Of a stretch of DNA of 64,000 bases, positions 1 to 64,000 are shown in pieces (position 1 is the first letter of the stretch; the number at the start of each line of letters is the position of its first letter). Location: contig CAVXEH010000002.1 in assembly GCA_963760875.1 (NCBI GenBank), positions 336,258 through 400,257 on the forward strand, in the 5' to 3' direction. Below the pieces are notes generated by a model. It was not told the origin of the DNA and made no database searches. It saw only the letters and a list, made by a program, of their open reading frames with translations. Made by a program: the position numbers and the translations under genes. This DNA comes from an uncultured Chloroflexia bacterium (GTDB lineage: Bacteria > Chloroflexota > Limnocylindria > QHBO01).

Positions 1-1
1 C

Positions 2-97
2 GTCCACTTCGAGCTGTTCGACGGGACGCACGCCGGCATCGACTGGCGCTACCCGATGGCCCTGGCCTGGCTGGCGCACCGCATCGCGCCAGCCTGA
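2..97 (+). CDS. 3' end of a gene truncated by the window edge; C-terminus resembles the esterase/alpha-beta hydrolase (Ag85/esterase D-like) family
   Basis: In-frame translation VHFELFDGTHAGIDWRYPMALAWLAHRIAPA* ending at TGA 95-97. The G-H-x-W-x-x-W-L pattern is typical of the PF00756-like esterase C-terminus. Confidence 0.3.
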   Translation, partial: VHFELFDGTHAGIDWRYPMALAWLAHRIAPA

Positions 98-117
98 GCT
101 GCCGTCCCCGTCGCCGC

Positions 118-1257
118 TCAGCCGCCCGCCGCGGTCACCGCGGCGCGCAGGCCGTCGAGCGAGAGAGAGCCGGTGTACAGCTGGCCGTTGATGAAGAGCG
201 ACGGCGTCCCGGGGAGATGGAGCGTGGTGGCCGCATCCGAATCCGCCTGGACCGCCGCCCGCACGCTCGAGCCGGTGAGATCCGATGTCCATGTCGACAC
301 GTCCAGACCGGCACTGGTGGCGAGGTTGGTGAAGTACCCGACGGCCGCGTCGTTCGACAGGTTCTCCCACGAGGTCTGGGTGGTGAACAGGCTGTCGTGC
401 ATCGGCCAGAACTTGTCCTGCCGCTGGGCGGCGGCGGCGGCGCGGGCGGCAAGGTCCGCGTTCTGGTGCTGCGGCAGCGGGAAGTAGCGATAGACCAGGG
501 TGATCGAACCCTCGTCAACGAGCTGCTGGAGCTCGGGCGCCACGGCGGCACAGGCCGGGCACTGGAAGTCGGAGAACTCGACCACCGTGACCGGGCCGCT
601 CCCCTCGCTGGGGGCCGAGGTGGGCACCAGGCTGGCGTCACCCGTTGCCGCGGGCACGTTCGTGGCGACGTGGCCCAGGGCGTTGCCGAGCAGGAGGCCC
701 ACCACCAGGATCGCCATCGCGGACGAGGCGTACACGGCGCTCCGCTGCAGCGAGGCGCGCTGGCTGTCGATCTCGCGCGCCGCACGGCGCTGCGCGCGGC
801 GGGAACCTTCCTGGCGGGCCGGCGGTACCTCGGCGTCAGAGGTCCACACCGCGAACGCGGCCACGAAGAGGAGCAGGCTGGCGGCCGCCTGCGTCAGGCA
901 CCACGTACAGAAGGAATGAATGACGAAGGCTTCGACCCCCGTCAGGAGGGCGGACACGCCGACACCCACGATCCCGACCAGCAGCAGGGCCGTTCGAGGT
1001 GAAACCCCGAGGACCGCTGCGGGGTCAACCGTGCGCCAGGCGGTCCAGGCCGCGGCCAGGTAGAAGACAAGACCGACGAGCGGCATCGGGATCCCGAGCG
1101 GGTAGGCGAAGGCGCTGAGGCGCACCTCGTCGCAGCCCGACCCGGTCAGGCAGATGCCGCTGCTGCCGTTGAGGTATTCGACCAGGAGGTACGCGGACAC
1201 GCCGGCGCCGATGATCGCGGCGACGAGGGCAACCTGCCGCCAGCTGGAGCGCTGCAT
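118..1257 (-). CDS. Membrane VKOR-like domain fused to a DsbA/thioredoxin-like domain (disulfide bond formation protein)
   Basis: 379 aa. The N-terminus has multiple TM helices with CxxC-type pairs (CLTGSGC, CTWC) as in vitamin K epoxide reductase. The C-terminal domain has the thioredoxin-fold active site FQCPAC. Confidence 0.75.
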   Translation of the reverse strand: MQRSSWRQVALVAAIIGAGVSAYLLVEYLNGSSGICLTGSGCDEVRLSAFAYPLGIPMPLVGLVFYLAAAWTAWRTVDPAAVLGVSPRTALLLVGIVGVGVSALLTGVEAFVIHSFCTWCLTQAAASLLLFVAAFAVWTSDAEVPPARQEGSRRAQRRAAREIDSQRASLQRSAVYASSAMAILVVGLLLGNALGHVATNVPAATGDASLVPTSAPSEGSGPVTVVEFSDFQCPACAAVAPELQQLVDEGSITLVYRYFPLPQHQNADLAARAAAAAQRQDKFWPMHDSLFTTQTSWENLSNDAAVGYFTNLATSAGLDVSTWTSDLTGSSVRAAVQADSDAATTLHLPGTPSLFINGQLYTGSLSLDGLRAAVTAAGG

Positions 1258-1360
1258 GGTCCGAGCATGCCCGAGTGGCCGGGACGCCGTACCCTGCCGA
1301 ACGGACCGCGAATGGGTGCCTGCTGATACCCGCCCCGCGTGCGGCGCAGCGCCGTATCGG

Positions 1361-1696
1361 TCAGGCGCCGGCCCTCAGTCGGAGGAGGGTCTCCGTTCGC
1401 GGCGTGCTGGCCCGGTCCCGGGAGCGGTCCTCGAGGGCGCCGCCGTCCTGGTAGACGGCCCGCTTCAGGGTCCGGGATGAATGGAAGAGCACCAGGGGGT
1501 CGAGGCGCAGGCGGCCGGCGAAGTAGCTGCGGGTCCACTCGCGCCGCTGCGGATCGTCGACAAAGGTGAATCGAGCGCGCCACGGCTCGGATCGGTCGAC
1601 CTCCACCAGCTCCATGCCCAGCGAGAGAAGCGTCGCGGCGAAGTAGAAGTCGGCGGTGCTGTATCGAATTCGGCTGTCGGATGTCTGGCTGGCCAT
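1361..1696 (-). CDS. Small conserved hypothetical protein
   Basis: The ORF-track ORF is 1361..1873. The internal start MASQTSDSRIRY... is preceded by GAGGTGGA (SD-like) and the upstream extension is unlikely. No motif recognised. Confidence 0.45.
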   Translation of the reverse strand: MASQTSDSRIRYSTADFYFAATLLSLGMELVEVDRSEPWRARFTFVDDPQRREWTRSYFAGRLRLDPLVLFHSSRTLKRAVYQDGGALEDRSRDRASTPRTETLLRLRAGA

Positions 1697-1785
1697 GGGA
1701 CCGTCCACCTCCATCGGTGAAGGGAAAAGGGGGACCGGCCGTCGGACTCCGGTCCCCCTCCGCGTATGCCGGGGATCAGCTCTGC

Positions 1786-3510
1786 TCAGTGGGCGGCGAT
1801 GCTCACCCACGCGTAGTAGTTGTCCCCGGTGTTCTGGTTGTCCTGGGCGGTCGGCCGAAGGTTGGTGACCCACGGCTTGACCACGGTGAACCGCTGTCCG
1901 AAGCGGACGGGGATGATCGGGGCATCTGCCATGATCATCTCCTGCGCCTGGTTGTAGAGCGGGATCTGCTCATCGAGCGAGGCCTTCTGGGCCGCCTGGG
2001 CGAGCAGGTTGTCCAGGTCCTTGTTGCAGTAGCCCATGTAGTTGTTCGCCGAGGTACAGCTGAACAGGTCCGTCAGGAAGTTGTTCGGGTGCGGGTAGTC
2101 CGCGCCCCATCCCAGGCGGAAGATGCTGAACGGGTCACTGCCGAGGCGATCCAGGTAGGAGCCCCACTCGAGGCCGACAGCCTCGACCGAGATGCCGAAC
2201 GCATCGCGCCAGGCCTCGACCATGTAGTCGATCTTGTTCTCCCAGTTGGCGCCGGTGTTGTACCCGATCTGCAGCTTGAGGTCCGCGGGCTTCATGTTCA
2301 GCTCAGCCAGCGCCGCGTCGAAGTCGGCCTTGGCCTTTGCCTTGTCGAACGGATAGAAGACCGTGTCCTGGTGGCCGGGCATCCCCGGGGGCACCATGCT
2401 GTCGGCCACGACGCCGATGCCCGCGAAGGCGGTCGCCATCATGGTCTTCTTGTCGATGGCCTCGTTGAAGGCCTGCCGCAGCTTCACGCTCTTGGTGAAC
2501 GGGCTCTTGGCCTGCTTCACGTCGAAGCCGAAGTACGTGATCGACAGGGTCGCGCCCGAGACGACCTGCTGGCTGAGGGTCGGGTCGCTCTGGACCCGCG
2601 AGACCTCCTGGGACGGCACCAGGGCGGTGTCCTCCTCGTTGGCCTCGTACGCCGCGAGCACGGCGGTGGGATCGGTGATCATGGTGTAGTCGATCTCGGC
2701 GATGGTCGGTGCGCCGACGCCGAGCGCGTCACCGATGGCGGGGTTCCAGTTGGGGTTGGGCTTGAGGACGATCTTGGAGTTGTGGGTCCACTCCGTCATG
2801 GTCATGGGTCCTGAGCCGACCCAGTTGGCCGCCTCGGTGAAGTCCTTGGTCTCGACCCACTTCTTCTCGAGCGGCACGGTGCCGTAGAGGGTCGCGATGT
2901 ACACGAAATAGGCCGCCGGGTGGGCCAGCGTGACCACGAAGGTCTTGTCGTCGGGGGCCGCCACGCCGAACTTATCCAGCATGGCGTTGATGTCGGCGTC
3001 GCTCGTCGTCTTGGTGTCGACCGACAGCAGCTCGGAGCCGCCCTTGACGTCAGCCATGATGTAGCTGTAGCCCGCGGCATTGCGCGGGTCGATCAGGCGC
3101 TTCCAGCTGAAGACGAAATCACCGGCGACGATGGGATCGCCGTTGGAGTACTTGATGTTGTCGCGCAGGTGGAACGTGATCTGCGTCCCGTCAGGGCTGA
3201 TGTCCCAGCTCTTTGCCAGCCACGGGATGACGTTGAGCTGCTGGTCGTAGAAGACGAGCGTCGCTGTCGTCTGCCGCAGGACCGCGATCGACGCGCTGTC
3301 GGTCGCCTGGGTCGGATCCTGGCTGGGGGGCTCGGTGCCGAGGTCGGCGTGCATGACCTGGTCCGCCGCAAGCGGCGGAGTGGCCGACGGGCCGGTCGAT
3401 CCGCTTGCGCCTGGGCTCGTCGAGCTCCCCTGGCCGCCGCACGCGGCGAGCAGGAGCGCCAGGCTCAGCGCCATTCCCATGAGTCGTCTCACGGTTGCTC
3501 CTTCCTGCAT
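1786..3510 (-). CDS. ABC transporter substrate-binding lipoprotein, family 5 (peptide/nickel, DppA/OppA-like)
   Basis: A lipoprotein signal (LSLALLLAACGG) follows a probable start MQEGATV... (AAGGGA SD), or a GTG 18 nt downstream with a GGAAGGAG SD. Length and composition are typical of SBP family 5. The long N-terminal extension in the track is unlikely. Confidence 0.8.
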   Translation of the reverse strand: MQEGATVRRLMGMALSLALLLAACGGQGSSTSPGASGSTGPSATPPLAADQVMHADLGTEPPSQDPTQATDSASIAVLRQTTATLVFYDQQLNVIPWLAKSWDISPDGTQITFHLRDNIKYSNGDPIVAGDFVFSWKRLIDPRNAAGYSYIMADVKGGSELLSVDTKTTSDADINAMLDKFGVAAPDDKTFVVTLAHPAAYFVYIATLYGTVPLEKKWVETKDFTEAANWVGSGPMTMTEWTHNSKIVLKPNPNWNPAIGDALGVGAPTIAEIDYTMITDPTAVLAAYEANEEDTALVPSQEVSRVQSDPTLSQQVVSGATLSITYFGFDVKQAKSPFTKSVKLRQAFNEAIDKKTMMATAFAGIGVVADSMVPPGMPGHQDTVFYPFDKAKAKADFDAALAELNMKPADLKLQIGYNTGANWENKIDYMVEAWRDAFGISVEAVGLEWGSYLDRLGSDPFSIFRLGWGADYPHPNNFLTDLFSCTSANNYMGYCNKDLDNLLAQAAQKASLDEQIPLYNQAQEMIMADAPIIPVRFGQRFTVVKPWVTNLRPTAQDNQNTGDNYYAWVSIAAH

Positions 3511-3598
3511 TCCCTTGCGTTCGATGTGGGCTCGTGCCCGGGTGCACCCCGTTTGCCCATACCTACCCATGGGTCTCGCGCAAGGTTCACTCTCATAA

Positions 3599-3630
3599 CC
3601 ACATGGCGATATTTCTCGCCACATGGTGCG
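3599..3630. promoter_or_regulatory. Operator-like repeat overlapping the start codon of the ArsR-family regulator
   Basis: ACCACATGGCGATATTTCTCGCCACATGGTG: direct repeat CCACATGG x2 flanking an inverted core GGCGA/TCGCC. ArsR/SmtB regulators typically autoregulate through such dyads. Confidence 0.4.
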
Positions 3631-4759
3631 CACGAGAACCGCGAATCGGCTATCGTTGCGGCTCGTGGAGCTCGTCACCAACCCCGCCGCGCCGCCCGGC
3701 ACGCCGCGCATCCTCCCCGTACGGGTCGAGTCCGGCCCGGCCTTCGAGCTGCTGGCGACGCTGTGGGCATTCCTGCATCGGTCCCACCACCCCTACTACG
3801 ACGTTGGGCGCTCGTGGTTCGACCGCATCGCCGCCGATGCCCCCGAGACGGCCGCGCAGGCCCGGGCCTTCGCCGGCGCGTCACTCATGGTCTGGGACCA
3901 CGTCCTGGGCCTGGCGCTCGATGGCGGTCCGCCGTACGAGGTCGACCGCCTCCTCGCGCAGCTGGCGGCCACCGAACCCGAGGCGCTGCGCCTCGCACTC
4001 CTCGGCCGCTGGAACCGGCCGGTCCAGCGCGCCGTCGGCGCCGAACGAATCGACGAGGCGGCGGCGGGAAACGCGACGGCACAGCGCGACTTCATGCGCC
4101 TGGCCTGGCCCGACGAGGCACCCTGGCAGGCAGGGCTGCGGCAGCTGTTCCGGCACGATCCCGCGGAGACGCGCGACGAGCTGGTCGCGGTCCTGCGCGC
4201 CTGGAACCGCGACGTGTTCGCGAACTACATCGGCCCGGTGCAGCCGGCGCTGGATGCGGACGCGGAGGCCAAGCGGGCGAGCGCCGTGACCCTTCCCGCG
4301 CCGGAGCTCATTCGCTCGGCGCTGGACACCGGCTATACGCCCACCGGGGACGTCGCGGGCGTGGTGCTCGTCCCGTCCTTCGTGATCCGGCCGTTCGTGT
4401 ACTTCATCGAGCACGCCGACCAGATGCTCTTCCTGTATCCCGTCGCCGATCGCACCGCGGAGGCCGTGGACCCGGGGCCGCCCGAGCGGCTCGTCAAGCT
4501 GGCCCAGGCGCTCGGGGATCGCGGCCGGCTCGAGATCCTGGGCGTGCTGCGGGAGCGGGACATGGCCGTGAGGGAGATCGCCACCGAACTTGGGCTGGCC
4601 CGTTCCACCCTGCGCCACCACCTGGGGATCCTGCAGGGCGCCGGGCTGATCCGGCCGGTCCAGTCCGGCACCGGGTTCAGCCGCTTCCAGCTGCGCGAGG
4701 AGGCCGCGACGGACCTGGCGGAGCTGCTGGATCGGTTCCTGCGAAGATCCTCCGCATGA
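3623..4759 (+). CDS. ArsR/SmtB-family transcriptional regulator with a large N-terminal domain of unknown function
   Basis: The C-terminal winged HTH RLEILGVLRERDMAVREIATELGLARSTLRHHLGILQGAGLI is classic ArsR. The ~280-aa N-terminal domain has no recognisable catalytic motif. Confidence 0.7.
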   Translation: MVRTRTANRLSLRLVELVTNPAAPPGTPRILPVRVESGPAFELLATLWAFLHRSHHPYYDVGRSWFDRIAADAPETAAQARAFAGASLMVWDHVLGLALDGGPPYEVDRLLAQLAATEPEALRLALLGRWNRPVQRAVGAERIDEAAAGNATAQRDFMRLAWPDEAPWQAGLRQLFRHDPAETRDELVAVLRAWNRDVFANYIGPVQPALDADAEAKRASAVTLPAPELIRSALDTGYTPTGDVAGVVLVPSFVIRPFVYFIEHADQMLFLYPVADRTAEAVDPGPPERLVKLAQALGDRGRLEILGVLRERDMAVREIATELGLARSTLRHHLGILQGAGLIRPVQSGTGFSRFQLREEAATDLAELLDRFLRRSSA

Positions 4760-5094
4760 CCGAGAGCCCTGCGGCGCCCGACGCGCCACGCATCAGCAAC
4801 AATCCCGAGGAACGACGCTACGAGGCCTGGCTCGACGATCGGCTTGCCGGCAAGGCCGAGTACCGCATGGTGGGCGATCGCGTCATCTTCTTCCACACCG
4901 AGATCGATCCCGCCTTCGAGGGCAGGGGCGTGGGGTCGCGCCTGGCCCGGGGCGCGCTCGACGACGTTCGCGCCCGTGGCCTGCGCGTCACGCCCAAGTG
5001 CCCGTTCATCGCGGCCTGGATTGCGCGACATCCCGACTACGCGGACCTCGTCGCCGAGCGCCCGCGCGGCGGGCCGGACGGCGAGAGGAGCTGA
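4756..5094 (+). CDS. Small GNAT-like N-acetyltransferase (Acetyltransf_CG/YjdC-like, ~112 aa)
   Basis: ATG 4756 overlaps the stop of the ArsR gene (ATGA). Sequence MTESPAAP...RYEAWLDDRLAGKAEYRMVGDRVIFFHTEIDPAFEGRGVGSRLARGALDDVRARGLRVTPKCPFIAAWIARHPDY matches the minimal GNAT fold. Confidence 0.55.
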   Translation: MTESPAAPDAPRISNNPEERRYEAWLDDRLAGKAEYRMVGDRVIFFHTEIDPAFEGRGVGSRLARGALDDVRARGLRVTPKCPFIAAWIARHPDYADLVAERPRGGPDGERS

Positions 5095-5108
5095 GCCGGA
5101 GCCTGCGA

Positions 5109-5143
5109 TTGCATGAACCTGCGTCGGTGTGCATAATCATGCG
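5109..5143. promoter_or_regulatory. Candidate ARG boxes (ArgR operator) at the arg operon leader
   Basis: TTGCATGAACCTGCG followed by TGCATAATCATGCG (near-palindrome TGCAT-n4-ATGCg), immediately upstream of and overlapping the first start codon of argH. Confidence 0.35.
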
Positions 5144-5146
5144 CCC

Positions 5147-6577
5147 ATGGCACCCGACCGCGATCCACCCGGAGCCCCGGATCCGCCTCGCTGGGCGGGA
5201 GTCGCCACCGCTCCGCTGAGCGATGCGCTGCTGCTTCTGGCCGGCACGGCCGAGGAGGATGCCCCGCTGGCCGCGCACGACGTCGCGGCGTCGCTCGTCC
5301 ACGTCGGTGAGCTGGAGCGCCTGGGCCTGCTGACGGCCCGGGATGCCGCGCAGGCCCGCGCCGCCCTGGTGGACATCGGCGCAGAGCTCGACGCCGGCAC
5401 GTTCGCCTGGCGCGATGCGCACGAGGACATCCACATGAACGTGGAGGCAACGCTCGCCGGGCGCGTGGGGGAGGCCATCGCGGGGCAGCTCCAGGCGGGG
5501 CGGAGCCGCAACGAGGAGGTGGTCACCGACGAGCGTCGCTGGCTGCTGGCCACCGTCGCGACCCTGGACGCGTCGCTTGCCGCTCTCCAGGAGGCGCTGC
5601 TCGACCAGGCCGACCTCGCCTTCGCGGCGCGGGCCGTCCTCCCCGCCCTGACGCATGGCCAGCCGGCCCAGCCGGTCCTCCTCGCCCACCAGCTGCTGGC
5701 CTGGGTCGAGATGCTGCAGCGCGATCGGGGCCGGCTTGCCGATGCCGCCGCGCGCGCCGACGCGTCGCCTGCAGGCTCGGGGGCCGTGGCCGGCTCGGGT
5801 CTCCAGCTCGATCGCACGGCGATCGCAACGGCGCTGGGCTTCTCGCGGGTCACCGCCAACTCCATCGACGCGGTCGCGGACCGCGACTACGCGGCGGAGC
5901 TGGTGGCGGCGTGCGCCATCGGTGCCGGGCACCTCTCGCGCCTTGCCGGCGAGCTCGCCGGGTGGTCGGCACCCTCTGTCGGTTGGGTGCGGCTGGGCGA
6001 CGGGTACGTCTCGGGCAGCTCCATGCTCCCGAACAAGCGCAACCCGGACAGCTGCGAGCTGGTGCGGGCGCGCGCGGCCCGCATCGCCGGCGACCTGGCC
6101 GTGATCCTGTCCGTCCCGCGCGGCCTGCCCCTCGCCTATCACCGCGACCTGCAGGAGACGCGCGCCGCCATGATCGGCAGCACCCATTCGTTCGGGCTCT
6201 GCCTGCAGGTCATGGACGGCGTGGTGCGCAGCGCCACCTTCGACCACGCGGCGATGCGCGCCGCGGCGGAGGGTGGAGGCCTGGTGGCCACCGCCCTCGC
6301 GGAGCGCCTGGTAGCCGCCGGCGTGCCCTTCCGGGAGGCGCACCACCGGGTGGGGGCCCTGGTCGCTCGCGCCGCCGAGTCCACCTCGACCCTTGCCGAG
6401 CTCCCCGCCGCGATCCTGGCCAAGGCGCTCCCGGAGCTGGCCGGCCGGCCGGACCCGGTGCCGACCCTGGATGAGGCGCTTGCCGCACCGGACCTGCCCG
6501 GCGGGACGGCGCCGGCGCGGGTCGGCGCAGCGCTGGCCGTCGCCCGGGCGCGGCTCGCCACCGGAGAGCCATCATGA
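5147..6577 (+). CDS. argH: Argininosuccinate lyase
   Basis: Fumarate-lyase signature GSSMLPNKRNPD. ArgH-type motif RSRNEEVVTDERRW (S-R-N-D/E). The track ORF starts at GTG 5129; ATG 5147 (MAPDRD) is the more likely start. ATGA overlap with argC. Confidence 0.8.
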   Translation: MAPDRDPPGAPDPPRWAGVATAPLSDALLLLAGTAEEDAPLAAHDVAASLVHVGELERLGLLTARDAAQARAALVDIGAELDAGTFAWRDAHEDIHMNVEATLAGRVGEAIAGQLQAGRSRNEEVVTDERRWLLATVATLDASLAALQEALLDQADLAFAARAVLPALTHGQPAQPVLLAHQLLAWVEMLQRDRGRLADAAARADASPAGSGAVAGSGLQLDRTAIATALGFSRVTANSIDAVADRDYAAELVAACAIGAGHLSRLAGELAGWSAPSVGWVRLGDGYVSGSSMLPNKRNPDSCELVRARAARIAGDLAVILSVPRGLPLAYHRDLQETRAAMIGSTHSFGLCLQVMDGVVRSATFDHAAMRAAAEGGGLVATALAERLVAAGVPFREAHHRVGALVARAAESTSTLAELPAAILAKALPELAGRPDPVPTLDEALAAPDLPGGTAPARVGAALAVARARLATGEPS

Positions 6578-7611
6578 CGACGGCGCGGACCGGGGTGCGG
6601 GCCGCGGTGGTGGGCGCCTCGGGGTACGCGGGCGCGGAGCTCATCCGCCTGCTCGCCGGCCACCCGCAGGTGACCCTCGTCTCCGTCCACGCGCGCGAGC
6701 GCGGCGGCGTGCCATTGGCCGAGGAGCACGCCCATCTCGCGCCGCTGGGGCTCACCCTCGCCGACGGGCTCCCGGATCCGGGGAGCGTGGACGTCGCGTT
6801 CCTGGCCCTGCCCTCGGGCGCGTCGACGGACGCGGCTGCGGCGCTGGTGGGCGCGGACACCACGGTCATCGACATCGGCGCCGACTTCCGGCTCCGCGAC
6901 GAGGCCACCCATCGCGCCTGGTACGGCGACGCGCCACGCCCGGCGGACCTGGCCACGGCAGCGGTCTACGGCCTGACAGAGCACGCCCGTGACCGGCTCC
7001 CGGGGGCCCGCCTGGTCGCCAACCCCGGCTGCTACCCCACCGCCGCGCTCCTGGCGGTCGCCCCCTTCGCGGCGGCCGGGCTGCTGGCGGACGAGGTGGT
7101 TATCGACGCCAAGTCTGGGGTCAGCGGTGCGGGACGCACGGCGTCGCGCGCGTTCGGGTTCAGCGAGCTCGACGCCTCCGTCAGCGCCTACGGGCTGGCC
7201 GGGCATCGGCATCGACCGGAGATCGAGCAGGGCCTGGCCGATGCAGGAGCCGACGGAATCGGCGTTACCTTCGTGCCGCACCTCGTCCCCATGGCCCGTG
7301 GCCTTCTCGCCACCTGCTACCTGCACCTCGGCGAGGACCTCTCCGACGACGCGCTGCAGGCCCTGCTGTGCGATGCCTACCCGGCCGAGCCGTTCGTCCA
7401 CGTCACCGATACCCCGCCGGCCACGAAGATGGCGGCCGGTTCAAACCACGCCTTCCTGTCCGTGACCCGCACCGGCCCGGCTCGCTGCGTGGTGACGAGC
7501 GCCATCGACAACCTGGGCAAGGGGGCCGCGGGACAGGCGATCCAGAACATGAACGTCGTCTTCGGCCTGCCGGAGACCGCCGGGCTCGGTGCCCTGGGCG
7601 TGGTGCCGTGA
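6574..7611 (+). CDS. argC: N-acetyl-gamma-glutamyl-phosphate reductase
   Basis: NAD-binding N-terminus VVGASGYAGAELIRLL. Active-site Cys motif ANPGCYPTAALLA. Confidence 0.9.
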   Translation: MTTARTGVRAAVVGASGYAGAELIRLLAGHPQVTLVSVHARERGGVPLAEEHAHLAPLGLTLADGLPDPGSVDVAFLALPSGASTDAAAALVGADTTVIDIGADFRLRDEATHRAWYGDAPRPADLATAAVYGLTEHARDRLPGARLVANPGCYPTAALLAVAPFAAAGLLADEVVIDAKSGVSGAGRTASRAFGFSELDASVSAYGLAGHRHRPEIEQGLADAGADGIGVTFVPHLVPMARGLLATCYLHLGEDLSDDALQALLCDAYPAEPFVHVTDTPPATKMAAGSNHAFLSVTRTGPARCVVTSAIDNLGKGAAGQAIQNMNVVFGLPETAGLGALGVVP

Positions 7612-8828
7612 CCACCGGCGTGACGATGGTCGCCGGCGGCATCCTGGCGCCGCGCGGCTTCCGCGCGGGATCGGCCTCCGCCGGCCTGCGCGAGCGCAGT
7701 GCCGGCGATGACGTGGCGCTGGTGGTCGCGGACCAGCCGGCGGCCGCCGTGGGGTTCCTCACCGCGAACCGCTTCGCGGCGGCGCCCGTGCAGATCGCCC
7801 GCTCCTCCCTGGCCGCCACGGGTGGACACGCCCGAGCGGTGGTGCTCAACGCCGGCTGCGCCAACGCGGGAACCGGACCCGCGGGACTGGAGGCCGCTGG
7901 CCGCGTGGTCGAGGCGGTGGCCGAGCGCCTCGGCTGCGATCCCGCGGAGGTGCTCCCGGCCTCCACCGGGCTCATCGGCTCGGCGCTGCCGGCGGATCGG
8001 GTGGCGCGGGCGGCCGCGCAGCTGCGCCTGGGTACGGCGGGAGACGCCGCCACGGCCGCGGCGCGCTCGATCATGACCACGGACACCCGGCCCAAGGAGT
8101 CCGCGGCCCGGGCCGCCGTGCGCGGGCAGCCGATCACGGTGGGCGGGATGGCCAAGGGTGCCGGGATGATCCATCCGGCCATGGCGACCATGCTGGCGGT
8201 GGTCACCACCGATGCCCGGGTGGAGCCCTCGACGCTGCGCGCCCTGGCCGCGCCCATCGTCGAGCGGACGTTCAACCAGGTGAGCGTGGACGGTGACACC
8301 TCGACGAACGACACGCTGTACCTGCTCGCGTCGGGTTCGGCCGGTGGTGAGGCCATCACCGGCGAGGGCGAGGCGGCTGCCGCCTTCGCGGCGGCGCTCG
8401 AGGCGGTCTGCACCGACCTCGCCCGCCAGATCGCCGCGGATGGCGAGGGGGCGACCCGCCGCATCGACGTGACGGTCTCCGGAGCCGCGAGCGACGCCGA
8501 GGCCCGGGACGCGGCACGCACCGTGGCGGGATCGAACCTGGTGAAGGCCGCGGTCCACGGCGCCGACCCGAACTGGGGACGCATCGCCGCCGCGGCCGGT
8601 CGCAGCGGCGCCACCCTCGACCCGGAGCGCCTGCGGATCTGGATCGGGGAGGTCCTCACCTTCGCCGGCACGCCCTGTGCCTTCGATCCGCCCGCGGCGA
8701 GCGACGCCATGCGCGGCGAGGTGGTGTCCATCCGCCTCGACCTGGGCGCCGGCAACGGCATCGGCCTGGCCTGGGGCTGCGACCTGTCCGCCGACTACGT
8801 GGCGATCAACAGCGAGTACGCGACATGA
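7608..8828 (+). CDS. argJ: Bifunctional ornithine acetyltransferase / N-acetylglutamate synthase
   Basis: Autoproteolytic site PAMATMLAVVTTDA (ATML, Thr nucleophile) and overall ArgJ length. GTG 7608 overlaps the argC stop; ATG 7626 is the alternative start. Confidence 0.85.
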   Translation: MTTGVTMVAGGILAPRGFRAGSASAGLRERSAGDDVALVVADQPAAAVGFLTANRFAAAPVQIARSSLAATGGHARAVVLNAGCANAGTGPAGLEAAGRVVEAVAERLGCDPAEVLPASTGLIGSALPADRVARAAAQLRLGTAGDAATAAARSIMTTDTRPKESAARAAVRGQPITVGGMAKGAGMIHPAMATMLAVVTTDARVEPSTLRALAAPIVERTFNQVSVDGDTSTNDTLYLLASGSAGGEAITGEGEAAAAFAAALEAVCTDLARQIAADGEGATRRIDVTVSGAASDAEARDAARTVAGSNLVKAAVHGADPNWGRIAAAAGRSGATLDPERLRIWIGEVLTFAGTPCAFDPPAASDAMRGEVVSIRLDLGAGNGIGLAWGCDLSADYVAINSEYAT

Positions 8829-9664
8829 ACGAATCCCCTCGGCAGGCGGTCACCCTCAAGCTGGGCGGCACCAGCGCGCAGCACGCCGGCTGCGTGGAGC
8901 TCGTGGGTCGCCTGGCGGAGCCGGGCTGGGTCGTGGTCCACGGCGGCGGCGGCGAGCTCGATGCCTGGTCGGAGCGAATCGGACTGGTGCCCAGGCGGGT
9001 CGAAGGCCTGCGCGTGACGGATCCCGAGACCCTGGACCTGGCCTGCGCCGTCCTGGGCGGCCTGGTGAACGCCCGCCTGGTCGCTCGCCTGCGGGCCATG
9101 GGTGTTCCGGCGCTGGGCCTCACCGGCCTCGACGGCGGGCTGCTCACCGCCACACCCCTGGATCCGCAGCTGGGCGCGGTGGGCGAGGTCACCGAGGTCG
9201 ACGCGGTCCTCCTGGACGCGCTGGCGGTCGCGGGGCAGGTCCCGGTCGTGGCGTCCATCGCCGCCACGCGGGGCGGCGAGGTGCTCAACGTGAACGCGGA
9301 CACCGCAGCGGGGGCCGTGGCCGCAGCGCGTGGCGGCCTCCTGATCCTGTGCACCGACGTCGCCGGCGTGCTCCATCACGGCAGCCTGGTCGAGCAGATC
9401 GACACCGCGGATGCCCTGCGTCTTCTCGCCGATGGCGCCGCCTCCGGAGGCATGCGCCCGAAGCTGCGCGCCGCCCTCCACGCGGCCACCGCCGGCTGCG
9501 AGGTGCGGATCGTGGACGGCCGCGACCCCGACGCGGTCCTCGCCGCACTGCGGGGAGAGCGCGCCGGCACCCTCGTCACCGCGGGCCCGGCCAGGCCCAC
9601 GCCCATCCAGCCCGGCGCGCCGGGCATCCAGCCGCCCGCGGGGGGCCCCGGAGGGAGCACATGA
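8825..9664 (+). CDS. argB: Acetylglutamate kinase
   Basis: Amino-acid kinase motifs VVHGGGG and NVNADTAAGAVA. ATGA overlap with argJ. Confidence 0.85.
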   Translation: MNESPRQAVTLKLGGTSAQHAGCVELVGRLAEPGWVVVHGGGGELDAWSERIGLVPRRVEGLRVTDPETLDLACAVLGGLVNARLVARLRAMGVPALGLTGLDGGLLTATPLDPQLGAVGEVTEVDAVLLDALAVAGQVPVVASIAATRGGEVLNVNADTAAGAVAAARGGLLILCTDVAGVLHHGSLVEQIDTADALRLLADGAASGGMRPKLRAALHAATAGCEVRIVDGRDPDAVLAALRGERAGTLVTAGPARPTPIQPGAPGIQPPAGGPGGST

Positions 9665-10167
9665 CCAGTCCGGCTCGACGCCAGGAGCTCATCCGCCAGC
9701 TGCTCGCCGCTGGCCCGGTTCGCTCGCAGCGCGCCCTGCAGATCGCCCTGGGCGAGCGGGGCGTGGACGTCAACCAGGCGACCATCTCCCGCGACCTCGC
9801 CGCATTGGGCGTGGTGCGCGGGAGCAGAGGCGGGGGTCCCGCCTACCTCCTGCCCGACGACGTGGCCGAGGCGCCGGCGGCCGCGGCGGCCGCCCGCCTG
9901 CATCGCCTGCTTGCCGACCTGCCGCTCCAGATCGACAGCGCGCCACCCTTCCTGGTCCTGCGCACGACCCCGGGCGCCGCCAACGCCATCGCCTCGTCGC
10001 TGGACCTGGCTCGCCACGCCGACGTGGTCGGCACCGTGGCCGGCGATGACACGATCTTCGTCGCCTGCCGCGGGCGGACGGGCCTGGGCCGCGTCCGCGA
10101 CTACCTCACCGCCCTCAGCGCGCACGGCGCGCCGCCACCCACCACCCTTCCTGCGAGGAACCCATGA
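9661..10167 (+). CDS. argR: Arginine repressor
   Basis: N-terminal winged helix (QRALQIALGERGVDVNQATISRDL) and C-terminal arginine-binding motif GTVAGDDTIF. ATG 9661 overlaps the argB stop. Confidence 0.8.
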   Translation: MTSPARRQELIRQLLAAGPVRSQRALQIALGERGVDVNQATISRDLAALGVVRGSRGGGPAYLLPDDVAEAPAAAAAARLHRLLADLPLQIDSAPPFLVLRTTPGAANAIASSLDLARHADVVGTVAGDDTIFVACRGRTGLGRVRDYLTALSAHGAPPPTTLPARNP

Positions 10168-11465
10168 CCGAACGCGTCGTGCTTGCCTATTCCGGCGGGC
10201 TGGACACCTCCGTCGCCGTCCCCTGGCTCCGCGAATCCCACGGCTACGACGTCGTGGCCCTCACCGCCGATGTCGGCGGGGGCGCGGACCTTCCCACCAT
10301 CAGCGCCCGGGCCCTGTCCGCCGGCGCCTCGGTGGCCATCGGCGTCGACGCCCGTGCCGCCTTCGTCGAGTCCTACGTGTGGCCGGCGCTCCAGGCGGGT
10401 GCGGTCTACCAGGGCGTCTACCCGCTCGCCACCGCGCTGGCCCGTCCGCTGATCGCGCGGCTCCTGGTCGAGGCGGCGCACGAGACCGGCGCGACGCTGG
10501 TGGCCCACGGCTGCACGGGCAAGGGCAACGACCAGGTCCGCTTCGACGTCGCCATCGGCGCGCTCGATCCGGGGCTGACGGTGATCGCCCCCATGCGCAA
10601 GGGGATGGGCATGAACCGCGACGAGGAGCTGGCCTACGCGAAGGCCCGCGCCATTCCGCTCGAGGCGGGGACCGGCGCCGGCTCGCCCTACAGCATCGAC
10701 GTCAACCTGTGGGGCCGCTCCATCGAGGCCGGGGTGCTGGAGGATCCCTGGGCGGCCGCACCGCCGGACGCCTACGCATGGACGGTGGATCCCGTGGATG
10801 CGCCGCGCAACGGAGTGGAGGTCGCCATCGGCCTCGAGCACGGCGTCCCGATCACCCTCGACGGCCAGGCCCTTGACGGGGTGACGCTCATCGAGCGGCT
10901 CAACGAAGTGGGCGGCGCGAACGGGGTGGGACGCATCGACCACGTCGAGGACCGGCTGGTAGGAATCAAGAGCCGCGAGATCTACGAGGCACCGGCCGCG
11001 GTCATCCTGCACGCGGCGCACGCCGCCCTGGAGCAGATGGTCCTCTCGCGCGACCTGATCGCCTTCAAGCGCGAGGTCGGCAACCGCCTCGCAACCCTCA
11101 CCTATGACGGCGTCTGGTTCGGCGAGCTGGCGCACGCCCTGCGTGGCTTCGTGGCCAGCACCCAGGATCACGTCAACGGCACGGTCCGACTGCGGCTGGT
11201 GGCCGGGAGCGCCGCGGTGGTGGGCCGCAGCTCCCCCGACTCGCTGTATCGCCACGACCTGGCGACGTACGGCGCGGAGGATGCCTTCGACCAGGCCGCC
11301 GCGGTGGGCTTCATCGCGCTGTGGGGCCTCCCCGTCCGCACGCAGTCGGCGATCCACGGCTCCGCCATCCACAACGGATCGCTGCTCGACCAGCTGGGAG
11401 CGATTCGGCGGACGGCCACCGGCGCACCGGTGACGTCGGTCGAGCCGGTGGGCCGGGGCCGATGA
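10164..11465 (+). CDS. argG: Argininosuccinate synthase
   Basis: PP-loop AYSGGLDTS at the N-terminus; length and conserved blocks of ArgG. Confidence 0.9.
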   Translation: MTERVVLAYSGGLDTSVAVPWLRESHGYDVVALTADVGGGADLPTISARALSAGASVAIGVDARAAFVESYVWPALQAGAVYQGVYPLATALARPLIARLLVEAAHETGATLVAHGCTGKGNDQVRFDVAIGALDPGLTVIAPMRKGMGMNRDEELAYAKARAIPLEAGTGAGSPYSIDVNLWGRSIEAGVLEDPWAAAPPDAYAWTVDPVDAPRNGVEVAIGLEHGVPITLDGQALDGVTLIERLNEVGGANGVGRIDHVEDRLVGIKSREIYEAPAAVILHAAHAALEQMVLSRDLIAFKREVGNRLATLTYDGVWFGELAHALRGFVASTQDHVNGTVRLRLVAGSAAVVGRSSPDSLYRHDLATYGAEDAFDQAAAVGFIALWGLPVRTQSAIHGSAIHNGSLLDQLGAIRRTATGAPVTSVEPVGRGR

Positions 11466-13183
11466 ACGCGCAGCCGCAGGGCCTCCGCAACGGCGGCACC
11501 ATCGCCTCGTTCTCCGGCGGGGCCTCGTACGCGCGGCACGCCCGCCCGGAGGACATAGCGGCCATCTGGCGGATCATCGACGGGTACGCGCAGCAGGGCG
11601 TCCTCCTGCCTCGCTCGCACGAGGAGATCGCCGACAAGATCGGCTCATTCCACGTGGTCGTCCAGGACGCCGACGTGGTGGGTGTCGCGGCGCTCCGCGA
11701 CTTCGGCGCGGGCATCGGCGAGCTGCGCTCCCTGTCGGTCACGCCGGAGATGCACGGCTACGGCTTTGGCGAGCTGCTCATCCGCGCCGCAGTGGCCCAT
11801 GCCCGCCAGAGCGGCATCGGCGAGCTGTACGTGATCACCGCCTCGCCCGGCTACTTCGCCCGCTTCGGCTGGACGCAGCTGCCCATGGACGACGTCCCCG
11901 GGGTCCTGGACGCGGACCGCGCCCCGGACCGGCCCCGCCACCTGTGGAACACGGCCATGGTCCTGCGCCTCGCCGACGTCCCCCGCCGGATCGACGCCCC
12001 CGAGCTCGAGGCGCGCGTCCACCTGCAGGTGTACGCCCGCCAGCCGCTGACCCTGGTCTCCGGCGACGGCTGCTGGCTCACCGACGACGCGGGCAACCGC
12101 TACCTCGACATGGTCGCGGGCATCGCGGTTGCCGTCCTGGGACACGCCAGCCCCATCGTGGCCGATGCGGTCTCGCGACAGGCCCGCCGCCTGGTCCAGG
12201 TCTCGAACCTGTACTACACCATCCCCCAGCTGGAGCTCGCCGATGCCCTCGTGCGCCGCTCCGCGTTCGACCGTGCCTTCTTCGTGAACTCCGGGGCGGA
12301 GGCCAACGAGACGGCGCTCAAGCTCGCCCGGCGCCGCGGTCACGCGCGGGGCGCAAGCGAGATCGTGGCCGCCGAGGGGTCCTTCCACGGCCGGACCATG
12401 GGCGCCCTCGCGGCAACCGGGCAGCCCAGGTACCGAGAGCCGTTCGAGCCGCTCCCCGGCGGGTTCCGCCACGTGCCGTTCAACGACCCCGACGCCCTTC
12501 GGGCCGCGGTGACGGAGCGGACGGCGGCCGTGCTGCTGGAGCCGATTCAGGGCGAGAGCGGCGTGCGTCCGGCGAGCGATGCCTACCTGGTGGCGGCGCG
12601 CGAGGCATGCGACGCGTCCGGAGCCCTGCTGATCCTCGACGAGGTGCAGACCGGGATGGGCCGCACCGGATCGTTCTTCGCCTTCGAACAGACGCCGGTG
12701 GTCCCCGACGTGGTGACCCTGGCCAAGGGCCTGGGCGGAGGCGTGCCCATCGGGGCGGTGCTGGCCACCGAGGCGGCCGCGGCGTTCGAGCGCGGCGACC
12801 ACGGCACCACGCTGGGCGGGAACCCGCTGGCCTGCGCCGCGGCGCTCGCCACGCTGGGCGCCCTGGACTCGGATCACCTGCTGGACAACGCGCGGGAGCG
12901 GGGCGAGGAGCTGGCCATTGGCCTGGCGGGGTTCGTGGACGCGGGGCTCGCCACGGAGGTGCGCGGCCGCGGGCTGATGCTCGCCCTGGAGACCGCGGGA
13001 CCATGGGCGAAGGCGGCCATGGCCTTCGCCCGGGACCGCCACGGCCTGCTCGTCAACGCCACCGGGGAGAGCACCCTGCGCTTCGTGCCGCCGCTGACCA
13101 TTGACCGCGCGGAGATCCGCCAGGCGCTGGAGCGCCTGGAGCCCGCCCTGCGCGAAGCGGCGGATGCCGCGGCGGCCGCCTGA
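11462..13183 (+). CDS. argD: Fusion protein: N-terminal short-form N-acetylglutamate synthase-like GNAT (~170 aa) + acetylornithine aminotransferase (class III PLP aminotransferase)
   Basis: Single uninterrupted 574-codon frame. The N-terminal GNAT block ([25 protein letters not shown]...[35 protein letters not shown]) matches the S-NAGS pattern. The C-terminal part has PLP-lysine motif [11 protein letters not shown] and ArgD-like blocks. ATGA overlap with argG; TGATG overlap with argF. Confidence 0.75.
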
Positions 13184-14166
13184 TGGCCGTGCCAATCCCC
13201 GCCGTAAACGCCAGGTCGCCGCAGCCGGGGGCTGCACGGACGGCGGCGATGCACTTCCTATCCGGGGCCGATGCCGCGGCCCTGGGCCTGGAGCGCCTGC
13301 TCCTCCGCGCAGAGTGGCTGCACCGCGACCGGCGACTGCACCGGGTGGCGGATCCGCTCATCGGTCGTCACGTGGCGCTCCTCTTCGAGAAGCCCAGCCT
13401 GCGCACGAAGATGAGCTTCGAGGTGGGGGTCGCCGCCCTGGGCGGCCGGGTCACCTACCTGGGGCCGACCGAGGTGGGCATCGGCACGCGGGAATCCGCC
13501 GCCGATGTCGGCCGCAACCTGTCGCGATGGGTCGACGCGGTGGTGGTGCGCACCTTCGCCCACGCCGCGCTGGTCGAGCTCGCCGAGGCGTCCTCGGTCC
13601 CGGTGGTGAACGCACTCACAGACCGCGAGCATCCCTGCCAGGCGCTGGCCGACGTGCTCACCCTGCGCCAGCACCTGGGCTCGCTCCGGGGCCGTCGTCT
13701 CGCGTTCGTGGGCGACGGGAACAACGTCCTCCACTCGCTGCTGCTCATCGGGGCGCTGGCGGGCCTGGAGATCCGGGTGGCGACGCCACCCGGATACGAA
13801 CCGGATGCCGCCATCGTGGAGCAGGCCCGCGCGTATGGGCAGCGAAACGGCGGAACCGTCGCCATCGGCTCCGATCCGGGCGCAGCGGTGGCCGGGGTGG
13901 ACGCGGTATACACCGACGTGTGGACCTCCATGGGAGCCGAGGCCGAGGCCGACGAGCGTCGAGCCCGCTTCGGGCCGTACCAGGTCAACGCCGCGCTGCT
14001 GGCGCATGCACCCGGCGCGCTGGTGATGCACTGCCTCCCGGCGCATCGCGGCGAGGAGATCACCTCCGATGTGCTGGACGGTCCGCACTCGGTCGTGCTG
14101 GACCAGGCGGAGAACCGGCTCTACGTGCAGCAGGCCGTGCTCCTGGAGCTCCTGCCAACCCGGTAG
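13183..14166 (+). CDS. argF: Ornithine carbamoyltransferase
   Basis: Carbamoyl-phosphate motif SLRTK (STRTR-like); HPCQ; DVWTSMG; HCLP. An alternative start is at MHFLSG (13249). Confidence 0.85.
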
Positions 14167-14348
14167 GCCCGGGCTGGCGCCACGCGTGTGGGCGGGCGCG
14201 GACCGGATTGCGACCCGCCGCCGCCCTTGACCTGTCACGTGCGGACCACAGCAGCGCAAGGCGACTGGGGCGGCTCTTCTCGTCATGCTCGAGCTGTGGG
14301 CTGAGCACGGAATCCCTGTCCAGACAGCGGCCGGCGGCCCGTGGACTC

Positions 14349-14446
14349 GCCTAACGCTACGGGTATGCGCAACTGACGAGTCGGGGATGTCCGGGGACCC
14401 GCCACGGCGAGTAACGCGCCCTGCATGCGCATCTGACGAGTCGGCA
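14349..14446. repeat. Two ~35-bp imperfect direct repeats in the 460-bp argF-REC intergenic region
   Basis: TAACGCTACGGGTATGCGCAACTGACGAGTCGG (14349-14386) and TAACGCGCCCTGCATGCGCATCTGACGAGTCGG (14408-14446). The second contains the perfect palindrome CATGCGCATG. Confidence 0.6.
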
Positions 14447-14628
14447 CGAGTGGGGAGCCGCTGGCGGAGCGCACCCGGGCCTCGACCACCCGTGAAACAG
14501 GCCCCTCAGCCTGTTCGGGTGTGACCTGTGTCACTGGCCGAGGCGTCCGGAAACGCTTCAGCCTGAGGCATTGATGCGCTGATGCCGCGCGGCGTCCCCG
14601 CGACGACGTCTCAAGGAGGCACGAGACC

Positions 14629-15027
14629 ATGACCCGCGTCCTGATCGTGAACCGCGACCGTTCAGTCGCGGACCGGATCGCCACCGAGCTTCGCGCCAGC
14701 GGCTACCAGACCGAGCAGTGCGGCGGCCCGCAGCAGGAGCCCTGCCCCGTGGTGGGCGAGCTTCCCTGTCCGCTCGTCGACCGCGCCGACGTTCTCGTCT
14801 ACGACGCCCACGTGGCCGGAGACGCCGACGGCAGCCATCGCCTGGTGAGCCACCTGCGCGACGTATACGCGGATCTTCCGCTGGTGCTCACCGGGACCGA
14901 CAGCACGCTCCGCTGGGTGGAGCGCGGCGGCCCGGAGCGCGTCTTCCCGCTGGGACCCGATCCCGAGCCTGCCGAGCTGCGCGCGACCATCGAGATCGCG
15001 CTCTCCGAGCAGGGAATGGCCGTGTGA
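14629..15027 (+). CDS. Stand-alone receiver (REC)-like domain protein, degenerate (no output domain)
   Basis: Strong SD AAGGAGG 9 nt upstream of ATG. CheY-like layout: VLIVNRD (beta1, DD replaced by NRD), VLVYDAHV (beta3 Asp), LVLTGTD (beta4 Thr), RVFPLGP (beta5 without Lys). 132 aa. Confidence 0.5.
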   Translation: MTRVLIVNRDRSVADRIATELRASGYQTEQCGGPQQEPCPVVGELPCPLVDRADVLVYDAHVAGDADGSHRLVSHLRDVYADLPLVLTGTDSTLRWVERGGPERVFPLGPDPEPAELRATIEIALSEQGMAV

Positions 15028-15059
15028 CGAGGCGCCACCCGGCGCCCGGAGGCACGCGG

Positions 15060-16163
15060 ATGCGCGAGTACCTCGACGGTAACGCCGCCATCGTGCGGGG
15101 TGCCCTGGCCGCAGGCTGCTCCTTCTTTGCCGGCTATCCCATCACGCCCGCCTCGGGGATCCTGATGGCGATGATGGCCGAGCTCCCGCGGCGAGGCGGG
15201 ATCGCCATCCAGGGCGAGGACGAGATCGCGTCCATTGGCATGTGCCTGGGGGCGGCCATGACCGGTGCGCGGGCCATGACCGCGACGAGCGGGCCGGGGA
15301 TGAGCCTCTACAGCGAGAGCATCGGCCTGGCCATCATGGGCGAGGTGCCGATCGTCATCGTGGACGTCCAGCGCCTGGGCCCGGCGACGGGAGGGGCAAC
15401 CACCGTGGGGCAGGGTGACGTCCAGTTCGTCCGGTGGGGAACGTCCGGCGGCTACCCCATCATCGCCCTGGCGCCAGCCAGCGTGGCGGAGTGCTACATC
15501 CTCACGGCGAAGGCCTTCGACCTGGCGGAGCGCTTCCGCTGCCCGGTCTTCGTCCTGGCCGACAAGGAGATCGCAACCACGCTCGCCACGGTGGACGCGG
15601 ACGCCTTTGCGCCGATGGCGGTCCGTCCACGGGAGCTGGCGACGACCGGCGCTCCGTATCGCTATGCGCCGCCCGGCGAGGTCGCGCCCCTCCATCGCTA
15701 TGGGCTGGGCGACACGATCCGCTTCACCGGCTCCACCCATGACGAAGGGGCGGTCATCACCAAGCACCCGCCCACGGTGGCGGCGCTCAACCATCACCTG
15801 GCCGCAAAGATCGAAGAGCACCTCGACGAGCTGGAGCTGGTCACCGCCGACCTGCAGCCGGGCGCCCGAACGCTCGTCGTCTCCTACGGCGTGACGGCCG
15901 GGGCGGCACGCCTGGCCGTGGCGCAGGCGCGAGCAGCGGGGCGTGCGGTCTCGCACCTGGTGATCGCGAGCCTCTGGCCGGTGCCGGAGGCCGCCATCGG
16001 CGCAGCGCTGGGTGGCGTGGAGCGCGTGGTCGTGCCGGAGCTCAACCTTGGCCAGTACCGCCGGGAGATCGAGCGCCTGGCGGGAGCGCGGACGGTGGTG
16101 GGGATCAACCGGGTCGACGGCGAGCTCATCGGCGCGGAGCAGATCGCGGAGGCGATCGCATGA
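15060..16163 (+). CDS. 2-oxoacid:ferredoxin oxidoreductase, alpha subunit
   Basis: GGAGG SD upstream of the ATG. N-terminal YPITPASGI...GEDEIASIGMCLGAAMTGARAMTATSGPGMSL is typical of KorA/PorA-type alpha subunits. Confidence 0.8.
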   Translation: MREYLDGNAAIVRGALAAGCSFFAGYPITPASGILMAMMAELPRRGGIAIQGEDEIASIGMCLGAAMTGARAMTATSGPGMSLYSESIGLAIMGEVPIVIVDVQRLGPATGGATTVGQGDVQFVRWGTSGGYPIIALAPASVAECYILTAKAFDLAERFRCPVFVLADKEIATTLATVDADAFAPMAVRPRELATTGAPYRYAPPGEVAPLHRYGLGDTIRFTGSTHDEGAVITKHPPTVAALNHHLAAKIEEHLDELELVTADLQPGARTLVVSYGVTAGAARLAVAQARAAGRAVSHLVIASLWPVPEAAIGAALGGVERVVVPELNLGQYRREIERLAGARTVVGINRVDGELIGAEQIAEAIA

Positions 16164-17503
16164 CCGTCGCCGCACCGATCACCGCCATCACCCCGCTGGA
16201 GACCTTCCGCAACGACAAGCCCTACCCGTTCTGCCCGGGCTGTGGCCACGGCACCGTGCTGGACCACCTGGACGAGGCGCTGGTGCGGCTGGGCCGCGAC
16301 CCGCGAAGGGTCGTGATCGTCAGCGACATCGGCTGCTCGGGGCTGTCCGACCAGTACTTCGCCACGAGCGCATTCCATGGCCTGCACGGGCGGAGCATCA
16401 CCTACGCCTCGGGGATCAAGCTGGCCGATCCCTCCCTGGAGGTGATCGTGGTCATGGGCGACGGCGGCACCGGCATCGGCGGGACGCACCTGCTCAACGC
16501 CGCGCGCCGCAACGTGGGCATCACCGTCATCGTCATGAACAACCTGAACTTCGGGATGACCGGGGGCCAGCACTCGACCACCACCCCGGCCGGCGCGGTG
16601 ACCTCCACGACGCCGGGTGGCAACCTGGAGCACCCGCTGGACATCTGCGCCACGGTGGGGGTCAACGGTGCCGCGTACGTCTACCGCGGGACGCAGTGGG
16701 ACGCGGAGCTCACCGACCGGATGGTGGAGGCCATCGAGCAACCGGGCTTCGCGCTCCTGGACGTCTGGGAGCTGTGCACCGCCTACTACGTGAAGGCCAA
16801 TCACTTCAGTCGCAAGGCCATGGAGTCCCTCATGGCGGAGCTGGGGATGACGCCGGGAGTCCTGTACCGGCGCGAGGTGGCCGAGTACGCGGTGGCCTAC
16901 CGGGCCGCGCATGCGCCCGAGCAGACCGATGGCACCGCGTCGCCGGGCCGCGGGATCCCCGTGGGCCAGGGCGCCGTCCCCGACCGTCCGGTCTCCATCC
17001 TGGTGGCGGGCTCCGCCGGTGGGAAGGTCCGCAGCGCCGCTCGCCTGGTGGGCGAGGCGGCCATTCGCTGCGGTTTGTGGGCCGTCCAGCGGGACGACTA
17101 CCCGGTGACCGTCCAGACCGGGCATTCCCTGGCCCAGCTGGTCCTGTCCCCGGACGAGCAGCCGCTGGTCGCGGTGCCGGCACCTGACGTGCTCGTCCTG
17201 CTCACCTCCGACGGGCTGCGCAAGGCCCAGCCATCCCTGTCCGCCATGGGCGCCGATGGTTTCGTCATCACCGTCCCGGAGCTGGCCGGGGTGCAGACGG
17301 CCGCGCAGGTCGTGGTCGTGGATCCGGCTGGGGCGCCGTCCCGGATCGGCAAGGCCGAGCTGGCGCTGGTCCTCCTGTCGGCGGCGATCGCACGGCTGGG
17401 GCTCCTGCCCCTCGAGGCCCTCCGCGCGGCGACGGGGAGCGGCCCGTACGCCGAGGCGAACCTGGCGGCCATCGACGCCGGGGTCGCGCTGGCGGACCTC
17501 TAG
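16160..17503 (+). CDS. 2-oxoacid:ferredoxin oxidoreductase, beta subunit (TPP-binding) fused to a gamma-like domain
   Basis: TPP motif GDGGTGIGG...NNLNFGMTGGQ in the first ~280 aa. The C-terminal ~160 aa (ILVAGSAGGKVRSAARLVGEAAIRCGLWAVQRDDYPVTVQTGHS) resembles the POR gamma-subunit fold. Start overlaps the alpha-subunit stop. Confidence 0.75.
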   Translation: MTVAAPITAITPLETFRNDKPYPFCPGCGHGTVLDHLDEALVRLGRDPRRVVIVSDIGCSGLSDQYFATSAFHGLHGRSITYASGIKLADPSLEVIVVMGDGGTGIGGTHLLNAARRNVGITVIVMNNLNFGMTGGQHSTTTPAGAVTSTTPGGNLEHPLDICATVGVNGAAYVYRGTQWDAELTDRMVEAIEQPGFALLDVWELCTAYYVKANHFSRKAMESLMAELGMTPGVLYRREVAEYAVAYRAAHAPEQTDGTASPGRGIPVGQGAVPDRPVSILVAGSAGGKVRSAARLVGEAAIRCGLWAVQRDDYPVTVQTGHSLAQLVLSPDEQPLVAVPAPDVLVLLTSDGLRKAQPSLSAMGADGFVITVPELAGVQTAAQVVVVDPAGAPSRIGKAELALVLLSAAIARLGLLPLEALRAATGSGPYAEANLAAIDAGVALADL

Positions 17504-17510
17504 GGTCGCC

Positions 17511-19736
17511 TCACGGGCCGAGGCGCGGCAGCGCGGGTCCAAGGTAGTCGGCGAGTGCCGCGGAGAACGGCGTCGAGAGGTGCTGCATGTCCCGGAAGAC
17601 AAGGAAGCTGCCTATCACCGGGGGGCAGGGCCAGGTCGGACAGATCCAGGCGGTCGGATCGATGAACGTCGCATGGCCCGATGCCGCTGCCGCCGCTGCG
17701 GCGGCGACCCAGCGGGGGTCGACCGCGTCGATGTAGGGCGTCGCGCAGGCGAGGATGCTCTGGCGGTGTGCGGAGAGGCAGACCGGCAGGTCGAACGACG
17801 ACCGCGGCGTGTCGCCGATGACGGCGACCTTCGGGTCGCCGTCCGATGCGATCCTGGCGATCGTCCGCTCCAGGCCGGCCTGCCATGGTGCGACCGCATC
17901 GACGCCCTGGAGAACATGGCCGTCCTGCACGATCGCGACCGCCCGGCTGTTCGTGAGAATCACGAGATCGGGTCGTTCCTGAGCGATTCTGGCGAAGCTG
18001 TTCGTCCGCCATTCCGAGCATTCGGTGTAGGTGCGATGGAGTGCGCTGAGCCATTGCACCACGTCGGCGGAGCCGCAGGCGGTCTTCGTGAGGTTGATGA
18101 GGCGCCAGCCGTTCGCCCTCGCGATGCGGTCGACCGCGGGAAACCAGCTCAGGGCGTGACTGTCCCCGAACAGCACGGCCGTTCTGGTGCCGTTCGGGTC
18201 GCCGTAGACGCATGCCGGTGAGACCGTCCCCTCGATCAGGACGAAGCAGCCCTGGACTCCTGCGATCGTGAAGTCGTTCCGGGCCGTCGCAAGCGACGGG
18301 CGCAGGTCGGCCGGGACTGGACGGTCCACGGTGGCCCGGGGAGACGCGCTGGCGGTTGCCGATGGCGACGAAGGGCTGGCCGAAGTGCCGATGGGTGCTC
18401 CGGCCGACCCCGTGGCCGAGGCGGCCGGGCCGAGGATGCTGCTCAGGCCGGCCTCGTCGCCCGCGGCATTCCCGTTCGCGCTGCCGAGTCCGGCGACCGT
18501 GGCCGTGCCAATACCAACCGAGGCAACGGCGACGAGGAGCGAGAACGCGCCCGCTAGGGCGAGGTTGCGGCGGGGCAGGGTGCCGATGATCCAGCCGTGA
18601 CGAAGCGGATCCTCCACCCAGCGCTGGGTCACCGCGGCCAGCCCGATGGCGACGACGACGAGCGAGCCTCGCGCCCACCAGGGCAGCGGATGGCCGATGG
18701 CCGCCTCGGGCAGGATCAGCAACGGCCAGTGCCAGAGGTAGAGGGAATACGAGATGCGCCCGAGGAAGCGCGGCACCGCCATGCCCAGGAGGTTCCCGGC
18801 ACCCCGCGGCACAGCCCAGACGCCGGCGGCGATCACGAGGGCCGAGCCGATGGTCGGCAGCAGCGCAGCCGTTCCCGGGAACGGCGTATCCACGCCGAGC
18901 ACCACCCCGGAGAGCACGACGAGGCCGAGCCCGGCCCACCCGAGCGTGATCGCCAGCCAACCCGGAATGGCGCTCAACCGCCCCGCGCCGACGGCGAGAA
19001 TCGCCCCGAGGCCGAGCTCCCAGGCCCGCGTCGGTAGGAGGTAGAACGCCCACGGCTGGTCGACGCCTGTCAGCCAGACCGCGAGGAGGAGCGACGCAGC
19101 CGAGATCGCGATCACGGCAAGTCCGATTCTTCGCCCGATGCGCGCCGCACCGTGGCCGACGAGGAGGAGGATCGCTGGCCAGAAGACGTAGAACTGCTCC
19201 TCGACGCCAAGGGACCAGTAGTGGAGCACCGGCGATGGCGCCTGGGCCGCCTGGAAGTAGTCAGTGGCCTGCAGGCCAAAGCGCAGGTTCGAGACGTAGA
19301 GGGCCGCGGCAGCAACGTCGCCGCCCACGTCGCCGACCTGGAGCGGCGGCAGCAGGATGACCGACGCGACGAGCGTGACGAACAGGACGAAGAGCGCGGC
19401 TGGCAGGAGCCGTCGCGCTCGCCGCGCGTAGAACGCGGGCAGCGAGATCGTCCCGGATTGGCGGAGCTCGCGGAGCAGGAGGCCGGTGATAAGGAAGCCC
19501 GAGAGCACGAAGAAGACGTCGACGCCGACGAAGCCACCACCGAAACCCGGGACGCGAGCGTGATATGCGAGCACCAGGACGACGGCGACCGCGCGCAGGC
19601 CCTCGAGGTCAGGGCGGAACGCACCTCGCTCGGCCCCGCCACGATGATTGCCGGCGGTATGGCTCGAAGCGGAGTTCGGTGCGGGGAAGACTGCGCGCGC
19701 CGTGCGCTCTGTCGACCTCGGTCGGAGGCTGGCCAT
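17511..19736 (-). CDS. Membrane acyltransferase (acyltransferase-3/OafA family) fused to a C-terminal SGNH hydrolase domain
   Basis: N-terminal multi-TM domain with LRAVAVVLVLAYHARVPGF...GVDVFFVLSGFLITGLLL. The C-terminal part has VLFGDSHALSW and LILTNS (SGNH). The upstream ~60 codons of the track ORF are likely non-coding; start at MASLRP. Confidence 0.75.
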   Translation of the reverse strand: MASLRPRSTERTARAVFPAPNSASSHTAGNHRGGAERGAFRPDLEGLRAVAVVLVLAYHARVPGFGGGFVGVDVFFVLSGFLITGLLLRELRQSGTISLPAFYARRARRLLPAALFVLFVTLVASVILLPPLQVGDVGGDVAAAALYVSNLRFGLQATDYFQAAQAPSPVLHYWSLGVEEQFYVFWPAILLLVGHGAARIGRRIGLAVIAISAASLLLAVWLTGVDQPWAFYLLPTRAWELGLGAILAVGAGRLSAIPGWLAITLGWAGLGLVVLSGVVLGVDTPFPGTAALLPTIGSALVIAAGVWAVPRGAGNLLGMAVPRFLGRISYSLYLWHWPLLILPEAAIGHPLPWWARGSLVVVAIGLAAVTQRWVEDPLRHGWIIGTLPRRNLALAGAFSLLVAVASVGIGTATVAGLGSANGNAAGDEAGLSSILGPAASATGSAGAPIGTSASPSSPSATASASPRATVDRPVPADLRPSLATARNDFTIAGVQGCFVLIEGTVSPACVYGDPNGTRTAVLFGDSHALSWFPAVDRIARANGWRLINLTKTACGSADVVQWLSALHRTYTECSEWRTNSFARIAQERPDLVILTNSRAVAIVQDGHVLQGVDAVAPWQAGLERTIARIASDGDPKVAVIGDTPRSSFDLPVCLSAHRQSILACATPYIDAVDPRWVAAAAAAAASGHATFIDPTAWICPTWPCPPVIGSFLVFRDMQHLSTPFSAALADYLGPALPRLGP

Positions 19737-20954
19737 CCGCGCTGAGTCTAGGCTGACGGCAATCGCCCGGGCAGCCACGAACCTCGCGTCCGCGCTCGGT
19801 CCTCCGACATCGTCGCGCGTGAACGCCGTGAAGTGGGTCCTCGATGCAGGCAGCGGTGGGGTCCGACAGTAGGGTCTTCCGCTGGCGAGGTGCGAGCGAC
19901 GAGCGCACCGTTGCGGCATAGGAACGTCGCGATGACGGTAGCCCGCAGCAGGTAACCATGCCGTTCAACGAGGACATCATTGCCCGCGCGAAACGCAACA
20001 AAGCGCACCTCGCCGACCACGCGCGGGTGATCGACCGAGATGTCCGCGGCTCGCCGTTCGAAGTCTCGGCCACGGGCAGTCGCACGCTCGCGTGACCTCT
20101 AGACCAGCTGGTCGGCCTTCGTCCCAGGTGATCAGTTCGCGCCGCGCGACCCGTCGCATAACCTTGTTCGGGCCAGCGACGATGCCCGCGAACGCGGTGC
20201 CGGTCCGCTTCCCGCAGAGGGCGGCAAGGTCGGCGTCCAGGACGAGTGCTTCGTTCCGCGTGGAGAGCTCCGCGACCGCGCGCAGCAGACGGCGGCTATC
20301 CGCCCCTCGAATGGCGTTCAGAACCTCACCCAGCTGTCGGCGGCGCAGGTCAGCCTGGTCAGCCTGGGTACAACACGCAGGTCGTACCCCACGGAGAACC
20401 GTTCAAGATTCCCGACGATCCACCAGCCTGCGCCGCGGGCTGATCAAGACCGCGGGTCGGGACTCAGCCAGCCCCGGCTGCCACTCCCGACCAGGAGAAG
20501 ACAGGAATCCGGCAATGTGCTGAAACGCAACGATTGCCGGACGAAGCGGCGGGTCCGGACGTCCAACCGGCTCGGACCCGCTCCGACATCGGTCTGGGCC
20601 GTCCGTTGACGGCGTGCTCAGCTCAGATTTGCCAGGCCGACCGCCTTCGCGGTCGCCGAGGTGGGATCGGATCCGCGCGTACAGCACCGGCTTGGTGAGT
20701 GCCCGCTCCGAGCTCACGCACCAAGAGATGGAGCGCATCGCCGCCATGGATTCCGGGACGACGCTGTTCTTCGACCACCGAGACCCGTGGGAGGTGAGCC
20801 GCCTCGGCAGGTACCGCGTGGATTGACTTCGAAGATGACGTCGCTCCGGATTTTGGCGAGGTCGATCTGCTCCTCGGCGCGGACAGGCGCTGCGTCGATG
20901 GGTCCGCGTGACTCCTGGCTGAGGGTGGACGTTGCGCTACGATGTCGCTCGCGG

Positions 20955-20997
20955 GCGGGAGTAGCTCAGTTGGTAGAGCGGCAGCCTTCCAAGCTTC
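20955..20997 (+). pseudogene. tRNA-Gly(UCC)-like 5' half (acceptor 5' strand, D-arm, anticodon arm) lacking T-arm and 3' acceptor strand
   Basis: GCGGGAG-TA-GCTCAGTTGGTAGAGC-G-GCAGC-CTTCCAA-GCTTC has a perfect D-arm and an anticodon loop CUUCCAA (UCC). Downstream sequence (CCGGTCCTAGCGCTGTGCTATCC) has no GTTCRANTC T-loop. Confidence 0.4.
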
Positions 20998-21095
20998 CCG
21001 GTCCTAGCGCTGTGCTATCCCACGTGAAGGCCTGAGCGAAACCAGCTCAATTATGCGCTCTTCCCGATCGTCGCTCCTCGCCCATCAGACGAGGT

Positions 21096-22202
21096 CTACC
21101 CTGGCAGGTCGTCCTTCACGCGCGCGATGGAATCATTGCGGTCAGGCCCCCTCGGGACAGCTCCTGCGGATAAACCCGGCTGGGACAGCATGTCATCAGC
21201 GAAGTGGCACGCGGCGAAAGTCCCACCAGACGTTTGCCTCAGCTCGGGTTCCTCGACCACGCATCGCTCGGGTCGTCCAAGGCGCTCCCGCAGCCAGCAT
21301 CGTGTGTGAAACCGGCAGCCTGAGGGTGGATTGGCAGGGCTTGGGACGTCACCAACGAGGATGATTCGACGCCGCTTGCGTTCAACGAGGGGGTCCGGAA
21401 TTGGGATGGCGGACAACAGAGCCGCCGTGTAGGGATGAGCCGGATGCGCGAACAGTTGGTCTCGAGGCCCAATCTCCGCCAGACGGCCGAGATACATGAC
21501 TGCGACCCTCGTGCAAACCTGTCGGACGACGCCAAGGTCGTGAGCGACAAACAGCAGGGTCGTATTGAACTCGCGCTGGAGGTCCTGCAGGAGATTCAGG
21601 ATTTGCGCCTGAATGCTCACATCCAAGGCAGATACAGGCTCGTCTAGCACCACGAACTCGGGACGTAGGATGAGCGCTCTCGCTATGCCTATGCGCTGAA
21701 GCTGACCTCCAGAGAACTCGTGCGGGTATCGGCGCGCGGAAGAACTGGGAAGGCCGACTGTCTCCAGGATCTCGGCGATCCGCCTGCGCCGTTCGGAACC
21801 ACTGCCGATGTCGTGGATCTCAAGCGGTTCGCGGACTATGTCGCCAACTGCCATCCGCGGATTGACGCTCGCATATGGATCCTGGAAGACGATCTGAGCG
21901 TGGCGTCGCATCTCCCGCAGCGGGCGGCCGCGCAGGCGTACAACGTCTTGCCCCATGATCAATACCCGACCAGCCGTGGGCTTGCGGAGCCGCAGGATGG
22001 AGCGACCGAGCGTGCTCTTCCCGCATCCGGATTCGCCGACGAGACCGAGGATCTCTCCTCGGGCGACTGAGAACGAGACCCCGTCGACTGCGCGAACGTA
22101 GCCTCCGACGCGCTGTAGGAGTCCGCGCCTGATCGGGAAATGCACCCGCAAGTCCTGCACGTCCAGAACTGGGGGGCCGTCGCCGTGGTCGGCGGCGTTC
22201 AT
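21096..22202 (-). CDS. Oligopeptide/dipeptide ABC transporter ATP-binding protein (DppF/OppF-like)
   Basis: Walker [10 protein letters not shown]; signature [15 protein letters not shown]; Walker [13 protein letters not shown]-terminal oligopeptide-transporter extension ([12 protein letters not shown]). The start is ambiguous ([10 protein letters not shown] or MNAADHG). Confidence 0.8.
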
Positions 22203-22203
22203 C

Positions 22204-23313
22204 TCACCGGCCAGCATTGTCGCCCCCTCCACTAGCTGCATCTGCACCGACAGACGCTATGTCCACATGACATTCGATAACGTGCTCCGCGGCGGCTTCG
22301 CTTGCCGAGCGTGGCGCAGGCGCCTCTACCCTGCAGCGCTCGATCGCGTGCGCGCACCTCGGCTCGAATGGGCAACCGACAATGCGTTCGACCAGGTTCG
22401 GCGGGAAGCCGTCGATGGCGGTAAGACGATTAGGACGCGGCCGGTCGATTCTTGGCACGGACTCCAGCAGCGCCTCGGTGTACGGATGCCTGGGGGTGTG
22501 AAAGAGGCTGCGGGCCTCCGCAGACTCCACCACTCGACCGGCATACATCACGCAAACGCGGTCAGCGAGACCCGCTACCACGCCCATGTCGTGGGTGATC
22601 AGGATGGTGGACATGTGCAGTTGATTTGTGAGTTCCGCGATGAGCTCCAGGATCTGCGCCTGGATCGTGACGTCCAGTGCCGTTGTCGGCTCGTCGGCGA
22701 TCAGCAAGGATGGCTCGCAACTAAGCGCAATCGCGATCATCACCCTCTGACGCATCCCACCAGAGAACTGGTGCGGGTAGTCGGCCAACCGCGACCTCGG
22801 GCTAGCAATACCAACCATGCCGAGTAAGTCGCTGGCTCGCTTGGCGGCTGCAAGCTGGGACATTCCCATATGGCGGATCAGCGGCTCAGTGATTTGCCTG
22901 CCGATGGGCATGGCGGGATTCAAGGATGTCATCGGGTCCTGGAAGATCATCGCGATCTCGTTACCCCGGATGGCGCGCATCTCCGTGTCGCTCAACTTGA
23001 GGAGATCTCGACCCTTGAAGGCGATCGATCCTGCCGTGATTCGTGCGGGGGGCGACGGAAGCAGCCGCATCACCGAGAGAGCTGTCACGCTCTTCCCAGA
23101 GCCAGATTCACCAACCAAGCCGAGCGTGCCTGCTCGCTGAACATCCAGAGTCACGCCGTTGACTGCACGCACGGTCCCGGTTGGACTGGCAAACCGGACC
23201 TCGAGCTCACGGACCTGCAGCAGGGAGTTCGATCCCGATGCGGCCGGCACCAATGTCGCCGGGCTAGCCACCGGCCGCCCCGACGAGAAGACCGGACGAG
23301 GGCCGAGGCTCAC
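22204..23313 (-). CDS. Oligopeptide/dipeptide ABC transporter ATP-binding protein (DppD/OppD-like)
   Basis: Walker A GESGSGKS; signature [15 protein letters not shown]; Walker [12 protein letters not shown]; C-terminal HPYTEALL motif. Confidence 0.8.
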
Positions 23314-24379
23314 TGCCCCTTGTCGCGAGCCCTTCCACCGTCTCCGCCAGATGGGCCATCGAGGCGGGCATCGGCAGGAACGTTAGTTCGATGCATACGG
23401 CGCCAGCGGGCGCTGCGGCTCTTGCGGCTGTGGTCGTGCCGAGGGTGTGCAGGACGACGTCTCGACCCTTCATGACCCTACGAAGCGCAGCGGAGTCGGT
23501 GTCACTCGTTGAGATGATGCCTCCCTGATGACCCCTGATCTGCTCCACCAGCGATCTCGTGTTCGAGAGGAACTCGCGCTCCCCGATCAACCCTACCCTC
23601 GCCTCATCTGGAAGCGAAATCAGCGTTCTCTTTGTCTCCTCGCTCAGTTCCACCATGAGGCCGTAGACGGGGATGTCGCGGTCCTTCCCAAGTGCGCGTG
23701 CCTTCGCAAGCGTCGACACGAGGCTCACAATCAGGTCCACCGGCAACAGCGCGTCTAGAGCGCCGACACCGTCCCGGGCAACGGTCGGCAGCGGCAGGCC
23801 CGTCACCTCGACGGGAGTCCGAACCAGGCCCGACCGAAGGAGGGGCACATATTTGTCCACCGAATCCTGGCGCGCGCCGATGAACAAGACGCGCGCGCGA
23901 CCCTCGTCGTGGATTTGCCCGTCCGCCAGCAGCCGCACGGCTGTGGCGATCTCCGCTGCCGAGAACCCGGCGGCTCGCGCGTGAAGAACGGCCGGGAGCA
24001 ACGCATCGCGGAGGGCCGTTGCCCGTCCTGCGGGACCGGGGGCCGTATGGCGGGGGTCTAGCGTGGCGACAAATACGCCGCGGCCAGCCTCACCGCTCAG
24101 ATGACCCTCGCTCTGCAACTCGGCATACGTCCGCTGGACAGTCGCGGGCGAGATGAGCAGCTGTCGACTGACTCGGCGGACGGAAGGCAGTCGTGCTCCA
24201 ACAGGCAACCTACCCGTCGAAATCGCATGGATGAGGTGGTACTTAAGCTGTTGATAAAGGGGGACGGGGCTGCCACGGTCGAAAACGGCACTGAACAGGA
24301 CCCACTCTCCCGGGTGGCTCGGGGCTGGATTCGGTTCAGCGGCCGCCGAGGCGGCGAGATGTTTGCGCGCGCGAGTCAT
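23264..24379 (-). CDS. GntR-family transcriptional regulator with C-terminal ligand-binding domain
   Basis: N-terminal wHTH LPSVRRVSRQLLISPATVQRTYAELQSEGHL. The 3' end overlaps the upstream ATPase ORF, so exact ends are uncertain. Confidence 0.55.
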   Translation of the reverse strand: MTRARKHLAASAAAEPNPAPSHPGEWVLFSAVFDRGSPVPLYQQLKYHLIHAISTGRLPVGARLPSVRRVSRQLLISPATVQRTYAELQSEGHLSGEAGRGVFVATLDPRHTAPGPAGRATALRDALLPAVLHARAAGFSAAEIATAVRLLADGQIHDEGRARVLFIGARQDSVDKYVPLLRSGLVRTPVEVTGLPLPTVARDGVGALDALLPVDLIVSLVSTLAKARALGKDRDIPVYGLMVELSEETKRTLISLPDEARVGLIGEREFLSNTRSLVEQIRGHQGGIISTSDTDSAALRRVMKGRDVVLHTLGTTTAARAAAPAGAVCIELTFLPMPASMAHLAETVEGLATRGSEPRPSSGLLVGAAGG

Positions 24380-25278
24380 CGGTCTGGCTCTCCCGAACTT
24401 CGAAGGCGTGGGTCCAGAACGTCACGCAGGCCATCACCGAGGAGGTTGAACCCGAGCACAGTTAGGAACAGGGCCACACCAGGCACAAGGACAGGCCACG
24501 GTGAGACCTGCAAGAAGGGTTTGCCGCGACTCATCATGTCCCCCCATGACGGTGTCGGCGGCTGGATTCCGAGACCAAGGAAGCTAAGCGATGCCTCAAT
24601 CAAGATCGCGTAGGCGAGGCTCACGGTGACTTGGACAATGATCGGAGCGAGGATGTTAGGCGCAATGTGTCGGCGGAGGAGCCGAAGGTCTGATGCGCCG
24701 AGGGCACGCGCTGATTCCACGTAGGGTTCGGCGGCAACGGCAAGAGCAGAGCCACGCGCCACACGGGCAAACGCCGGCACGTACACGATGACCAGCGCGA
24801 TAACTAGGTTCTGCAAGTCCGTCCCCAGCAGGGCAACCATCAGGAGGGCGAGCAAAACCGCTGGGAACGCAAAGATCACGTCCATCAGCCGCATCAGAAT
24901 CGTATCGACCCAACCGCGGTAGAAGCCGGCCAGCATGCCGATGGCCACTCCGAGCACGGAGGCAACGGCGATCGAGCTCAGGCTAATGAGTACAGAGACC
25001 CGGGCGCCGTACAGTACGCGGCTAAGGAGATCGCGACCAAGATCGTCAGTGCCAAGCCAGTAGGGAGCGCCCGGCGTCACCAGCCTGGCGTCCGCGTGGA
25101 TAGCTACAGGATCGAACGGCGCCAGAAATGGCCCTACTACGGCAGCCAAGACAATACTGGTTACGAACAACGCACCCAACGCAGCAGCCCTGTCGTGGAG
25201 CAAGCGCCCGATGCTGCCTCCTCGGCGCGGGCCTTGCTCGGCCGTCGTCGCATGCTCGGTGGCGACGATCTCAGCCAT
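24376..25278 (-). CDS. ABC peptide transporter permease (DppC/OppC-like)
   Basis: Six TM segments and the EAA-type loop ESARALGASDLRLLRRHIAPN. Confidence 0.85.
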   Translation of the reverse strand: MAEIVATEHATTAEQGPRRGGSIGRLLHDRAAALGALFVTSIVLAAVVGPFLAPFDPVAIHADARLVTPGAPYWLGTDDLGRDLLSRVLYGARVSVLISLSSIAVASVLGVAIGMLAGFYRGWVDTILMRLMDVIFAFPAVLLALLMVALLGTDLQNLVIALVIVYVPAFARVARGSALAVAAEPYVESARALGASDLRLLRRHIAPNILAPIIVQVTVSLAYAILIEASLSFLGLGIQPPTPSWGDMMSRGKPFLQVSPWPVLVPGVALFLTVLGFNLLGDGLRDVLDPRLRSSGEPDR

Positions 25279-26215
25279 GCCGAAGCCTCGGATTTAGGTA
25301 GAGATAGAGCAGATCTACAGCGAAGTTGGCAGCTACGAAGAAGAGGGCGAGGGCCAGTACCGCTCCTTGGACAAGCGGGTAATCACGCTGGATGATAGCG
25401 TTGACGATCAGGGTTCCCAGTCCGGGCCACGAGAAGATCTTCTCGACAATGACCGCTCCTCCGAGCAGGAACCCAACCTGGATACCCACCACCGTTACCA
25501 CAGGGATCAACGCATTGCGTAGCGCGTGGCTGATGGCGATTCGACGTTCCCCCAGTCCCTTCGCGCGGGCCGTCCGAACGTAGTCCTGCCGCAGGACCTC
25601 GAGCATAGATGAGCGCGTCATGCGCATGACGATGGCTGCCATCGCAGTTCCTAGCGTGACTGTCGGGAGGATGAGGTACCGCAGGTGCACGAGGGGGCCA
25701 GCGCCCCACGGTTGATAGCCCCCTGACGGCAGCCAGTGGAGCGTCACGGCGAACAGCAGAATCAGCAGCACACCCAAGAAGAAGTTAGGCGTAGACAGCC
25801 CCAGCAGCGAAACGACGCGCACGCTGTAGTCCCAAGGTGTGTTTCTTCTCGTCGCGGAAACGATCCCTGCCGGAATGGCAATCACCAGCGACAGTAGCAG
25901 CGCGCTGATCGTCAACTCCAGTGTGGCGGGAAACCGAGACAGAAGCTCTCCCATCACCGATCGTCCCGTGACCAGCGAGGATCCGAGGTCGCCGTGGAGG
26001 AGCCCACCCGCCCAATGTAGGAACTGCACGTGTAGGGGTAAGTTCAGGCCGAACAAATTGCGCATCTGCTCGGCGACCTTGGGGTCGTAGTACTCGTTGA
26101 GAAGAATATCGACGACATCGCCTGGGACCAGTCGCATTGCGAGAAACGTGATCAGCACGATTCCGCTCGCCACAAGGATGAGGCTGATTAGCCTTCCAAG
26201 GATGAGTCGGATCAC
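25271..26215 (-). CDS. ABC peptide transporter permease (DppB/OppB-like)
   Basis: N-terminal MIRLILGRLISLILV, multi-TM, and EAA loop RTARAKGLGERRIAISHALRNA. Confidence 0.85.
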   Translation of the reverse strand: MIRLILGRLISLILVASGIVLITFLAMRLVPGDVVDILLNEYYDPKVAEQMRNLFGLNLPLHVQFLHWAGGLLHGDLGSSLVTGRSVMGELLSRFPATLELTISALLLSLVIAIPAGIVSATRRNTPWDYSVRVVSLLGLSTPNFFLGVLLILLFAVTLHWLPSGGYQPWGAGPLVHLRYLILPTVTLGTAMAAIVMRMTRSSMLEVLRQDYVRTARAKGLGERRIAISHALRNALIPVVTVVGIQVGFLLGGAVIVEKIFSWPGLGTLIVNAIIQRDYPLVQGAVLALALFFVAANFAVDLLYLYLNPRLRHG

Positions 26216-27300
26216 GCCGGACTCGCAGTGCGGCGGTGCGATGCCGGTGAGGATGCGCCGCGGGCGGCAACGAAGGCCGTCGAGATCCCTGCCAGAACGG
26301 ACTCGAGAGTCTCGCTGGAAGGCACGAGTGGGTGCACCATGAACTCCGTCACTCCGGCGGCGAGGAGCGCCCGGAACACTCGCGATACATCATCGGCGGA
26401 CCCCGCTGGGACAATCGGCGCTACGAAGTCATCGGGAATCGCATCCGCAAACTGAACGAACTCATCGAGATTGTGCGTTCGGCGGAAGGGCCCTGCCGCC
26501 CGCAGCCGAGCGTCGAGCACTTCCGGCAACTGAAGTCGGTGTCGCTGCAAATATTCGATATTCGGGTATTGCGACCAGAGCAGTCGGCCCAGCCGAACCT
26601 TCGCTACCCACACGGCTTCGCGCCGGTCCCGGGCAACGCTAACGTCGAGCCGGAGGCAGACACCCAGGGGGGTCCGTTGGGGGTTCTGCTCCGTACGGAG
26701 CATCCCCACCAGGTTCTGCACCGTCGCCGGGTCGGCAGTATGCGCGATGATGACGCCGTCACCATGCCTGGCTGCTGTCTGCCGCATGACCGGACCGCCG
26801 GCGGCAATCCAGATGGGCACGCCGTTCCGGGACTTGAAGCGCAGCTGGCCAGATCGCAGGGAACGCACCCTTCCCTGCAGAGTCACCTTCTCGCCAGACA
26901 GGAGGCCACGGACGATGGCGACTGCCTCTGTCACAGCGGCCGCGGGATGCAGCGGGACAATGCCAAGGTTGTCGAAGCCAGAAATCCCGACGCCGATTCC
27001 GAGCCGCGCGCGGCCGGCGGAGATCTCATTCAGCGTTGCGATGGAGGCTGAGGTTATGGCCGGGTGGCGCGTATAGGGATCGGCGACAGCCGGACCAACC
27101 ATCAGTGTCTGCGTTTGGATGGCGATTGCCGCCAGGACAGCGTAGGTGTCGCGCTCAAACCGCTCGTCCGCGTACCAGATGCCCCCATAGCCCAGTGCCT
27201 CCGCGTGTTGAGCCAACCGGACGACGTCCGTCGTCGGAAGATCTACTGCTAATGGCACCAGCAGGCTCAGCATTGGATCGGATGCCAGGGACGCGCACAT
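26212..27300 (-). CDS. LLM-class (luciferase-like) flavin/F420-dependent oxidoreductase
   Basis: TIM-barrel LLM blocks (GYGGIWYADERFERD...; RARLGIGVGISGF). 362 aa. Confidence 0.7.
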   Translation of the reverse strand: MCASLASDPMLSLLVPLAVDLPTTDVVRLAQHAEALGYGGIWYADERFERDTYAVLAAIAIQTQTLMVGPAVADPYTRHPAITSASIATLNEISAGRARLGIGVGISGFDNLGIVPLHPAAAVTEAVAIVRGLLSGEKVTLQGRVRSLRSGQLRFKSRNGVPIWIAAGGPVMRQTAARHGDGVIIAHTADPATVQNLVGMLRTEQNPQRTPLGVCLRLDVSVARDRREAVWVAKVRLGRLLWSQYPNIEYLQRHRLQLPEVLDARLRAAGPFRRTHNLDEFVQFADAIPDDFVAPIVPAGSADDVSRVFRALLAAGVTEFMVHPLVPSSETLESVLAGISTAFVAARGASSPASHRRTASPA

Positions 27301-27349
27301 GGGAGGTGTGGAGCGTGCGGGGGCAATGGCCCCCGCACACCGACTGGCC

Positions 27350-28966
27350 CTATTGGTCGAGCCAAACGTCTCGCAGCTGACGGTAAGAGATCAACTGCGG
27401 GTTGAAGACATAGCCCTTCACGTAGGACTGAGTCGCGTCGAACTTGTAGTAGTTGTAGAGGAAGGCGTATGGGCCGACCTCGGCCAGGCGCGACTGCGCC
27501 TGGGCGTACAACTCAGCTCGCTTCGCGCGGTCGGTGGTTTGCCGCGCCTCAGTGGCAAGCTGCGTGACTTGGTCATCACTGAAGTGCGCCCAGTTCGTAC
27601 CTCCTCCGGGCAGGAAGGTCTGCTGGAAGCGCTCGTCTGGATCGATGGTTCCTGAAAAACCGAGCACCTGTGAGTCAAAAGCGGCGTCGGAGGTCAGGTC
27701 CGGAGCAGACCACTGGGCTGCCATCTGGCCAGCATCCATAATCTGCACCTTGGCGTCGATCTTCAGAGGCTTCAACTGTTGCTGGATCGCCTGAGCCGTG
27801 CAGTTCTGGAAGTCCCATCCGGTGAGACTGTTGATCTGGAAGCTAAAGCCGTTGGCATAGCCAGCATCCGCTAGGAGCTGTCGGGCTTTATCAAGATTCT
27901 GCTGGTACTTGACCTCCTTGTTCGCTGCCCAATACGTCGGCGGCAGAAAGCCTGCATTCAGAACGTTGGACATCCCCGGCATGCACAGGTCCGCCAACTG
28001 CTGGCGATCAAGAGCCCAGTAGATCGCCTGGCGAACGCGAACATCGTCAAAGGGCTTCTTGTTCGGGTTCATCAAGAAGTACAACCAGCTCATCTGGCCC
28101 TGAGGCATGTACACGTCGACGGACGAGTCGTCTTGGAGTGTCTTCAGCATGGGCGCGGGACCGTCATAGAGAAAATTGACGTCACCCGCCTGCAACGCAG
28201 CGGATCGAGCGTTGTCGTCGGCGTTGAAGGTGAAGGTAATGCCCGCGAGGTGTGGCTTACCCGCGTCCCAGTATTCGGGGTTCGCGACGAGCTTCACGGA
28301 CTGCCCCTGCGTCCAGCTCTCAAGCTTGAACGCTCCGGTTCCGACTGGATGCTTGAAGAAGTTCGCGTCTCCGACAGCGGAGCAAGGGACAATGCCTGCT
28401 GTGATGTCGGCGAGCGCCGACAAGAGCGGCGAGAAGGGTTCCGACAGCTGGATTACCACGGTCTGATCGTCGGAGGCGGTGACCTGTGACACGGACGAGT
28501 ACAGACTTGCGCGCGGCGACTTGGTGGACGGATCCATGATGCGGTCGATCGTGCACTTGACGTCCTTGGCAGTCATATTCGTGCCATCATGGAACTTCAC
28601 GCCCTGACGAATGTGGAATGTGTAGGTGAGGTTGTCCGGAGAGATATCCCAACCGGTCGCAAGGCTCGGGGTGATGGTGCCGTCCGGCTGAATTTCGGCG
28701 AGCGAGTCGAACATCTGCTGTGAGATCACGAAGCCCGTCGAGAATGTGAGGATTGCTGGGTCAAACCCCTGCCCCTCGTCCTGCTTGAGCAGTACGTTCA
28801 GGGTCCCCCCGTTCTTTACCTGGCTTGCACTGGCCGAGGCCGAGGCCGCGCCCGATGCCGCCTGCGAGGCTGATTGGCTTTCGCCGGCCGACCCACAGGC
28901 ACTGACCAGGATCGCGATAACGAACAGCACGAGAGCTGTCCGAACTGATCCACCGCGGTAAGTCAT
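27350..28966 (-). CDS. ABC transporter substrate-binding lipoprotein, family 5 (peptide-like ligands)
   Basis: Lipobox VSACGS, a low-complexity Ala/Ser linker, then typical SBP_bac_5 blocks. 538 aa. Confidence 0.85.
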   Translation of the reverse strand: MTYRGGSVRTALVLFVIAILVSACGSAGESQSASQAASGAASASASASQVKNGGTLNVLLKQDEGQGFDPAILTFSTGFVISQQMFDSLAEIQPDGTITPSLATGWDISPDNLTYTFHIRQGVKFHDGTNMTAKDVKCTIDRIMDPSTKSPRASLYSSVSQVTASDDQTVVIQLSEPFSPLLSALADITAGIVPCSAVGDANFFKHPVGTGAFKLESWTQGQSVKLVANPEYWDAGKPHLAGITFTFNADDNARSAALQAGDVNFLYDGPAPMLKTLQDDSSVDVYMPQGQMSWLYFLMNPNKKPFDDVRVRQAIYWALDRQQLADLCMPGMSNVLNAGFLPPTYWAANKEVKYQQNLDKARQLLADAGYANGFSFQINSLTGWDFQNCTAQAIQQQLKPLKIDAKVQIMDAGQMAAQWSAPDLTSDAAFDSQVLGFSGTIDPDERFQQTFLPGGGTNWAHFSDDQVTQLATEARQTTDRAKRAELYAQAQSRLAEVGPYAFLYNYYKFDATQSYVKGYVFNPQLISYRQLRDVWLDQ

Positions 28967-28994
28967 GTGCCGACTCCTATCGTTCCTTCGCCCC

Positions 28995-30194
28995 TCAGTT
29001 CGCCGAGAGCGCGTTCCGGAGAATCTCTCCTGCCTTGCTGACGAAAACGACGTTGGCGACCGCCCCTACCTCCTCTTCTGGATCGCCATCAACTACTACG
29101 AGATCAGCCCACGCACCCTGCTCGATGACTCCCATTGCATCTGTTCCCAACAGTTCGGCGGTCTCGCGGGTGGCCGCGATCAACGCCTCGGTCGAGGAGA
29201 ATCCCGCCGCGACGAGCAACTGCAACTCGGGCACGAGATCCCACACCGGGTTCAGCGGACTCCCTGCGTCTGAACCACAAGCGATCCTGACCCCTGCACG
29301 GTGTGCCCGGCGGACCGCGTCAAGGCCCATCGCGCGTAGGTCCTCGGAGTGTTGGATCCGCTCGCTGGAGAACCCAGCTGCCCGTCCGAGCCGGGCGATT
29401 GAGTCATGCACTGAGAGGGTGGGAACGAGCCAGGTTCCTGCTGCCACCATCTTGGACACCAGCTCGTCGGTGAGGTCATAACCGTGCTCGATCGAGTCCA
29501 CCCCTGCCTCGAGCGCCGCCCCAACGCCGAACCGAGACACAGCGTGCGCGGTCGCGCGGCGTCCCATTCTGTGGGCTGCATCGACCCCCGAGGACATCTC
29601 CGCAACTGTGAGCTGGACGCTGGAATGTTCGAATGCGCCGCCGGAGGAACTGGCCTCGGCAACGAGCTTGATGAAGTCCGCACCGGCTTTGATCTGCTCT
29701 CGAACTCCCCGCCGGACTGCGTCCGCACCATCCGCTTCAAAGGAGATGGCATGCATATGTCCCCCAGTCGCGCAGATGGCCTGTCCGCTCAGGAATAGCC
29801 GAGGTCCTGGCATGCGCCCGGCGTTGAAGACTTCTCGCAGCGCGAACGTCCCTCTTCCAGGGGCATTGCAGTCACGAAAGGTGGTGATGCCGGCAGCCAC
29901 GGCTCTGGCACCTCGAGTCGCGGCGTCGAGGACCCCCACGAGCTCTCCCTTGAGGTAATAGCGTCGGGGTGAAACGCTGTCCTGCTCATCGATTGTGATA
30001 TGGGTGTGAGCATCGGCCAGGCCGGGGAACAGAGCCCTGCCATGGGCGTCGACGACGAGATCGGCGCTTCCCGACGGCCGTGGGCCCAGATCGGCGATCC
30101 GATCGCCATCACAGGTGACTGACCAGGTTTCGTCCGTCCATAGCCCATCCGGCAGCAGCGCTCGGACGTTGTCAAGCCGCAGCCGCATTGACAT
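28995..30194 (-). CDS. Amidohydrolase-family metal-dependent hydrolase
   Basis: Metal-binding HxH (VVDAHGRALFPGLADAHTHI) and downstream His/Asp blocks. The exact start is uncertain. Confidence 0.7.
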   Translation of the reverse strand: MSMRLRLDNVRALLPDGLWTDETWSVTCDGDRIADLGPRPSGSADLVVDAHGRALFPGLADAHTHITIDEQDSVSPRRYYLKGELVGVLDAATRGARAVAAGITTFRDCNAPGRGTFALREVFNAGRMPGPRLFLSGQAICATGGHMHAISFEADGADAVRRGVREQIKAGADFIKLVAEASSSGGAFEHSSVQLTVAEMSSGVDAAHRMGRRATAHAVSRFGVGAALEAGVDSIEHGYDLTDELVSKMVAAGTWLVPTLSVHDSIARLGRAAGFSSERIQHSEDLRAMGLDAVRRAHRAGVRIACGSDAGSPLNPVWDLVPELQLLVAAGFSSTEALIAATRETAELLGTDAMGVIEQGAWADLVVVDGDPEEEVGAVANVVFVSKAGEILRNALSAN

Positions 30195-31413
30195 CTCCCG
30201 CCGGGCCACGCACCACGCGTCCCTTCTGCACGATCAGGATTGGCGCGTCGAGGCCGTCCAGGTTCACGCTTGCGTCTCCACGGACCGCGATGACGTCGGC
30301 TTCTCGGCCAGCCGCCAGCGATCCAATCGCAGACTCTGCTCCCAGGATCTCGGCGCCAACTCGGCTCGCGGCCTCTATGGCCGCCACATTCCCCAAGCCG
30401 AGGGCAGCGAGCAACTTGATCTCGCCTGCCAGGTTCTCATGAGGATTGAAAGGGCTGCCGCCATCCGTCCCAGCGGCTAGGCGAACTCCCTCGGACAGTG
30501 CGAATCGGACCGCCTGTTGCGATAGCTCCTGTGATCGCCGCACATATTCCATCCACCCCACAGAAGTCTTGGTGCGCTCCTCCTCACGCAGCACCGCTTC
30601 ATGCACGGAAAGGGTTGGGACAATCGCGACGTCGCGTTCTGCCGCCATTGCTGCCAATGGCTGATCGAGCGCATACCCGTGCTCGATCACGTCGACACCC
30701 GCCTCGATCACTGCGCGGATCGTGGCCGGAGCGATGGCATGGGCCGTGACGCGCCGCCCCAGCTGGTGCGCTGCGTCGATCACAGCCCTCAGTTCAGATT
30801 GGGACAACGCGGGTCGCGCGACGTCGAGGGCGCCGTCGCTCGTTCCTCCGTCCGCCATCACCTTGACGAAATCCGCTCCCGCCTTCAGTTGCAGGCGAGT
30901 TGCATGCCGGAAACCATCAGCTCCGTTGGCTTCGATGCCGATGGAGTAAGCATGTCCTCCGGTCGCACATATCAGTGCTCCGGCCGCAAAGACTCGGGCG
31001 CCTGGGAGAACCCCATCCGCAATCGCTCGCCTCAACGCGAAGATGCCGGGGTCGGCCGCACCTACATCACGCACAGCAGTGACCCCGGCGAGGAGGCATG
31101 TCTGCGCACGCCCGGCAGCGGCCAGGATGCGATCGGCCTCGGAGCCGTCATTGACCCGCTTGGGACGCTCGACGTCCAGATGGCTCACGGTGAGGTGGAC
31201 GTGGCTGTTGATCAATCCAGGGAGGATCGTCGCGTCCCCGAGATCCACCGAGGTGACAAATGCACCGTCATAGCCTTCGATCCGGGGCCCTGCGTATTCC
31301 AGTGCTTCGCCATTCACTACGACTGCCGCGTCGTGAACAACCCCGCCCAGACCAGTGATCAAGTGAGCCGCCAGATAGGCGGTGGGTCCAGGGGAGCCTT
31401 CAGCCCGCGTCAC
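30172..31413 (-). CDS. Amidohydrolase-family metal-dependent hydrolase (second paralog)
   Basis: ILPGLINSHVHLTV (HxH), a KAGADF block and an HAxxxxxI block. The track start (31578) would overlap the upstream gene by 168 bp; a start near VTRAEGS (GTG ~31413) is more plausible. Confidence 0.65.
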   Translation of the reverse strand: MTRAEGSPGPTAYLAAHLITGLGGVVHDAAVVVNGEALEYAGPRIEGYDGAFVTSVDLGDATILPGLINSHVHLTVSHLDVERPKRVNDGSEADRILAAAGRAQTCLLAGVTAVRDVGAADPGIFALRRAIADGVLPGARVFAAGALICATGGHAYSIGIEANGADGFRHATRLQLKAGADFVKVMADGGTSDGALDVARPALSQSELRAVIDAAHQLGRRVTAHAIAPATIRAVIEAGVDVIEHGYALDQPLAAMAAERDVAIVPTLSVHEAVLREEERTKTSVGWMEYVRRSQELSQQAVRFALSEGVRLAAGTDGGSPFNPHENLAGEIKLLAALGLGNVAAIEAASRVGAEILGAESAIGSLAAGREADVIAVRGDASVNLDGLDAPILIVQKGRVVRGPAGDVNAAAA

Positions 31414-32474
31414 GGCAGTTCGTCCCCTCGCAGTATCCGCGTGCCTGGTGCTGTCGTGTCCACCATTAGATAGGCCCAATCGCCAGGCCGGACGGGGTAC
31501 GGGCGGGCTACCATATCGACCAGGCCGGGGACTGGCGCGCGAAGCTCCTCCAGTAGTGAGAAGGAATAGGGACTCCAAACAGTCCCCAGGAGCTCACCCG
31601 GTTCGACTCTGACCTCCATGAGTGCGTCTGGCGCAAGAACGGGCTCCAAAATGCCACCGACGGTTGGGTTGACTCGGCGTACGGCATCAAAGACCACTAT
31701 CTCGTCGGCCACAGTAGGGGCACCGGGCAGCATCTCGAGTTCGCGCATTACCCCTCGGACGCCGGACAGATTCCGCTGCAGCCATGTCTCTTCCAAGGCA
31801 GGGTCGAAACCGGCGCCTCCGACTTCGGAGATGATGCCGGGGATGCCCAGCACCTGCCCGGCGTAGCCGATCATGCTCTTAGGGCCAGGGAACTTGGTTG
31901 CGAGGTCCCCCCGTCGCACATGAGCCAGCCCAAATGCCCGGGCGAGTTCGTACGAACGGCGCGAGACGGCGGGGTCCACAAAATCGCGCCCACATGTCAC
32001 GGAACCCATCGCCGCACCCCAGAGCCCGCTGTGGAAGTCAATGACCGCGTCCGCCACCGAGAGGACACTCGCGCTGATCACCATCGCCATCTGGTCGGCG
32101 AGCCACGCCTGCACACCACCGAACGAGCGATTGAGGTCCGGACTGTCGGACTCGTCCACGATATTGCGCGTGCCGCTGGCAAACGCAATCGGGTTGGCCA
32201 CGGGGATCAACAGAAGGGTTCCCGCCAGATCCTTGGGGGTAACCTGGTTCGCCAGAGCGAGGAGCACGTCTGTTGCGAGCCACTCGCCTCCGTGTAGTCC
32301 CGTCACAACTGCGAGAGTCGGGCCAGACTGGGCTCCGGCTACCACGTGAACATGGAGGGACACAATCGAACCGTCGAGGTCCGTTACCATTGGGATCGCC
32401 ACATGGCCTGCCTGTCCGGGTTCGAAGCGGCGCCCACCCAGTTCAATGCCTTGTGTCGGCGCATTTGTGCTCAT
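31410..32474 (-). CDS. Succinylglutamate desuccinylase/aspartoacylase (AstE/AspA, M14-like zinc deacylase) family protein
   Basis: LHGGEW zinc-ligand block and overall AstE_AspA pattern. Start at MSTNAPTQG gives an ATGA overlap with the upstream paralog. Confidence 0.65.
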   Translation of the reverse strand: MSTNAPTQGIELGGRRFEPGQAGHVAIPMVTDLDGSIVSLHVHVVAGAQSGPTLAVVTGLHGGEWLATDVLLALANQVTPKDLAGTLLLIPVANPIAFASGTRNIVDESDSPDLNRSFGGVQAWLADQMAMVISASVLSVADAVIDFHSGLWGAAMGSVTCGRDFVDPAVSRRSYELARAFGLAHVRRGDLATKFPGPKSMIGYAGQVLGIPGIISEVGGAGFDPALEETWLQRNLSGVRGVMRELEMLPGAPTVADEIVVFDAVRRVNPTVGGILEPVLAPDALMEVRVEPGELLGTVWSPYSFSLLEELRAPVPGLVDMVARPYPVRPGDWAYLMVDTTAPGTRILRGDELP

Positions 32475-33568
32475 CCCGGGGAACCCTCCTGCCGCTGACG
32501 GTTCTCGACCCATCGGGTCTTGCCGGTCGTTGTGGCAGCCAGGCCATACGCCCAGCCTCCCGGAACGACCGGATAGTCGCGCGAGGCCATGAAGAGCAGG
32601 CCGTCGACAGGTGCGCGCAACTCCTCCAGTGTTTCGCCGGTGTATGGACTCACCACCTCACCCAAGAGCGTGCCCGCCTTGATCTCGTCCCCGAGCTGCC
32701 GACCGCCAAAGCGCGATCGAAGCAAGCCACCGTTGGTCGGGTTCACACGGAAGCTGCGTTCGTAGACGAGTTGTCTCGACGGGCGAGGGTCTGGTGCGCC
32801 TTGCAGCATCCCAAGGTGGCCCATCACGGCCTGGATACCGTTCGAGGTCGCGTCAATCCAACTCCGCTCCAGTGACTGGGCGAAGCCGGCTCCACCAACC
32901 TCCACCGCGATGGCCGGAATGCCCAATTGTCCGCCCGCATAGCCGATCGAGGACTTGGGACCCGGGAACCCGCCGACGACCTGCGAGCGGCGCACAGTCG
33001 GCGTGCCGAACGCGAGAGCCATCCTCTCGGCGGCTTCGGCGACATCACCGCGGTAGTCGTCGCCCGTAATGATGTCGAGATCCGCATGACCCCACCCGCC
33101 GACGTGGAAGTCGATTAATGCGTCCGCGGGTTCTAGCAGCTCACGGACGATCGTCCCCACCAACTGATCGGTGGTCCAAGTCAAGGGGCCGGGGAATACT
33201 CGATTCGGGTCTGGGCTGTCGGAGTCGTCGGGCATGTCACGGCTGCGCCTTGCAAGGGCGAAGGGATTACCAACAGGCACCATCAAGACCGTGCCGGACA
33301 CGGCGCTCAGGTCGAGGGCACCAGCGAAGCTCCGTAACCCCAAGATCGAGAACCACTCCACCCCATGCAGGGTGGATAGGAGCGAGAGCGTGGGACCATC
33401 GCGCCCTCCGCTCAGAACATGAACGGTCAGCGCCACAGGCGCGCCATTCAGGCCCGTCGTGACTGGAATGCTGACTATCGAGTGGGTAGCCCGTCGGGCG
33501 ATTGCCTCGACGATCGCGGCGCTCGGCAACTGCGTTCCCCGCTGTACTGCCGTATTGGTACAGTGCAC
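32471..33568 (-). CDS. AstE/AspA-family zinc deacylase (second paralog)
   Basis: LHGVEW block; similar length and architecture to the 31410-32474 gene. Confidence 0.65.
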   Translation of the reverse strand: MHCTNTAVQRGTQLPSAAIVEAIARRATHSIVSIPVTTGLNGAPVALTVHVLSGGRDGPTLSLLSTLHGVEWFSILGLRSFAGALDLSAVSGTVLMVPVGNPFALARRSRDMPDDSDSPDPNRVFPGPLTWTTDQLVGTIVRELLEPADALIDFHVGGWGHADLDIITGDDYRGDVAEAAERMALAFGTPTVRRSQVVGGFPGPKSSIGYAGGQLGIPAIAVEVGGAGFAQSLERSWIDATSNGIQAVMGHLGMLQGAPDPRPSRQLVYERSFRVNPTNGGLLRSRFGGRQLGDEIKAGTLLGEVVSPYTGETLEELRAPVDGLLFMASRDYPVVPGGWAYGLAATTTGKTRWVENRQRQEGSPG

Positions 33569-33622
33569 TATTGGCGTCCGGAACCGCTTTTGTCAAGTCT
33601 CTCGCCGCGATCGCGGACCACC

Positions 33623-34390
33623 TCAGGGACTCTGGCGAATCTCCGAAATAACCTCGTCCGCGGTGGAGACACGGCAGAATGGCGACGAGGACTTGATGCC
33701 AACGTCATGGATTTCTGGGGTCACGTCAGCGCACCCGTCCTCAACCAAGACACAGTCGAATCCTCGATCCGCGGCGTCGCGCAGGGTTGACTCGACGCAG
33801 TAATTCGTCGCTACTCCACAGAACACCAGTTCCCTGGACCCCAGATTCCATAGCAAACGCTCGAGCGGCGATGCAGTGAATCCACTGGCCCCGGTCTTGG
33901 CCAGGACCGGCTCTCCAGGAAGCGGAGCGATCGACTCCAGGACCTGCATCTCGCGACTCCCCAAGACAGCGTACGGAGGGTTGAGCCCCCGTTCCGTCCA
34001 ATGGTCAGCCGCTCTTCGGAATCGCGGCGGCATGTCTGACAGGTCTCCGACGACCGATCCGACCGTCAGAAAGATCACGGGCGCGCCGACGTCCCTGAAT
34101 GTGCCTTGAAGCCGCTGGACGCTAGGCACGACAACACGCTCGATCCGCTCGTTGTAGGCATCCACTAGGTCGGCGTAGCCGATAGCACGGAAGACATTTG
34201 CGAAGCCATATCCATCGGCGGCGCTGCCGTACTGAAGGTCCACAAGAATCAGGGCCGAAGTCGCAGGCCGCAGACGGAAATCGTTCATCCGGCGTCGATA
34301 GGCAAACAGTGCTTCGGCGGCATCGGTTCGAGTTGGGTCGAGGCCGATTTCGCCCTCTCTATCGTGGGCACTTCGAACATCCGTCGTCAT
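33623..34390 (-). CDS. Isochorismatase-family cysteine hydrolase
   Basis: ALILVDLQYG (catalytic Asp block) and CGVATNYCVEST (catalytic Cys). Start likely MTTDVRS (ATGA overlap with the dipeptidase). Confidence 0.7.
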   Translation of the reverse strand: MTTDVRSAHDREGEIGLDPTRTDAAEALFAYRRRMNDFRLRPATSALILVDLQYGSAADGYGFANVFRAIGYADLVDAYNERIERVVVPSVQRLQGTFRDVGAPVIFLTVGSVVGDLSDMPPRFRRAADHWTERGLNPPYAVLGSREMQVLESIAPLPGEPVLAKTGASGFTASPLERLLWNLGSRELVFCGVATNYCVESTLRDAADRGFDCVLVEDGCADVTPEIHDVGIKSSSPFCRVSTADEVISEIRQSP

Positions 34391-35454
34391 CGCCAAACCT
34401 CCTCGAACACTCGTCTGAAGTTGCCACCGAGGATCCCTTGAAGGTCCTCGTCGCCGAAACCGATGTCGGCCAGCGCTTCGGCAATGCGAGGCATGTCCTC
34501 GCAACTCCCGGCGCCTTGAGCGAACCGCGTGTCGTATCCGTACCAGTCGCCCATAAGGCCGGCAACGGTGGGGTATCTGCCCGCGCGTCCGTAGAGCTCA
34601 TCCCACGCGTGACGCGGATGGCCCTCGGAGTGGTCCGAGCCAATGCCCACGTGTCTCGGCCCGACCAGCTCCACAACGTGCTCAACGTGCCGAAGGAAGT
34701 GGGTGATGGCAGGCCACTCTCCGTCACCACCTACCATTGGCGACCAGAAGGTCAAACCAATCACGCCGCCCCGCCGCTTCAGCGCATGGAGAACTTCGTC
34801 GTTCACGTTTCGCGGGCTGTCGAAGACCGCGCGTGCATTGGCGTGCGAGACGATGACCGGCCGCGCGGACACCTCGATCGCCTCGAGCATCGTCGTCTCG
34901 TGGGCGTGCGAAAGATCCACAACAACGCCCATCGCGTTGAGCTGCTTCACCAGGTGCTGGCCCCGAACCGTCAGCCCTCGTGCTCTCGACACCGTGCAGC
35001 CGTCGCCGAAGACATTTCTCTCGTTGTAGGTCAGCTGGACGATTCGAACACCGTGCTCATACAAGGTCTCCGCAGCGTCCGCGGACTCCGCAAGCGGCAG
35101 CGCGTTCTGTGGGCCGAAGATCAGCCCAACGCGGTCGGTTGCCTTCGCGACATCGAGATCCCTACCGCGCTCGATTAGCAGCAGTCTGTCAGGTCGTGCG
35201 GCGATGAACTCCCGCGCCGCCTGAATTTCATGCAGGGCTTGGCGCAGCCCGGCGTGGGGGGAGCACACCGTCCAGTTGAAAGCCGTAACCCCCGAACGGA
35301 GCATGCGATCGACGTGCTCTTCATCCATGGTAGGTGCGACCGATCCGTCGATGACGACGGATGCCTCATATAGGGAAGAGCCGCCGGAAGAACCGCCGTT
35401 GGAACGTTTAACCGTGGGCTCGCTGTTTGCCAATGCTGGCCTCCACCGCGACAC
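34387..35454 (-). CDS. Membrane dipeptidase (peptidase M19 family)
   Basis: HVDRMLRSGVTAFNWTV, VVDLSHAHETT and IVSHANARAV are M19 hallmarks. Confidence 0.75.
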   Translation of the reverse strand: MSRWRPALANSEPTVKRSNGGSSGGSSLYEASVVIDGSVAPTMDEEHVDRMLRSGVTAFNWTVCSPHAGLRQALHEIQAAREFIAARPDRLLLIERGRDLDVAKATDRVGLIFGPQNALPLAESADAAETLYEHGVRIVQLTYNERNVFGDGCTVSRARGLTVRGQHLVKQLNAMGVVVDLSHAHETTMLEAIEVSARPVIVSHANARAVFDSPRNVNDEVLHALKRRGGVIGLTFWSPMVGGDGEWPAITHFLRHVEHVVELVGPRHVGIGSDHSEGHPRHAWDELYGRAGRYPTVAGLMGDWYGYDTRFAQGAGSCEDMPRIAEALADIGFGDEDLQGILGGNFRRVFEEVWR

Positions 35455-35457
35455 GAG

Positions 35458-37050
35458 TCATCCGCTTGCTGCAATCACTGTCGGGCGACCATTCACAATC
35501 ACGGCCTCGATTCCGGACGGATGCATAGTCGGCGATCGCCAGTCTGCCGACGCACCAATCTCATCCGCCTGAAATACCACCAGATCCGCATGCGACCCTG
35601 GCCGGATCTCCCCTCGCCCACCCAGCCGCAAGGCCCGGGCCGGTCCGCCAGTGAGCCGGTGAGCGGCCTCCCCGATGGTCAACAGACGTCGATCGCGAAC
35701 GAAATGACCCAGCAGCCGACCGGTTGAACGGAAATGGCGGGGATGTGGCTGCATCGTGTTCCAAGGCTCACCCACGCGCGAGGGCGATGTCGCAATCGCG
35801 TCCAGCCCCAGGTAGCTGTGTGGCCATCGAGCGACGGTCTCTACGTCGGCCTCGGAAAGCCTCCTGTGAAGAAGCATCAACGCTTGCCCCTCCTCAGCTA
35901 CCAGCCGAAGCAGGAGGTCAACTGGCGATACACCCGCCACCCCCGCGGCTGACACAAGGTCGAGCCCGCGCAGGGCGACATTCGGTCCGCTCGAGTCGCA
36001 ATCCTCAATCGTCACGTCGGCCCAATCCGAGAAGACCAGGTACTCCGCGTAGAAGCCCTGCCTCGGAGCGCGTCGGCGGCGTTCGATTACACTGGCCAGC
36101 GCTGCGCGTGCATCTCGATCGAAGAGCGTCCTCTGCAGCGACGACCAGTCTGGGCTGCGCCAGTCCCAGACCTCCGGGGGAAAGATCGCACGCATTCCAT
36201 CCCACGCTCCGACGGTCGGCCACAGCAAGAGATCGGTTGAGGTCTCCGCCCCTTCTGCCCGTGCGTCGTCGAGAAGCGCCAACGCCTCGCCCACGCTCCC
36301 CCACGCGGGCCTTCCGAAGGCATGCAGCAGCGAGACATGCAGTCGGCATCCCCCTCGTCTCGCAAGCTCAAGGGCTTCCATCACAGCTGTCAGAAGATGC
36401 TGCCCGTAGTCGCGTAGGTGAACCACGAGGAGCGCGTCGTGCCGACCCACAAGTTGCGACACCTCAAGCAACTCAGCTTGGTCCGCATGAAGGTCAGGCT
36501 CGAAGTGGAGGCCGAGCGAAACGCCTGCGGCGCCCGCCTCCAAGCAGGCGTCAACGTGGGTGCAGATGGCGGCGCGCTCCGTGTCCGTTGCCGGACGGTT
36601 GGGCGTGTCGCCCATGCACGCACGGCGGACTGTGCCCAGGCCGACAAGCAGCACAGGATTCACGGCGAGTGAGGCGGGCAGCCGACTGCGATAGTCCGCC
36701 ATGGATTCCCACTCGGCAGAAATGCCGTCGGGGTCGAACTTGCGCAAAGTGGAGCCGCCCGGAAGCGGGAAGGCGGATGACCCGCAGTTTCCGAGAACCT
36801 GAGTCGTTATACCTTGGGCAACGAGACTCTCGGCGGAGGGATTGAGCACGAGAGAGATATCGGAATGACCGTGCATGTCAATGAAACCAGGCGCGACGGC
36901 GCACGCGGTGGCGTCAACAACGACGGCGCCATCGAGGGCGTCGGCGGTCACGACCTCGACCCTATCGCCGATGACGCCTACATTCGCGGCGAAGCCATTG
37001 CTCGCAGTGCCGTCGAGCACAACGCCGCCGGCGACGACAAGGTCAAACAT
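35458..37050 (-). CDS. N-acyl-D-amino-acid deacylase (D-aminoacylase, amidohydrolase-3)
   Basis: PGFIDMHGHSD...GITTQVLGNCGSSAFP signature of D-aminoacylases. 530 aa. Confidence 0.8.
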   Translation of the reverse strand: MFDLVVAGGVVLDGTASNGFAANVGVIGDRVEVVTADALDGAVVVDATACAVAPGFIDMHGHSDISLVLNPSAESLVAQGITTQVLGNCGSSAFPLPGGSTLRKFDPDGISAEWESMADYRSRLPASLAVNPVLLVGLGTVRRACMGDTPNRPATDTERAAICTHVDACLEAGAAGVSLGLHFEPDLHADQAELLEVSQLVGRHDALLVVHLRDYGQHLLTAVMEALELARRGGCRLHVSLLHAFGRPAWGSVGEALALLDDARAEGAETSTDLLLWPTVGAWDGMRAIFPPEVWDWRSPDWSSLQRTLFDRDARAALASVIERRRRAPRQGFYAEYLVFSDWADVTIEDCDSSGPNVALRGLDLVSAAGVAGVSPVDLLLRLVAEEGQALMLLHRRLSEADVETVARWPHSYLGLDAIATSPSRVGEPWNTMQPHPRHFRSTGRLLGHFVRDRRLLTIGEAAHRLTGGPARALRLGGRGEIRPGSHADLVVFQADEIGASADWRSPTMHPSGIEAVIVNGRPTVIAASG

Positions 37051-38023
37051 CCCCAATGCGGCCACACTTCACGCACCATTCGCCGGTCTGGATCGTGGCG
37101 GTGTGGCGGATGTCGGTGATGACCGAACGAAACGGGGCTCGGATCTCCTCGACTACCTCTCCTAGGAGATTGCGCACGAACCCCACGGGCTCTCCACGTT
37201 CCACGGTGTCACCCAGGTCGACCACCTGCTCAAAGAAGCCGCCGTGCTGGGGCCGCGGCCATTCGGACTCTCGGCAGACGTACTGGCTTCCGTCGTCCGG
37301 CGGTGCACCACCAGCGAGCACGCCTAGCCCGCGCAGCACACGTCTGGCACCCACCACACCCGCCTCGACGAAATCGTCGCGAAGGGTTCCACCTCCGCCC
37401 AACTCAATGCCAAGCGCCGACTTGCCAGCTGCGCGGGCCTGGACAGTGATGGCTCCCGTCCGTGCCAGACGCCGCTGTTCCTCTGTCACAGAAACGGCAG
37501 TTATCGGGATGCCTTGTCCAAACCAGCGTGCCAGCTGCAGGTCGCGATCGATCTTCTCCCGGTCGTCTTGATCGGTGCCGACTATCAGGTAGCGAGCGAT
37601 GAAGTCGCGCCCGCCCTCGTGAAAGTCCATCCATACGTCTGACGCCAGAACGCCGTCCTGATAGATGAGATGAGCGAGCCGCTCCATTTGAAATCCGCGC
37701 TCGTTCCCGGGGAAGACACGATTGAGGTTGAGGCGCTCGTATTCGAGTTGGCTTGCCCGTGTGCCGGTGAGAAGAGCAAACGGATTGGCAACGGGCAGCC
37801 CGATGAGTGCGCCGGTGACGTCGAGCGGGTCGAGTTCGTCGAACAGACGGTTCACGACAGCGAAACCGTTGTACTCATCCCCATGGAGCATGGCGCTCAT
37901 GCCGACGAGCGGCCCAGATTGGGCGCCGGCAAGGAGCCGAACGGGCATACTCACTTGCGCGCCGGACGCGAGCTCACCGATCACGCACCAGCCGCTGGTC
38001 TTAGCACTCGGCGGACAGAACAT
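37043..38023 (-). CDS. AstE/AspA-family zinc deacylase (third paralog)
   Basis: MLHGDEYNGF zinc-ligand block. The track ORF extends to 38185 but the probable start is MFCPPSAK. Confidence 0.6.
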   Translation of the reverse strand: MFCPPSAKTSGWCVIGELASGAQVSMPVRLLAGAQSGPLVGMSAMLHGDEYNGFAVVNRLFDELDPLDVTGALIGLPVANPFALLTGTRASQLEYERLNLNRVFPGNERGFQMERLAHLIYQDGVLASDVWMDFHEGGRDFIARYLIVGTDQDDREKIDRDLQLARWFGQGIPITAVSVTEEQRRLARTGAITVQARAAGKSALGIELGGGGTLRDDFVEAGVVGARRVLRGLGVLAGGAPPDDGSQYVCRESEWPRPQHGGFFEQVVDLGDTVERGEPVGFVRNLLGEVVEEIRAPFRSVITDIRHTATIQTGEWCVKCGRIGDV

Positions 38024-38136
38024 TCCGAAAGCGGACAAGCCAGCGCTCTTCACTCGGACTCCCAGCTGTGTGGCTGTAGTAGTACAGTTATCATCGGTGC
38101 GGAGGGACACAGGTGTCAATGCCTTCTGAGGACCAC

Positions 38137-38898
38137 ATGTTGTCGATCGACTTGAACGGCGACGTCGGCGAGAGCTACGGCACATGGAGTCACGGGCAGG
38201 ACGACGAACTGATCCCGCTGCTCACATCAGCCAACCTTGCATGTGGCTTCCACGCTGGCGACCCCCTGACGATGCGGCGTACAGCAGCAATCGCGCTTGA
38301 ACACGGCGTGGCAATCGGCGCGCACCCGGCCTACCCCGACCTCGTCGGCTTTGGCCGCCGGGACCTCGAGATGCAGGATCGCGAGCTCGAAGCGGCCGTC
38401 CTCTACCAGATCGGTGCGGCGGCGGCCATCGTGCGCTCCGTTGGCGGCCATCTCACACATGTCAAGCCGCACGGGGCGCTCTACAACCGTTCCGCCCGGG
38501 ATCCCCGGGTGGCCAGGGCGGTCGCTCGCGCAGTTGCTGCGGCTGACCAGCACCTCGTGCTAGTTGGCTTGGCTGGATCGCAATCCATCTCGGAGGCCGG
38601 AGCGCTCGGGCTTCGCACCATCGCAGAAGCGTTCGCAGATCGCCGCTACGAGGCCGACGGCCGCTTGCGATCGCGGAAATTCCCAGGCGCTGTGATGTCG
38701 GACCCAGAAGAGGTATGTCAGCAGGCCCTTCAAATCGTCGCTGGCAGCATCCATTCAGTAGATGGGGCCACCGTTGCCATTTCAGCCGCGACCATCTGCC
38801 TCCATAGCGACACTCCGGGAGCCGCAGACCTGGCACGCCAAGTCCGCAGCGCCCTCCTCGACGCAGGAGTTGCTCTGGCGGCCCCTTACTCAGCGTGA
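38137..38898 (+). CDS. pxpA: 5-oxoprolinase subunit A (LamB/YcsF family)
   Basis: SIDLNGDVGESYG...LLTSANLACGFHAGDP...IGAHPAYPDLVGFGRR are LamB/YcsF blocks. Confidence 0.8.
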   Translation: MLSIDLNGDVGESYGTWSHGQDDELIPLLTSANLACGFHAGDPLTMRRTAAIALEHGVAIGAHPAYPDLVGFGRRDLEMQDRELEAAVLYQIGAAAAIVRSVGGHLTHVKPHGALYNRSARDPRVARAVARAVAAADQHLVLVGLAGSQSISEAGALGLRTIAEAFADRRYEADGRLRSRKFPGAVMSDPEEVCQQALQIVAGSIHSVDGATVAISAATICLHSDTPGAADLARQVRSALLDAGVALAAPYSA

Positions 38899-39557
38899 GC
38901 CGCTACCCGGTCATCGCTCCTTTTGGCGACGGCGCCGTGCTGATCGTCCTAGGTGACAAGATCGATGTTGCGCTGAATGCCAAAGCACACGCGATGGCGG
39001 CGGCCGTGGCAGATGAGCGCGTGAAGCATCCGGAATGGGGCCGGCCTGTTGTCGGCTTCGCGAGCATCCTGCTCCGGTACGACCCGCTTACCGTACCGTG
39101 GCACGCAGCCCGACGGTTCGCGAGGTTGCTCCTGACCGTCGAACCATCCGTCTCGCCCAAAGGCAGCGGCCCGATTGTTATCCCCGTCCGTTACGGGGGC
39201 GCGGACGGACCCGACCTTGATCAGGTGGCAGAGCGACTTGGCCTCAGCTCGGCGGACGTCGTGGAGATGCACTGTGGGCAGGAGTACCTGGTGTTCTGCA
39301 TCGGCTTCTCGCCCGGCTTTCCCTACCTCGGAATGCTACCGCCGGCACTGAGCCTTCCCCGCCGAGACCGACCCCGAACGCGCGTACCGGCTGGCTCGGT
39401 CGCCATCGCTCGGCGGCAAACGGCCATATATCCACTGCCGACGGCGGGCGGTTGGCATCTCATCGGGCGCACGAACCTGCCCCTGTGGGCTGCTGATCGC
39501 GACCCCCCCTCACTGTTGCGTCCAGGTCAGAGCGTGCGATTCGTAGCAGATCGATGA
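38895..39557 (+). CDS. pxpB: 5-oxoprolinase subunit B (allophanate hydrolase subunit 1/KipI-like)
   Basis: EYLVFCIGFSPGFPYLG and AIARRQTAIYPLPTAGGWHLIG are conserved PxpB blocks. ATGA coupling with pxpA. Confidence 0.8.
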   Translation: MSRYPVIAPFGDGAVLIVLGDKIDVALNAKAHAMAAAVADERVKHPEWGRPVVGFASILLRYDPLTVPWHAARRFARLLLTVEPSVSPKGSGPIVIPVRYGGADGPDLDQVAERLGLSSADVVEMHCGQEYLVFCIGFSPGFPYLGMLPPALSLPRRDRPRTRVPAGSVAIARRQTAIYPLPTAGGWHLIGRTNLPLWAADRDPPSLLRPGQSVRFVADR

Positions 39558-40564
39558 CCGACCTGCTGGAAGTCATCTCGAGCGGACCCCTTGCTACGAT
39601 TCAGGACGCCGGCCGCCCAGATTTCACCGATATCGGCGTGCCACACGGCGGCGCCTGCGATCCACTCTGCCATGTAATCGCCAACGCCCTCGTCGCCTGT
39701 CCGCCGGAAGCACCGGTCATCGAGATCGCAGGTGGAGGCTTTCGGGCGCGCGCGCTGGAAGCCTGCATAGTCGCCGTCGCGGGTGTCAACGTTCACCTCG
39801 CCGTGACCGGACGGGCAGCGATGCGAGCGAACCGGGGGGTCTATCTCCATCGTGGCGACGTCCTTGAAGTCGTGGTGAATCCACATAGCGGCCTTCGGAG
39901 CTACATGGCAATTCAAGGCGGTTTCCAGGTGGCACAGGTCCTTGGATCTGCCTCGGCCTACCCGTTAGCGGGCTTCCCGGGGCTGGCGGGGAGGAGCCTA
40001 GAGTCCGGAGACCGACTTTCGGCCAAACCGGGGCGGTCGGCGTACCTCCCTCCGCTGTCTTGGCCGGACTCCGGCCCTCAGCCCCAACTACCTGACAGTC
40101 CTCTCCACGTACTGACCGCACCAACCAAGTCGTACTTCTCCTCGGCGGCTTTACGTTCATTTGCCGCTGACGAGTTCAAAGTCACCGAGCATGCCGACCG
40201 GACGGGTATCCGGCTGACCGGCGGAAACTTGCGGCCGTCCTTCGAGCTAGGGGAGCCCGTTTCGTACGGAATGGTGCGCGGTGCGGTCCAAGTCTCGAAC
40301 GACGGCACTCTCATGCTACTGATGCCTGATCACCCAACCATAGGTGGCTATCCGGTAATCGGGGTTCTGACCTCTGTCGATATTCCCATGGCTGCTCAAC
40401 TTAGGCCAGGCGACAGCGTGAGATTCTCACCGATGCCATTGGCCGAGTCGCAGCGCCTGCTCACAGAACGGGACTCGGAGCTTCGGAACGCGATAGCCGA
40501 ATTGGGCCGAGAGGACTACCAATGGTCGGAGCTTCTGGAGGATGCGGGAATGCCTGGAATGTAG
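39554..40564 (+). CDS. pxpC: 5-oxoprolinase subunit C (allophanate hydrolase subunit 2/KipA-like)
   Basis: ISSGPLATIQDAGR...GVPHGGACD N-terminus and C-terminal MPDHPTIGGYPVIGV are typical of PxpC. Coupled to pxpB. Confidence 0.8.
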   Translation: MTDLLEVISSGPLATIQDAGRPDFTDIGVPHGGACDPLCHVIANALVACPPEAPVIEIAGGGFRARALEACIVAVAGVNVHLAVTGRAAMRANRGVYLHRGDVLEVVVNPHSGLRSYMAIQGGFQVAQVLGSASAYPLAGFPGLAGRSLESGDRLSAKPGRSAYLPPLSWPDSGPQPQLPDSPLHVLTAPTKSYFSSAALRSFAADEFKVTEHADRTGIRLTGGNLRPSFELGEPVSYGMVRGAVQVSNDGTLMLLMPDHPTIGGYPVIGVLTSVDIPMAAQLRPGDSVRFSPMPLAESQRLLTERDSELRNAIAELGREDYQWSELLEDAGMPGM

Positions 40565-41073
40565 CGGGCGTCATCCCGCGTTGCGCCGCCTCCAATTGGC
40601 TAGCCTCGCACTACCCGGTCGGTCCAGCTCTCCGGCGTGACCCTCGGGGGTCGGGACCTTGCACACGAGCGGATTGCTTCCACGCGACGCCCCGTACTGA
40701 CCGCCCCGCCCGCCGTCTTCGCACAAGGAGCGGCGCAGTGGAGAACGGTCGGCCCCGCCCGATGCGGCCCGAGGTCGACGCCGAACAGCGCCATCGACTG
40801 GATCTAACGCGCGATCTGTGCACATTCCCGGCATGGCCGGTGGATCGCCACGATCGTTGCCGCGTCGCCGGACCTGACATCCCGCGCGCCCGCGACAGCG
40901 CTTGCTTGGGTGTTTGGCGCTGTGCCCGAGGCGGCGGCTAGGGGCAGAGCGGATAACCGGCAACGAAATCATCGATCGTGAATCAGATGACCGTAGCGCA
41001 CGCGGCCAAGCGGTTAGTAGCCGCCGGGCTACAGGCCGCATTCGTGCTCAGAATCGGCCGATTCGGGGCGATT

Positions 41074-41094
41074 GAGAGTCACTCTGAGAGTCAC
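41074..41094. repeat. Tandem 9-mer GAGAGTCAC-tct-GAGAGTCAC
   Basis: Direct observation in the gene-poor segment 40.56-41.54 kb. Confidence 0.7.
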
Positions 41095-41222
41095 GCCTCA
41101 GTAAAGTTGGCTGATCTGACCGGTACCGGATACCGGATTCGGTGTAAGAGGCCGCTCCAAGGTGCTGTGAGCGCGGCCATGCCGCTGGAGAGGGCAGCAG
41201 ACCGCAGGAATCGGCTGGGCAT

Positions 41223-41255
41223 AGGGGTCAGATTAGGGGTCAGATTAGGGGTCAC
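41223..41255. repeat. Tandem 12-mer AGGGGTCAGATT x2.7
   Basis: AGGGGTCAGATTAGGGGTCAGATTAGGGGTCAC. Confidence 0.8.
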
Positions 41256-41538
41256 CCGCAGGACCCATCGAGAGACTCCCCGGCGCGTACCTCGCGGAAG
41301 GGCGGACAGAGCCTGGGACGTCCAGGACTCTCATGCGGCCTACCGATGTCCCCCGCGATTACGCCGCCCAAGCCTTACTGGCCGCTTACTCCTCTGCGGG
41401 CTCGAGCCTTGACGTGCATCACGGTTGCGTGGATCGGCGCTGCCGGCACCCGCCTACCCATACGGACTATTGCCCCCAGAGCCACCCCATGGTCTTCTGG
41501 CACGGATGACGATCAAGTCGGCCACTTTCGCTATTTCA

Positions 41539-41927
41539 TGATCAGGTTGCTCGTCCACCTTCTTCCTAGGAACGTTCAGGACGCCATCGGACGGGTCCTC
41601 TTCTGGGCAGTAGGCATTCCTCTCCTACTCCTGGTACTGGGAGGACTTGTCGTCTATCCCCTCGTTTGGCAGGCGATGAACCCCACTGCGGGTGTTCCGG
41701 CGGCTAGCGCAACGACGGTCACCGCGACGCCGCCGACCTACGGGTACGAACAATGCTCAGAACTCGGCAATCGGATAGCCGATCTAAAGTCCACGGCACT
41801 TCACGAGTACGCCATGTCCGCCTACACGGCGAACGACGTGTATAACGCGCGGGTCGATGCGGTCAACCGGCTTGTTGATCTGTTCAACCGGGAATGCGCT
41901 GGGAAACCGTCGCTGTGGGGCAATTAG
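41539..41927 (+). CDS. Hypothetical small membrane-anchored protein
   Basis: One TM helix (LLLLVLGGLVVYPLVWQAM) then a soluble domain with two Cys. The track ORF starts at 41346; internal start MIRLLVH is more plausible. No known motif. Confidence 0.3.
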
Positions 41928-42384
41928 CGCGTGCACCTCGTCGCCATTCGAGGGATTCGGCGGTGAGGTCGTGGCTACCACATCGCATCGCCGCCAAGCG
42001 CTTCGCGCACTGGACGGGTCAGCAGCTCGAAATCCGCGCTTCGCCAAGCCGGTCACCTAACACGATCGCCTGACCCGGCCAGCCCTACGGTGCTGCGCTC
42101 GTCCCACCCATTCCGTGTGTCGTGGGCCATTTGGCGCGCGGCCTGCGCGACGACCGCGACATAGTCGGGATCACCCTTGACCCCACCCGACCGCACCGTG
42201 GCAAATACCGCTCGTGCGCCAGCGCCCCCGCGGCTCCCGGGGCCAGGTGGCATTCCCGCCTGATGGCGTCGTCCTCGTTGGCTCCGTCCCTCGACGATCC
42301 GAAGGTACTACATCCCACTGGCACAGCCATCCATTAGGGTGCGACCCTCAAATGTCGCGGCGAGCATACGGAGGAAGTCACTTG

Positions 42385-43458
42385 GGTGCGCGACTTGCCA
42401 CAGCCCGACGATGGGGCTCAAAGGCATCGCGCAACCCGCTCGCCATTGCGGGCCTCGCCTTTGCATTCGGCCTCTTGGTCGCTAGCATCCACTACTGGTC
42501 CGTGAGTTACGTCGCGGGCTGGACCTCGCCAGGCTCCACCGTCAAGGGCACCACGCCCCAGCCGCAGCAGACGTCCCTGAGACTGAATCCGATTTGTGGC
42601 GGCGCCATGGTTTGGGTGCCTGCTCGCCACGAATGTGATTGGCGCCAGGTTTCATGGGACGGAAGCGTTAGCCATTTCTACTTCCCGCCCAATGCCCCAT
42701 CATGTCCCCTCGGCTACAACAGCACCGGCTATCTTGGCGCCGGCACCGGTGACCTATCCCGTGTTGGGCGATCCGATGAGTGCATTATGCCCGCCGTGCA
42801 GGGGGTTCCAGACAGGGTTGTGCCAGCCGAGGATCATCCGCCTACGTTCGCGCGACCACCCGACGTGGGAGACGGCCAGCTGGCAGCAGTCACCGCCTTG
42901 ATCGCCTATTTCCTCGTCGTGGCCCTCATCGTCTCTGGCCGCGCGATCCGCGGCACTGTCTCGGTTGGCGAGGATCACAGCCACTCCGTTGCCCAGACGC
43001 CGACGTACCGGCCGCGGGATGCAGTCGACGCGGCGTCCCCGGACAGGCCGTGGCGGATGATCGGACGGCGTCCGCACTTCCTCGTGTCTCTGGCGCCGAT
43101 GAGTGCGCTGCGGCGGATGATCCGACGGCTCCCGATTTGGTTCGTGCTTGTGGGGTTCGCTGCGGTCATCGGCCTCGTGACCATCTTCGGCAACAACAAT
43201 CAGGTCAGGGACTACCTCACCCAGGCGGGATTCACGCACATTGGCGACGTGCAGGTGAGCGCACCGTCGAAGGCTTACGGACAGATCAACGTTGACGTTG
43301 CGACGACCGATCAGGCCTACGCGCTGCGGGTCTGTGAGGCTCTCGTCGGCAGATTCACGGCAAACGATCGGCCATTGGCGGTCTACGTCTTCTTCGACCC
43401 AAATAGGGACATCTCGGGGGGGTTCACGAACAAGCCGCAGTGTTCCCTAGAGCGTTAG
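42385..43458 (+). CDS. Hypothetical membrane protein (3 predicted TM helices, Cys-rich extracytoplasmic segment)
   Basis: GGAGGAA SD before TTG 42385. TM segments LAIAGLAFAFGLLVASIHYW, LAAVTALIAYFLVVALIVSG and LPIWFVLVGFAAVIGLVTIF. No recognisable domain. Confidence 0.4.
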   Translation, partial: GARLATARRWGSKASRNPLAIAGLAFAFGLLVASIHYWSVSYVAGWTSPGSTVKGTTPQPQQTSLRLNPICGGAMVWVPARHECDWRQVSWDGSVSHFYFPPNAPSCPLGYNSTGYLGAGTGDLSRVGRSDECIMPAVQGVPDRVVPAEDHPPTFARPPDVGDGQLAAVTALIAYFLVVALIVSGRAIRGTVSVGEDHSHSVAQTPTYRPRDAVDAASPDRPWRMIGRRPHFLVSLAPMSALRRMIRRLPIWFVLVGFAAVIGLVTIFGNNNQVRDYLTQAGFTHIGDVQVSAPSKAYGQINVDVATTDQAYALRVCEALVGRFTANDRPLAVYVFFDPNRDISGGFTNKPQCSLER

Positions 43459-44481
43459 TGCCAAGCCCGTGGGCCTCCTGATGACCGCCGACCAATCTCT
43501 GCCGGAGACCCACGCGAGGTTAGGGCGCCTCACCCGCACGCATGGGGAGGGCACCTCCGTGCTTCTGGCCGGGGTATCGGCGAGTTCGCTCGTCATGGCC
43601 GTGGTTCTGGGCTTTCGAACCTGTACAGCTCGCGCGTGTTCTCTGGGAGCTGTTGGAGAATCGCCGCGCGTGTCGTCTGGCTATATACCGCAGAGCCAAC
43701 CGCGAGACCTTCCAAGACGACGAGCGCCGCGTTGAATGGGCGGTCCCAACCATGGTTCGTTTGGTGGATGCGCTGGGACCCGGCATCAAGGCCTGTAGTG
43801 CCGGCAGGGCAGGCCTAGCGTTGCCTCCTCCGGCGCTCGGGAGTCGGACGGCGCATCACGCGTAGCGCCGGATGCCGAAGAGCGCATAAGTACCCGACAT
43901 CTCCTGCGCTGCCTGCGCCGATTCACCCTCAGTCGCCTCGACCGAAACCGCCCATCCGAGTCCGCTGGAGGGTTATGCGCTGTTCCCCAGTGAGGACCCT
44001 GATCGTGAGTCGAGTGACCCTGCACGGTGGTGTTAGCCCAACATTCGATCCAGGTTGCGAGGGATCCGACGCGGAATTGCCGAACCCCTTGTACGGGTAG
44101 GTACCGCATGCTCGCTTCGTTCCGGTGGGAACGAGGCACGCGCTCCACGTCGAAGTGGAATGCAGGTGCCCTTAGGACCGACCGCAACTGCGCTGGCGAC
44201 ACCGCCTGAGTCGAAGTCAGGCGGTGCCCTTCGGCAGGCGCTCAATACGGCTCCTGTTGATCGAGCCGTGCGATGCCCGTTGGCGCACCGCGTTGGGGTG
44301 CCCACGCCATTCGCGTCACTTTCATCACGCTCGCCGCCGAAGGTGGAGCATCCCCTCGACTTCGTGCACCGTGGCATGCATCGGACCCGCGCACGGCCGA
44401 GCGCTGTATCCGTTGCCAGACGATCTAGACAACATCCCCACCGACTGCATCCACCTCAAGTCCGCCGCTCAGACGTCGCGA

Positions 44482-45555
44482 TCAGAACGGCATGTCGTCT
44501 ACGTCAGCGAACGACGGTGCTTCCCCGAAGTCGACCTCTTCCTCGTCGGCGGGTCCGGTTTCGTCGTCCATTGCATCCAGTGTGGCAGCGAGATGGCCGA
44601 TCATCACGTCCGCACGCGCGAGCACTTGGTCAAAGGTGAGGATCTCGACCCCGCTGAGGTGCGCGTTCAGGCGGCGGAGGGCGCGTCGACGATCGTCATC
44701 CCAGTCATTCGACCTGCCGATCACGATCCGGATGCGCGGGTAGACCACCGGCAGGTGGTAACGGTCCCTGAGAACGAACTTCTGGTCGTCGAGCTTCTCG
44801 AGGTAGCTCAGGGACTGCCCAAGAGCGGCGCCGAAGTCGCCAGCTGGTCTCCACGTGCGATGCGACGGGTCCCAGGTCAAGACGCTCGCTGACACACGCT
44901 TGAGCTCAAACAGGTCAAGGAACCCGTCGGCCGTCCTCATGATGAAGTCGCCCTGAGCTTCGATGTCGAACTGTCGGCGATCTTCGCGGGCGACGTACTC
45001 GGACCCGAAGATCCACGGGTGGGCCTCGAACCAGGACTGCAGCTCGCGCTCGAGCGGGTCCTCATCAACCAGCGCCGCCAGCTCGGCTTTGCCCCGCCGC
45101 ATGCGGGCGAGATTGCTGGCTGCTTGGAGGACTTGCGTGTCCTCCTCCTCCATCAGACGGATGATTGGCAGGAACGCCTTGGGGTTGCGGCGGAGACCCG
45201 AAAGCAGGCTGAGAATCCCTTGTGCGTCCGGCTTGTTGTCGTCGATCAGAACAGTGAGGTAGCGGGTAGAGCGGCCCTGTGGCAACGCCTCGCGCCATGC
45301 CACCATGTGCGAGAACAAGCTGTCGAATGCAGAGCCCTCGAGCGGGATATGCTCGGTCGGCTCGGATGGCCACGCGTCGGCCAATCCCGATCGCTGCCAC
45401 CGATCGATCTTCAGGCGGATCGAGTGCGGGCTACCGTCGGGTCGGCGGATCAGCACTGCTCGAACGCGGACACGAACTCGGGGACCTTCGTGGAGCGTGA
45501 CATCCTCGGAGAACCCGAGGTTCCCGTGCGTCTCTATGCGGCCCCCCTTGTCCAT
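44482..45555 (-). CDS. PD-(D/E)xK-like nuclease-domain protein (possible DUF4263/Shedu-like); candidate defense protein
   Basis: GGAGG SD 9 nt upstream of ATG. The C-terminal region has the restriction-endonuclease-like signature IMRTADGFLDLFELKR (D...D-x-ELK) followed by RIRIVIGRS. The N-terminal ~200 aa are unique. Confidence 0.45.
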   Translation of the reverse strand: MDKGGRIETHGNLGFSEDVTLHEGPRVRVRVRAVLIRRPDGSPHSIRLKIDRWQRSGLADAWPSEPTEHIPLEGSAFDSLFSHMVAWREALPQGRSTRYLTVLIDDNKPDAQGILSLLSGLRRNPKAFLPIIRLMEEEDTQVLQAASNLARMRRGKAELAALVDEDPLERELQSWFEAHPWIFGSEYVAREDRRQFDIEAQGDFIMRTADGFLDLFELKRVSASVLTWDPSHRTWRPAGDFGAALGQSLSYLEKLDDQKFVLRDRYHLPVVYPRIRIVIGRSNDWDDDRRRALRRLNAHLSGVEILTFDQVLARADVMIGHLAATLDAMDDETGPADEEEVDFGEAPSFADVDDMPF

Positions 45556-45688
45556 AGGGTCCTTCCCTCCCAGACGCTCAGCCTACAGCTCGCGGATGCG
45601 GTTGACACCTGTATCTGACGAGGCGCTCGGCTCCGCCGGCGCTCGAGCTCTCAAGACGCACTCGGTCGCGGATGTCCATGATCCGAGT

Positions 45689-46693
45689 CTACGACCCTCC
45701 CTTTGGGTCATCGTCGTCGTCTTGGTCGGCCCAGTACAGCATCTCCATCGACATGGCCGTCCAGGTCACGCCTGTGTCGCCCACGGTCGCGAACACTTGA
45801 TCGAACCGCGGCGCGTCGAAGAAGAAGAACTCGGCACCGCGAACGTCCTTCTGCGTGTATCGGACTCGCGCCATTCGCCACAAGCCACGAATGAGCTTGA
45901 TGCCCATGAAAGTCATGGGGACCTGCTGGTCCGGCCGCACCCACCGATACGTCGTGAACCACCTCGGATCCTCGGTCCGACTGTCGCGCTTCTGCTCGAT
46001 GTGGTAGATCGCAGGCCCGTGGTGGCGGGTCAGATTACTGTCGCCGAACGAGAAGCCGTACTCGGTTGGGGTCAGGGCCATCCCGTGCTTGGCGCTGTTG
46101 TAGAGCCCCGAGTCCAAGAATTGACGGGCGAAGTACCGGAGAAAGTGCTCAATGTTGTCCACGCTGGCCCACCACATGTCGCGGTCCGGCACGGGCTGCA
46201 GGTACGTCGGGTCCGCAACGAGCTGGAATACCTTCGAGACGGGCTCGCGGAACGCATAGTCCTCGTACTTGGTGTCGAGGAAGCGCTCGGTCACCATCCG
46301 CCGGAACTTCGCAGGACCGCGGACGCGGGCCAACTCGAGGGCGGGACACGGCGGCAAGCTCTCGTGCGCGAGGTACAGACGCATCAGCGTCTCGCCAACG
46401 TGGTGCGCCAAGACTTCGCTCTCGGCCAGGACAAAGTGCTCTGCCGACTTCGCCACTGCCGGCTCATCTGGCTCGATCGGCTCCGGCTTCCCCGTGGCCT
46501 CACCGAACTTCACCCCGCCGAATTCACCACCTTTGCGGATAACCGCGGCCCGAGCGTCTCGCGCTCCTGCCGTGATGAGCAGGTTGTCGAACTGCTCCTG
46601 GAAATAATCGGCCGGCTCAGCCGCGTAGTAGGCGCGGTTGATGCCTGGGAAGTTCTCGTCCGCGAGCTTGTCGTCAGGGCTACGGCGCGGCAT
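45689..46693 (-). CDS. Hypothetical protein (334 aa), upstream partner of the nuclease-like gene
   Basis: Long ORF with protein-like composition and an acidic tail DQDDDDDPKGGS. No recognisable motif. Confidence 0.45.
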   Translation of the reverse strand: MPRRSPDDKLADENFPGINRAYYAAEPADYFQEQFDNLLITAGARDARAAVIRKGGEFGGVKFGEATGKPEPIEPDEPAVAKSAEHFVLAESEVLAHHVGETLMRLYLAHESLPPCPALELARVRGPAKFRRMVTERFLDTKYEDYAFREPVSKVFQLVADPTYLQPVPDRDMWWASVDNIEHFLRYFARQFLDSGLYNSAKHGMALTPTEYGFSFGDSNLTRHHGPAIYHIEQKRDSRTEDPRWFTTYRWVRPDQQVPMTFMGIKLIRGLWRMARVRYTQKDVRGAEFFFFDAPRFDQVFATVGDTGVTWTAMSMEMLYWADQDDDDDPKGGS

Positions 46694-46936
46694 TCAACGA
46701 TGCTATCGCCGGTCAGCGGAGGCGGCGCATCGTTTCGGGCGTCTCGCCGAGCGCGAGGCTGGCACTTACGCAGCAGGCTCAGTGATCGTGAGCGCGGACT
46801 ACAGATGTTGTGGGGTTCGCTAGGCACGAAAGGAGTCGAGCCTTCGGTCCCCTGATCCAGAGTCAGGTGCCTTACCGCTTGGCCACGCCCCAACGTTTGA
46901 ACGGGACCCGGGCTTCGCCCGGCCTTCCTTTTGGGA

Positions 46937-47022
46937 TGAGTCAGATGCCCATCCATTTCTGAGTCAGATGCCGATCCGAAAAATCGGATGAGTCTGTTGC
47001 CCTATCGAGCTCCATGAGTCTA
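46937..47022. repeat. GAGTC-containing direct repeats plus a perfect hairpin, immediately upstream of the tRNA fragment
   Basis: GAGTCAGATGCC x2 (46937, 46961); hairpin ATCCGAaaaaTCGGAT; GATGAGTCTG and CATGAGTCTAG. Locally AT-richer. Confidence 0.6.
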
Positions 47023-47189
47023 GCGTGCTCGCTGGCTGCGAGTCCTCCCGAGCCTCCCGACCTGCATAGTCCGGATCCGGCGTTGTCCCCGTAAGCTCCA
47101 CATGGGTCTCAGTCGATGATCTCGCGCTCGATCATGACTCTCGGTCGCCGCGGATCGCCTGCTTTGGAACACGCGTAGGAGGAGAGTGC

Positions 47190-47240
47190 CGGCGGCTGTT
47201 AACCGCTTGGTCGCAGGTTCGAGTCCTGCCGCCGGAGCCA
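47190..47240 (+). pseudogene. tRNA-Asn(GUU) 3' fragment (positions ~26-76: anticodon arm, variable loop, T-arm, acceptor 3' strand, CCA) lacking a 5' acceptor strand and D-arm
   Basis: C-GGCGG-CTGTTAA-CCGCT-TGGTC-GCAGG-TTCGAGT-CCTGC-CGCCGGA-G-CCA. The anticodon loop CUGUUAA is canonical for Asn and the T-loop TTCGAGT is canonical. Upstream sequence (...ACACGCGTAGGAGGAGAGTGC) cannot form a D-arm or acceptor pairing. Confidence 0.55.
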
Positions 47241-47275
47241 CTCTTGTCGTTGACTTCCTAAGTATGCTCTAGGAT

Positions 47276-47890
47276 GTGAACGACAACGCACGGATGACGG
47301 GGCCTGATCAGGAAGCCCTGTTCGAGACGGCCAGCGCCCAGGCCGGGTACTTCACGGCGGCCCAGGCGCTGGATCACGGCTTCAGTTCGGCGCTGCTGAC
47401 CCATCACACGAAGACCGGGCGCTTCCTGCGCGTTGCCCGCGGACTGTACCGGCTGCGCGACTACCCGTCCGCGCCGGGCGAGGAGATCGTCGCCGCGTGG
47501 CTTCGCCAGGCACCCCGCGCGGTCGTGTCGCACGAGTCAGCGCTGGAGCTGCTCGGCCTGTCCGACACCATCGCCGATCAGGTCCACCTCACGGTCCCTC
47601 GCGAGCGTCGTCGACTGGTGTCGCAACCCGGGGTCACGATCCACACCACGACGCACCCATTCACCGAGACTGACCTCATCAGCCGCCACGGCGTTCGGCT
47701 CACGGCGCCGGCCCGCACCATCGTCGATGTCGCGGGAGCGGGTCTGGCTCCCGACCAGGTCGCGGCAGCCGTCAGCCAGGCGCTGCGGCGAGGGCTCACC
47801 ACGCCGGCCCTGCTCCGCGAGGCGGCTCGTTCGCGCGGTCATCGGGTCCAGCGGCTGGTCGAAGCCGCGCTCGCTGGGGCTGGTATATGA
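47276..47890 (+). CDS. AbiEi-family antitoxin/transcriptional regulator (type IV TA / abortive infection)
   Basis: N-terminal AbiEi_4-like wHTH (FETASAQAGYFTAAQALDHGFSSALLTHHTKTGRFLRVARGLYRL) and a C-terminal domain. Overlaps the downstream AbiEii gene by 4 bp. Confidence 0.65.
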   Translation: MNDNARMTGPDQEALFETASAQAGYFTAAQALDHGFSSALLTHHTKTGRFLRVARGLYRLRDYPSAPGEEIVAAWLRQAPRAVVSHESALELLGLSDTIADQVHLTVPRERRRLVSQPGVTIHTTTHPFTETDLISRHGVRLTAPARTIVDVAGAGLAPDQVAAAVSQALRRGLTTPALLREAARSRGHRVQRLVEAALAGAGI

Positions 47891-48774
47891 GGTACGCCTC
47901 TGCGGGCGCCTTCCGCCGGGCGCTCGAGATGCGTCTTACTACGCACGCGCGCGGCACCGGCAGCTCGGTGGTCCGCCTGCGCAAGGAGGTCGCCTTCGAT
48001 CGGCTGCTCGCTCGTCTGTTCGCCGTGGCGCCGGCGCGCTGGGTCCTGAAGGGCGCCCTGGCGCTCGACTACCGCTTCGGCGACCGCGCCCGAACGACGA
48101 AGGACATCGATCTCGCCAACACTGGGGACGAGGCTTCTGCGACGAACGAGCTGCTCGCGGCGCAGGCGGTCGATCTTGGCGACTTCTTCGGCTTCGCGAT
48201 CGAGCGCACGAGCGCCCTCGAACGTCTGGCGGAGGGTACCGCCGTGCGCTATCACGTCCGCGCCGAGCTGGCCGGTCGGGTGTTCGATGAATTCCTGCTC
48301 GATGTGGGCTTCGACCCGCCAACCGGGATCGAGCTCGACCGGCTACACGGGCCGGACCTCCTGGTCTTCGCCGAGATCACGCCCGTCGAGGTCGCAGCCA
48401 TCCCGATCGAGTTCCACGTGGCCGAGAAGCTCCATGCCTTCAGTCGCGTCTATAGCGTGGGCTCGATCGTGAGCACCCGCGTGAAGGACCTCGTCGACCT
48501 CGTGCTCATCGCGGCCGAAGCCACTCTGGAGGCAGCGAGGCTCCGGTCGGCCATCAGGACCACCTTCGGTCGCAGGGCGAACCGTGAGCTGCCCGCAGGC
48601 CTGCCCCGTCCACCAGGCGACTGGCGCGTCCCGTATGGCCGGATGGCGCGTGTGGTCGGCCTCGATCCTGACCTTGAGGCCGGCTTCGGCTTGGCCGCGC
48701 GGATGCTCGATCCGATTCTCGGGCGCACCGTTCACCGTGGCGCGTGGGATCGTGTCGCTCAGACCTGGACCTGA
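47887..48774 (+). CDS. AbiEii/AbiGii-family nucleotidyltransferase toxin
   Basis: Motif LKGALALDYRFGDRARTTKDIDL (KGGxAL...R.S.DIDL) typical of DUF1814/AbiEii nucleotidyltransferases. 295 aa. Confidence 0.7.
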   Translation: MRYASAGAFRRALEMRLTTHARGTGSSVVRLRKEVAFDRLLARLFAVAPARWVLKGALALDYRFGDRARTTKDIDLANTGDEASATNELLAAQAVDLGDFFGFAIERTSALERLAEGTAVRYHVRAELAGRVFDEFLLDVGFDPPTGIELDRLHGPDLLVFAEITPVEVAAIPIEFHVAEKLHAFSRVYSVGSIVSTRVKDLVDLVLIAAEATLEAARLRSAIRTTFGRRANRELPAGLPRPPGDWRVPYGRMARVVGLDPDLEAGFGLAARMLDPILGRTVHRGAWDRVAQTWT

Positions 48775-48867
48775 TCTCGCGGCAGCCAGGAGTGTCCGGC
48801 CTGGCCGTGCTTCTGGTTGACCTGGCGGCGATGTCACAGGTGACCGAGTGCTACCGTCCAGTCCAGC

Positions 48868-49767
48868 ATGAGCCAGGTGCCTCAAGCCCGTGACGTGCCC
48901 GACAGCGTCTACGCCGCCCTGCGGCCCCTGCTGACCTCGATCGCCTACGAGATGGTGGGCGCGGTGGGTGACGCGCAGGACATCGTCCAGGAGGCGTTCC
49001 TGCGCTTCCATCGGGCGGGCGCCGAGGGCCTGGCGATCGATTCCCCGAAGGCCTGGCTGTCCAAGGTTGTGACCCGCCTCGCGATCGACCATGTCCGATC
49101 GGCACGAGTCCGCAGGGAGACCTACGTCGGGACCTGGCTGCCGGAGCCGCTCCTGACCGATCCGACCCCGGACGCGGCTCGATACGTCGAGACCGCCGAG
49201 GCCCTTTCGATGGCCTTCCTGGTCCTGCTCGAGCGTCTCAGCCCCGTCGAGCGGGCGGTGTTCCTGCTGCGCGACGTGTTCGACTTCGGTTTCGACGAGA
49301 TCGCGGACATCGTCGGCAAGTCCCAGGACAACTGTCGCCAGATCGCGGTGCGCGCCCGGCGACACATCGAGGACGGCAGGCCGCGGTTCGAGGCCTCGCG
49401 CGAGCGCCGCGAGGCGCTGGCCCGGCGGTTCTTCGAGGCAGTCGGTGCCGGAACGACGGACGGGCTCGTGGACCTGCTGGCGGCCGACGTCGTGCTCTAC
49501 ACCGATGGCGGCACCCACGGGCCGGCGTTCCCGCAGCCGATCCACGGGCGCGAGCGTGTGACGCGGATCTTCAGCGGCTACCGCCCGGCCTCCTTGGGAG
49601 GCGTCGAGCAACGGGTCGCCGAGCTCAACGGCCAGCCGGGGATGGTCTTTCTCGATGCCGAGGGTCGGACGGTGGCCGTCATCGGGCTCGATATCGCCGA
49701 CGGTCAGATCATCGCCGTGCGGGCGATCAGCAACCCGGAGAAGCTCCGCCACCTCGACCAGCGCTGA
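48868..49767 (+). CDS. ECF sigma factor of the ECF41 type with C-terminal SnoaL/NTF2-like extension
   Basis: Sigma-70 region 2 (DIVQEAFLRFHR) and region 4 (SPVERAVFLLRDVFDFGFDEIADIVGKSQDNCRQIAVRARRHI). The hallmark YVGTWLPEP linker motif (YVGPWLPEP in ECF41) is present. Confidence 0.75.
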   Translation: MSQVPQARDVPDSVYAALRPLLTSIAYEMVGAVGDAQDIVQEAFLRFHRAGAEGLAIDSPKAWLSKVVTRLAIDHVRSARVRRETYVGTWLPEPLLTDPTPDAARYVETAEALSMAFLVLLERLSPVERAVFLLRDVFDFGFDEIADIVGKSQDNCRQIAVRARRHIEDGRPRFEASRERREALARRFFEAVGAGTTDGLVDLLAADVVLYTDGGTHGPAFPQPIHGRERVTRIFSGYRPASLGGVEQRVAELNGQPGMVFLDAEGRTVAVIGLDIADGQIIAVRAISNPEKLRHLDQR

Positions 49768-49925
49768 GCCCGCCCGCGACCGAGCAAACATCCTGTCACT
49801 GGCTTGCCGCCGGTTCCGTCTTGATTGTTGCCGGGTCGTCACCGGCTTCGCAGCGAAGAACGCGACCATATGAAGCTCGAGCTGACCATTGCAGCCGATT
49901 TGAACGACCCCGGAGAGGAGAAACC

Positions 49926-50405
49926 ATGACCGATGACAAGCCGACCACGAAGCGCCCGGGCGAGCGCAAGTCGGACGAAGCGTGGACCGACGAAGAGAAG
50001 GCGGCGATCAAGGAGTACCGCCGGGAGCGAAGCCGCTCGGCGCGCCCCAGGAGGCGCGGCAAGCAGGACGAGGCGGACGGCGAAGCCGAGGTGCTCGCCA
50101 AGATCGCCCAGCTGGACGAGCCGGATCACACCATGGCCGAGCGACTCCACGCGATCGTCAAGACCGCCGCGCCGGGGATGTCGTCCCGTACCTGGTACGG
50201 GAGCCCCGCGTACTACCGGGATGGACAGCTCGTCTGCTACTTCCAGGAGCGCGCCAAGTTCAAGGCGCGATACGCGGTCCTGGGCTTCAGCGACAAGGCC
50301 CACCTCGACGACGGCTCGATGTGGCCGGTCATGTACGCCCTGCCGGAGATGACATCTGCCGACGAGGCGAGGATCACCGCGCTCGTCAAGAAGGCGGTGG
50401 GCTGA
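49926..50405 (+). CDS. DUF1801 (YdhG-like) domain protein
   Basis: GGAGAGGAGAAACC-ATG strong SD. The C-terminal half (WYGSPAYYRDGQLVCYFQERAKFKARYAVLGFSD) resembles DUF1801. The N-terminus is Lys/Arg/Glu-rich. Confidence 0.5.
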   Translation: MTDDKPTTKRPGERKSDEAWTDEEKAAIKEYRRERSRSARPRRRGKQDEADGEAEVLAKIAQLDEPDHTMAERLHAIVKTAAPGMSSRTWYGSPAYYRDGQLVCYFQERAKFKARYAVLGFSDKAHLDDGSMWPVMYALPEMTSADEARITALVKKAVG

Positions 50406-50432
50406 GAAAGCCACGAGCTGAGGCCAACCTCC

Positions 50433-50693
50433 TTACCTCGACATGTGTCTGGAACGACTGGCAGCCGTGCGACTCCGGTCTCGTTTCAGGACCGCACGAC
50501 AGTCTGGGCAATATCGCTGGACCGGCGAGCGGCGTTCGACGACTTGATGGCAACGCGCGCACTGGACGAGCGCGACCTTCAGCCACGCGCGCGATCGAGC
50601 CGTGGGGCGGGAGAGCGAGATGCGACTCTCAGTCGTTCCACGCGAATTCAGTACACGGCCGGCTCCCGCCCGGCCAGATGACCCTGCGGCCAA
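50433..50693 (-). CDS. Stand-alone 86-aa zinc-ribbon-like ORF homologous to the C-terminal module of the serine recombinase at 60585-62345 (fragment or domesticated small protein)
   Basis: AGAGRVLNSRGTTESRISLSRPTARSRAWLKVALVQCARCHQVVERRSPVQRYCPDCRAVLKR aligns with the recombinase C-terminus. About 80% nucleotide identity over ~250 bp. Confidence 0.4.
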   Translation of the reverse strand: MAAGSSGRAGAGRVLNSRGTTESRISLSRPTARSRAWLKVALVQCARCHQVVERRSPVQRYCPDCRAVLKRDRSRTAASRSRHMSR

Positions 50694-50751
50694 TCCGTTA
50701 ACTCGAACGGGGTACCTCGACTGGCGGCACCCCGACGCTTTCCGCGGCGCC

Positions 50752-51969
50752 TTACTCGAGCGCGTTGTCGACTGACATGGCAGGGATGCCTACCTCGATC
50801 GCAAGCCCGCCGGCTTGCCTCGCGCGAGCCCTGACGATGCCGCCATGGGCGTCGGCAATCGCCCGCACAATCGAGAGGCCGAGTCCCCACCCTTCTTGGC
50901 CAGCCGATCGATCGGGCAGTCGCTGGAATGGCTGAAACAGCCGCTCGACTTCCATCGCCGGGATCGGCAGGCCGGTGTTGGTGACCCGCAGGACGGCCTC
51001 CCCGAAATGTCTTTCCGTCGAGATCTCGATCGCACCGTTGGGGATGTTGTACTTGGTCGCGTTGTCGACCAGATTGGCCGCGAGCCGCTCGAGCAGCTGA
51101 GGATCACCGCGCACATCCGCGCGATCCAAGCGCTCCTCGAGGTGCAGCCCGGCTGCCTCGATGCCGTGGCGCCGAGTTCGCAGCGCGGCGTCGACGGACT
51201 CGGCGAGGTCAGCCCGCTCCGCGCGTTCCAGCCCGCGCTCGCCGCGTGCCAGGGTGAACAGCGCCTCGAATAGCCGCTCCTGCTGCTCCTCGGCGACCAG
51301 AACTCGCTCGAAGGTTGCGCGCCAGCCGTCCATCGTGGGCTCCGGGTCGTCGAGCGCGTACTGGACCAGCGCCCGCTGTCGCGCGAGTGGTGTGCGCAAC
51401 TCGTGCGAGGCGTTGGCGACGAACTGCCGTTGCGCCTCGAAGGACCGCTCGAGTCGGCCCAGGAGATCGTCGAACGTCTGCCCGAGATCCTTCAGCTCGT
51501 CGTCCGGGCCGGCCGGGGCCAGCCGGAGCCCGAGGTTCGTGCTCGAGATCTCCCGTGCGGACGCGGACATGGTGCGCAGTCGCCGCAGCAGACGCCCGGC
51601 CACGAACCACCCGATCGCCACTGAGGCGAGGGCCAGGCTCGCAATCGCCACCATGGACAGGATCAGGTAGTAGCGTTGCTCCGCAACATGCTGGCCCTCG
51701 ACCACCGATCTGAGCAGCTTCGGCAGGTCCGCCGCGGAACCACCGAAGGGAGCAGCCAGGGTGTTCGCACCTCCGCCGCCGAACGGGCCGCCGAAGTCGA
51801 CCGTCACCTGGCCGTCGGAACCAACGTTCACGGCCAGATTGGTCGTCGTGAACGCCACATACGAGACCCCGAGGAGTGCAGCCCCCGCGAGCAGGATCAG
51901 CGCGCCGTACAGCAGCGCCAGGCGGAGGCGGATCGTGATCCGCGGCAGGTGGGGAATCGGGAGTCTCAT
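50752..51969 (-). CDS. Sensor histidine kinase (HAMP-HisKA-HATPase)
   Basis: H-box ASHELRTPLA; N, G1 (DNATKY), G2 (GWGLGLSIV) boxes; two N-terminal TM segments. Confidence 0.8.
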   Translation of the reverse strand: MRLPIPHLPRITIRLRLALLYGALILLAGAALLGVSYVAFTTTNLAVNVGSDGQVTVDFGGPFGGGGANTLAAPFGGSAADLPKLLRSVVEGQHVAEQRYYLILSMVAIASLALASVAIGWFVAGRLLRRLRTMSASAREISSTNLGLRLAPAGPDDELKDLGQTFDDLLGRLERSFEAQRQFVANASHELRTPLARQRALVQYALDDPEPTMDGWRATFERVLVAEEQQERLFEALFTLARGERGLERAERADLAESVDAALRTRRHGIEAAGLHLEERLDRADVRGDPQLLERLAANLVDNATKYNIPNGAIEISTERHFGEAVLRVTNTGLPIPAMEVERLFQPFQRLPDRSAGQEGWGLGLSIVRAIADAHGGIVRARARQAGGLAIEVGIPAMSVDNALE

Positions 51970-51991
51970 CTCGCCTCGCCCGCTGGTGTCA

Positions 51992-52645
51992 TCAGATCCG
52001 GTACCCAGCCTCCACGACCGTCTCGATGAGCGGCGGATCGCCCAGCTTGGCCCGGAGGCGGCTCACGGTCGTCCTGACCGCCTGCGAGAACGGATCGGCG
52101 TTCTCGTCCCACACTCGCTCGAGGAGTTCCTCCGATGACACCACGCGACCCTCGGCGGCGAGGAGCAGCTCGAGCACGCCCAGCTCCTTGGGGCTCAGCT
52201 CGACGAGCTGGCCGGCGCGCCGGACCCGTCGGCGGGCGGTGTCGAGCTCCAGATCGTCGTGCCGCAAGACTGGCGGGAGGGCGGGTTGCGAGCGCCGCAC
52301 GAGGGCGCGGACGCGAGCCACCACTTCGGGGAGGTCGAACGGCTTGCCGATGTAGTCGTCGGCCCCGCGGCCGAGCCCGTCGACGAGGTCATCGGTCGTG
52401 GCCGCGGCCGTCAGCATGAGCACCCGGGCGCGGCATCCTCGCGAGACGAGCTCGGCGCAGACCTGGTCGCCGTGGACGCCGGGCAGGTCGCGGTCGAGGA
52501 CGATGACGTCGTAGTCGTGCTCCAATGCGCGCTCGAGGCCCGCACTGCCATCGAGCGCGATGTCCACCGCCATCTGCGCCCGGCGCAGGGTCGCACCGAC
52601 GATCTCCGCCAGCTCCTGGTCGTCTTCGATCACCAGCACGCGCAT
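51992..52645 (-). CDS. OmpR/PhoB-family response regulator
   Basis: REC domain (VLVIEDD...DVIVLDRDLPG...) plus C-terminal winged helix (LSPKELGVLELLL...). Confidence 0.85.
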   Translation of the reverse strand: MRVLVIEDDQELAEIVGATLRRAQMAVDIALDGSAGLERALEHDYDVIVLDRDLPGVHGDQVCAELVSRGCRARVLMLTAAATTDDLVDGLGRGADDYIGKPFDLPEVVARVRALVRRSQPALPPVLRHDDLELDTARRRVRRAGQLVELSPKELGVLELLLAAEGRVVSSEELLERVWDENADPFSQAVRTTVSRLRAKLGDPPLIETVVEAGYRI

Positions 52646-52905
52646 CGGCTCCTACCGTCGACTTCCCATCAAGCGAATCGGCCCGCATCGGTGGCCGACC
52701 CGTCCTGCCCGTCCATGATCGCTTCCCCACGTTGCGCGGGCATAACACCACGTCGCGAGGCGCCGAGTCTGCTGTTCGCGGCGTTATCCGGTCGCAACAT
52801 CCCATCGCCCATACCTCTTCACGGCGGCGGCGAACGCGGCCGGTTACCGGTAGTGACGAGAGGAGCGACCATGCGTGCCGCCTGGACGAGGCGAAGGGAA
52901 ACCCG

Positions 52906-53622
52906 ATGAGCGGGCCAGCGACGACAATTCTGCGCGCCCGCGGACTGCGCAAGGACTATGGCGCGGGTCCAGGACTGGTGCGGGCTGTTCATGACCTCGA
53001 CCTCGATGTCGCGCGCGGCGAAGCCGTCGCCGTGATGGGCCCGAGCGGCTGTGGGAAATCCACACTCCTCCACCTGCTTGGCGGGCTCGATCGGCCCACG
53101 GCCGGCGAGGTCTGGGTCAACGAGCGCCGGATCGACGCCCTCTCGCAGCGCGCCCTGGCCCGGGTGCGGCAGATGGAGGTTGCCTTCGTCTTTCAGGCGT
53201 TCCACCTCATGGAGGAGCTCACCGCCCAGGAGAACGTGGAGCTCCCGGCGCTCCTTGGTGGACGCCGGCCGGACGACGCCCGTCGGAGTGCCAGATCCCT
53301 GCTCGACCAGGTCGGCCTCGCCGGTCGGGCCGAGCATCTGCCATCGGGGCTCTCGGGCGGCGAGCGCCAGCGGGTGGCCATCGCCCGGGCGCTGGCCAAC
53401 GAGCCGGCGATCGTGCTCGCCGACGAGCCGACAGGCAATCTCGACAGCACCGCGACCCGGGAGGTCGTCGCCTTGCTCGGGTCACTCCACCGATCGGGTC
53501 TCACGGTCGTCATCGTCACCCATGACGAGCGGGTCGCCGCGACCGCGGATCGCATCGTGTCGATGCGCGACGGCGCCTTCGGCGATCGGCATGGCGCCAA
53601 CGGCGCCGTCGCGAGGAACTGA
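52906..53622 (+). CDS. ABC transporter ATP-binding protein (MacB/LolD/FtsE-like)
   Basis: Walker A GPSGCGKST; signature LSGGERQRVAIARAL; Walker B VLADEPTGNLD; H-loop VTHD. Confidence 0.85.
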   Translation: MSGPATTILRARGLRKDYGAGPGLVRAVHDLDLDVARGEAVAVMGPSGCGKSTLLHLLGGLDRPTAGEVWVNERRIDALSQRALARVRQMEVAFVFQAFHLMEELTAQENVELPALLGGRRPDDARRSARSLLDQVGLAGRAEHLPSGLSGGERQRVAIARALANEPAIVLADEPTGNLDSTATREVVALLGSLHRSGLTVVIVTHDERVAATADRIVSMRDGAFGDRHGANGAVARN

Positions 53623-53624
53623 CG

Positions 53625-55463
53625 ATGGGCCGCGCGCTGCTCATCGCCCGCCTGGGGTTGAAGGACCTGGGACACTACGCCGGCCAGTCCCTCCTGCTCC
53701 TTCTCGCGGTGGCCACCGGGGCCGCGATGTTGACGCTCGGCCTGGCCCTGGATGGAACGACCAACGACCCGTACGCCCGGACCCGCACGGCCACAAACGG
53801 GCCCGATGTGGTGGCCGAAGCCGCCCCGTCCGATGCCCTCGGGAGCGGCTCGGGGCCGGCCCAGCCAGGCCCCGGGCGCGGAGGACCGGAGAGCCAGACC
53901 AACGTCGCCGATGCCAGGGTGCTTGTGCCCCTCGAGCAGGCGGCTGGCGTGATCGGCTCCTCAGGCCCGTTCCCGATGACATGGGGCTTGCTGCGGATGC
54001 CGAGTGGGGACGGCGCGGCGTTGGTGGTTGGGCGCGACCCTGCGGCGTCGTCGGTCGACCAGCCGCAGTTATTACAGGGCAGCTGGGTTCGGCCCGGCGG
54101 CGTGGTGGTCGAGGCCAGCTTCGCCGCGGCAGTCGGTCTTCAGATCGGCGATCCGCTGAGCATCGGCGGCCGGTCCTACGTCGTGGTTGGAATCGCCGTG
54201 ACGGCCGCGATTCCCACCTATCCGGATGGATGCCATTACCTCGGCTGCTTCCTGGTCGGGACCCTCGGCGATTCCAACCCGGGTCTCATCTGGGTCCCTG
54301 CTCCCGACGTGCCGGGCATCGCTGCGGCAAGCAAGGAGCCGCTCTTCTACGTCTTGAATCTGAAGCTCAGCGATCCCGCCGACGCTCCGGTCTTCGCCGA
54401 ACGCCGCAATGCGGACGCCGCCGCGACGGGCATCACGCTGTTCACCTGGCAGGGCATCCGTGCCGCCGATGCCGATGCGGTCGGCACCATGCAGCAGGTG
54501 CTGTTCACCGGGAGCGCACTGCTCGATCTGCTGGCACTCCTGAGTGTGGTGGTGCTCGTCGGCGCTCGCATGGCGGCGCAGAGGCGCCGGGTCGGCCTGC
54601 TGAAGGCCGTTGGTGCCACGCCCGAGTTCGTCGCAGCGGTACTGCTCGTCGAGCACGCCCTGGTCGCGGTTTGCGGCGCCGGGGCGGGCCTGCTCATCGG
54701 CTGGCTGGCGGCGCCGTTGATCAACGGACCGGGCGCCGGGCTCCTGGGCGCGGCCAGCGCCGCGTCGCTCACCGGCTCGGTCGTCGCGATCGTGGTGGTG
54801 CTCGCGCTCGCCGTGGCCATGGTGGCGACGCTCGTGCCCGCCGTGGGCGCTGCCCGGCAGAGCACCGTGGCGGCACTGGAGGACGCGGCGCATCCCCCGC
54901 GGCGTCGGGAGACGGTGCTGCGGGCCACGGAGCACCTGCCCGCGACGCTGCTCGTGGGTGTCCGGCTTGCGATGCGCCGGCCAAGGAGACTGGCGGTGAG
55001 TGCGCTCAGCGTCGCGGTCACAACCTTCGGGCTCGTCGCGGTGCTGATCGTCAACACCACCGGCTGGTCACTCGGCCCGCGCGTTGCCCAGGCGACCGTC
55101 ATCGTGTCGGTGATGCTCGTCATCCTGGCCGCGGTGAACGCCCTTGTCATCGCCTGGGCCACCGCGCTCGATACTCGACGGCCAGCCGCCCTGATGCGTG
55201 CCCTCGGCGCAACACGGGTGCAGGTGACGACCGGCTTGGCGCTGGCCCAACTGGGCCCAGCGTTCGTGGGAGTGCTGCTCGGCATCCCTGGCCCGATCGT
55301 GCTCTACCTGCGTGGCGGCCGCCTGTCGACATCACCCCCGGTGCTCCCGCTGGTGGCCGTGGTCATCGTCACGCTGCTGGCGATCGCGGCGCTCACCGCC
55401 CTCGCGACGCTGGCTGCTTCCCGCGGACCGGTGGCCGACGTCCTTCAGGCCGATACCGCCTGA
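53625..55463 (+). CDS. ABC transporter permease, FtsX-like (MacB-type, two FtsX domains)
   Basis: ATG overlaps the upstream ATPase stop. 612 aa with two sets of 4 TM helices and large extracytoplasmic domains. Confidence 0.8.
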   Translation: MGRALLIARLGLKDLGHYAGQSLLLLLAVATGAAMLTLGLALDGTTNDPYARTRTATNGPDVVAEAAPSDALGSGSGPAQPGPGRGGPESQTNVADARVLVPLEQAAGVIGSSGPFPMTWGLLRMPSGDGAALVVGRDPAASSVDQPQLLQGSWVRPGGVVVEASFAAAVGLQIGDPLSIGGRSYVVVGIAVTAAIPTYPDGCHYLGCFLVGTLGDSNPGLIWVPAPDVPGIAAASKEPLFYVLNLKLSDPADAPVFAERRNADAAATGITLFTWQGIRAADADAVGTMQQVLFTGSALLDLLALLSVVVLVGARMAAQRRRVGLLKAVGATPEFVAAVLLVEHALVAVCGAGAGLLIGWLAAPLINGPGAGLLGAASAASLTGSVVAIVVVLALAVAMVATLVPAVGAARQSTVAALEDAAHPPRRRETVLRATEHLPATLLVGVRLAMRRPRRLAVSALSVAVTTFGLVAVLIVNTTGWSLGPRVAQATVIVSVMLVILAAVNALVIAWATALDTRRPAALMRALGATRVQVTTGLALAQLGPAFVGVLLGIPGPIVLYLRGGRLSTSPPVLPLVAVVIVTLLAIAALTALATLAASRGPVADVLQADTA

Positions 55464-55515
55464 TCGGCCGCTTCATTGCAGGGCAGTGAGGGGCCCGCGC
55501 TTCTCAGCACGCTTG

Positions 55516-55827
55516 CTATAGGTCAGAGCCTGGATCGGCGTTCCGTTGCACCTTCCGTCGCTGCATCATCGCCTCCCGGCTGAGCTTGCGTTTGAGGACG
55601 GCTCGACACGCCGGACAATGGCGTTGTACTGGGGACTTCCGCTCGACGACCTGAAGGCAGCCGGCGCACTCGACGAGTGCGATCTTCAGCCACTCGCGGG
55701 AGCGAGGCTGGTGGGGGAGCGGGATACCGCTCTCGGTCGCGCCCAACCGATTCAGTACACGGCTGGCTCCGGCCCGCCGGAGCCAGCTACCAGGTGGTAG
55801 CATGTTTTCGACCCGTGATCCAAGCAC
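55516..55827 (-). CDS. Stand-alone 103-aa zinc-ribbon-like ORF homologous to the serine recombinase C-terminal module (second copy)
   Basis: SWLRRAGASRVLNRLGATESGIPLPHQPRSREWLKIALVECAGCLQVVERKSPVQRHCPACRAVLKR. Nucleotide similarity to 50.5 kb and 60.7 kb copies includes the conserved palindrome GGCTCCGGCCCGCCGGAGCC. Confidence 0.4.
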   Translation of the reverse strand: MLGSRVENMLPPGSWLRRAGASRVLNRLGATESGIPLPHQPRSREWLKIALVECAGCLQVVERKSPVQRHCPACRAVLKRKLSREAMMQRRKVQRNADPGSDL

Positions 55828-56034
55828 GGATCGGCCGTTCTAGCGCCCTGACAAGCTAGCCGAAGAGGGTTAGGTTCGAACCGCTTCCGACGCTCTGGAC
55901 GAGGAGCGCGGCCGGCATGGTGATCGCGCCGCTCTCAACCCGCGGATTCGACGGTTTTGGTCGTCGCTTGACGCATGTAAGGCATTACCCTATGGTAATG
56001 CCTTACCAACTGGTCATGCGTTAGGAGCACCGTC

Positions 56035-56463
56035 ATGCCGCAGGTCACGCGCACGGTTCATATCCCGCGGTCGCCGAGCATCGTCTGGAAGCAGTTCGCG
56101 TCGGAACGCGCGTTGCGCCGGTGGCTGGCGCCGACGATCAGCATCGACCTCCAGGAAGGCGGCGACTATCGCATCCCCGGTGCCGATGGCCCGACCTCGA
56201 TCAGCGGCGTCGTGCTGGAGCTCGTCCCCGAAGGTCGCCTCGTGCTGTCGTGGCTGGAAGAAGGTTCGGAGTGGCGTCACCCCGGTCGGCTGGTGATCGC
56301 CCTTCGCGCCGAGGGTGACGGGACCGAGGTCACGCTGACGCACGATGGCTTCGCCGGCATTGGAACCTCGGGCTGGAAGGCAACCCGGGAAGCGTACGAG
56401 CGTGGCGTTGATCGCCATAAGCTGCTGCAGCGGCTTGCGGACGTGGTACTTGAGCGTGGCTGA
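56035..56463 (+). CDS. SRPBCC-superfamily protein (AHSA1/activator-of-Hsp90-ATPase-homolog-like)
   Basis: 142 aa; RTVHIPRSPSIVWKQFASERALRRWLAP...GGDYRI...SGVVLELVPEGRLVLSW typical of AHSA1-type SRPBCC. Commonly paired with ArsR regulators. Confidence 0.65.
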   Translation: MPQVTRTVHIPRSPSIVWKQFASERALRRWLAPTISIDLQEGGDYRIPGADGPTSISGVVLELVPEGRLVLSWLEEGSEWRHPGRLVIALRAEGDGTEVTLTHDGFAGIGTSGWKATREAYERGVDRHKLLQRLADVVLERG

Positions 56464-56794
56464 CGAATCAGATCCCTTCCGAGCGCTCGCGGACCCGACG
56501 CGTCGCCGCATCCTCGACCTCCTCCTGGAGCGAGGCAGCCTCACCGTCGGCGAGCTCGCCACCGAATTCCCCGACCTCGTGCCTTCAGGCATCTCCAAGC
56601 ACCTCATGAACCTCCGTGCCGCCGGACTGGTCGTCGCCCAGAAGGAGGGCCGGCACCAGCGCTACCGGATCGACCAGGATGGGCTCACGGCAGCGTTCGG
56701 CCCCTGGGTCGCCCGGTACGAGGCCCTGTGGACCAGCGCCCTGCAGCGACTCCGAGATCTCGCCACGGAGCGCCCGGAGCCCCGGGCTCGTTGA
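56456..56794 (+). CDS. ArsR/SmtB-family transcriptional regulator
   Basis: DPTRRRILDLLLERGSLTVGELATEF...ISKHLMNLRAAGLVVAQKEGRHQRYRI. GTG start overlaps the SRPBCC stop. Confidence 0.75.
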   Translation: MADESDPFRALADPTRRRILDLLLERGSLTVGELATEFPDLVPSGISKHLMNLRAAGLVVAQKEGRHQRYRIDQDGLTAAFGPWVARYEALWTSALQRLRDLATERPEPRAR

Positions 56795-56819
56795 TGAACA
56801 CCCGCGCCCCTTGTCCCTG

Positions 56820-56957
56820 CTAGGTCTGCCCGAGAGCGTTTGGGAACCAGCGCGAAGCGCGCCAGCCGCGGGCCAGGATCCACACGAGCTGGGCCGCATT
56901 CGCCGCTCCGACCTTGGAACGCGCATTCGCCAGGTGAGGCTTCACGGTGAAATTGTG
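56820..56957 (-). pseudogene. Remnant of a LuxR-type HTH (C-terminal ~45 codons only)
   Basis: The minus-strand translation HNFTVKPHLANARSKVGAANAAQLVWILARGWRASRWF...* matches the LuxR C-terminal helix-turn-helix (TVKTHLSNIFxKLGVxNRxQ) but has no upstream coding partner. Confidence 0.45.
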
Positions 56958-57044
56958 ACAGGCCAAGGCGGTGGGCGGCCGCCTTCTCCGACCCGGCGAC
57001 CGAAGGTCACCTGGCGTCTTCGCTCAGGTTGAGGACATCGTCAG

Positions 57045-57428
57045 CTACGCCTGGCGCTTCGCCACGCCGGCCCGAGCGATGGCCTCGACCGCTGCCGCGT
57101 CGAACACATCGCCCTCATACCAGTCGATGCCGCGCCGCCGGCTGCTGTCGGGGTACGCGTTGAAGAGGTGGTGCGGGTCTGGCAGCAGCGCGCCGTCGCT
57201 CATCGTGAGGCGGACCCGCTCCTTGAGGACGTTGACGTGGCACACGATGCCGTCGTGTTCGAAGCAGGGAGTTCCCGGGAGCGTCGCCGAGACCCACTTC
57301 CACGTCTCGACGATCTCGGGATCTGCGGCATGGATCGCCGCACGAAGCCGAGCCACCATCTCGCCCTTCCAGCCAGGGTTCGAGGCGATCAGCTCGTCCA
57401 GCCGCGGGTTTCGATTTGTCTCCATCAC
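57045..57428 (-). CDS. DUF1801 (YdhG-like) domain protein
   Basis: 127 aa; LDELIASNPGWKGEMVARLRAAIHAADPEIVETWKWVSATL...GIVCHVNVLKERVRLTMSDG typical of DUF1801. Confidence 0.6.
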   Translation of the reverse strand: MMETNRNPRLDELIASNPGWKGEMVARLRAAIHAADPEIVETWKWVSATLPGTPCFEHDGIVCHVNVLKERVRLTMSDGALLPDPHHLFNAYPDSSRRRGIDWYEGDVFDAAAVEAIARAGVAKRQA

Positions 57429-57825
57429 TCGCGACTATCTCACAGCAGCGGCGAGACAGCGCATGCCTCCACCGAGGCCTACAACCCATATGGAATGGAC
57501 ACGACCATGATTCGGCTCGCGGGCGTCTTCCTCGTCAACTTCGGGTTCAACTGGGGGCCTCGCGAGCCGATGCGGCGTGAGCAGCATGTGCGCGCTTGGA
57601 GTTGGCTGCGCACCACCGTCCTCAGCCATCCCTTCGGGGACAACGTTGTCGGCAGATATGGAATGCTTCGCCTGTGAGCTGATCAAAGACCCGACGAAGG
57701 TGCCCGGCGGCGGATCGCCACGATGGGGATGTGGGTGGTCGAGCAGTGCATCGGGCCCCCTGGGAGTGGGGACGGTCGTCGTCGAGCCATTCGTCACAGA
57801 CATTCGGTAAGGTCTAGGGATCGGT

Positions 57826-58692
57826 ATGGCAATGCAGGCGTCAGAGGTACCGCGCGCGGTGGCTGCGGCCACGTCGACCGCCTCAGCACTCGGCCTGAGG
57901 GTCGACGAGGCGATCGTTCTGCACATCTCGAACAGGCTCGCGTTGCGCCTGCTGCCATCCGACGTTCTTGCGCGTGTGGCTCTCGCAACGCACGAGGCCG
58001 CAAAGCTCGAAGTCGAAGTTGCGGCACGGCTGGCCGCAACGGACAGTCCCGTAGCGACTCTCGATCCTCGAGTGGCGCCGCGCGTCTATGAGCGCAACGG
58101 CTTCGCGATCACGCTCTGGACCTACTACGAGCCCCAGCCGGCTGGCGAGCTCTCACCAGCCGATTACGCTGACGCGCTCTCGCGGCTTCACGTCGGTATG
58201 CAGCACGTCGATGTCAGCGCGCCGCATTTCACGGATCGCGTCAAGGAAGCTCAGCGACTCGTTGGGAGTCGCGACCGGACTTCGGAGCTCGGCGACGCGG
58301 ACCGTGACCTTGTCGTGAACACGTCCAGTCGCGTGATGCGCGCGATCGCCGGGCGAGGCTCCGCGGACCAGCTACTGCACGGCGAGCCCCACCCCGGGAA
58401 CGTCCTTTACACCAAGAACGGCCCGCTGTTCATTGACCTGGAGACTGCTTGTCGCGGTCCGGTCGAATTCGACCTCGCCCATGTCCCGAAGGAGGTCAGC
58501 GAGTGCTATGCGGGCATCGATCAAGCACTGCTCTCCGAGTGCCGCGTCCTCGTTCTTGCGATGGTCGCAGCCTGGCGGCTGGATCCTGAGGACCAGTTCC
58601 CAAGCGGAAGACAGGCGGCCCTGGAGCTCATCGCTGCGTTGCGGGCTGGTCCACCGTACCCGGCGCTCGGCGCCATCTCCGGCCTCAACTGA
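57826..58692 (+). CDS. Aminoglycoside/choline-kinase-like phosphotransferase (APH family)
   Basis: Catalytic loop LLHGEPHPGNVLY (HGDxHxxN) and FIDLE (DxE/D). Confidence 0.7.
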   Translation: MAMQASEVPRAVAAATSTASALGLRVDEAIVLHISNRLALRLLPSDVLARVALATHEAAKLEVEVAARLAATDSPVATLDPRVAPRVYERNGFAITLWTYYEPQPAGELSPADYADALSRLHVGMQHVDVSAPHFTDRVKEAQRLVGSRDRTSELGDADRDLVVNTSSRVMRAIAGRGSADQLLHGEPHPGNVLYTKNGPLFIDLETACRGPVEFDLAHVPKEVSECYAGIDQALLSECRVLVLAMVAAWRLDPEDQFPSGRQAALELIAALRAGPPYPALGAISGLN

Positions 58693-58865
58693 GGCCGAGG
58701 TGAGCAGGGTCCGGATGCCAACCCGGCGCTCGCGATCGGATAGCGCCCAGAAGGGATGGCGGACTTGGAGCCGTGGGCGCACCACGCTCGACGATCTTGG
58801 AGCCGCCCGGCGCTCAGGCGCGCTGGGCTCGAGTCAGCCCGCCGCCCACCGGCGATCGGCGCCCA

Positions 58866-58904
58866 CAACGGCGCAATTGAGCTTCCTTGAACGGACGCTA
58901 TGTC
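58866..58904. repeat. Copy 1 of a ~40-70-bp direct-repeat family (CAACGGCGCAATTGAGCTTCCTTGAACGGACGCTATGTC) upstream of the cupin gene end
   Basis: Near-identical to 59691-59730. Contains an internal hairpin AACGGACgctatGTCCGTT. Confidence 0.7.
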
Positions 58905-58963
58905 CGTTGGTGGCGGTTAAGAGGCGTACCAGGCGGTAGGGGCTGCTGTGCGCCTTTGCCGCC

Positions 58964-59434
58964 TCACTCGACCGGCTCGAGACCGTGCTTGCGCATGTTG
59001 GCCGCCTCCTCGTCCGCAGTGGGCGGTTCCTCCCGTGCCCAGAGCGACGCGAGGTCTTCGAAGTAGCCGTCGAGGGCAGGAGCATGAATGATGAGCGTGC
59101 GGGCGGGCGCATCCGACTCGTTGACGAAGGTGTGACTGGCTCCCTCAGAGACGATGACACAGCCGTTGGCCTCGACGGTCGCTCGCTCGCCGTCGAGGAT
59201 GAAGGTCAGGGTCCCTTCCAGGATCAGGAACATCTCCAATGCGCCGGGGTGACGGTGTGGAGCAGGGGGACGTCCGTGCGGGGGCAGCGTGCGATCCATG
59301 AGCGAGAAACGACCGCCCGTCGTGGCTCCAACCGCCTTGAACAGCATCTGGCTGCCGCGGGCCGTGAGCTGCATTCCCCCGCCGGGCGGCACAATCGTGG
59401 TCAAGCGTGGGTCACCCACTTCATCGACGCGCAC
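58964..59434 (-). CDS. Cupin-domain protein
   Basis: Cupin motifs PHRHPGALEMFLILEGTL and GCVIVSEGASHTFVN. 156 aa. Confidence 0.6.
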   Translation of the reverse strand: MRVDEVGDPRLTTIVPPGGGMQLTARGSQMLFKAVGATTGGRFSLMDRTLPPHGRPPAPHRHPGALEMFLILEGTLTFILDGERATVEANGCVIVSEGASHTFVNESDAPARTLIIHAPALDGYFEDLASLWAREEPPTADEEAANMRKHGLEPVE

Positions 59435-59690
59435 CCCTATGCCTGGCGTGCTGGGTCTACATTATCAAGCGATGACTGCATCGAGTCCAACGGCGTATTT
59501 CGCGCGGCGCTGTGGGCCGCCTTCGGACAAGACTCGCCGCTGGAGCGGTACACGGTCGCCGACGTGTTGCGATAAACCAGCGACCCAGTGATCGCGGGTT
59601 CCCCGTCGGCACGCCCGACGTGGAGCGCCAGGTGGCATTGATCCCGCTCATCGGGTGATCAGCCGGCGCGCCGGACCCACCGTTCACCCC

Positions 59691-59761
59691 CAACGGCGCA
59701 ATTGAACCTTCTTGAACGGACGCTAATGTCGGTGATGACGCGTCGACTCCGTTGGCGCCGA
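59691..59761. repeat. Copy 2 of the repeat family (X part CAACGGCGCAATTGAACCTTCTTGAACGGACGCTA + Y part ATGTCGGTGATGACGCGTCGACTCCGTTGGCGCCGAC)
   Basis: X matches 58866-58904. Y matches 60485-60524 (GTCGGTGATG..CGACTCC..TTG..GCCGAC). Confidence 0.7.
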
Positions 59762-59973
59762 CCCGTCGCGCATGGAGATTGAGCGGCGTCGGCCTGGCCG
59801 AGCGAGGCGGCCGGAAGGTGCTGTCATCGCGCGAGCGCCAGGTCGTCAACGGAATCGCTGTTCTAACCTTTGTAGCGGCGTCCCACAGGATTAGACTCGC
59901 GGGAACGGCGGAGCAGGGGCGTCCGAGCCTGAAGGACAGCCGCGTGATCATCGGGAGAACGGCGGGCAGCACC

Positions 59974-60390
59974 ATGGCCACGGCCAGCGTGCGTTACATC
60001 GTCAACGACGTCGATGTGGCGATCGAGTTCTACACGCGGCTGCTGGGCTTCGCCGAGGTGATGCACCCGGCACCGACGTTCGCCATGCTGTCGCGCGGCG
60101 GCCTGCGGCTGGTGCTCAGCGCGCCGGGCGGTGGACCGGGCGGCGGCCAGGCGATGCCCGACGGAACGCTGCCCCAGCCCGGCGGCTGGAATCGATTCCA
60201 GTTGCAGATCGTCAATCTCGAGTCTACGGTGGCCGAGCTCCGCGCCAGCGGCGCTCGCTTCCGCAACGAAGTCGTCATCGGCATGGGCGGCAAGCAGATC
60301 CTCGTTGAGGATCCGTCCGGCAACCTGGTGGAGCTCTTTGAGCCGACACTGCCGGAAGCCGCACTCGAGGAGCGTGGGCGCGCCACCTGA
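59974..60390 (+). CDS. VOC-family protein (glyoxalase/bleomycin-resistance/dioxygenase fold)
   Basis: VRYIVNDVDVAIEFYTRLLGF...FAMLSRGGLRLVLS...ILVEDPSGNLVELFE typical VOC beta-alpha-beta-beta-beta modules. 138 aa. Confidence 0.65.
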   Translation: MATASVRYIVNDVDVAIEFYTRLLGFAEVMHPAPTFAMLSRGGLRLVLSAPGGGPGGGQAMPDGTLPQPGGWNRFQLQIVNLESTVAELRASGARFRNEVVIGMGGKQILVEDPSGNLVELFEPTLPEAALEERGRAT

Positions 60391-60484
60391 GCCTGCCGGT
60401 GCTCGCACTGGATGCGGAGCGAAGCCGACGTCCCGCGACCCGTGACACCGGCAAACACGCGGACAACGACGTACGAGACGCTAA

Positions 60485-60524
60485 GGTCGGTGATGTAGGT
60501 TCGACTCCCCTTGAACCGCCGACT
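60485..60524. repeat. Copy 3 (Y-part) of the repeat family, just downstream of the serine recombinase gene
   Basis: GGTCGGTGATGTAGGTTCGACTCCCCTTGAACCGCCGAC. Contains a T-loop-like GGTTCGACTCC. Confidence 0.55.
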
Positions 60525-60584
60525 TCAACCTCCTGAGGTCAAGCAATCCGCTCAGGTTAAAGGTCGAGGCTGTCGTTGAGCCGC

Positions 60585-62345
60585 TCAGGCGCGGGCGACG
60601 GCGTCGCGGCTGCGCGCTCGCTTCAAGGCTCGCCGACACTCCACGCAGTGCCGCTGGACCGGTGAGGTCTGTGCGACCACCTGGTGGCATGTCGCGCACT
60701 CGACGAGAGCGGCCTTCAGCCACTCCCGAGTCCGCTCGGGGCGGGGGAGCGAGATGCGGTTCTCAGCCGTTCCGTCCGAATTCAGTACACGCCCGGCTCC
60801 GGCCCGCCGGAGCCACTCACTTACTGCGTCCGACCGGTTAACACCGTGATCGGTCGTCATGTTCCAGACGGCTACGGCCTTCAGCTCGCGGCTGTCGACG
60901 TCGACGCGTTCGAAGAGATCCCTGACGGTCGCGACCCTCGTCTCGAGCGGGGCGCGCTCGAGAATGCCCTCGAACTGCGCGATGGTGTCGTCGACCACCT
61001 TCTTCGTGATCCTGATCGGTCGCTCTCTCAGCTGGAGGTCGTTGAGGCGGGCCGTCGCCGCTTCCAGCTCGGCGCCGAGGGCCTCAATCTCGAGGGTGAT
61101 GCGCTCGGCCGCGCGTGGCCCGGCAGTACGAAGGGCGCGACGCAGGTTCGCATCCTGCTGCTCCAGCTTGCGCACTTGGGCGCGCGCTCGGTCGAGGTCT
61201 GGACCGCGATGCTCGGCCCGCAGTCGGATGTCCTCGTTGAGCAGAGTAACCATCTCGCGGATCGCATCCGGAGTGAAGAGCGTGGCCCGGATGCGGTCCA
61301 TGACCCCGGCCTCGAGGTGATCGGCTCGGACCTGGGGACGGCCACACCGAGCCAGGCAGCGGTAGTACCGCCGCTCCCGCGAATTCGTGCCCGCCATCCG
61401 GCTGCCGCAGGCGCAGCGCAGCAGCTCAGTCAGAACGTATCCGCCGGCGTAGCGTCGAACCGGTAGCCGATTCGCGCGGCGGCGGGTAAGCATCTCTTGG
61501 ACTCGGTTCCAGAGGTGCTCCGGAACAATCGCCTCGACCTCGCTGGTGACGACGTCCTGCTGCGGGTTGGGTCGCCGCTTTCGGCCATGCTCGCCCTCGA
61601 CGCGCGTCTCTCTGTTGAAGACCTTGACCCCGCGGTAGATCGGGTTGGCGAAGATCGTCGCCAGGCTCGACTTGTTCGCGCATATGCCGGTGGCGGCCAC
61701 GATCTCGTCGTACATCGCGCCCTGGGACGCCATCTGGAAGGCCTGGACGACCCGCGGCGCGACCTCCGGATCGGGCACCCAGCGCACCCGGGTGAGTGGC
61801 GTGCCGTCGTAGCGGCTGCCCACGACCACCGGCTCGCGCTTGTAGCCGACAGGTGGGCGACCGCCGGCCGAGTAGCCGTGGCGTGCCAGCTCCTTCTGCG
61901 AGCGCAGCACATCGGCGGCGGTGGCCGCAGCGTAGAACTGGTCGACCGCCATCAGGATGTGGGTGATGAGCATGCCGAGCGGCCCCTCGGGGATCGGCTC
62001 CTTGTAGCTGATGAGCTCGATGCCCCGCTTCCGCAGGAGGGCCCGGTAGATGAGGCCCTCCTCGATATCGCGGCCGAAGCGGCTCAGCTTCCAGAGCAGC
62101 ACCCATTTGAAGCCCGGCTGGGGCTCGCGTGCGCGGCCGACGATCTCCTGGAGTCCGGGCCGGCCCTCAAAGTCGGACCCGCTGATGCCCACATCCTTGA
62201 CGACCTCGCAGGTGGCTCCGGCGGCAGCGACCGCCGCCGTCAGCTCGGCGATCTGGGAGTCGACGGGCAGCTCGTCGTCCGCCTGGTGGGCGGTCGAAAC
62301 GCGGACATAGACGATGCCGTGGGTGCCGGCCGGGATCTTGATCAT
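60585..62345 (-). mobile_element. Large serine recombinase (resolvase domain, recombinase domain, zinc ribbon, coiled coil) with an additional C-terminal CxxC...CxxC module
   Basis: Catalytic GIVYVRVSTAHQ (Ser nucleophile); recombinase-domain blocks; zinc-ribbon LLRCACGSRMAGTNSRERRYYRCLARCGRP; coiled-coil Ala/Leu/Arg-rich region. Extra ~100-aa C-terminal module EWLRRAGAGRVLNSDGTAENRISLPRPERTREWLKAALVECATCHQVVAQTSPVQRHCVECRRALKR. Start likely MIKIPAGT (track ORF extends to 62453). Confidence 0.85.
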
Positions 62346-62415
62346 GGTCCCTCCATCGTAGGTCCAGCCCGCAAGCAGGCGCTCTCGGCCCTGCCGTAGC
62401 GAGTCCGTGTTCTGG

Positions 62416-63066
62416 TCATGCCGCCTGGCCGGCAGCACCCCGGGCGATCTCATCGAGGCGCACCGCTAGACGCCCAACGGTGTCCCCGAGAGTTTCCCGG
62501 TCCCAGAGCAGTCGGCGGTCGTCGTTGCGCAGCATCCACACGTCCACGCTCGTCACCGGCCCGCCGCTGGACCGACCCTCGAAGTGGAGGGCTGACGCCG
62601 TGGCGTAGAGGCAGAGATGCTCGGATCGCGTGATCTCGTGGTCGGTGATCAGGTGACGGAGGTGCCAGCCGTCATCGGACTTGTAAGCGAGGTCGACACC
62701 CATCGCGACCCTCATGCCAAGCACGGCGACAGCGACCTGGTGCATCCCGACCAGGGTCGGCGCCGGCTCGGCTTCATCAAGCGCGGCAAACCGCTCGAGC
62801 ATTCGCCGTCCGTTGGCGATCTCGCTGGCCGCGGTCTCGCGGCGCTTTGCCCGCGACGCGCGGGTGTCGTAGTCCTCCAGGAGGACCCGCGGCTCGCGAC
62901 CACGAGCGATGTAGCGCCGGATCGCAGCGTCGATCCATGGGCGCTGAGGGCTGCGCGGGGTGTCGGGGTCGATAGGGGCGAGCCTTTCTAGCCGGAGCTG
63001 CCGTGCCAGGGCGCCCGGACTCCGGATCCCGGTGCGCAGCTGGCGCGCCGTCAGGACGTTATGCAT
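62416..63066 (-). CDS. Hypothetical protein (216 aa) upstream of the serine recombinase
   Basis: ORF with protein-like composition; no motif recognised. Confidence 0.35.
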   Translation of the reverse strand: MHNVLTARQLRTGIRSPGALARQLRLERLAPIDPDTPRSPQRPWIDAAIRRYIARGREPRVLLEDYDTRASRAKRRETAASEIANGRRMLERFAALDEAEPAPTLVGMHQVAVAVLGMRVAMGVDLAYKSDDGWHLRHLITDHEITRSEHLCLYATASALHFEGRSSGGPVTSVDVWMLRNDDRRLLWDRETLGDTVGRLAVRLDEIARGAAGQAA

Positions 63067-63260
63067 CAGCTGCCCTCGTGGATCGTCGTGTCAGGATGGC
63101 GGCGGGCCGTCGATGCCGTCACGAAGCGCCCGGTGATCGCGGAGCGATAGCCCTTGGCCTTGCTGCCGGTCGTCGAGCTGACCGTGGTGTTTGGGTGGCG
63201 CCGAGTTGTGGAGCCCTTGACGAATCGACCGGTCGCGGCCGAGCGATGGACCTTGCTCAC
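63066..63260 (-). CDS. Small basic protein with an internal tandem repeat (TGRFVxxSTxRRHPxTT x2)
   Basis: AATGRFVKGSTTRRHPNTTV / AITGRFVTASTARRHPDTTI. 64 aa; starts 1 bp after the downstream ORF's end coordinate. Confidence 0.35.
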   Translation of the reverse strand: MSKVHRSAATGRFVKGSTTRRHPNTTVSSTTGSKAKGYRSAITGRFVTASTARRHPDTTIHEGS

Positions 63261-63414
63261 GTCTTCTCCTTGGTCAGCACTTCATGGGTGGCCTGGGTAT
63301 ACGACTTTGCATATACCCAGCGCTTCCATGCTAACATGGTCCCGCGCGCCTGTGCAGGCGTGCCTGTCGCCTCCCTCGGCGGCAGCAACCCGACGCGATC
63401 AGGAGACCGATAAC

Positions 63415-63723
63415 GTGACCGAGACCGAGGCGCCGGCCGACGCTGGCAACGAGCCGGCCCGCAGGGCCGGACAGACCATCAACGTGACCGTCGCGTTCGC
63501 GCTGGGGCACGGCCCGTTCCACGGCGACTTCTCGAGCGACGCCCCCGTCGGCCAGGTGAAGACGGCCGCAATCGAGCACTTCGGGGTCGTGAATGACCCG
63601 GCTGTCCGCATCTACCTGACCCACGACGGTGACGAGGTCGCCGACACTGTGACCGTCGGCGAGGTCGCCGGCCACGCCAAGGCGGTCCGCTTCATCCTCG
63701 CCCGTGAGGTCATCAACGGGTGA
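63415..63723 (+). CDS. Hypothetical small protein (~103 aa)
   Basis: AGGAGA SD 8 nt upstream of GTG 63415. Acidic N-terminus then mixed beta-rich sequence ending ...FILAREVING*. No motif recognised. Confidence 0.3.
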   Translation: MTETEAPADAGNEPARRAGQTINVTVAFALGHGPFHGDFSSDAPVGQVKTAAIEHFGVVNDPAVRIYLTHDGDEVADTVTVGEVAGHAKAVRFILAREVING

Positions 63724-64000
63724 TCGACCTCGAGAGCGAGCTTCGGCTGGTCGAGGACGCCGTCGACGTGGCGGCGTTCGTCGCCGACAACGGCGGGACC
63801 GTCACGCCCGGCTGGACTCGCGCCGCTGCGGATCCCGATCCCGCGGATGAGCTGGGCGTGTACTGGCTCACCCTCCGGCCGAGGTCGGCACAGACGGAGC
63901 AGTACTACGCCCGGCTCGCGTGGTCACGCTACCCGGGCAGTCCGCCCTCGGTGAAGTACGCGACCGGCGTCCGGGGCCGCCTCGACGTGACCAGCGCGTG
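63720..64000 (+). CDS. Hypothetical protein, 5' part (continues beyond window)
   Basis: GTG start overlapping the previous stop (GTGA). VIDLESELRLVEDAVDVAAFVADNGGTVTPGWTRAAADPDPADELGVYWLTLRP... Confidence 0.25.
   Translation, partial: MIDLESELRLVEDAVDVAAFVADNGGTVTPGWTRAAADPDPADELGVYWLTLRPRSAQTEQYYARLAWSRYPGSPPSVKYATGVRGRLDVTSA

Follow-up and report, generated by a model that had tools for sequence, protein, structure and literature searches.

The analysed sequence is a 64,000-nucleotide stretch of a contig from an uncultured Chloroflexia bacterium, referred to here as the window. Two adjacent open reading frames are located on its minus strand, one at 44482..45555 encoding a 357-aa protein and one at 45689..46693 encoding a 334-aa protein, with 133 bp between them, as described in the initial annotation. 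Third-position GC content is 0.79 for the 357-aa gene and 0.83 for the 334-aa gene, values typical of real genes in the window. A 516-aa plus-strand ORF overlapping both genes (45305-46855) was rejected as a high-GC shadow ORF. The initial annotation had interpreted the pair as a two-gene module in a defence or mobile neighbourhood, and as a possibly undescribed abortive-infection or restriction-like system. The neighbourhood was recovered largely as described; the two-gene module and the claim of an undescribed system were not upheld.

The 334-aa gene is preceded, 126 bp upstream, by an intact tRNA-Gln(CTG) gene at 46819..46893 on the minus strand (ARAGORN; Rfam tRNA, 49.4 bits), which had been missed previously and is likely an integration hotspot. 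A 5'-truncated tRNA-Asn(GTT) remnant, already recognized in the initial annotation, lies at 47173..47240 on the plus strand, retains the GTT anticodon loop and ends in CCA; it matched Rfam tRNA model positions 10-63 at 27.8 bits, below the gathering score of 29, and is a relic of an attachment site. The 3' arm of the remnant occurs once in the window, and a search for an island-delimiting direct repeat of tRNA 3' ends found none. Beyond these two tRNA features, 0.6 kb from the pair, the previously noted AbiEi (47276-47890) and AbiEii (47887-48774) genes form a divergent plus-strand operon (47276..48774) in which the two coding sequences overlap by 4 nt. Both were identified by Pfam (AbiEi_4 and AbiEii) and by PADLOC (8.5e-65 and 1e-83, respectively) as a type IV toxin-antitoxin or abortive-infection pair. 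This pair is a separate system that shows no sequence relation to either of the two minus-strand genes.

Serine recombinase sequences are also present 5-16 kb from the pair, and what had been called an array consists of one full large serine recombinase gene (60585-62453, minus strand) and two partial copies containing the last ~73 codons only (50451-50672 and 55567-55785). The window's recombinase was found by Pfam and was missed by tblastn using recombinases from other loci. A low-GC block at 21-40 kb was considered as a mobile element and rejected, as it contains peptide-transport and amidohydrolase metabolism genes.

The 357-aa protein was identified as the Shedu immune nuclease SduA by Pfam, by PADLOC and by a homolog-profile match to solved Shedu structures. 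Pfam SduA_C (PF14082, DUF4263) matched residues 169-312 at 8.2e-16 and 59 bits against a cut-off of 27, and 20 PADLOC SduA models matched the protein, the best being PDLC00402 (1.4e-45, residues 10-333). The Shedu-like PD-(D/E)xK nuclease proposed in the initial annotation was thereby confirmed. The N-terminal domain, by comparison, had been described as unique, a description that does not hold given that PDLC00402 and a second SduA model, PDLC00385 (residues 27-321), both extend across it. A profile built from homologs of the 357-aa protein retrieved PDB entries 8ti8 (5.4e-18), 8ti9/8tia (2.2e-15) and 8ps4/8ps5 (3.5e-13); the single sequence searched against PDB gave no Shedu match, and the profile was needed.

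The nuclease domain (aa 169-312; 44620..45051, minus strand) contains catalytic motif I at E169, motif II at D203 or D210, motif III at E217-L-K219 and motif IV at Q247. The DGFLDLFELKR motif that had been pointed out earlier corresponds to residues 210-220 (nt 44896-44928) and includes motif III. Residues E169, D203, D210, E217, K219 and Q247 are unchanged across an alignment of 32 SduA homologs and are equivalent to motifs I-IV in the B. cereus Shedu protein, which are formed by E204, D249, E264/K266 and Q295 (Gu et al. 2023). In the AF2 model, the nuclease part is a confident core with pLDDT mostly 80-95. The N-terminal domain (aa 17-93; 45277..45507, minus strand) is modelled as four beta-strands (19-23, 27-37, 43-54 and 68-71) followed by a long helix (75-93), an apparent beta4-plus-helix fold that may correspond to the sPC4/Whirly class 1A. 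By analogy with the protein described by Gu et al. 2023, this domain is presumed to be both the sensor and an auto-inhibitory element.

The overall layout of the protein is that of type 1 Shedu: an N-terminal domain, a helical linker, the DUF4263 nuclease and an acidic tail. In common with characterised Shedu proteins (type 1, Gu et al. 2023; type I, Loeff et al. 2023), SduA has a C-terminal DUF4263 PD-(D/E)xK nuclease with motifs I-IV, an N-terminal regulatory domain and a helical linker, and Shedu is likewise found as a single-gene unit in defence islands near restriction-modification (R-M) genes and mobile elements. SduA differs from the characterised proteins in being only 25-35% identical to them and in carrying a disordered acidic tail that ends in DDMPF. 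Judged from its sequence, the 357-aa protein is an ordinary full member of the known single-gene Shedu family, and since that family is already described, the gene does not represent an undescribed system. By analogy with characterised Shedu proteins, SduA would act alone, as a homotetramer that its N-terminal domain keeps inactive until DNA cues related to infection activate it to cut DNA.

The 334-aa protein has no relative in Pfam or NCBIfam, and no family in PADLOC-DB 2.0 matched it at E values up to 1. A beta-lactamase match (E 0.068) scored 12.8 bits, below the cut-off of 27, and was rejected. The protein belongs to a family that comprises 988 clusters at 50% identity, most members of which come from Actinomycetota and Chloroflexota. 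Pfam searches with 135 members (E up to 0.05) returned scattered noise and no HEPN family match, two profiles of the family found no match among PDB sequences, HEPN included, and the 135-sequence profile used in a large protein search retrieved only unnamed matches without Pfam domains. On these sequence comparisons, the family is a real, separate and unnamed one. The AF2 model of the 334-aa protein (pLDDT 85, pTM 0.83) gave nothing significant by Foldseek against PDB and BFVD.

Across the 135 sequences, residues P27, E101, R105, P117, N199, K202, H203 and G204 are invariant, and H110 is kept in 90% or more. Most of these residues fall in two motifs: R105-LYLA-H110 (nt 46364-46381), located at the end of helix 77-111 in the model, and Y198-N-S-A-K-H-G204 (nt 46082-46102). 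HEPN-domain proteins (MNT-HEPN toxins, HI0074, the C-terminal domain of kanamycin nucleotidyltransferase, Csm6 and Las1) were set beside the 334-aa protein for comparison. The R105-x4-H110 motif of the 334-aa protein is a candidate counterpart of the HEPN catalytic motif, R-x4-6-H.

Within the locus, the spacer between the two genes (45556..45688, minus strand) contains a ribosome-binding site, GGGAGGGAAGG, before the sduA ATG. No terminator, consensus promoter or unusual fold (folding z-score -0.56) was found in these 133 bp, and blastn detected no homology of the spacer to any related locus. Co-transcription of the two genes in this strain is possible, as they share a strand, lie 133 bp apart and have no detected terminator between them. 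The same features could be accommodated by a lineage-specific two-component Shedu, in which SduA would here need the 334-aa protein as its sensor or regulator. A precedent exists in KELShedu, a two-component system of KELA and KELB in which KELA is a 111-aa dsDNA-binding protein encoded by 333 bp, with a 3-bp gap to the nuclease gene (PMC12577705). The two loci have in common a DUF4263 nuclease gene preceded by a co-directional upstream gene. The upstream protein here, however, is unrelated in size and 133 bp away, an arrangement quite unlike that of KELA, and SduA has its own N-terminal regulatory domain as well as its own ribosome-binding site.

In the other distinct loci searched, homologs of the two genes did not co-occur, the pattern that the initial annotation had named as refuting a module. 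Around 334-aa homologs in 45 distinct loci, tblastn and HMM profile searches detected no SduA in the surrounding ~6 kb, and the SduA profile found no match in five more loci of the family (L055-L059), for a total of 0/50. Conversely, 84 other distinct Shedu loci, comprising 4 close and 80 metagenomic ones, yielded no homolog of the 334-aa protein; 86 Shedu loci were scanned including duplicate records, and in 48 of these the upstream sequence extends for 1.2 kb or more. Relatives that are ~80% identical to either gene lack the partner, and blastn blocks to the closest relatives (75-83% protein identity) end at each ORF border. Two further relatives, P0002 (83% identical to the 334-aa protein) and P0174 (95% identical to SduA), are on short contigs. 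The genes upstream of SduA homologs with 59-83% identity encode a 186-aa protein of no known family, DUF5131, DUF3800 and a Gabija-like protein, and in SduA homolog loci L049-L053 the flanking genes differ on both sides, with no conserved partner. Only one other copy of the pair was found, on a metagenome contig of 100% identity that presumably derives from the same strain. A KELShedu-type pairing was rejected on protein size, gap length and the lack of co-occurrence, and a dependence of SduA on the 334-aa protein is regarded as most improbable.

Because the 334-aa family is never found with Shedu elsewhere, the two genes are best explained as neighbours in a hotspot and not as a new two-gene system. 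We consider it very probable that the locus comprises two independent genes, a genuine Shedu and a separate cargo gene of the unnamed family, adjacent through a shared hotspot. Under this explanation, sduA and the 334-aa gene would both have landed in a cargo hotspot beside the tRNA-Gln gene and the tRNA-Asn remnant, alongside AbiE. This disposes of what had looked like a new two-gene defence system: the effector is a routine Shedu and its neighbour is no partner.

The genomic settings of the 334-aa family elsewhere were also compared, with the scope that most contigs of related loci are short and gene calls are heuristic. Family genes were found free-standing at the edges of integrated elements, near tRNAs or integrases, and inside defence islands. 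A co-directional gene lies within 300 bp downstream in 18 of 51 loci, and many unrelated genes occupy this position. Two of the three closest relatives on contigs of readable length are followed by a co-directional gene at 91-133 bp, encoding a 343-aa protein of no known family in one case and HsdM-S-R in the other; overall, downstream of homologs at 75-81% identity there is the 343-aa gene, type I R-M or no co-directional gene. Type I R-M is directly downstream in two loci (L003 and L059), among them that of a 28%-identical family member, and Cas3e, an Avs4-like protein and an 809-aa protein are downstream in others. Co-directional downstream genes occur in about one third of family loci, and as several of these encode nucleases or helicases, the family may have a loose functional link with effectors encoded downstream.

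A stronger form of that link, in which the family is a modular upstream component with interchangeable effectors (Shedu here; type I R-M, Cas3, a STAND NTPase or large proteins of no known family elsewhere), is judged very unlikely. A convergent gene follows in 25 of the 51 loci, in 8 more the next gene is distant or absent, the downstream genes have no common family, and the sharing of one co-directional downstream gene was limited to two near-identical loci. Plain defence-island clustering would produce the same pattern, and Shedu genes are themselves frequently located within R-M loci.

Several of the settings are those of mobile elements. The commonest neighbour of the family is Phage_integrase (7/111), with transposases, AbiEii, SIR2 and Phd also present. 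In four Solirubrobacterales loci the family gene shares 4 nt with the 3' end of a tyrosine-integrase gene, and in several loci tRNAs are located within about 0.5 kb. Family members on Rhodococcus plasmids lie beside FtsK/SpoIIIE genes, DUF87 conjugation genes adjoin other members (L001, which also contains Kiwa), and one locus is at a prophage edge (L058). Additionally, the family was not found in 50,697 phage genomes or in IMG/VR. These observations would suit a protein that serves a mobile element through control of integration or excision, transfer or maintenance, with no role in immunity. Against such a role, which we consider unlikely, no DNA-binding or recombinase-like domain was found in the family by searches that included Pfam, and in the window neither an integrase nor a transfer gene lies within 13 kb. 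Many loci, moreover, have defence neighbours and not element core genes: AbiEii genes adjoin two other family members, CBASS and an integrase are near one, and Cas3e, SIR2, or an Avs4-like protein together with Aga_REase occur near others.

The likeliest role of the 334-aa protein, put forward tentatively, is that of a stand-alone defence or addiction enzyme borne by mobile elements, with a helical bundle and conserved E101, R105-x4-H110 and N199-x2-K202-H203 residues, and possibly HEPN-like. The narrower proposal, that it founds a new single-gene immune or abortive-infection family independent of the neighbouring Shedu, is somewhat doubtful. Such a family would consist of helical-bundle enzymes of ~330 aa, possibly divergent HEPN-like RNases, with invariant E101, R105-x4-H110 and N199-x2-K202-H203-G204, with genes positioned at the margins of integrative and conjugative elements of actinobacteria and within defence islands. 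The family is a candidate worth screening, as it comprises ~1,000 wholly unannotated clusters at 50% identity, has enzyme-like invariant residues and is found in mobile-element and defence-island settings.

A further observation concerns the C-terminus of SduA. Residues 330-357 (44485..44568, minus strand) form an acidic tail that is disordered in the AF2 model (pLDDT <40) and ends in DVDDMPF. The last 40 residues of close SduA homologs contain 6-14 D/E and 0-3 K/R. The tip resembles the C-terminal tip of SSB, in that D-D-[ILM]-P-F is the form found in bacterial SSB. An acidic tail ending in DDMPF is not mentioned in the two Shedu structure preprints used for comparison. A D-[DE]-[ILMV]-P-F end recurs in distant SduA homologs and in 29 of 85 Shedu loci. 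The tail is possibly informative for Shedu more widely, as about one third of the sampled Shedu proteins end in a disordered acidic tail with a D-D-[ILM]-P-F tip; if the SSB-like tip is functional, it could connect the recruitment or regulation of Shedu with the network of SSB interactions at the replication fork.

On sequence evidence, the 357-aa effector is a new member of the already described Shedu family. The two minus-strand open reading frames reported in the initial annotation were both recovered, at 44482-45555 (sduA, 357 aa) and 45689-46693 (334 aa), with a 133-bp gap. Third-position GC was 0.79 in sduA and 0.83 in the 334-aa gene, within the range expected for real genes of a high-GC genome, and both start codons are correct since the N-termini of both proteins align with those of their homologs. 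The initial reading of SduA as a Shedu (DUF4263)-like nuclease was borne out by profile matches. SduA passed the curated Pfam SduA_C threshold (59 bits versus 27, residues 169-312) and matched 20 PADLOC SduA models, and a 32-homolog SduA profile matched the solved Shedu structures 8ti8 (5.4e-18), 8ti9/8tia and 8ps4/8ps5. The best PADLOC matches were nearly full length (1.4e-45 for residues 10-333 and 1.6e-43 for residues 27-321) and span the N-terminus, so the N-terminal domain, initially described as unique, is common to a known Shedu subgroup. The DGFLDLFELKR motif noted earlier is present at residues 210-220, and the residues invariant across the 32 homologs (E169, D203, D210, E217, K219 and Q247) are the counterparts of motifs I-IV published for B. 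cereus Shedu (E204, D249, E264/K266 and Q295). In the AF2 model, residues 19-93 form four beta-strands and a helix, followed by a helical linker and a confidently modelled nuclease core. By published classifications SduA is a type 1 Shedu, in which the N-terminal domain is regulatory. By analogy with the Shedu literature, it would form an auto-inhibited tetramer that responds to infection-related DNA signals with double-strand cleavage.

The proposal that the two genes form a defence module did not survive a co-occurrence check run in both directions, as the pair was found only in the window and in L054, a 100% identical copy from another metagenome. Loci carrying homologs of the 334-aa protein (the 334-aa family) were collected from genomes (43) and from metagenomes or assemblies (seven), plus two annotated Rhodococcus plasmid loci from three plasmid hits. 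Shedu loci comprised five with close SduA homologs (59-83% identity) and 80 further metagenomic loci. The window SduA had no tblastn match in 48 334-aa-family loci, and a 37-sequence Shedu profile detected no Shedu ORF in 45 distinct loci or in the five added later (L055-L059). In the reverse direction, two 334-aa-family profiles at E up to 1 detected a member in L054 and in no other Shedu locus. Of the 86 Shedu loci examined (duplicate records and L054 counted), 48 offer 1.2 kb or more of sequence upstream.

DNA homology to the closest relatives covered 45689-46711 (334-aa gene) and 44474-45555 (sduA) and ended there, leaving the 133-bp spacer unique. The partner was already missing in relatives at about 80% protein identity. 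A 186-aa unknown lies upstream of an 83% identical SduA (L049), and family members 80% and 75% identical to the 334-aa protein are followed by a 343-aa unknown (L001) and by hsdM-S-R (L003), respectively. The known two-gene Shedu, KELShedu (PMC12577705), also differs: its DNA-binding partner has 111 aa and is encoded 3 bp upstream, compared to 334 aa and 133 bp in the window. Co-transcription is possible since no terminator was found between the genes, but it is not evidence of a system; a GGGAGG-type ribosome-binding site precedes sduA itself, and no unusual fold was found in the spacer. Taken from these sequence comparisons, a two-gene system is not supported, and the adjacency of the genes is attributed to their lying inside one cargo hotspot.

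This hotspot consists of the segment from a tRNA-Gln to the metabolic genes on the left, together with the region right of a tRNA-Asn remnant. The intact tRNA-Gln(CTG) (46819-46893, minus strand), which the initial annotation had missed, lies 126 bp upstream of the 334-aa gene. The tRNA-Asn(GTT) remnant proved real and is 5'-truncated (47173-47240, plus strand). Lying between the Shedu and AbiE sides, the two face each other across 280 bp. An 18-nt near-perfect tandem repeat, TGAGTCAGATGCC[C/G]ATCC, is found between them at 46937-46977. No attachment-site repeat matching the tRNA pair and delimiting a single island was found in the window. Right of the remnant are the expected AbiEi and AbiEii genes (47276-48774), then three ~5-kb segments that each close with a serine-recombinase 3' end. 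The supposed serine recombinase array does contain several copies, of which only the large serine recombinase at 60585-62453 is complete; those at 50451-50672 and 55567-55785 are the last ~73 codons (all minus strand). These 3' ends are 64-68% identical in amino acid sequence, and a 69-nt DNA repeat recurs at 5104- and 5030-bp spacings. One segment carries AbiE with an ECF sigma factor, another a two-component system with an ABC/FtsX transporter, and the third ArsR, APH and glyoxalase genes; it looks as though ~5-kb cassettes had been added in tandem at a point within the recombinase gene.

A lower-GC block at 21096-40564 (about 0.63 GC, versus 0.70-0.77 in the first 20 kb) is a metabolic island devoted to peptide transport and amidohydrolase metabolism, not a mobile element or defence island. 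Its products are a peptide ABC transporter, a luciferase-like monooxygenase, several amidohydrolases, an M19 dipeptidase, AstE/AspA-like enzymes and 5-oxoprolinase-like carboxyltransferase subunits.

The 334-aa family is uncharacterised. The initial annotation saw no recognisable motif in the protein, and Pfam, PADLOC and NCBIfam searches were all empty. A word-indexed search retrieved 27 relatives, none named, and an exhaustive profile search retrieved 988 representatives of clusters at 50% identity, of which 457 had E values of 1e-30 or lower. Nearly all have a length of 300-350 aa and matched over all of it, indicating a single architecture. Across 135 diverse members, P27, E101, R105, P117, N199, K202, H203 and G204 are invariant, and N19, F22, Y23, Y30, R34, L95, H97, H98, H110, F130, Y198, G226, W245, W272 and Y279 are nearly so. 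This conservation pattern, including R105-x4-H110 and Y198-N-x-x-K-H203, looks enzymatic. The AF2 model was confident (pLDDT 85, pTM 0.83) and shows long helices with a three-stranded sheet at residues 208-251. Foldseek of the model against PDB and BFVD gave no significant match, two family profiles matched no PDB sequence, none of the 135 members matched HEPN or any other Pfam family, and a further database search with the family profile returned unnamed proteins only. Since these searches gave no named relative, HEPN-likeness is a lead rather than a classification.

Judged by its neighbours across loci, the 334-aa family represents free-standing cargo of integrative/conjugative elements and defence islands. 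By heuristic gene calls in 51 loci, the following gene was convergent in 25, co-directional within 300 bp in 18, and distant or absent in 8. Downstream families barely recurred, with one shared only by two near-identical loci. Phage_integrase was the commonest Pfam family among 111 flanking proteins (n=7), followed by transposases, AbiEii, SIR2_2, Phd antitoxin, HTH_17 and N6_Mtase. Type I R-M lies immediately downstream in two loci; other neighbours include Cas3e, an Avs4-like STAND protein with an Argonaute-associated REase, SIR2, CBASS with an integrase, Kiwa with DUF87, and a prophage edge. In the window and in L011, L017, L020 and L035, a tRNA is no more than about 0.5 kb away. With these neighbours, defence or addiction is our leading, still tentative, reading of the family's role; that it is a new single-gene defence enzyme is somewhat unlikely. 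The main alternative, that the family serves the biology of the element itself, is considered unlikely. Bearing on it, FtsK/SpoIIIE genes adjoin family members on Rhodococcus megaplasmids, and in four Solirubrobacterales loci (L025, L026, L027 and L029) a tyrosine-integrase gene end overlaps the family gene by 4 nt (segments L025 4640-9389 and L029 4643-9389, from MAGs). In two of the four, an 809-aa protein without a Pfam or PADLOC match begins 3-6 bp after the family gene, suggesting that the three genes form a conserved mobile-element module. No family member was found in 50,697 phage genomes or in IMG/VR. The 334-aa family merits a functional screen.

In L001, the 343-aa protein (7093-8124, plus strand) fills the position that sduA has in the window. 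It had no Pfam or PADLOC match, KwaA/KwaB (Kiwa-like) genes lie 2-4 kb beyond it, and it may be another unrecognised defence gene. Separate contigs with close SduA homologs (64-67% identity) share a 387-aa protein that has no Pfam match (L050 2850-4013, L051 2881-4044 and L052 1079-2242, all plus strand); it is encoded about 1 kb upstream of the homolog, with differing genes in between.

SduA ends in an acidic disordered tail (residues 330-357, 44485-44568, minus strand; pLDDT <40 in the AF2 model) that terminates in DVDDMPF. A D-[DE]-[ILMV]-P-F end was found in ~20 of 36 SduA homologs, including some at 26-31% identity with tails otherwise unalignable; among L049-L139 it was seen in L049-L053 and in 29 of the 85 Shedu loci sampled. 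A DDDIPF-type end is the signature of the bacterial SSB C-terminal tip (E. coli ...DDDIPF). Two Shedu structure preprints do not mention such a tip, and a literature search returned no report of one. The end of SduA may mimic the SSB tip and in this way connect Shedu with proteins that bind SSB.

Follow-up and report, generated by a model that had tools for sequence, protein, structure and literature searches.

A tRNA-Asn fragment and a distant recombinase gene

What does the 3' part of a tRNA gene record when it stands without its 5' part and when its last nucleotides recur inside a recombinase gene 13.6 kb away? This question is raised by the 64,000-nucleotide stretch of an uncultured Chloroflexia genome analysed here (the window). 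Over nucleotides 47191-47240, the forward strand agrees base for base with 24 intact tRNA-Asn(GUU) genes of Chloroflexota and 'Proteobacteria' MAGs (tRNA positions 27-76); with the CTC that follows, the fragment extends over 47191-47243. Its anticodon loop reads CTGTTAA and its T-loop TTCGAGT, and the first 26 nucleotides of the tRNA are missing. A first-pass annotation of the window had recognized a 3' part of tRNA-Asn and placed its start at 47190 (position 26); the identification is borne out by the intact genes, which move the start to 47191 (position 27).

ARAGORN calls no tRNA at 47150-47250, and the Rfam tRNA model scores the fragment at 27.8 bits, below its threshold of 29 bits, in an alignment that covers model positions 10-63 only and lacks the acceptor stem. 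The upstream DNA contains no pairing partner for CGCCGGA, no tRNA-Asn 5' half occurs anywhere in the window at three or fewer mismatches, and ARAGORN finds no intact tRNA-Asn within the window. The cloverleaf, 7-bp acceptor stem, D-arm and tRNA-finder call that define a functional tRNA-Asn gene are thus all lacking. These results agree with the earlier statements that the upstream sequence supplies neither a D-arm nor a 5' acceptor strand and that the window holds no complete tRNA-Asn, and no tRNA-finder prediction covers the fragment. Two ORFs of 414 and 334 residues that adjoin the fragment were considered as unrecognized integrases and set aside, as they have no Pfam or PADLOC match.

A core common to the fragment and the recombinase gene

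An exact 15-nt direct repeat, CCGCCGGAGCCACTC, occurs at 47229-47243 and again at 60804-60818. The first copy, on the forward strand, reads CC-GCCGGAGCCA-CTC, and its CC corresponds to tRNA positions 65-66. The earlier annotation had reported a 13-nt identity with the recombinase gene at 60813-60825; the identity exists, its place is 60806-60818 and it extends to 15 nt. Taken alone, a match of 13-15 nt is weak evidence: in this GC-rich window same-strand 13-mers recur at 0.87% of positions and 15-mers at 0.15%, so that about one fragment in four of this length would have a 13-nt match by chance. The evidence that the match is real comes from comparison with related loci and not from statistics. 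A 16-nt inverted match between 47226-47241 and 62212-62227 lies in Ala/Gly codons and looks coincidental.

The second copy falls within a large serine recombinase (LSR) gene on the reverse strand (60585-62345), which codes for 586 residues from a conserved MIKIPAG start. Residues 1-513 constitute a usual LSR, with the resolvase catalytic, recombinase and zinc-ribbon (with coiled coil) domains of such enzymes (Pfam Resolvase PF00239, 6.9e-21; Recombinase PF07508, 1.1e-10; Zn_ribbon_recom PF13408, 1e-8). The YxRVST motif is unchanged in 15 LSR homologs, and the N-terminal domain matches the TP901-1 integrase (3bvp) at 1.3e-11. Nucleotides 60585-60803 code for an additional tail of 73 residues with a CxxC-x12-CxxC motif, which is kept in 9 of 10 tail copies; the dN/dS of the tail is 0.25-0.45, and its zinc-ribbon matches are all sub-threshold. 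Among the 44 LSR homologs found, the full-length ones are 513-527 residues long and end either in ...EWLRR, just past the core, or in ...EWLRRQDSNLRPSG, which is the antisense tRNA translated up to the TAA of the anticodon loop.

Within the LSR coding sequence, the second core copy forms part of a 44-bp imperfect palindrome at 60783-60826, cagtacacgcccGGCTCCGGC-CC-GCCGGAGCCactCACTTACTG, which was delineated by aligning att junctions from about 45 sites. Its 21-nt half-sites match as inverted repeats at 18 of 21 positions in relatives and at 15 of 21 in the window; the left half of the candidate attB (the T-arm) is unrelated to the left half of attP. Inverted half-sites of 40-50 bp in all around a dinucleotide, together with a short common core, are what an LSR attP and attB present, and the palindrome around CC is of this usual type, its symmetry alone placing the putative crossover dinucleotide at CC. 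A search for a directionality factor gave no candidate, and neither Pfam nor PADLOC matches the 216-residue ORF located upstream of the LSR. A T-arm-like motif at 60477-60530 belongs to no recognizable RNA family; permissive Rfam searches of 40.4-41.5 kb and 58.7-60.7 kb gave no match.

Junctions in related loci

The relatives of this locus, all from metagenome assemblies, display such junctions. In ten of them (L031, L033-L036, L038-L041 and L055) the LSR 3' end terminates at the core inside an intact antisense tRNA-Asn, that is, in an attL with an intact tRNA, and the target is tRNA-Asn in 13 of the 13 loci with a visible junction. In L002, the DNA directly after an intact tRNA-Asn is homologous (95.6%) to window 60819-61308, and this homology sets in precisely with the 15-nt core. 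In L032, the closest relative (94% nucleotide identity in the LSR), a 55-nt fragment at 5062-5116 is 100% identical to that of the window and lies directly against the LSR gene; window 47244-60803, the 13.6 kb between the cores, is absent there. Homology to L002, L031 and L032 changes partner exactly at the core. Far-end junctions, in the order flank-core-tail, are present in L035, L036, L055, L030 (twice) and L045, and indicate complete elements bounded by the core; in L035, L036 and L055 these attR-type junctions are on the same contigs as the corresponding attL. The order LSR-core-tail is seen in the window and also in L030 and L043. The attL and attR hybrids typical of LSR elements are therefore found through the related loci; the window itself has attP-type and attR-type junctions and the fragment only.

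These comparisons indicate that the 15-nt identity is the crossover core common to a chromosomal site, the tRNA-Asn 3' end, and an element site in the LSR gene; that the tRNA-Asn fragment is a true recombination scar; and that 47191-47243 represents the chromosomal (B) arm plus core of an LSR attachment site. The first-pass annotation had linked the fragment to the end of the recombinase gene and viewed it as a probable att-site remnant of the kind found at island boundaries; the switch of homology partner at the core and the junctions in related loci sustain both proposals.

A composite island between the cores

Judged by Pfam and PADLOC matches, the 13.6 kb between the two cores is a composite accessory island of three modules. 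The first contains AbiEi, AbiEii, an ECF sigma factor and DUF1801; the second a histidine kinase, a response regulator, an ABC ATPase and an FtsX permease; and the third AHSA1-like, ArsR, DUF1801, APH and glyoxalase genes. Each module terminates in a copy of the tail-coding sequence. Three such direct copies are also present in L030, a contig that in addition contains an intact tRNA-Asn followed by AbiE, and AbiE follows an intact tRNA-Asn in L004, L014 and L015 as well.

Two further LSR 3'-end copies on the reverse strand had gone unremarked. Copy A (50469-50697) is 76% identical to 60606-60806 and has a decayed core with about 35 nt of the LSR side; its peptide retains the CxxC-x12-CxxC motif, and the copy is a remnant of an earlier element. 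Copy B (55589-55785) ends in a 12-nt core, CCGCCGGAGCCA, at 55774-55785 and is an attR-type junction. Modules 1 and 3 start directly at the core with no LSR remnant, an arrangement not predicted by simple serial integration of LSR-bearing elements. The earlier picture of a single island bounded by an intact tRNA-Asn and a displaced copy has to be given up, since the fragment marks the tRNA-proximal side of a composite insert. As the window contains neither an intact tRNA-Asn nor a far LSR-element end, the full element cannot be delimited within it.

Repeats and a tRNA-Gln upstream of the fragment

To the left of the fragment is a repeat cluster on the forward strand (46937-47045) that comprises three 18-nt direct repeats at 46937, 46960 and 46989 (consensus TGAGTCAGATGCCCATCC), a hairpin, ATCCGAaaaaTCGGAT, at 46973-46988, and several GAGTC sites. 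The GAGTCAGATGCC repeats lie at 46938 and 46961, and two more GAGTC sites at 47016 and 47040. Five same-strand GAGTC fall within 110 nt; the maximum in 300 composition-preserving shuffles was four, reached in only four of them. The two direct repeats, the hairpin and the further GAGTC motifs are thus present as first described. Their interpretation as recombinase arm sites fares less well: in five related loci (L031, L034, L048, L052 and L053) the 18-nt motif TGAGTCAGRTGCCCATCC precedes the LSR start codon by about 170-230 nt, accompanied by tRNA-Gln-like sequence and not adjacent to tRNA-Asn fragments. Large serine recombinases act on short sites of about 40-50 bp and are not known to use arm-type sites; arm sites of the classical kind are probably not what the GAGTC repeats represent. 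GAGTC as a CcrM-type GANTC methylation site was rejected, given 65 occurrences window-wide against 64.6 expected and an organism that is not an alphaproteobacterium. Folding of the fragment and of the repeat region was no better than that of shuffled sequences (z = 0.73 and -1.28), and an interpretation as structured RNA was set aside.

An intact tRNA-Gln(CUG), on which the first-pass annotation made no comment, is located on the reverse strand at 46819-46893 (ARAGORN; 49.4 bits in Rfam), 44 nt left of the first repeat and divergent from the tRNA-Asn fragment. The repeat unit is similar to the D-stem and anticodon-stem region of this tRNA. tRNA-Gln-like remnants are found in seven related loci (L031, L034, L039, L047, L048, L052 and L053), and in related LSR elements a degenerate tRNA-Gln copy lies between the 18-nt repeats and the LSR start. 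No sigma-70-like promoter was detected in 46600-47400, so that a link between the repeats and tRNA-Gln transcription finds no support. Neither LSR relatives nor the 18-nt repeat occur in IMG/VR viral contigs, which leaves a phage origin unsupported.

Alternative explanations

The 26 nucleotides missing from the tRNA were probably lost in a second event at the anticodon arm, separate from the LSR integration, with integration of a tyrosine-integrase element there and/or inversion of the 6.2 kb at 41028-47188 as the most likely causes. The former would make the fragment the displaced attR of a tyrosine-integrase island in the tRNA-Asn anticodon arm, with the intact tRNA-Asn at a far end outside the window and the upstream direct repeats as arm-type integrase or excisionase sites. 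We regard this as plausible, if somewhat short of an even chance; it covers the 5' boundary of the fragment and is compatible with the LSR account of its 3' end. Displaced tRNA fragments are established end-markers of islands (Islander, PMC4383910), and in L006 a tyrosine integrase (PF00589, 8.7e-30) adjoins a 46-nt tRNA-Asn 3' fragment, an intact tRNA-Asn being present on another contig of the same MAG, L024. Fragments in L003 and L011 begin exactly at the anticodon loop, and L032 and L042 share the fragment boundary of the window, which is followed there by a 220-nt module (module Y) with two direct GAGAGTCAC repeats; in L022 these repeats are found downstream of an intact tRNA-Asn, and in L006 downstream of the fragment. 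However, no ORF of 41-47 kb matches a tyrosine integrase (PF00589), the 47 kb left of the fragment contain neither an intact tRNA-Asn nor a 5' half, and the GAGTC motif is found elsewhere upstream of LSR genes rather than beside fragments. In addition, module Y, which lies directly against the fragment in L032 and L042, is 6 kb off and inverted in the window, where 41006-41246 (reverse strand) consists of a partial fragment copy (41006-41027, matching the fragment 5' end at 20 of 22 positions) and module Y with its two GAGAGTCAC repeats.

Inversion would account for this displacement: the 6.2 kb, which include unknown ORFs, Shedu, the tRNA-Gln and the 18-nt repeats, would have been turned around between two inverted copies of the tRNA-Asn anticodon arm, parting the fragment from module Y. 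The anticodon-loop palindrome GTTAAC could let a site-specific recombinase act in either orientation. The 20/22 inverted repeat (41006-41027 and 47189-47210) provides the two copies, and the same nucleotide (CCGGCGG) marks both breakpoints. Window 41002-41246 is 88% identical to L032 5091-5334, on the opposite strand relative to the LSR, and the L032 segment runs on without a break into the fragment and the LSR; the fragment-Y junction is found again in L042. Nevertheless, homology between the window and L032 does not continue past module Y, so that two remnants of independent origin are just as possible, the left copy is mismatched at two loop positions, and no invertase or tyrosine recombinase is nearby. 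Inversion is thus possible, and we lean against it. Recurring 13-mers are indeed common in the window, and the 16-nt inverted match illustrates coincidence, yet we give almost no credence to a decayed tRNA pseudogene whose match to the recombinase gene is a GC-rich accident, and the junction comparisons rule it out: in L002 and L031-L041 it is precisely at the core that homology switches between the LSR and the tRNA, not one of the 50 fragment nucleotides differs from the intact genes, and L032 lacks exactly the DNA between the cores. A chimeric contig joined at tRNA-derived repeats is very unlikely. A short-read contig from ERR11571143 (L001), 100% identical to 44026-46895, does stop 2 nt past the tRNA-Gln 5' end, and tRNA fragments lie where the composition steps, at about 20-21 kb and about 47 kb. 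But the same fragment-LSR and fragment-Y junctions recur in the independent assemblies L032, L042 and L037, the junction sequences are not common to the joined parts, and tRNAs and variable islands are places where contigs should break even if no chimera is involved.

A proposed integration mechanism

We consider it likely that the fragment and the core in the LSR gene represent the attachment site of a family of LSR integrative elements in Chloroflexota-like genomes. The attP of the element would be the 44-bp imperfect palindrome centred on CC, in the 3' part of the LSR gene, and attB the T-stem/acceptor-stem junction of tRNA-Asn at positions 65-66. Their right half-sites are nearly the same (GCCGGAGCCA, plus CTC here), so that recombination would regenerate the tRNA 3' end and leave a 12-15 nt direct repeat. 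Integration would split the LSR gene and remove the conserved 73-residue tail with its four cysteines: the integrated form would end in ...EWLRR inside the antisense tRNA, and the circular or tandem form would have the tail. After integration, the tRNA-side junction would still be attB-like and the far junction still attP-like, and elements and recombinase-less modules could hence accumulate in tandem, which would explain the 13.6 kb between the cores and the three modules with tail-coding ends. On this reading the array would have arisen by tandem accumulation; what is observed are sequence relations and junction types, from which we infer where the crossover lies, in what order the events took place and any activity. 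We know of no well-studied LSR that recombines attP with attL or attR, and the accretion step would thus assume relaxed half-site requirements.

More speculatively, and with considerable doubt on our part, the LSR may exist in two forms that report the state of the element, the tRNA-Asn 3' end being a reusable docking platform for recombinase-less modules. The tail would be joined to the LSR only in a circular element or behind a unit that ends in tail-coding sequence, and would be replaced by a stop on integration beside the tRNA. If this is true, the two forms could set the direction of recombination or block integration, whether or not a directionality factor acts as well. The docking platform would arise because the right half-site is shared, and at this tRNA-Asn 3' end toxin-antitoxin pairs, defence genes, regulators and transporters would stack, functionally like an integron run by a serine recombinase.

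Comparison with known systems

In design as described, the closest known system appears to be the ssrA islands of Dehalococcoides, with the serine recombinase DsiB (McMurdie et al. 2011, PMC3146451), which belong to the same phylum as the window. In both, a large serine recombinase gene occupies the target-proximal edge and is read in the direction of the target gene, and a direct repeat of the target 3' end lies inside the 3' end of the recombinase gene, so that the stop codon depends on the junction. Both insert in the T-arm region of a tRNA-like structure and form tandem islands bounded by the repeat, some of them recombinase-less; the three tail-plus-core copies in the window and the three in L030 are of this embedded, tandem type. 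The tRNA-like sequence within the ssrA-island integration module has a possible counterpart in the tRNA-Gln-like sequences of the seven related loci. The target, however, is tRNA-Asn here and ssrA (the tmRNA gene) in Dehalococcoides, Rfam finding no tmRNA in the window, and the core is 12-15 nt rather than 20 nt. The ssrA-island integration module consists of six genes (DsiB, the small serine recombinase DsiA, RecF-like, ParB, Mom and the tRNA-like gene; PMC3146451); it is not seen in the 1.5 kb between the LSR and the window end, where the ORFs have no matches. Finally, the C-terminal extension is conserved here, with four cysteines and under purifying selection, whereas that of DsiB is reported to be divergent (PMC3146451).

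SCCmec and SCC-like composite islands at rlmH (orfX), which the large serine recombinases CcrAB/CcrC move, invite a comparison also made in PMC3146451. As here, serine recombinases place elements at the 3' end of a conserved gene and leave that gene active. When the site is used repeatedly, tandem arrays build up with direct repeats of about 15 nt between the units, and some units lack recombinase genes; the SCCmec target is protein-coding and the phylum is different. The ccr genes lie in the interior of SCCmec and are not split by integration, unlike the LSR gene here. Archaeal SSV-type integrases (PMC7253208, PMC8371274) likewise have attP inside the integrase ORF, a tRNA gene as target and an integrase gene that integration divides into parts flanking the element. 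They are tyrosine recombinases and the enzyme here is a serine recombinase; moreover, the SSV split breaks the catalytic protein, whereas here all recognized LSR domains are kept and the extra tail alone is lost.

Tyrosine-integrase tDNA islands of the Islander type (PMC4383910) have in common with the window a displaced 3' tRNA fragment at the island boundary, with its 5' limit at the anticodon arm, a classical crossover region. The edge tyrosine integrase of such islands, with the intact tRNA and its displaced fragment as direct repeats, is a feature of L006. The window has no intact tRNA-Asn and no tyrosine integrase near the fragment (41-47 kb), and the fragment 3' end is demonstrably linked to a serine recombinase through a 12-15 nt core. 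The phage serine integrases phiC31, Bxb1, TP901-1 and A118 have protein-coding or intergenic targets and an attP outside the integrase gene, as opposed to inside it here. They resemble the window LSR in domain architecture, in an attP of about 44 bp whose inverted half-sites flank a central dinucleotide, and in an attB with a different left half-site (PMC3783163).

Implications

The locus points to a natural LSR family with attP in the integrase gene, in which integration would alter the C-terminus of the enzyme, and as the lost part is a conserved domain, the family would be one in which state-dependent forms of a recombinase can be tested for. Genome engineering makes valued use of serine integrases, and the control of their direction is an active question. 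For annotation, short repeats of tRNA 3' ends in recombinase genes can serve to delimit such islands. In addition, the analysis would carry the design of the Dehalococcoides ssrA islands over to other Chloroflexota and to a tRNA as target, and suggests that this type of design is a wider route to arrays of accessory and defence genes in poorly studied soil bacteria.

The tRNA-Asn fragment and its repeat in a recombinase gene

Nucleotides 47191-47240 of the window (GGCGG-CTGTTAA-CCGCT-TGGTC-GCAGG-TTCGAGT-CCTGC-CGCCGGA-G-CCA) correspond to positions 27-76 of tRNA-Asn(GUU). An exact 45-nt query against one genome per species returned 28 loci, mostly in Chloroflexota MAGs; in 24 of them the tRNA-Asn gene is intact (76 nt) and matches the window without a difference from position 27 on. 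In the window, the acceptor strand is absent upstream of 47191, and no 5' half of tRNA-Asn occurs anywhere in the 64 kb. ARAGORN calls no tRNA at the fragment, and with the Rfam tRNA model it scores 27.8 bits (threshold 29 bits), the acceptor stem being left unaligned. The first-pass annotation was thus right to describe a 3' partial copy of tRNA-Asn.

The tRNA 3' end recurs within a large serine recombinase (LSR) gene as a 15-nt core repeat, CCGCCGGAGCCACTC, at 60804-60818; the identity claimed earlier exists, at this length and with coordinates that were off by 7 nt. Because 0.87% of window positions carry a recurring 13-mer, a match of such length is unconvincing alone; three locus comparisons show that it is real. 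In the related locus L002, the sequence directly after an intact tRNA-Asn is 95.6% identical to window 60819-61308, and the similarity starts precisely at the 15-mer. In ten related loci, an LSR homolog runs at its 3' end into an intact antisense tRNA-Asn, the overlap being at the core. In L032, where the LSR is 94% identical in DNA to that of the window, a 55-nt fragment 100% identical to the window's is fused straight to the LSR gene, so that L032 corresponds to the window with 47244-60803 removed.

The tRNA 3' end also has a 16-nt exact match in inverted orientation, CTGCCGCCGGAGCCAC, between 47226-47241 (plus strand) and 62212-62227 (minus strand), the latter in the LSR N-terminal coding region (codons for AAAGAT). 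It is kept only in the closest relatives and probably reflects chance similarity to GC-rich Ala/Gly codons.

Attachment sites and the recombinase tail

The open reading frame at 60585-62345 (minus strand) encodes an LSR whose domains are Resolvase, Recombinase and Zn_ribbon_recom. Its homologs, when full-length, measure 513-527 aa and end in EWLRR or continue into EWLRRQDSNLRPSG, the tRNA read in antisense. Alignment of about 45 junctions gives the anatomy of the attachment sites. The element-side site (attP) is CAGTAAGTGgccGGCTCCGGC-CC-GCCGGAGCCactCACTTACTG, with two 21-nt half-sites that are mutually inverted around the central CC (18/21 in relatives, 15/21 in the window); this is the usual attP layout of serine integrases (PMC3783163). 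The central CC corresponds to tRNA positions 65-66. In the tRNA-side site (attB), the right half is the acceptor 3' strand plus CCA, and the left half, the T-arm, bears no relation to the left half of attP. The half-site symmetry suggests crossover at the CC. The near identity of the two right half-sites means that integration reconstitutes the tRNA, with a 12-15 nt repeat left behind. The attP is situated within the LSR coding sequence, and the window copy has the unsplit configuration.

Beyond the core, the window LSR carries a tail of 73 extra residues (encoded at 60585-60803) with a CxxC-x12-CxxC pattern. Among ten tail copies, from six loci and the window, nine retain all four cysteines, and dN/dS is 0.25-0.45; the tail is also joined to the LSR C-terminus in 17 further metagenomic protein clusters. 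L035, L036 and L055 have far-end junctions of the form flank-core-tail as well as tRNA-side junctions, in each case on one contig, so these elements are bounded as predicted.

A modular 13.6-kb insert

In a self-comparison the tail-coding sequence appears three times in direct orientation, with about 75% mutual identity, and these copies split the 13.6-kb insert into three modules. Copy A (50469-50697) has a decayed core and keeps about 35 nt of the LSR side, copy B (55589-55785) terminates in a 12-nt core, and copy C (60585-60818) lies within the intact LSR gene, its homology of about 75% to A and B covering 60606-60815. Module 1 contains AbiEi, AbiEii, an ECF sigma factor and DUF1801; module 2 a histidine kinase, a response regulator, an ABC ATPase and an FtsX permease; and module 3 AHSA1-like, ArsR, DUF1801, APH and glyoxalase genes. 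The same design is seen in another genome (L004 and L030), in which AbiE follows an intact tRNA-Asn, an N-truncated LSR with the tail lies about 10 kb beyond AbiE, and two 1.17 kb PIN/Phd cassettes come next, each ending in tail and core.

The junctions retain both attB-like and attP-like character, and we infer that the array would have arisen by repeated use of the attachment site. Well-studied serine integrases follow a strict attP x attB rule, from which this step departs. Modules 1 and 3 begin at the core without an LSR remnant, which repeated site use does not account for.

The two cassettes (L030 1121-3400) are near-identical, side-by-side units in which a PhdYeFM/PIN toxin-antitoxin pair precedes core and tail-coding sequence. 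Their tail-coding sequences are nearly identical to each other and to that of the resident truncated LSR (pN 0.5-1%, pS 3-4%), which is indicative of recent duplication or repeated insertion. The DUF1801 gene of module 1 (49927-50405, plus strand) adjoins tail copy A, 27 nt past its own stop codon, and has 64% protein identity (70-72% DNA) to a gene that in L007, L021 and L026 lies about 115 nt ahead of intact tRNA-Asn. Intact tRNA-Asn precedes AbiE in L004, L014 and L015. The first gene of module 1 is thus of a type that occurs downstream of tRNA-Asn, and its last gene of a type that occurs upstream. Just past the LSR stop codon (60477-60530) there is a conserved motif of some 60 nt (CTTGAACGGACGCTAAGGTCGGTGATGnAGGTTCGACTCC...), with partial copies after single genes within module 3 (58862-58907 and 59687-59760) and copies beside both L030 cassettes (1400-1500 and 2570-2670). 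It contains a T-loop-like TTCGACT, has no Rfam match and could be a marker of older cassette boundaries.

Two defence systems flank the tRNA-Gln/tRNA-Asn fragment pair: a Shedu SduA homolog downstream of tRNA-Gln (44482-45555, minus strand; PADLOC 1.4e-45) and the AbiEi/AbiEii pair downstream of the fragment (47276-48774, plus strand; 8.5e-65 and 1e-83). The 3' part of AbiEii has 81% DNA identity to its L030 counterpart and the remainder only 38-49% protein identity, suggesting recombination inside the gene. Directly after the core and just ahead of the AbiEi start codon, a 17-nt inverted repeat (TTGTCGTTGACTTCCTA / TAGGATGTGAACGACAA, 88% complementary, 47244-47286) is likely the operator of an autoregulated AbiE operon.

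Loss of the tRNA 5' part

The 5' limit of the fragment is common to the window, L032 and L042. In L032 and L042 it adjoins a 220-nt sequence, module Y, with two copies of GAGAGTCAC. In the window, module Y lies at 41028-41246, with its strand relative to the LSR reversed, and adjoins an inverted copy of the first 22 nt of the fragment (20/22 match, 41006-41027). Either the 6.2 kb between module Y and the fragment was inverted at the anticodon arm, the loop of which contains the palindrome GTTAAC, or the module Y junction and the fragment are two separate remnants. Tyrosine-integrase elements using the 3' part of tRNA-Asn do occur in these organisms, as in L006, where a tyrosine integrase adjoins a 46-nt tRNA-Asn fragment; no integrase was found in window 41-47 kb. 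The first-pass reading of the fragment as a displaced copy left at an att site is therefore plausible for the 5' boundary, yet unproven.

At 20955-21011 (plus strand) lie the 5' two-thirds of a tRNA-Gly(UCC), with acceptor strand, D-arm and anticodon arm and without the T-arm (Rfam 25.3 bits). GC content drops exactly there, from about 72% (1-20 kb, arginine-biosynthesis core genes) to about 63% (21-47 kb), and the low-GC 26 kb thus has a tRNA-Gly 5' part on its left and a tRNA-Asn 3' part on its right.

GAGTC repeats and tRNA-Gln

The repeats and hairpin noted earlier upstream of the fragment are present as described, with GAGTC clustering above shuffled controls; an intact tRNA-Gln(CUG) at 46819-46893 (minus strand) had been overlooked. 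The repeat unit is 18 nt, TGAGTCAGATGCCCATCC, in three copies (46937, 46960 and 46989), and a related sequence within tRNA-Gln, GAGTCAGGTGCC, is the complement of the D-stem and anticodon-stem region. In L031, L034, L048, L052 and L053 the motif recurs about 170-230 nt before the LSR start (as two copies in L031, L052 and L053), with a degenerate tRNA-Gln between motif and LSR gene; one class of these elements therefore has it as a conserved component. Upstream of the window's own LSR the sequence is different. Promoter search and folding tests gave no promoter match and no stable RNA fold at the repeat region, and our best guess is that the repeats are bound by a regulator or accessory protein.

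The stretch from the tRNA-Gln 5' end to the first repeat contains a terminator-like hairpin (CCGGGCTTCGCCCGG then CCTTCCTTTT, 46908-46931, plus strand), on the strand opposite to tRNA-Gln. Also, a Logan short-read contig (L001, ERR11571143) is 100% identical to window 44026-46895 and ends 2 nt past the tRNA-Gln 5' end, which hints at a second tRNA-Gln copy or strain variation here in the source community.

Comparison with known systems

Functionally, SCCmec arrays are an analogue. In SSV-type archaeal integrases, too, attP is contained in the integrase gene, but these enzymes are tyrosine recombinases. The nearest described system is the ssrA islands of Dehalococcoides, which share with the present case a serine recombinase (roughly 540 aa) next to the target gene, tandem units, some without a recombinase, and tRNA-like sequence, there within the integration module (PMC3146451). 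In that study, the authors raised the possibility of a recombinase that is complete only when the island is circular or sits behind another one (PMC3146451). Unlike the ssrA islands, the elements described here target tRNA-Asn, occur in other host classes and carry a conserved tail under selection.

Follow-up and report, generated by a model that had tools for sequence, protein, structure and literature searches.

What has placed closely matching repeats around two single genes in this Chloroflexota DNA? In the window, by which we mean the whole 64-kb stretch analysed, a Cupin_2 gene (58964..59434, minus strand; Pfam PF07883, E=3.2e-17) is flanked by copies of a repeat termed X, and a VOC/glyoxalase gene (59974..60390, plus strand; Pfam PF00903 (Glyoxalase), E=4.6e-10) by copies of a repeat termed Y. 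The original prediction took the order X, cupin, XY, VOC, Y, recombinase as an attC-like cassette organisation or as gene capture by MITEs. ORF positions and Pfam matches bear out the order itself. The two 35-nt copies of X (58866-58900 and 59691-59725) differ only at the three positions marked as variable; there is no further copy in the window, and even one match was seen in 0 of 100 shuffles. Y is likewise present at 59719-59737 and 60477-60495. Gapped local alignment of the two X copies scores 62, against 21.2 +/- 2.4 for shuffles, and that of the two Y copies 42, against 20.1 +/- 2.6. In our reading, the X and Y repeats are probably orphan 3' tails of a Chloroflexota large serine recombinase (LSR) gene family that integrates into tRNA-Pro(CGG), and the XY block is a pile-up of old integration scars, neither an integron nor a set of MITEs.

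X and Y belong to one unit of about 110 bp (105-114 nt), longer than the 40-70 bp first ascribed to the repeats. It occurs three times around the cupin and VOC genes (58834-58918, 59659-59763 and 60434-60528), all in direct orientation and with no recombinase between the copies; the coding sense is the minus strand and the tRNA-like sense the plus strand. It begins at TCAGCC, found at 58834 in copy 1 and at 59659 in copy 2. Copy 1 (nhmmer E=1.1e-12, profile positions 13-88) had been described as X alone, but it extends into Y up to a T-loop-like GGCGGTT, and only the final ~26 nt, from the T-loop to ACCA, are missing; the distal tail codons and stop are retained (..SVRSRKLNCAVVGADRRWAAG, then stop). 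A breakpoint at GACGCTA was considered for this copy and dropped on alignment to tRNA-Pro, since the copy reaches GGCGGTT. Copy 2 (E=6.6e-23, profile positions 2-107) is an orphan tail of full length whose frame, GRRQRSRRVITDISVRSRRFNCAVGGERWVRRAG, is open up to the stop codon TCA at 59659-59661. Copy 3 (E=2e-14), a member of subfamily 2, was likewise more than the Y alone that had been assigned to it: a degenerate X half is present, with a 15-nt deletion that disrupts the frame. Homology to L006-L008 at copy 3 stops at 60480.

The reverse strand of XY encodes a conserved peptide, GRGERSRTxITDLSVRSRRLNCAVxGADRWLxRAG, which together with its stop codon is found in nearly all copies. Entropy by codon position in the X half is 0.67, 0.51 and 1.26, the third position being about twice as variable, whereas in the Y half it is flat, conservation there acting at the nucleotide level. 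Several loci join this peptide to recombinase genes. The LSR gene of L010, of which the 3' part is present, continues without a change of frame across the reverse-complemented XY sequence. In L017, a frameshifted LSR with a Resolvase Pfam match reads into the 3' end of tRNA-Pro, and 3.2 kb off, the opposite end of that element carries an XY copy. A protein database search gave 202 homologues, LSR fragments in the database bear homologous tails, and the fifteen homologues read fall into two classes of C-terminus, one ending in ..GRGER(I/V/T) and the other carrying a tail of ~30 aa that ends in ..WLxSA or similar. As judged from these loci and proteins, the XY peptide is the C-terminal tail of putative tRNA-Pro-integrating LSRs. 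As expected of an LSR att arm, XY is continuous with or adjacent to an LSR gene in some copies and is related to the host attB.

That attB is recognisable in the Y half, which corresponds to the 3' half of tRNA-Pro(CGG), positions 37-77, with a 6-nt insertion. For instance, from position 37 on, an XY copy of L020 and the tRNA-Pro of L015 agree in 41 of 44 aligned bases, apart from one 6-nt insertion; in the window, 30 of 40 aligned bases are identical in copy 2 and 38 of 45 in the Y half of copy 3, each again with the 6-nt insertion. The P and B arms agree in every base for ~26 nt, and in L015 the XY copy and tRNA-Pro even share the trailer ATTyGTTCTA. The XY profile matches real tRNA-Pro genes weakly. 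An attempt to read X as a diverged 5' half of tRNA-Pro gave an in-register identity, counted by eye, of about chance level. The tRNA-Pro lies 3 kb upstream of XY in L015 and L017, the only loci where an array starts at an intact target gene. Neither a tRNA-Pro gene nor a Pro-type LSR occurs in the 64-kb window, where the one intact tRNA found by ARAGORN is tRNA-Gln at 46819-46893; the three XY copies are therefore out of their original context, and the block has been displaced.

The XY family is wider than the window, and module content differs between genomes, so that the grounds on which the original prediction would have been given up, repeats confined to these sites and without variable cargo, do not apply. 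A scan of GTDB genomes with the Y pattern gave 21 loci in all, of which 13, holding 15 true XY matches, come from about ten Chloroflexota MAG assemblies. Seven of the 21 fall within one conserved coding motif, QLTWMDAKVGDWVVTPR, probably of a glycogen-debranching-type enzyme, and an eighth non-XY locus (L028) is unrelated. The X pattern had 0 matches in the genome contigs collection. A metagenome scan gave one chance match (L003), and viral scans gave only chance matches within coding sequences; the VOC coding region was the sole match in the plasmid collection. Profile searches show arrays of three copies in L006, L007 and L020 and of two in L022 and L027. In other Chloroflexota MAGs the copies often form arrays with a spacing of 0.9-2.4 kb, in units of 0.8-2.4 kb with one or two genes each, and the gene just upstream of XY varies by locus (PIN three times, PemK/MazF, an ECF sigma factor). 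In several loci its stop codon lies ~0-70 nt from the following XY copy, as ORF and XY coordinates show. One contig carries two copies, 98% identical, of an 833-bp unit made up of PIN and XY, their homology stopping exactly at the XY 3' end, and in L022 a 1172-bp unit of VapC, XY and an Asn-type tail is repeated. The cupin of the window is 99% identical in amino acids to its counterparts in L006 and L007, and the VOC protein is 99% identical to its counterpart P0043. An APH-family phosphotransferase gene upstream of copy 1 (57826..58692, plus strand; Pfam PF01636) is represented in L006 and L007 by its 3' part only. Comparison for cassette presence or absence, which the original prediction had proposed, did find one difference, near copy 1 in L007, but its endpoint lies inside XY, at profile position 35, and not at an edge; the deletion was accordingly dropped as a marker of the unit boundary.

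The recombinase that ends the block reprises the same design. This LSR (60585..62345, minus strand, 586 aa) has 42 homologues with Resolvase, Recombinase and Zn_ribbon_recom domains. These end in ..SEWLRR, whereas the window gene continues for 72 further codons (60585-60806) that encode a zinc-ribbon-like CxxC..CxxC tail, as a long attP form would. The EWLRR end of the homologues falls inside tRNA-Asn (L001), and P0001 continues into the tRNA as QDSNLRPSG. An att core at 60795..60818 consists of the palindrome GGCTCCGGCCCGCCGGAGCC followed by CCGCCGGAGCCACTC, the latter being the tRNA-Asn 3' end. Two orphan tails of this type, both on the minus strand, lie further left. Tail 2 with its core (55516..55785) has 70% nucleotide identity to 60601-60815 and 63% amino acid identity, and in tail 1 (50451..50672) the core is degenerate, and ~40 nt left over from the LSR 3' end follow on the right. 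The three tails are homologous as far as the att core and no further, and third codon positions in these tails are twice as variable. A 5'-truncated tRNA-Asn(GTT) fragment that ends in the Asn core (47173..47243, plus strand; Rfam tRNA 27.8 bits, model positions 10-63) forms the left boundary of a 13.5-kb pile-up, and 55 nt of it recur at 100% identity in L002, where they directly abut the LSR gene. XY copy 3 and the stop codon that closes the Asn-type tail are ~60 nt apart, a composite that recurs in L022, L023 and L025. Going by the sequences compared, the window LSR is best described as a sister type of the Pro-type LSRs, with the same design apparently aimed at tRNA-Asn.

These observations suggest how XY could arise. 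The attP would lie within the 3' end of the recombinase gene, so that integration would sever the tail. In the unintegrated form, the gene would extend across the crossover region (..SGRGE..) and add a tail of ~35 codons. This tail would open with Y, nearly a replica of the 3' half of tRNA-Pro but 6 bases longer, and continue with X, which would end in ..DRWLxRAG and a stop. Integration would fuse the recombinase body to tRNA-Pro, after which the protein would end in ..GRGER(I/V/T), and the severed tail would remain as the attR arm on the opposite side of the element. Every copy of XY would thus be an integration scar, composed of the P arm and the core. A structural model has the zinc-ribbon motif shifted outward by 5 bp in attP relative to attB (PMC3783163), and a P arm equal to the B arm plus ~5-6 bp fits this spacing. 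Tandem scars with one or two cargo genes between them could reflect serial accretion followed by loss of the recombinase genes, or else co-mobilised units without an integrase, and the whole XY block would later have been carried into other islands. LSRs presumably recombine at the XY and tRNA-Pro sites, and the arrays presumably formed by some such route; the window copies are probably inert today. To the right of the window XY copies, no LSR relic scored above shuffled controls, and a candidate beside copy 2 (ADAAQSPCATGRR) was dropped on that ground, so that loss of the recombinase genes is assumed here rather than seen.

Several other readings would account for parts of this pattern. Attachment sites of integrons do not, as no integron or tyrosine integrase occurs among the ORFs tested (Phage_integrase from Pfam had no match in 30 window ORFs from 21-64 kb), the unit lacks the imperfect palindrome of an attC site, with no complementarity between left and right halves such as attC boxes would show, and it neither folds better than shuffled sequence nor shows covariation. 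The hairpins once noted come down to AACGGACgctatGTCCGTT, present in copy 1 and absent from the other copies, and none of the three copies has an unusual folding energy on either strand (z-scores -1.3 to +0.9). Nor does the unit resemble a MITE: there are no terminal inverted repeats at its ends, it consists of a coding recombinase 3' end fused to a tRNA-Pro-like att arm, and its copies cluster in LSR or tRNA contexts, unlike the dispersed copies of a MITE. A tyrosine integrase crossing over in the tRNA-Pro anticodon loop, with Y as the identity segment and X as the arm-binding region, would explain why identity to tRNA-Pro runs from the anticodon loop to beyond the 3' end, a pattern typical of tyrosine-integrase islands. 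It would also suit the centre of the unit, ACGGAC-GCTAAG-GTCGGT, which in direct reading is an imperfect inverted repeat, and the position of the L006 and L007 block within a tRNA-Gly island that carries a tyrosine integrase. That integrase, in L006, belongs to tRNA-Gly, however, none lies beside any XY or tRNA-Pro in the loci examined, and the coding constraint on X in frame with LSR genes would go unexplained. Because the reverse strand is an LSR tail and no tyrosine integrase was found, we dropped this reading as very improbable. We think it equally improbable that XY is a functional non-coding element, be it a small RNA resembling a tRNA, a signal for 3'-UTR processing or termination, or a site bound by a regulator. 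A T-arm-like GGAGG-TTCGACT-CCTCT followed by CGCCCCG-ACCA, the usual position just past a stop codon and the nucleotide-level conservation of the Y half all speak for such a function. Against it, ARAGORN and Rfam were negative on the XY copies of the window and of 13 related loci (best hit tRNA-Sec, 18.6 bits against a threshold of 47), RNAalifold found no covariation, the T stem is broken in the frequent GGCGG variant, the copies do not differ from shuffled sequence in folding energy, and no promoter or terminator consensus occurs at the copies. The same searches set aside a tRNA or tmRNA gene or pseudogene, the tRNA-derived part being the 3' half only. Mere local duplication of one intergenic stretch, unlinked to mobile DNA, would fit the confinement of the three copies to this block within the 64-kb window; the presence of the family in many genomes, beside unrelated genes and joined to LSR genes, contradicts it and leaves it with hardly any probability.

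The rival nearest to the accretion reading is a true cassette system, in which circles made of cargo plus XY and devoid of a recombinase are inserted one at a time by an LSR acting in trans, with XY in the role of attC. The small units with one or two genes in several genomes would follow from it, as would the orientation of the genes, mostly directed toward the following XY, the lack of recombinase relics inside the units, and the duplicated PIN and VapC units described above. The short distance from stop codon to XY in several loci also looks more orderly than random decay predicts, which counts against accretion plus decay. Yet no circular form and no empty site were observed among the related sequences, all of them MAG contigs, so that an XY-bounded pair of empty and occupied sites is missing; the L007 difference ends within XY, and the ~40 nt of LSR 3' end still present at the Asn-type scar at 50672 speak for decay of whole elements. 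Moreover, the site pairs that canonical LSRs join do not include attP with attR or with attL, and their pairing rules (PMC3783163) bar the attP-like by attR-like reactions that cassette insertion would use. By the same rules, elements could accrete serially at one site only through a permissive enzyme, as the Ccr recombinases are, or by some other route. We therefore regard a true cassette system as distinctly unlikely and keep to the accretion of LSR elements. The cassette idea does hold in a loose sense, for these are site-specific tandem accretion units in which repeats derived from recombination sites delimit variable modules; it fails as regards attC and MITEs.

How far the accretion reading has precedents can be judged from several known systems. 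Integron cassettes share with XY the small, mostly single-gene units, each with a repeat of 60-140 bp, and the frequent toxin-antitoxin cargo. They differ in that XY comes with no IntI and no folded imperfect palindrome with R and L boxes, in that XY is a coding fragment joined to a tRNA-like arm, and in that the likely enzyme is a serine rather than a tyrosine recombinase. As tandem accretion units in a loose sense, the XY units also recall CIMEs. In staphylococci, SCC and pseudo-SCC elements, which PMC3146451 also discusses, are cassettes integrated by the CcrAB serine recombinases at the 3' end of a conserved gene. As with XY, they form tandem composites with direct repeats in which some units have no recombinase gene; target, host and scale differ, and the SCC repeats are short non-coding core sites, with attSCC outside the ccr genes. 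An attP inside the integrase gene itself is known from Myxococcus phage Mx8, where IntP becomes IntX, and from the SSV-type archaeal integrases. There too, integration changes or splits the integrase gene, and integrated and free forms differ in their C-termini, but these are tyrosine recombinases, whereas here LSRs would exchange just a short C-terminal tail (~35 or 72 aa). In the full-text literature on LSR att sites and tandem accretion, our coverage of which is incomplete, we found no report of such a tail exchange from an attP within an LSR gene.

The closest parallel lies within the same phylum. Dehalococcoides carries tandem LSR islands at ssrA, 15 of 31 without integration genes, these last having been interpreted as cis-mobilisable elements that collected there by accretion (McMurdie et al. 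2011; PMC3146451). Like the XY arrays, the ssrA islands, with their DsiB LSR, are tandem, lie downstream of a tRNA-like gene, have direct repeats of its 3' end and carry the LSR on the reverse strand next to attL. Unlike them, the elements described here target tRNA-Pro (tRNA-Asn in the sister type) instead of ssrA, their units are far smaller (0.8-2.4 kb), a DsiA-like second recombinase was not seen, and the repeat is ~110 bp instead of 20 bp because it includes the coding tail of the recombinase gene. In the window, L020, L022 and L027, att direct repeats bound the units, some of which have no recombinase, as in an accretion array. We judge the XY system to be a distinct form of a known kind, site-specific accretion units of the sort seen at Dehalococcoides ssrA or in SCC.

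Beyond this, two related ideas can be put forward, although even taken together we consider them unlikely. The Pro-type tail is partly encoded by a tRNA mimic, and an integration-driven swap of the C-terminal tail, the 72-aa zinc-ribbon in the Asn type and ~35 aa in the Pro type, could serve to switch directionality or expression. The scars of tail plus core could also be reusable docking sites behind which recombinase-less modules accumulate, giving an LSR-driven, integron-like array. We know of parallels to tail swapping on integration only among tyrosine integrases, and the regulatory idea can be put to the test.

The cassette-like repeat pattern is accounted for without integrons. The ~110-bp profile, or the peptide ..ITDLSVRSRRLNCAV..RAG with its stop, offers a marker for past integrations in Chloroflexota MAGs. 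The loci also supply candidate natural attP/attB pairs for two uncharacterised LSR types, directed at tRNA-Pro and tRNA-Asn; a P arm equal to the B arm plus 6 bp suits tests of half-site spacing, and such enzymes may yield new integrases for genome engineering. For the biology of this little-studied soil phylum, the arrays indicate that VOC, cupin, toxin-antitoxin and sigma-factor genes move between islands as small modules.

The two repeats bracketing the cupin and VOC genes, X and Y, exist as originally predicted. Direct reading of the region gives X matches at 58866-58900 and 59691-59725, with differences confined to the three positions already marked as variable, and matches to the start of Y at 59719-59737 and 60477-60495. 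In gapped local alignments of the intergenic regions, the X pair scores 62 versus 21 +/- 2.4 for shuffled sequence and the Y pair 42 versus 20 +/- 2.6. No further X copy occurs in the 64-kb window, and none in 100 shuffles. A profile of the whole ~110-bp unit (XY), made from the alignment of copies and used to search the window and related loci, places copies at 58843-58918, 59660-59762 and 60434-60528, around a Cupin_2 protein gene (58964-59434, minus strand) and a glyoxalase/VOC protein gene (59974-60390, plus strand). An APH-family kinase gene lies upstream of this block and a large serine recombinase (LSR) ORF (60585-62453, minus strand) downstream, gene identities that agree with the earlier description. 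The hairpins also attributed to the repeats hold for copy 1 only, and the folding of all three copies, on either strand, is no better than that of shuffled sequence.

The window LSR has 42 database homologues with Resolvase, Recombinase and Zn_ribbon_recom domains. These are ~514 aa long and every one terminates at ..SEWLRR; the window LSR has 72 residues beyond this point, with a CxxC..CxxC motif (alignment A1). The EWLRR codons are the reverse complement of CCGCCGGAGCCACTC, the tRNA-Asn(GTT) 3' end. One related LSR gene (L001, 81% identical) terminates within an intact tRNA-Asn, and another (L002, 97% identical) in a 55-nt tRNA-Asn 3' fragment, its reading frame extending as QDSNLRPSG; the same 55 nt recur at window 47189-47243, 13.5 kb from the recombinase. 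Further copies of the 72-codon extension with the palindromic core GGCTCCGGCCCGCCGGAGCC lie at 50451-50672 and 55516-55785. Such tails share 70-74% nucleotide and 63-68% amino acid identity, variability at their third codon positions is double that at the first two (0.78 versus 0.40), and their homology ends at the core, past which the copy at 50672 still has ~40 nt of recombinase 3' end. The tail copies and the tRNA-Asn gene endings together argue that attP of this Asn-type enzyme sits within the recombinase gene. Integration would swap the tail for tRNA-encoded residues and deposit it at the element's other end, and 47.2-60.8 kb appears to be a pile-up of such element ends. One 409-aa homologue of this LSR, P0023, also matches the tyrosine recombinase Pfam Phage_integrase, and may be a fusion protein or two integrases mis-called as one.

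Read on the reverse strand in a frame anchored on ATC-ACC-GAC, nearly all XY copies encode GRGERSRT(S/A)ITDLSVRSRRLNCAV(V/I)GADRWLxRAG and a stop, the latter being the TCA that opens the unit. Entropy by codon position in the X half (0.67, 0.51, 1.26) is a coding signature; the flat profile of the Y half points to constraint on the DNA itself. The frameshifted LSR of L017, which has a Resolvase Pfam match, enters the tRNA-Pro 3' end and terminates at ..GRGERI, and an XY copy lies at the opposite end of the same 3.2-kb element. L010 carries the 3' portion of an LSR (92% identical), which passes in frame through the XY reverse complement. The C-terminal region of this LSR retrieved 202 database homologues, of which the fifteen read stop either at ..SGRGER(I/V/T) or after GRGER plus a ~30-aa tail finishing in ..EWLQSA, ..DLHRSA, ..ELARSA or similar. 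This continuity of the reverse frame with recombinase genes suggests that XY is what was cut from an LSR of tRNA-Pro type, its tail together with the P arm; the tail would be the exact counterpart of the Asn-type zinc-ribbon tail.

At two loci a real tRNA-Pro(CGG) precedes a same-strand XY copy by 3 kb, and XY is near-identical to tRNA-Pro from tRNA position 37 through the ACCA end (41/44 aligned bases in L020), with ~10 nt of the trailer also common to both in L015. The lone exception is a 6-nt insertion, TGATGG. The window copies are more decayed (30/40 and 38/45 aligned bases), and XY yielded no scoring match to tRNA or other Rfam models and no covariation. A P arm that is equal to the B arm except for a distal motif 6 bp further out would fit a structural model of LSRs in which the zinc-ribbon-domain motif of attB is 5 bp closer to the centre than that of attP (PMC3783163). 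Upstream of the truncated LSR/XY locus of L010 lie two c-di-GMP-II-GAG riboswitch aptamers (157-242 and 1512-1600; 75 and 71 bits).

X-pattern searches of genome, metagenome and viral collections gave no real match. A Y-centred pattern returned 23 matches at 21 loci in GTDB genomes; seven loci carry one unrelated conserved coding motif, QLTWMDAKVGDWVVTPR, the L028 match is likewise unrelated, and 13 loci (15 matches) hold true XY copies. The hosts are uncultured Chloroflexia MAGs, a Limnocylindrales MAG, another Chloroflexi bin and one bin labelled Steroidobacteraceae. The related locus L007 came from one of these XY-positive contigs, which assigns the relatives of the window to Chloroflexia. 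By profile, L020 has three copies (at 1497, 2491 and 4912), and L027 and L022 two apiece. Genes ending directly before XY vary by locus, being a PIN toxin in L020, PIN toxins (twice) in L022, a PemK/MazF toxin in L027 and an ECF sigma/anti-sigma pair in L015. One contig carries two copies, 98% identical, of an 833-bp PIN-plus-XY unit, homology stopping exactly at the XY 3' end. A second subfamily diverges after GGTTCGACTCC and always has an Asn-type tail 60-110 nt further on (window copy 3, L022 twice, L023 and L025). At 6558-8000, L022 carries at least two repeats of a 1172-bp tandem unit comprising a VapC (PIN) gene, subfamily-2 XY, an Asn-type zinc-ribbon tail and the core.

The VOC protein P0043, 99% identical to that of the window, led to three contigs (L006-L008) with 94-97% nucleotide identity to window 55674-60480. 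The cupin-VOC block of L006 and L007 has another setting, an 11.8-kb island with a tyrosine integrase adjoining tRNA-Gly(TCC), and a fourth, full-length XY copy follows the ArsR gene there, at a position taken in the window by another repeat. Since the block lies in another island and homology ends at 60480, within XY copy 3, it appears to be a mosaic piece relocated between islands. The repeat in place of the fourth copy, Z (56863-56998), occurs twice in L006, inverted (4746-4881 and 6042-6175), on either side of a DUF1801 gene.

A tRNA-Gly(TCC) 5'-half fragment at window 20952-21016 matches the repeat bounding the L006/L007 island and coincides with a fall in third-position GC from ~0.9 to ~0.72, so that it probably marks the left boundary of a large island region. 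An inverted tRNA-Asn anticodon-arm relic with ~200 nt of flank (41002-41246) is 88% identical to DNA by the L002 tRNA-Asn fragment, and forms with 47189-47211 an inverted repeat around ~6.2 kb, which suggests inversion or rearrangement. Between tRNA relics lie a Shedu SduA-like defence gene (44482-45555, minus strand) and an AbiEi/AbiEii toxin-antitoxin pair (47276-48774, plus strand). Between the two orphan Asn-type tails, ORF translations of 50752-55463 give an apparent histidine kinase, response regulator, and ABC ATPase and permease.

For the origin of the one-gene arrays, we infer that every XY copy would be the distal end of a former element. Elements may have accreted and then lost redundant recombinase genes, or integrase-less units may have been co-mobilised; no recombinase relic is detectable in the one-gene units between scars. 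The same two routes were put forward for the ssrA islands of Dehalococcoides, also Chloroflexota, which lie in tandem; there the LSR DsiB adjoins attL, and 15 of the 31 islands have no integration genes (PMC3146451). Repeated insertion at an occupied site is not easily reconciled with canonical LSR pairing rules (PMC3783163), and a true cassette mechanism is retained as the main rival. The cassette reading of the original prediction is partly supported; its attC version is rejected, there being neither a tyrosine integrase among the 30 window ORFs tested between 21 and 64 kb nor a fold beyond shuffled sequence, as is the MITE version. The window also lacks a tRNA-Pro and a Pro-type LSR, and its XY copies are probably inert passengers in a region rich in defence and mobile genes.

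The arrays are of a known kind, tandem LSR islands, and resemble the Dehalococcoides ssrA islands in being tandem, LSR-linked, chloroflexotal and often without integration genes. The new part is the location of the att site inside the recombinase gene, which has parallels in the Mx8 and SSV integrases; in our incomplete coverage of papers about tandem accretion and the att sites of LSRs, no such case was found for LSRs. With the att site within the gene, the thing repeated would be a ~110-bp coding tail.
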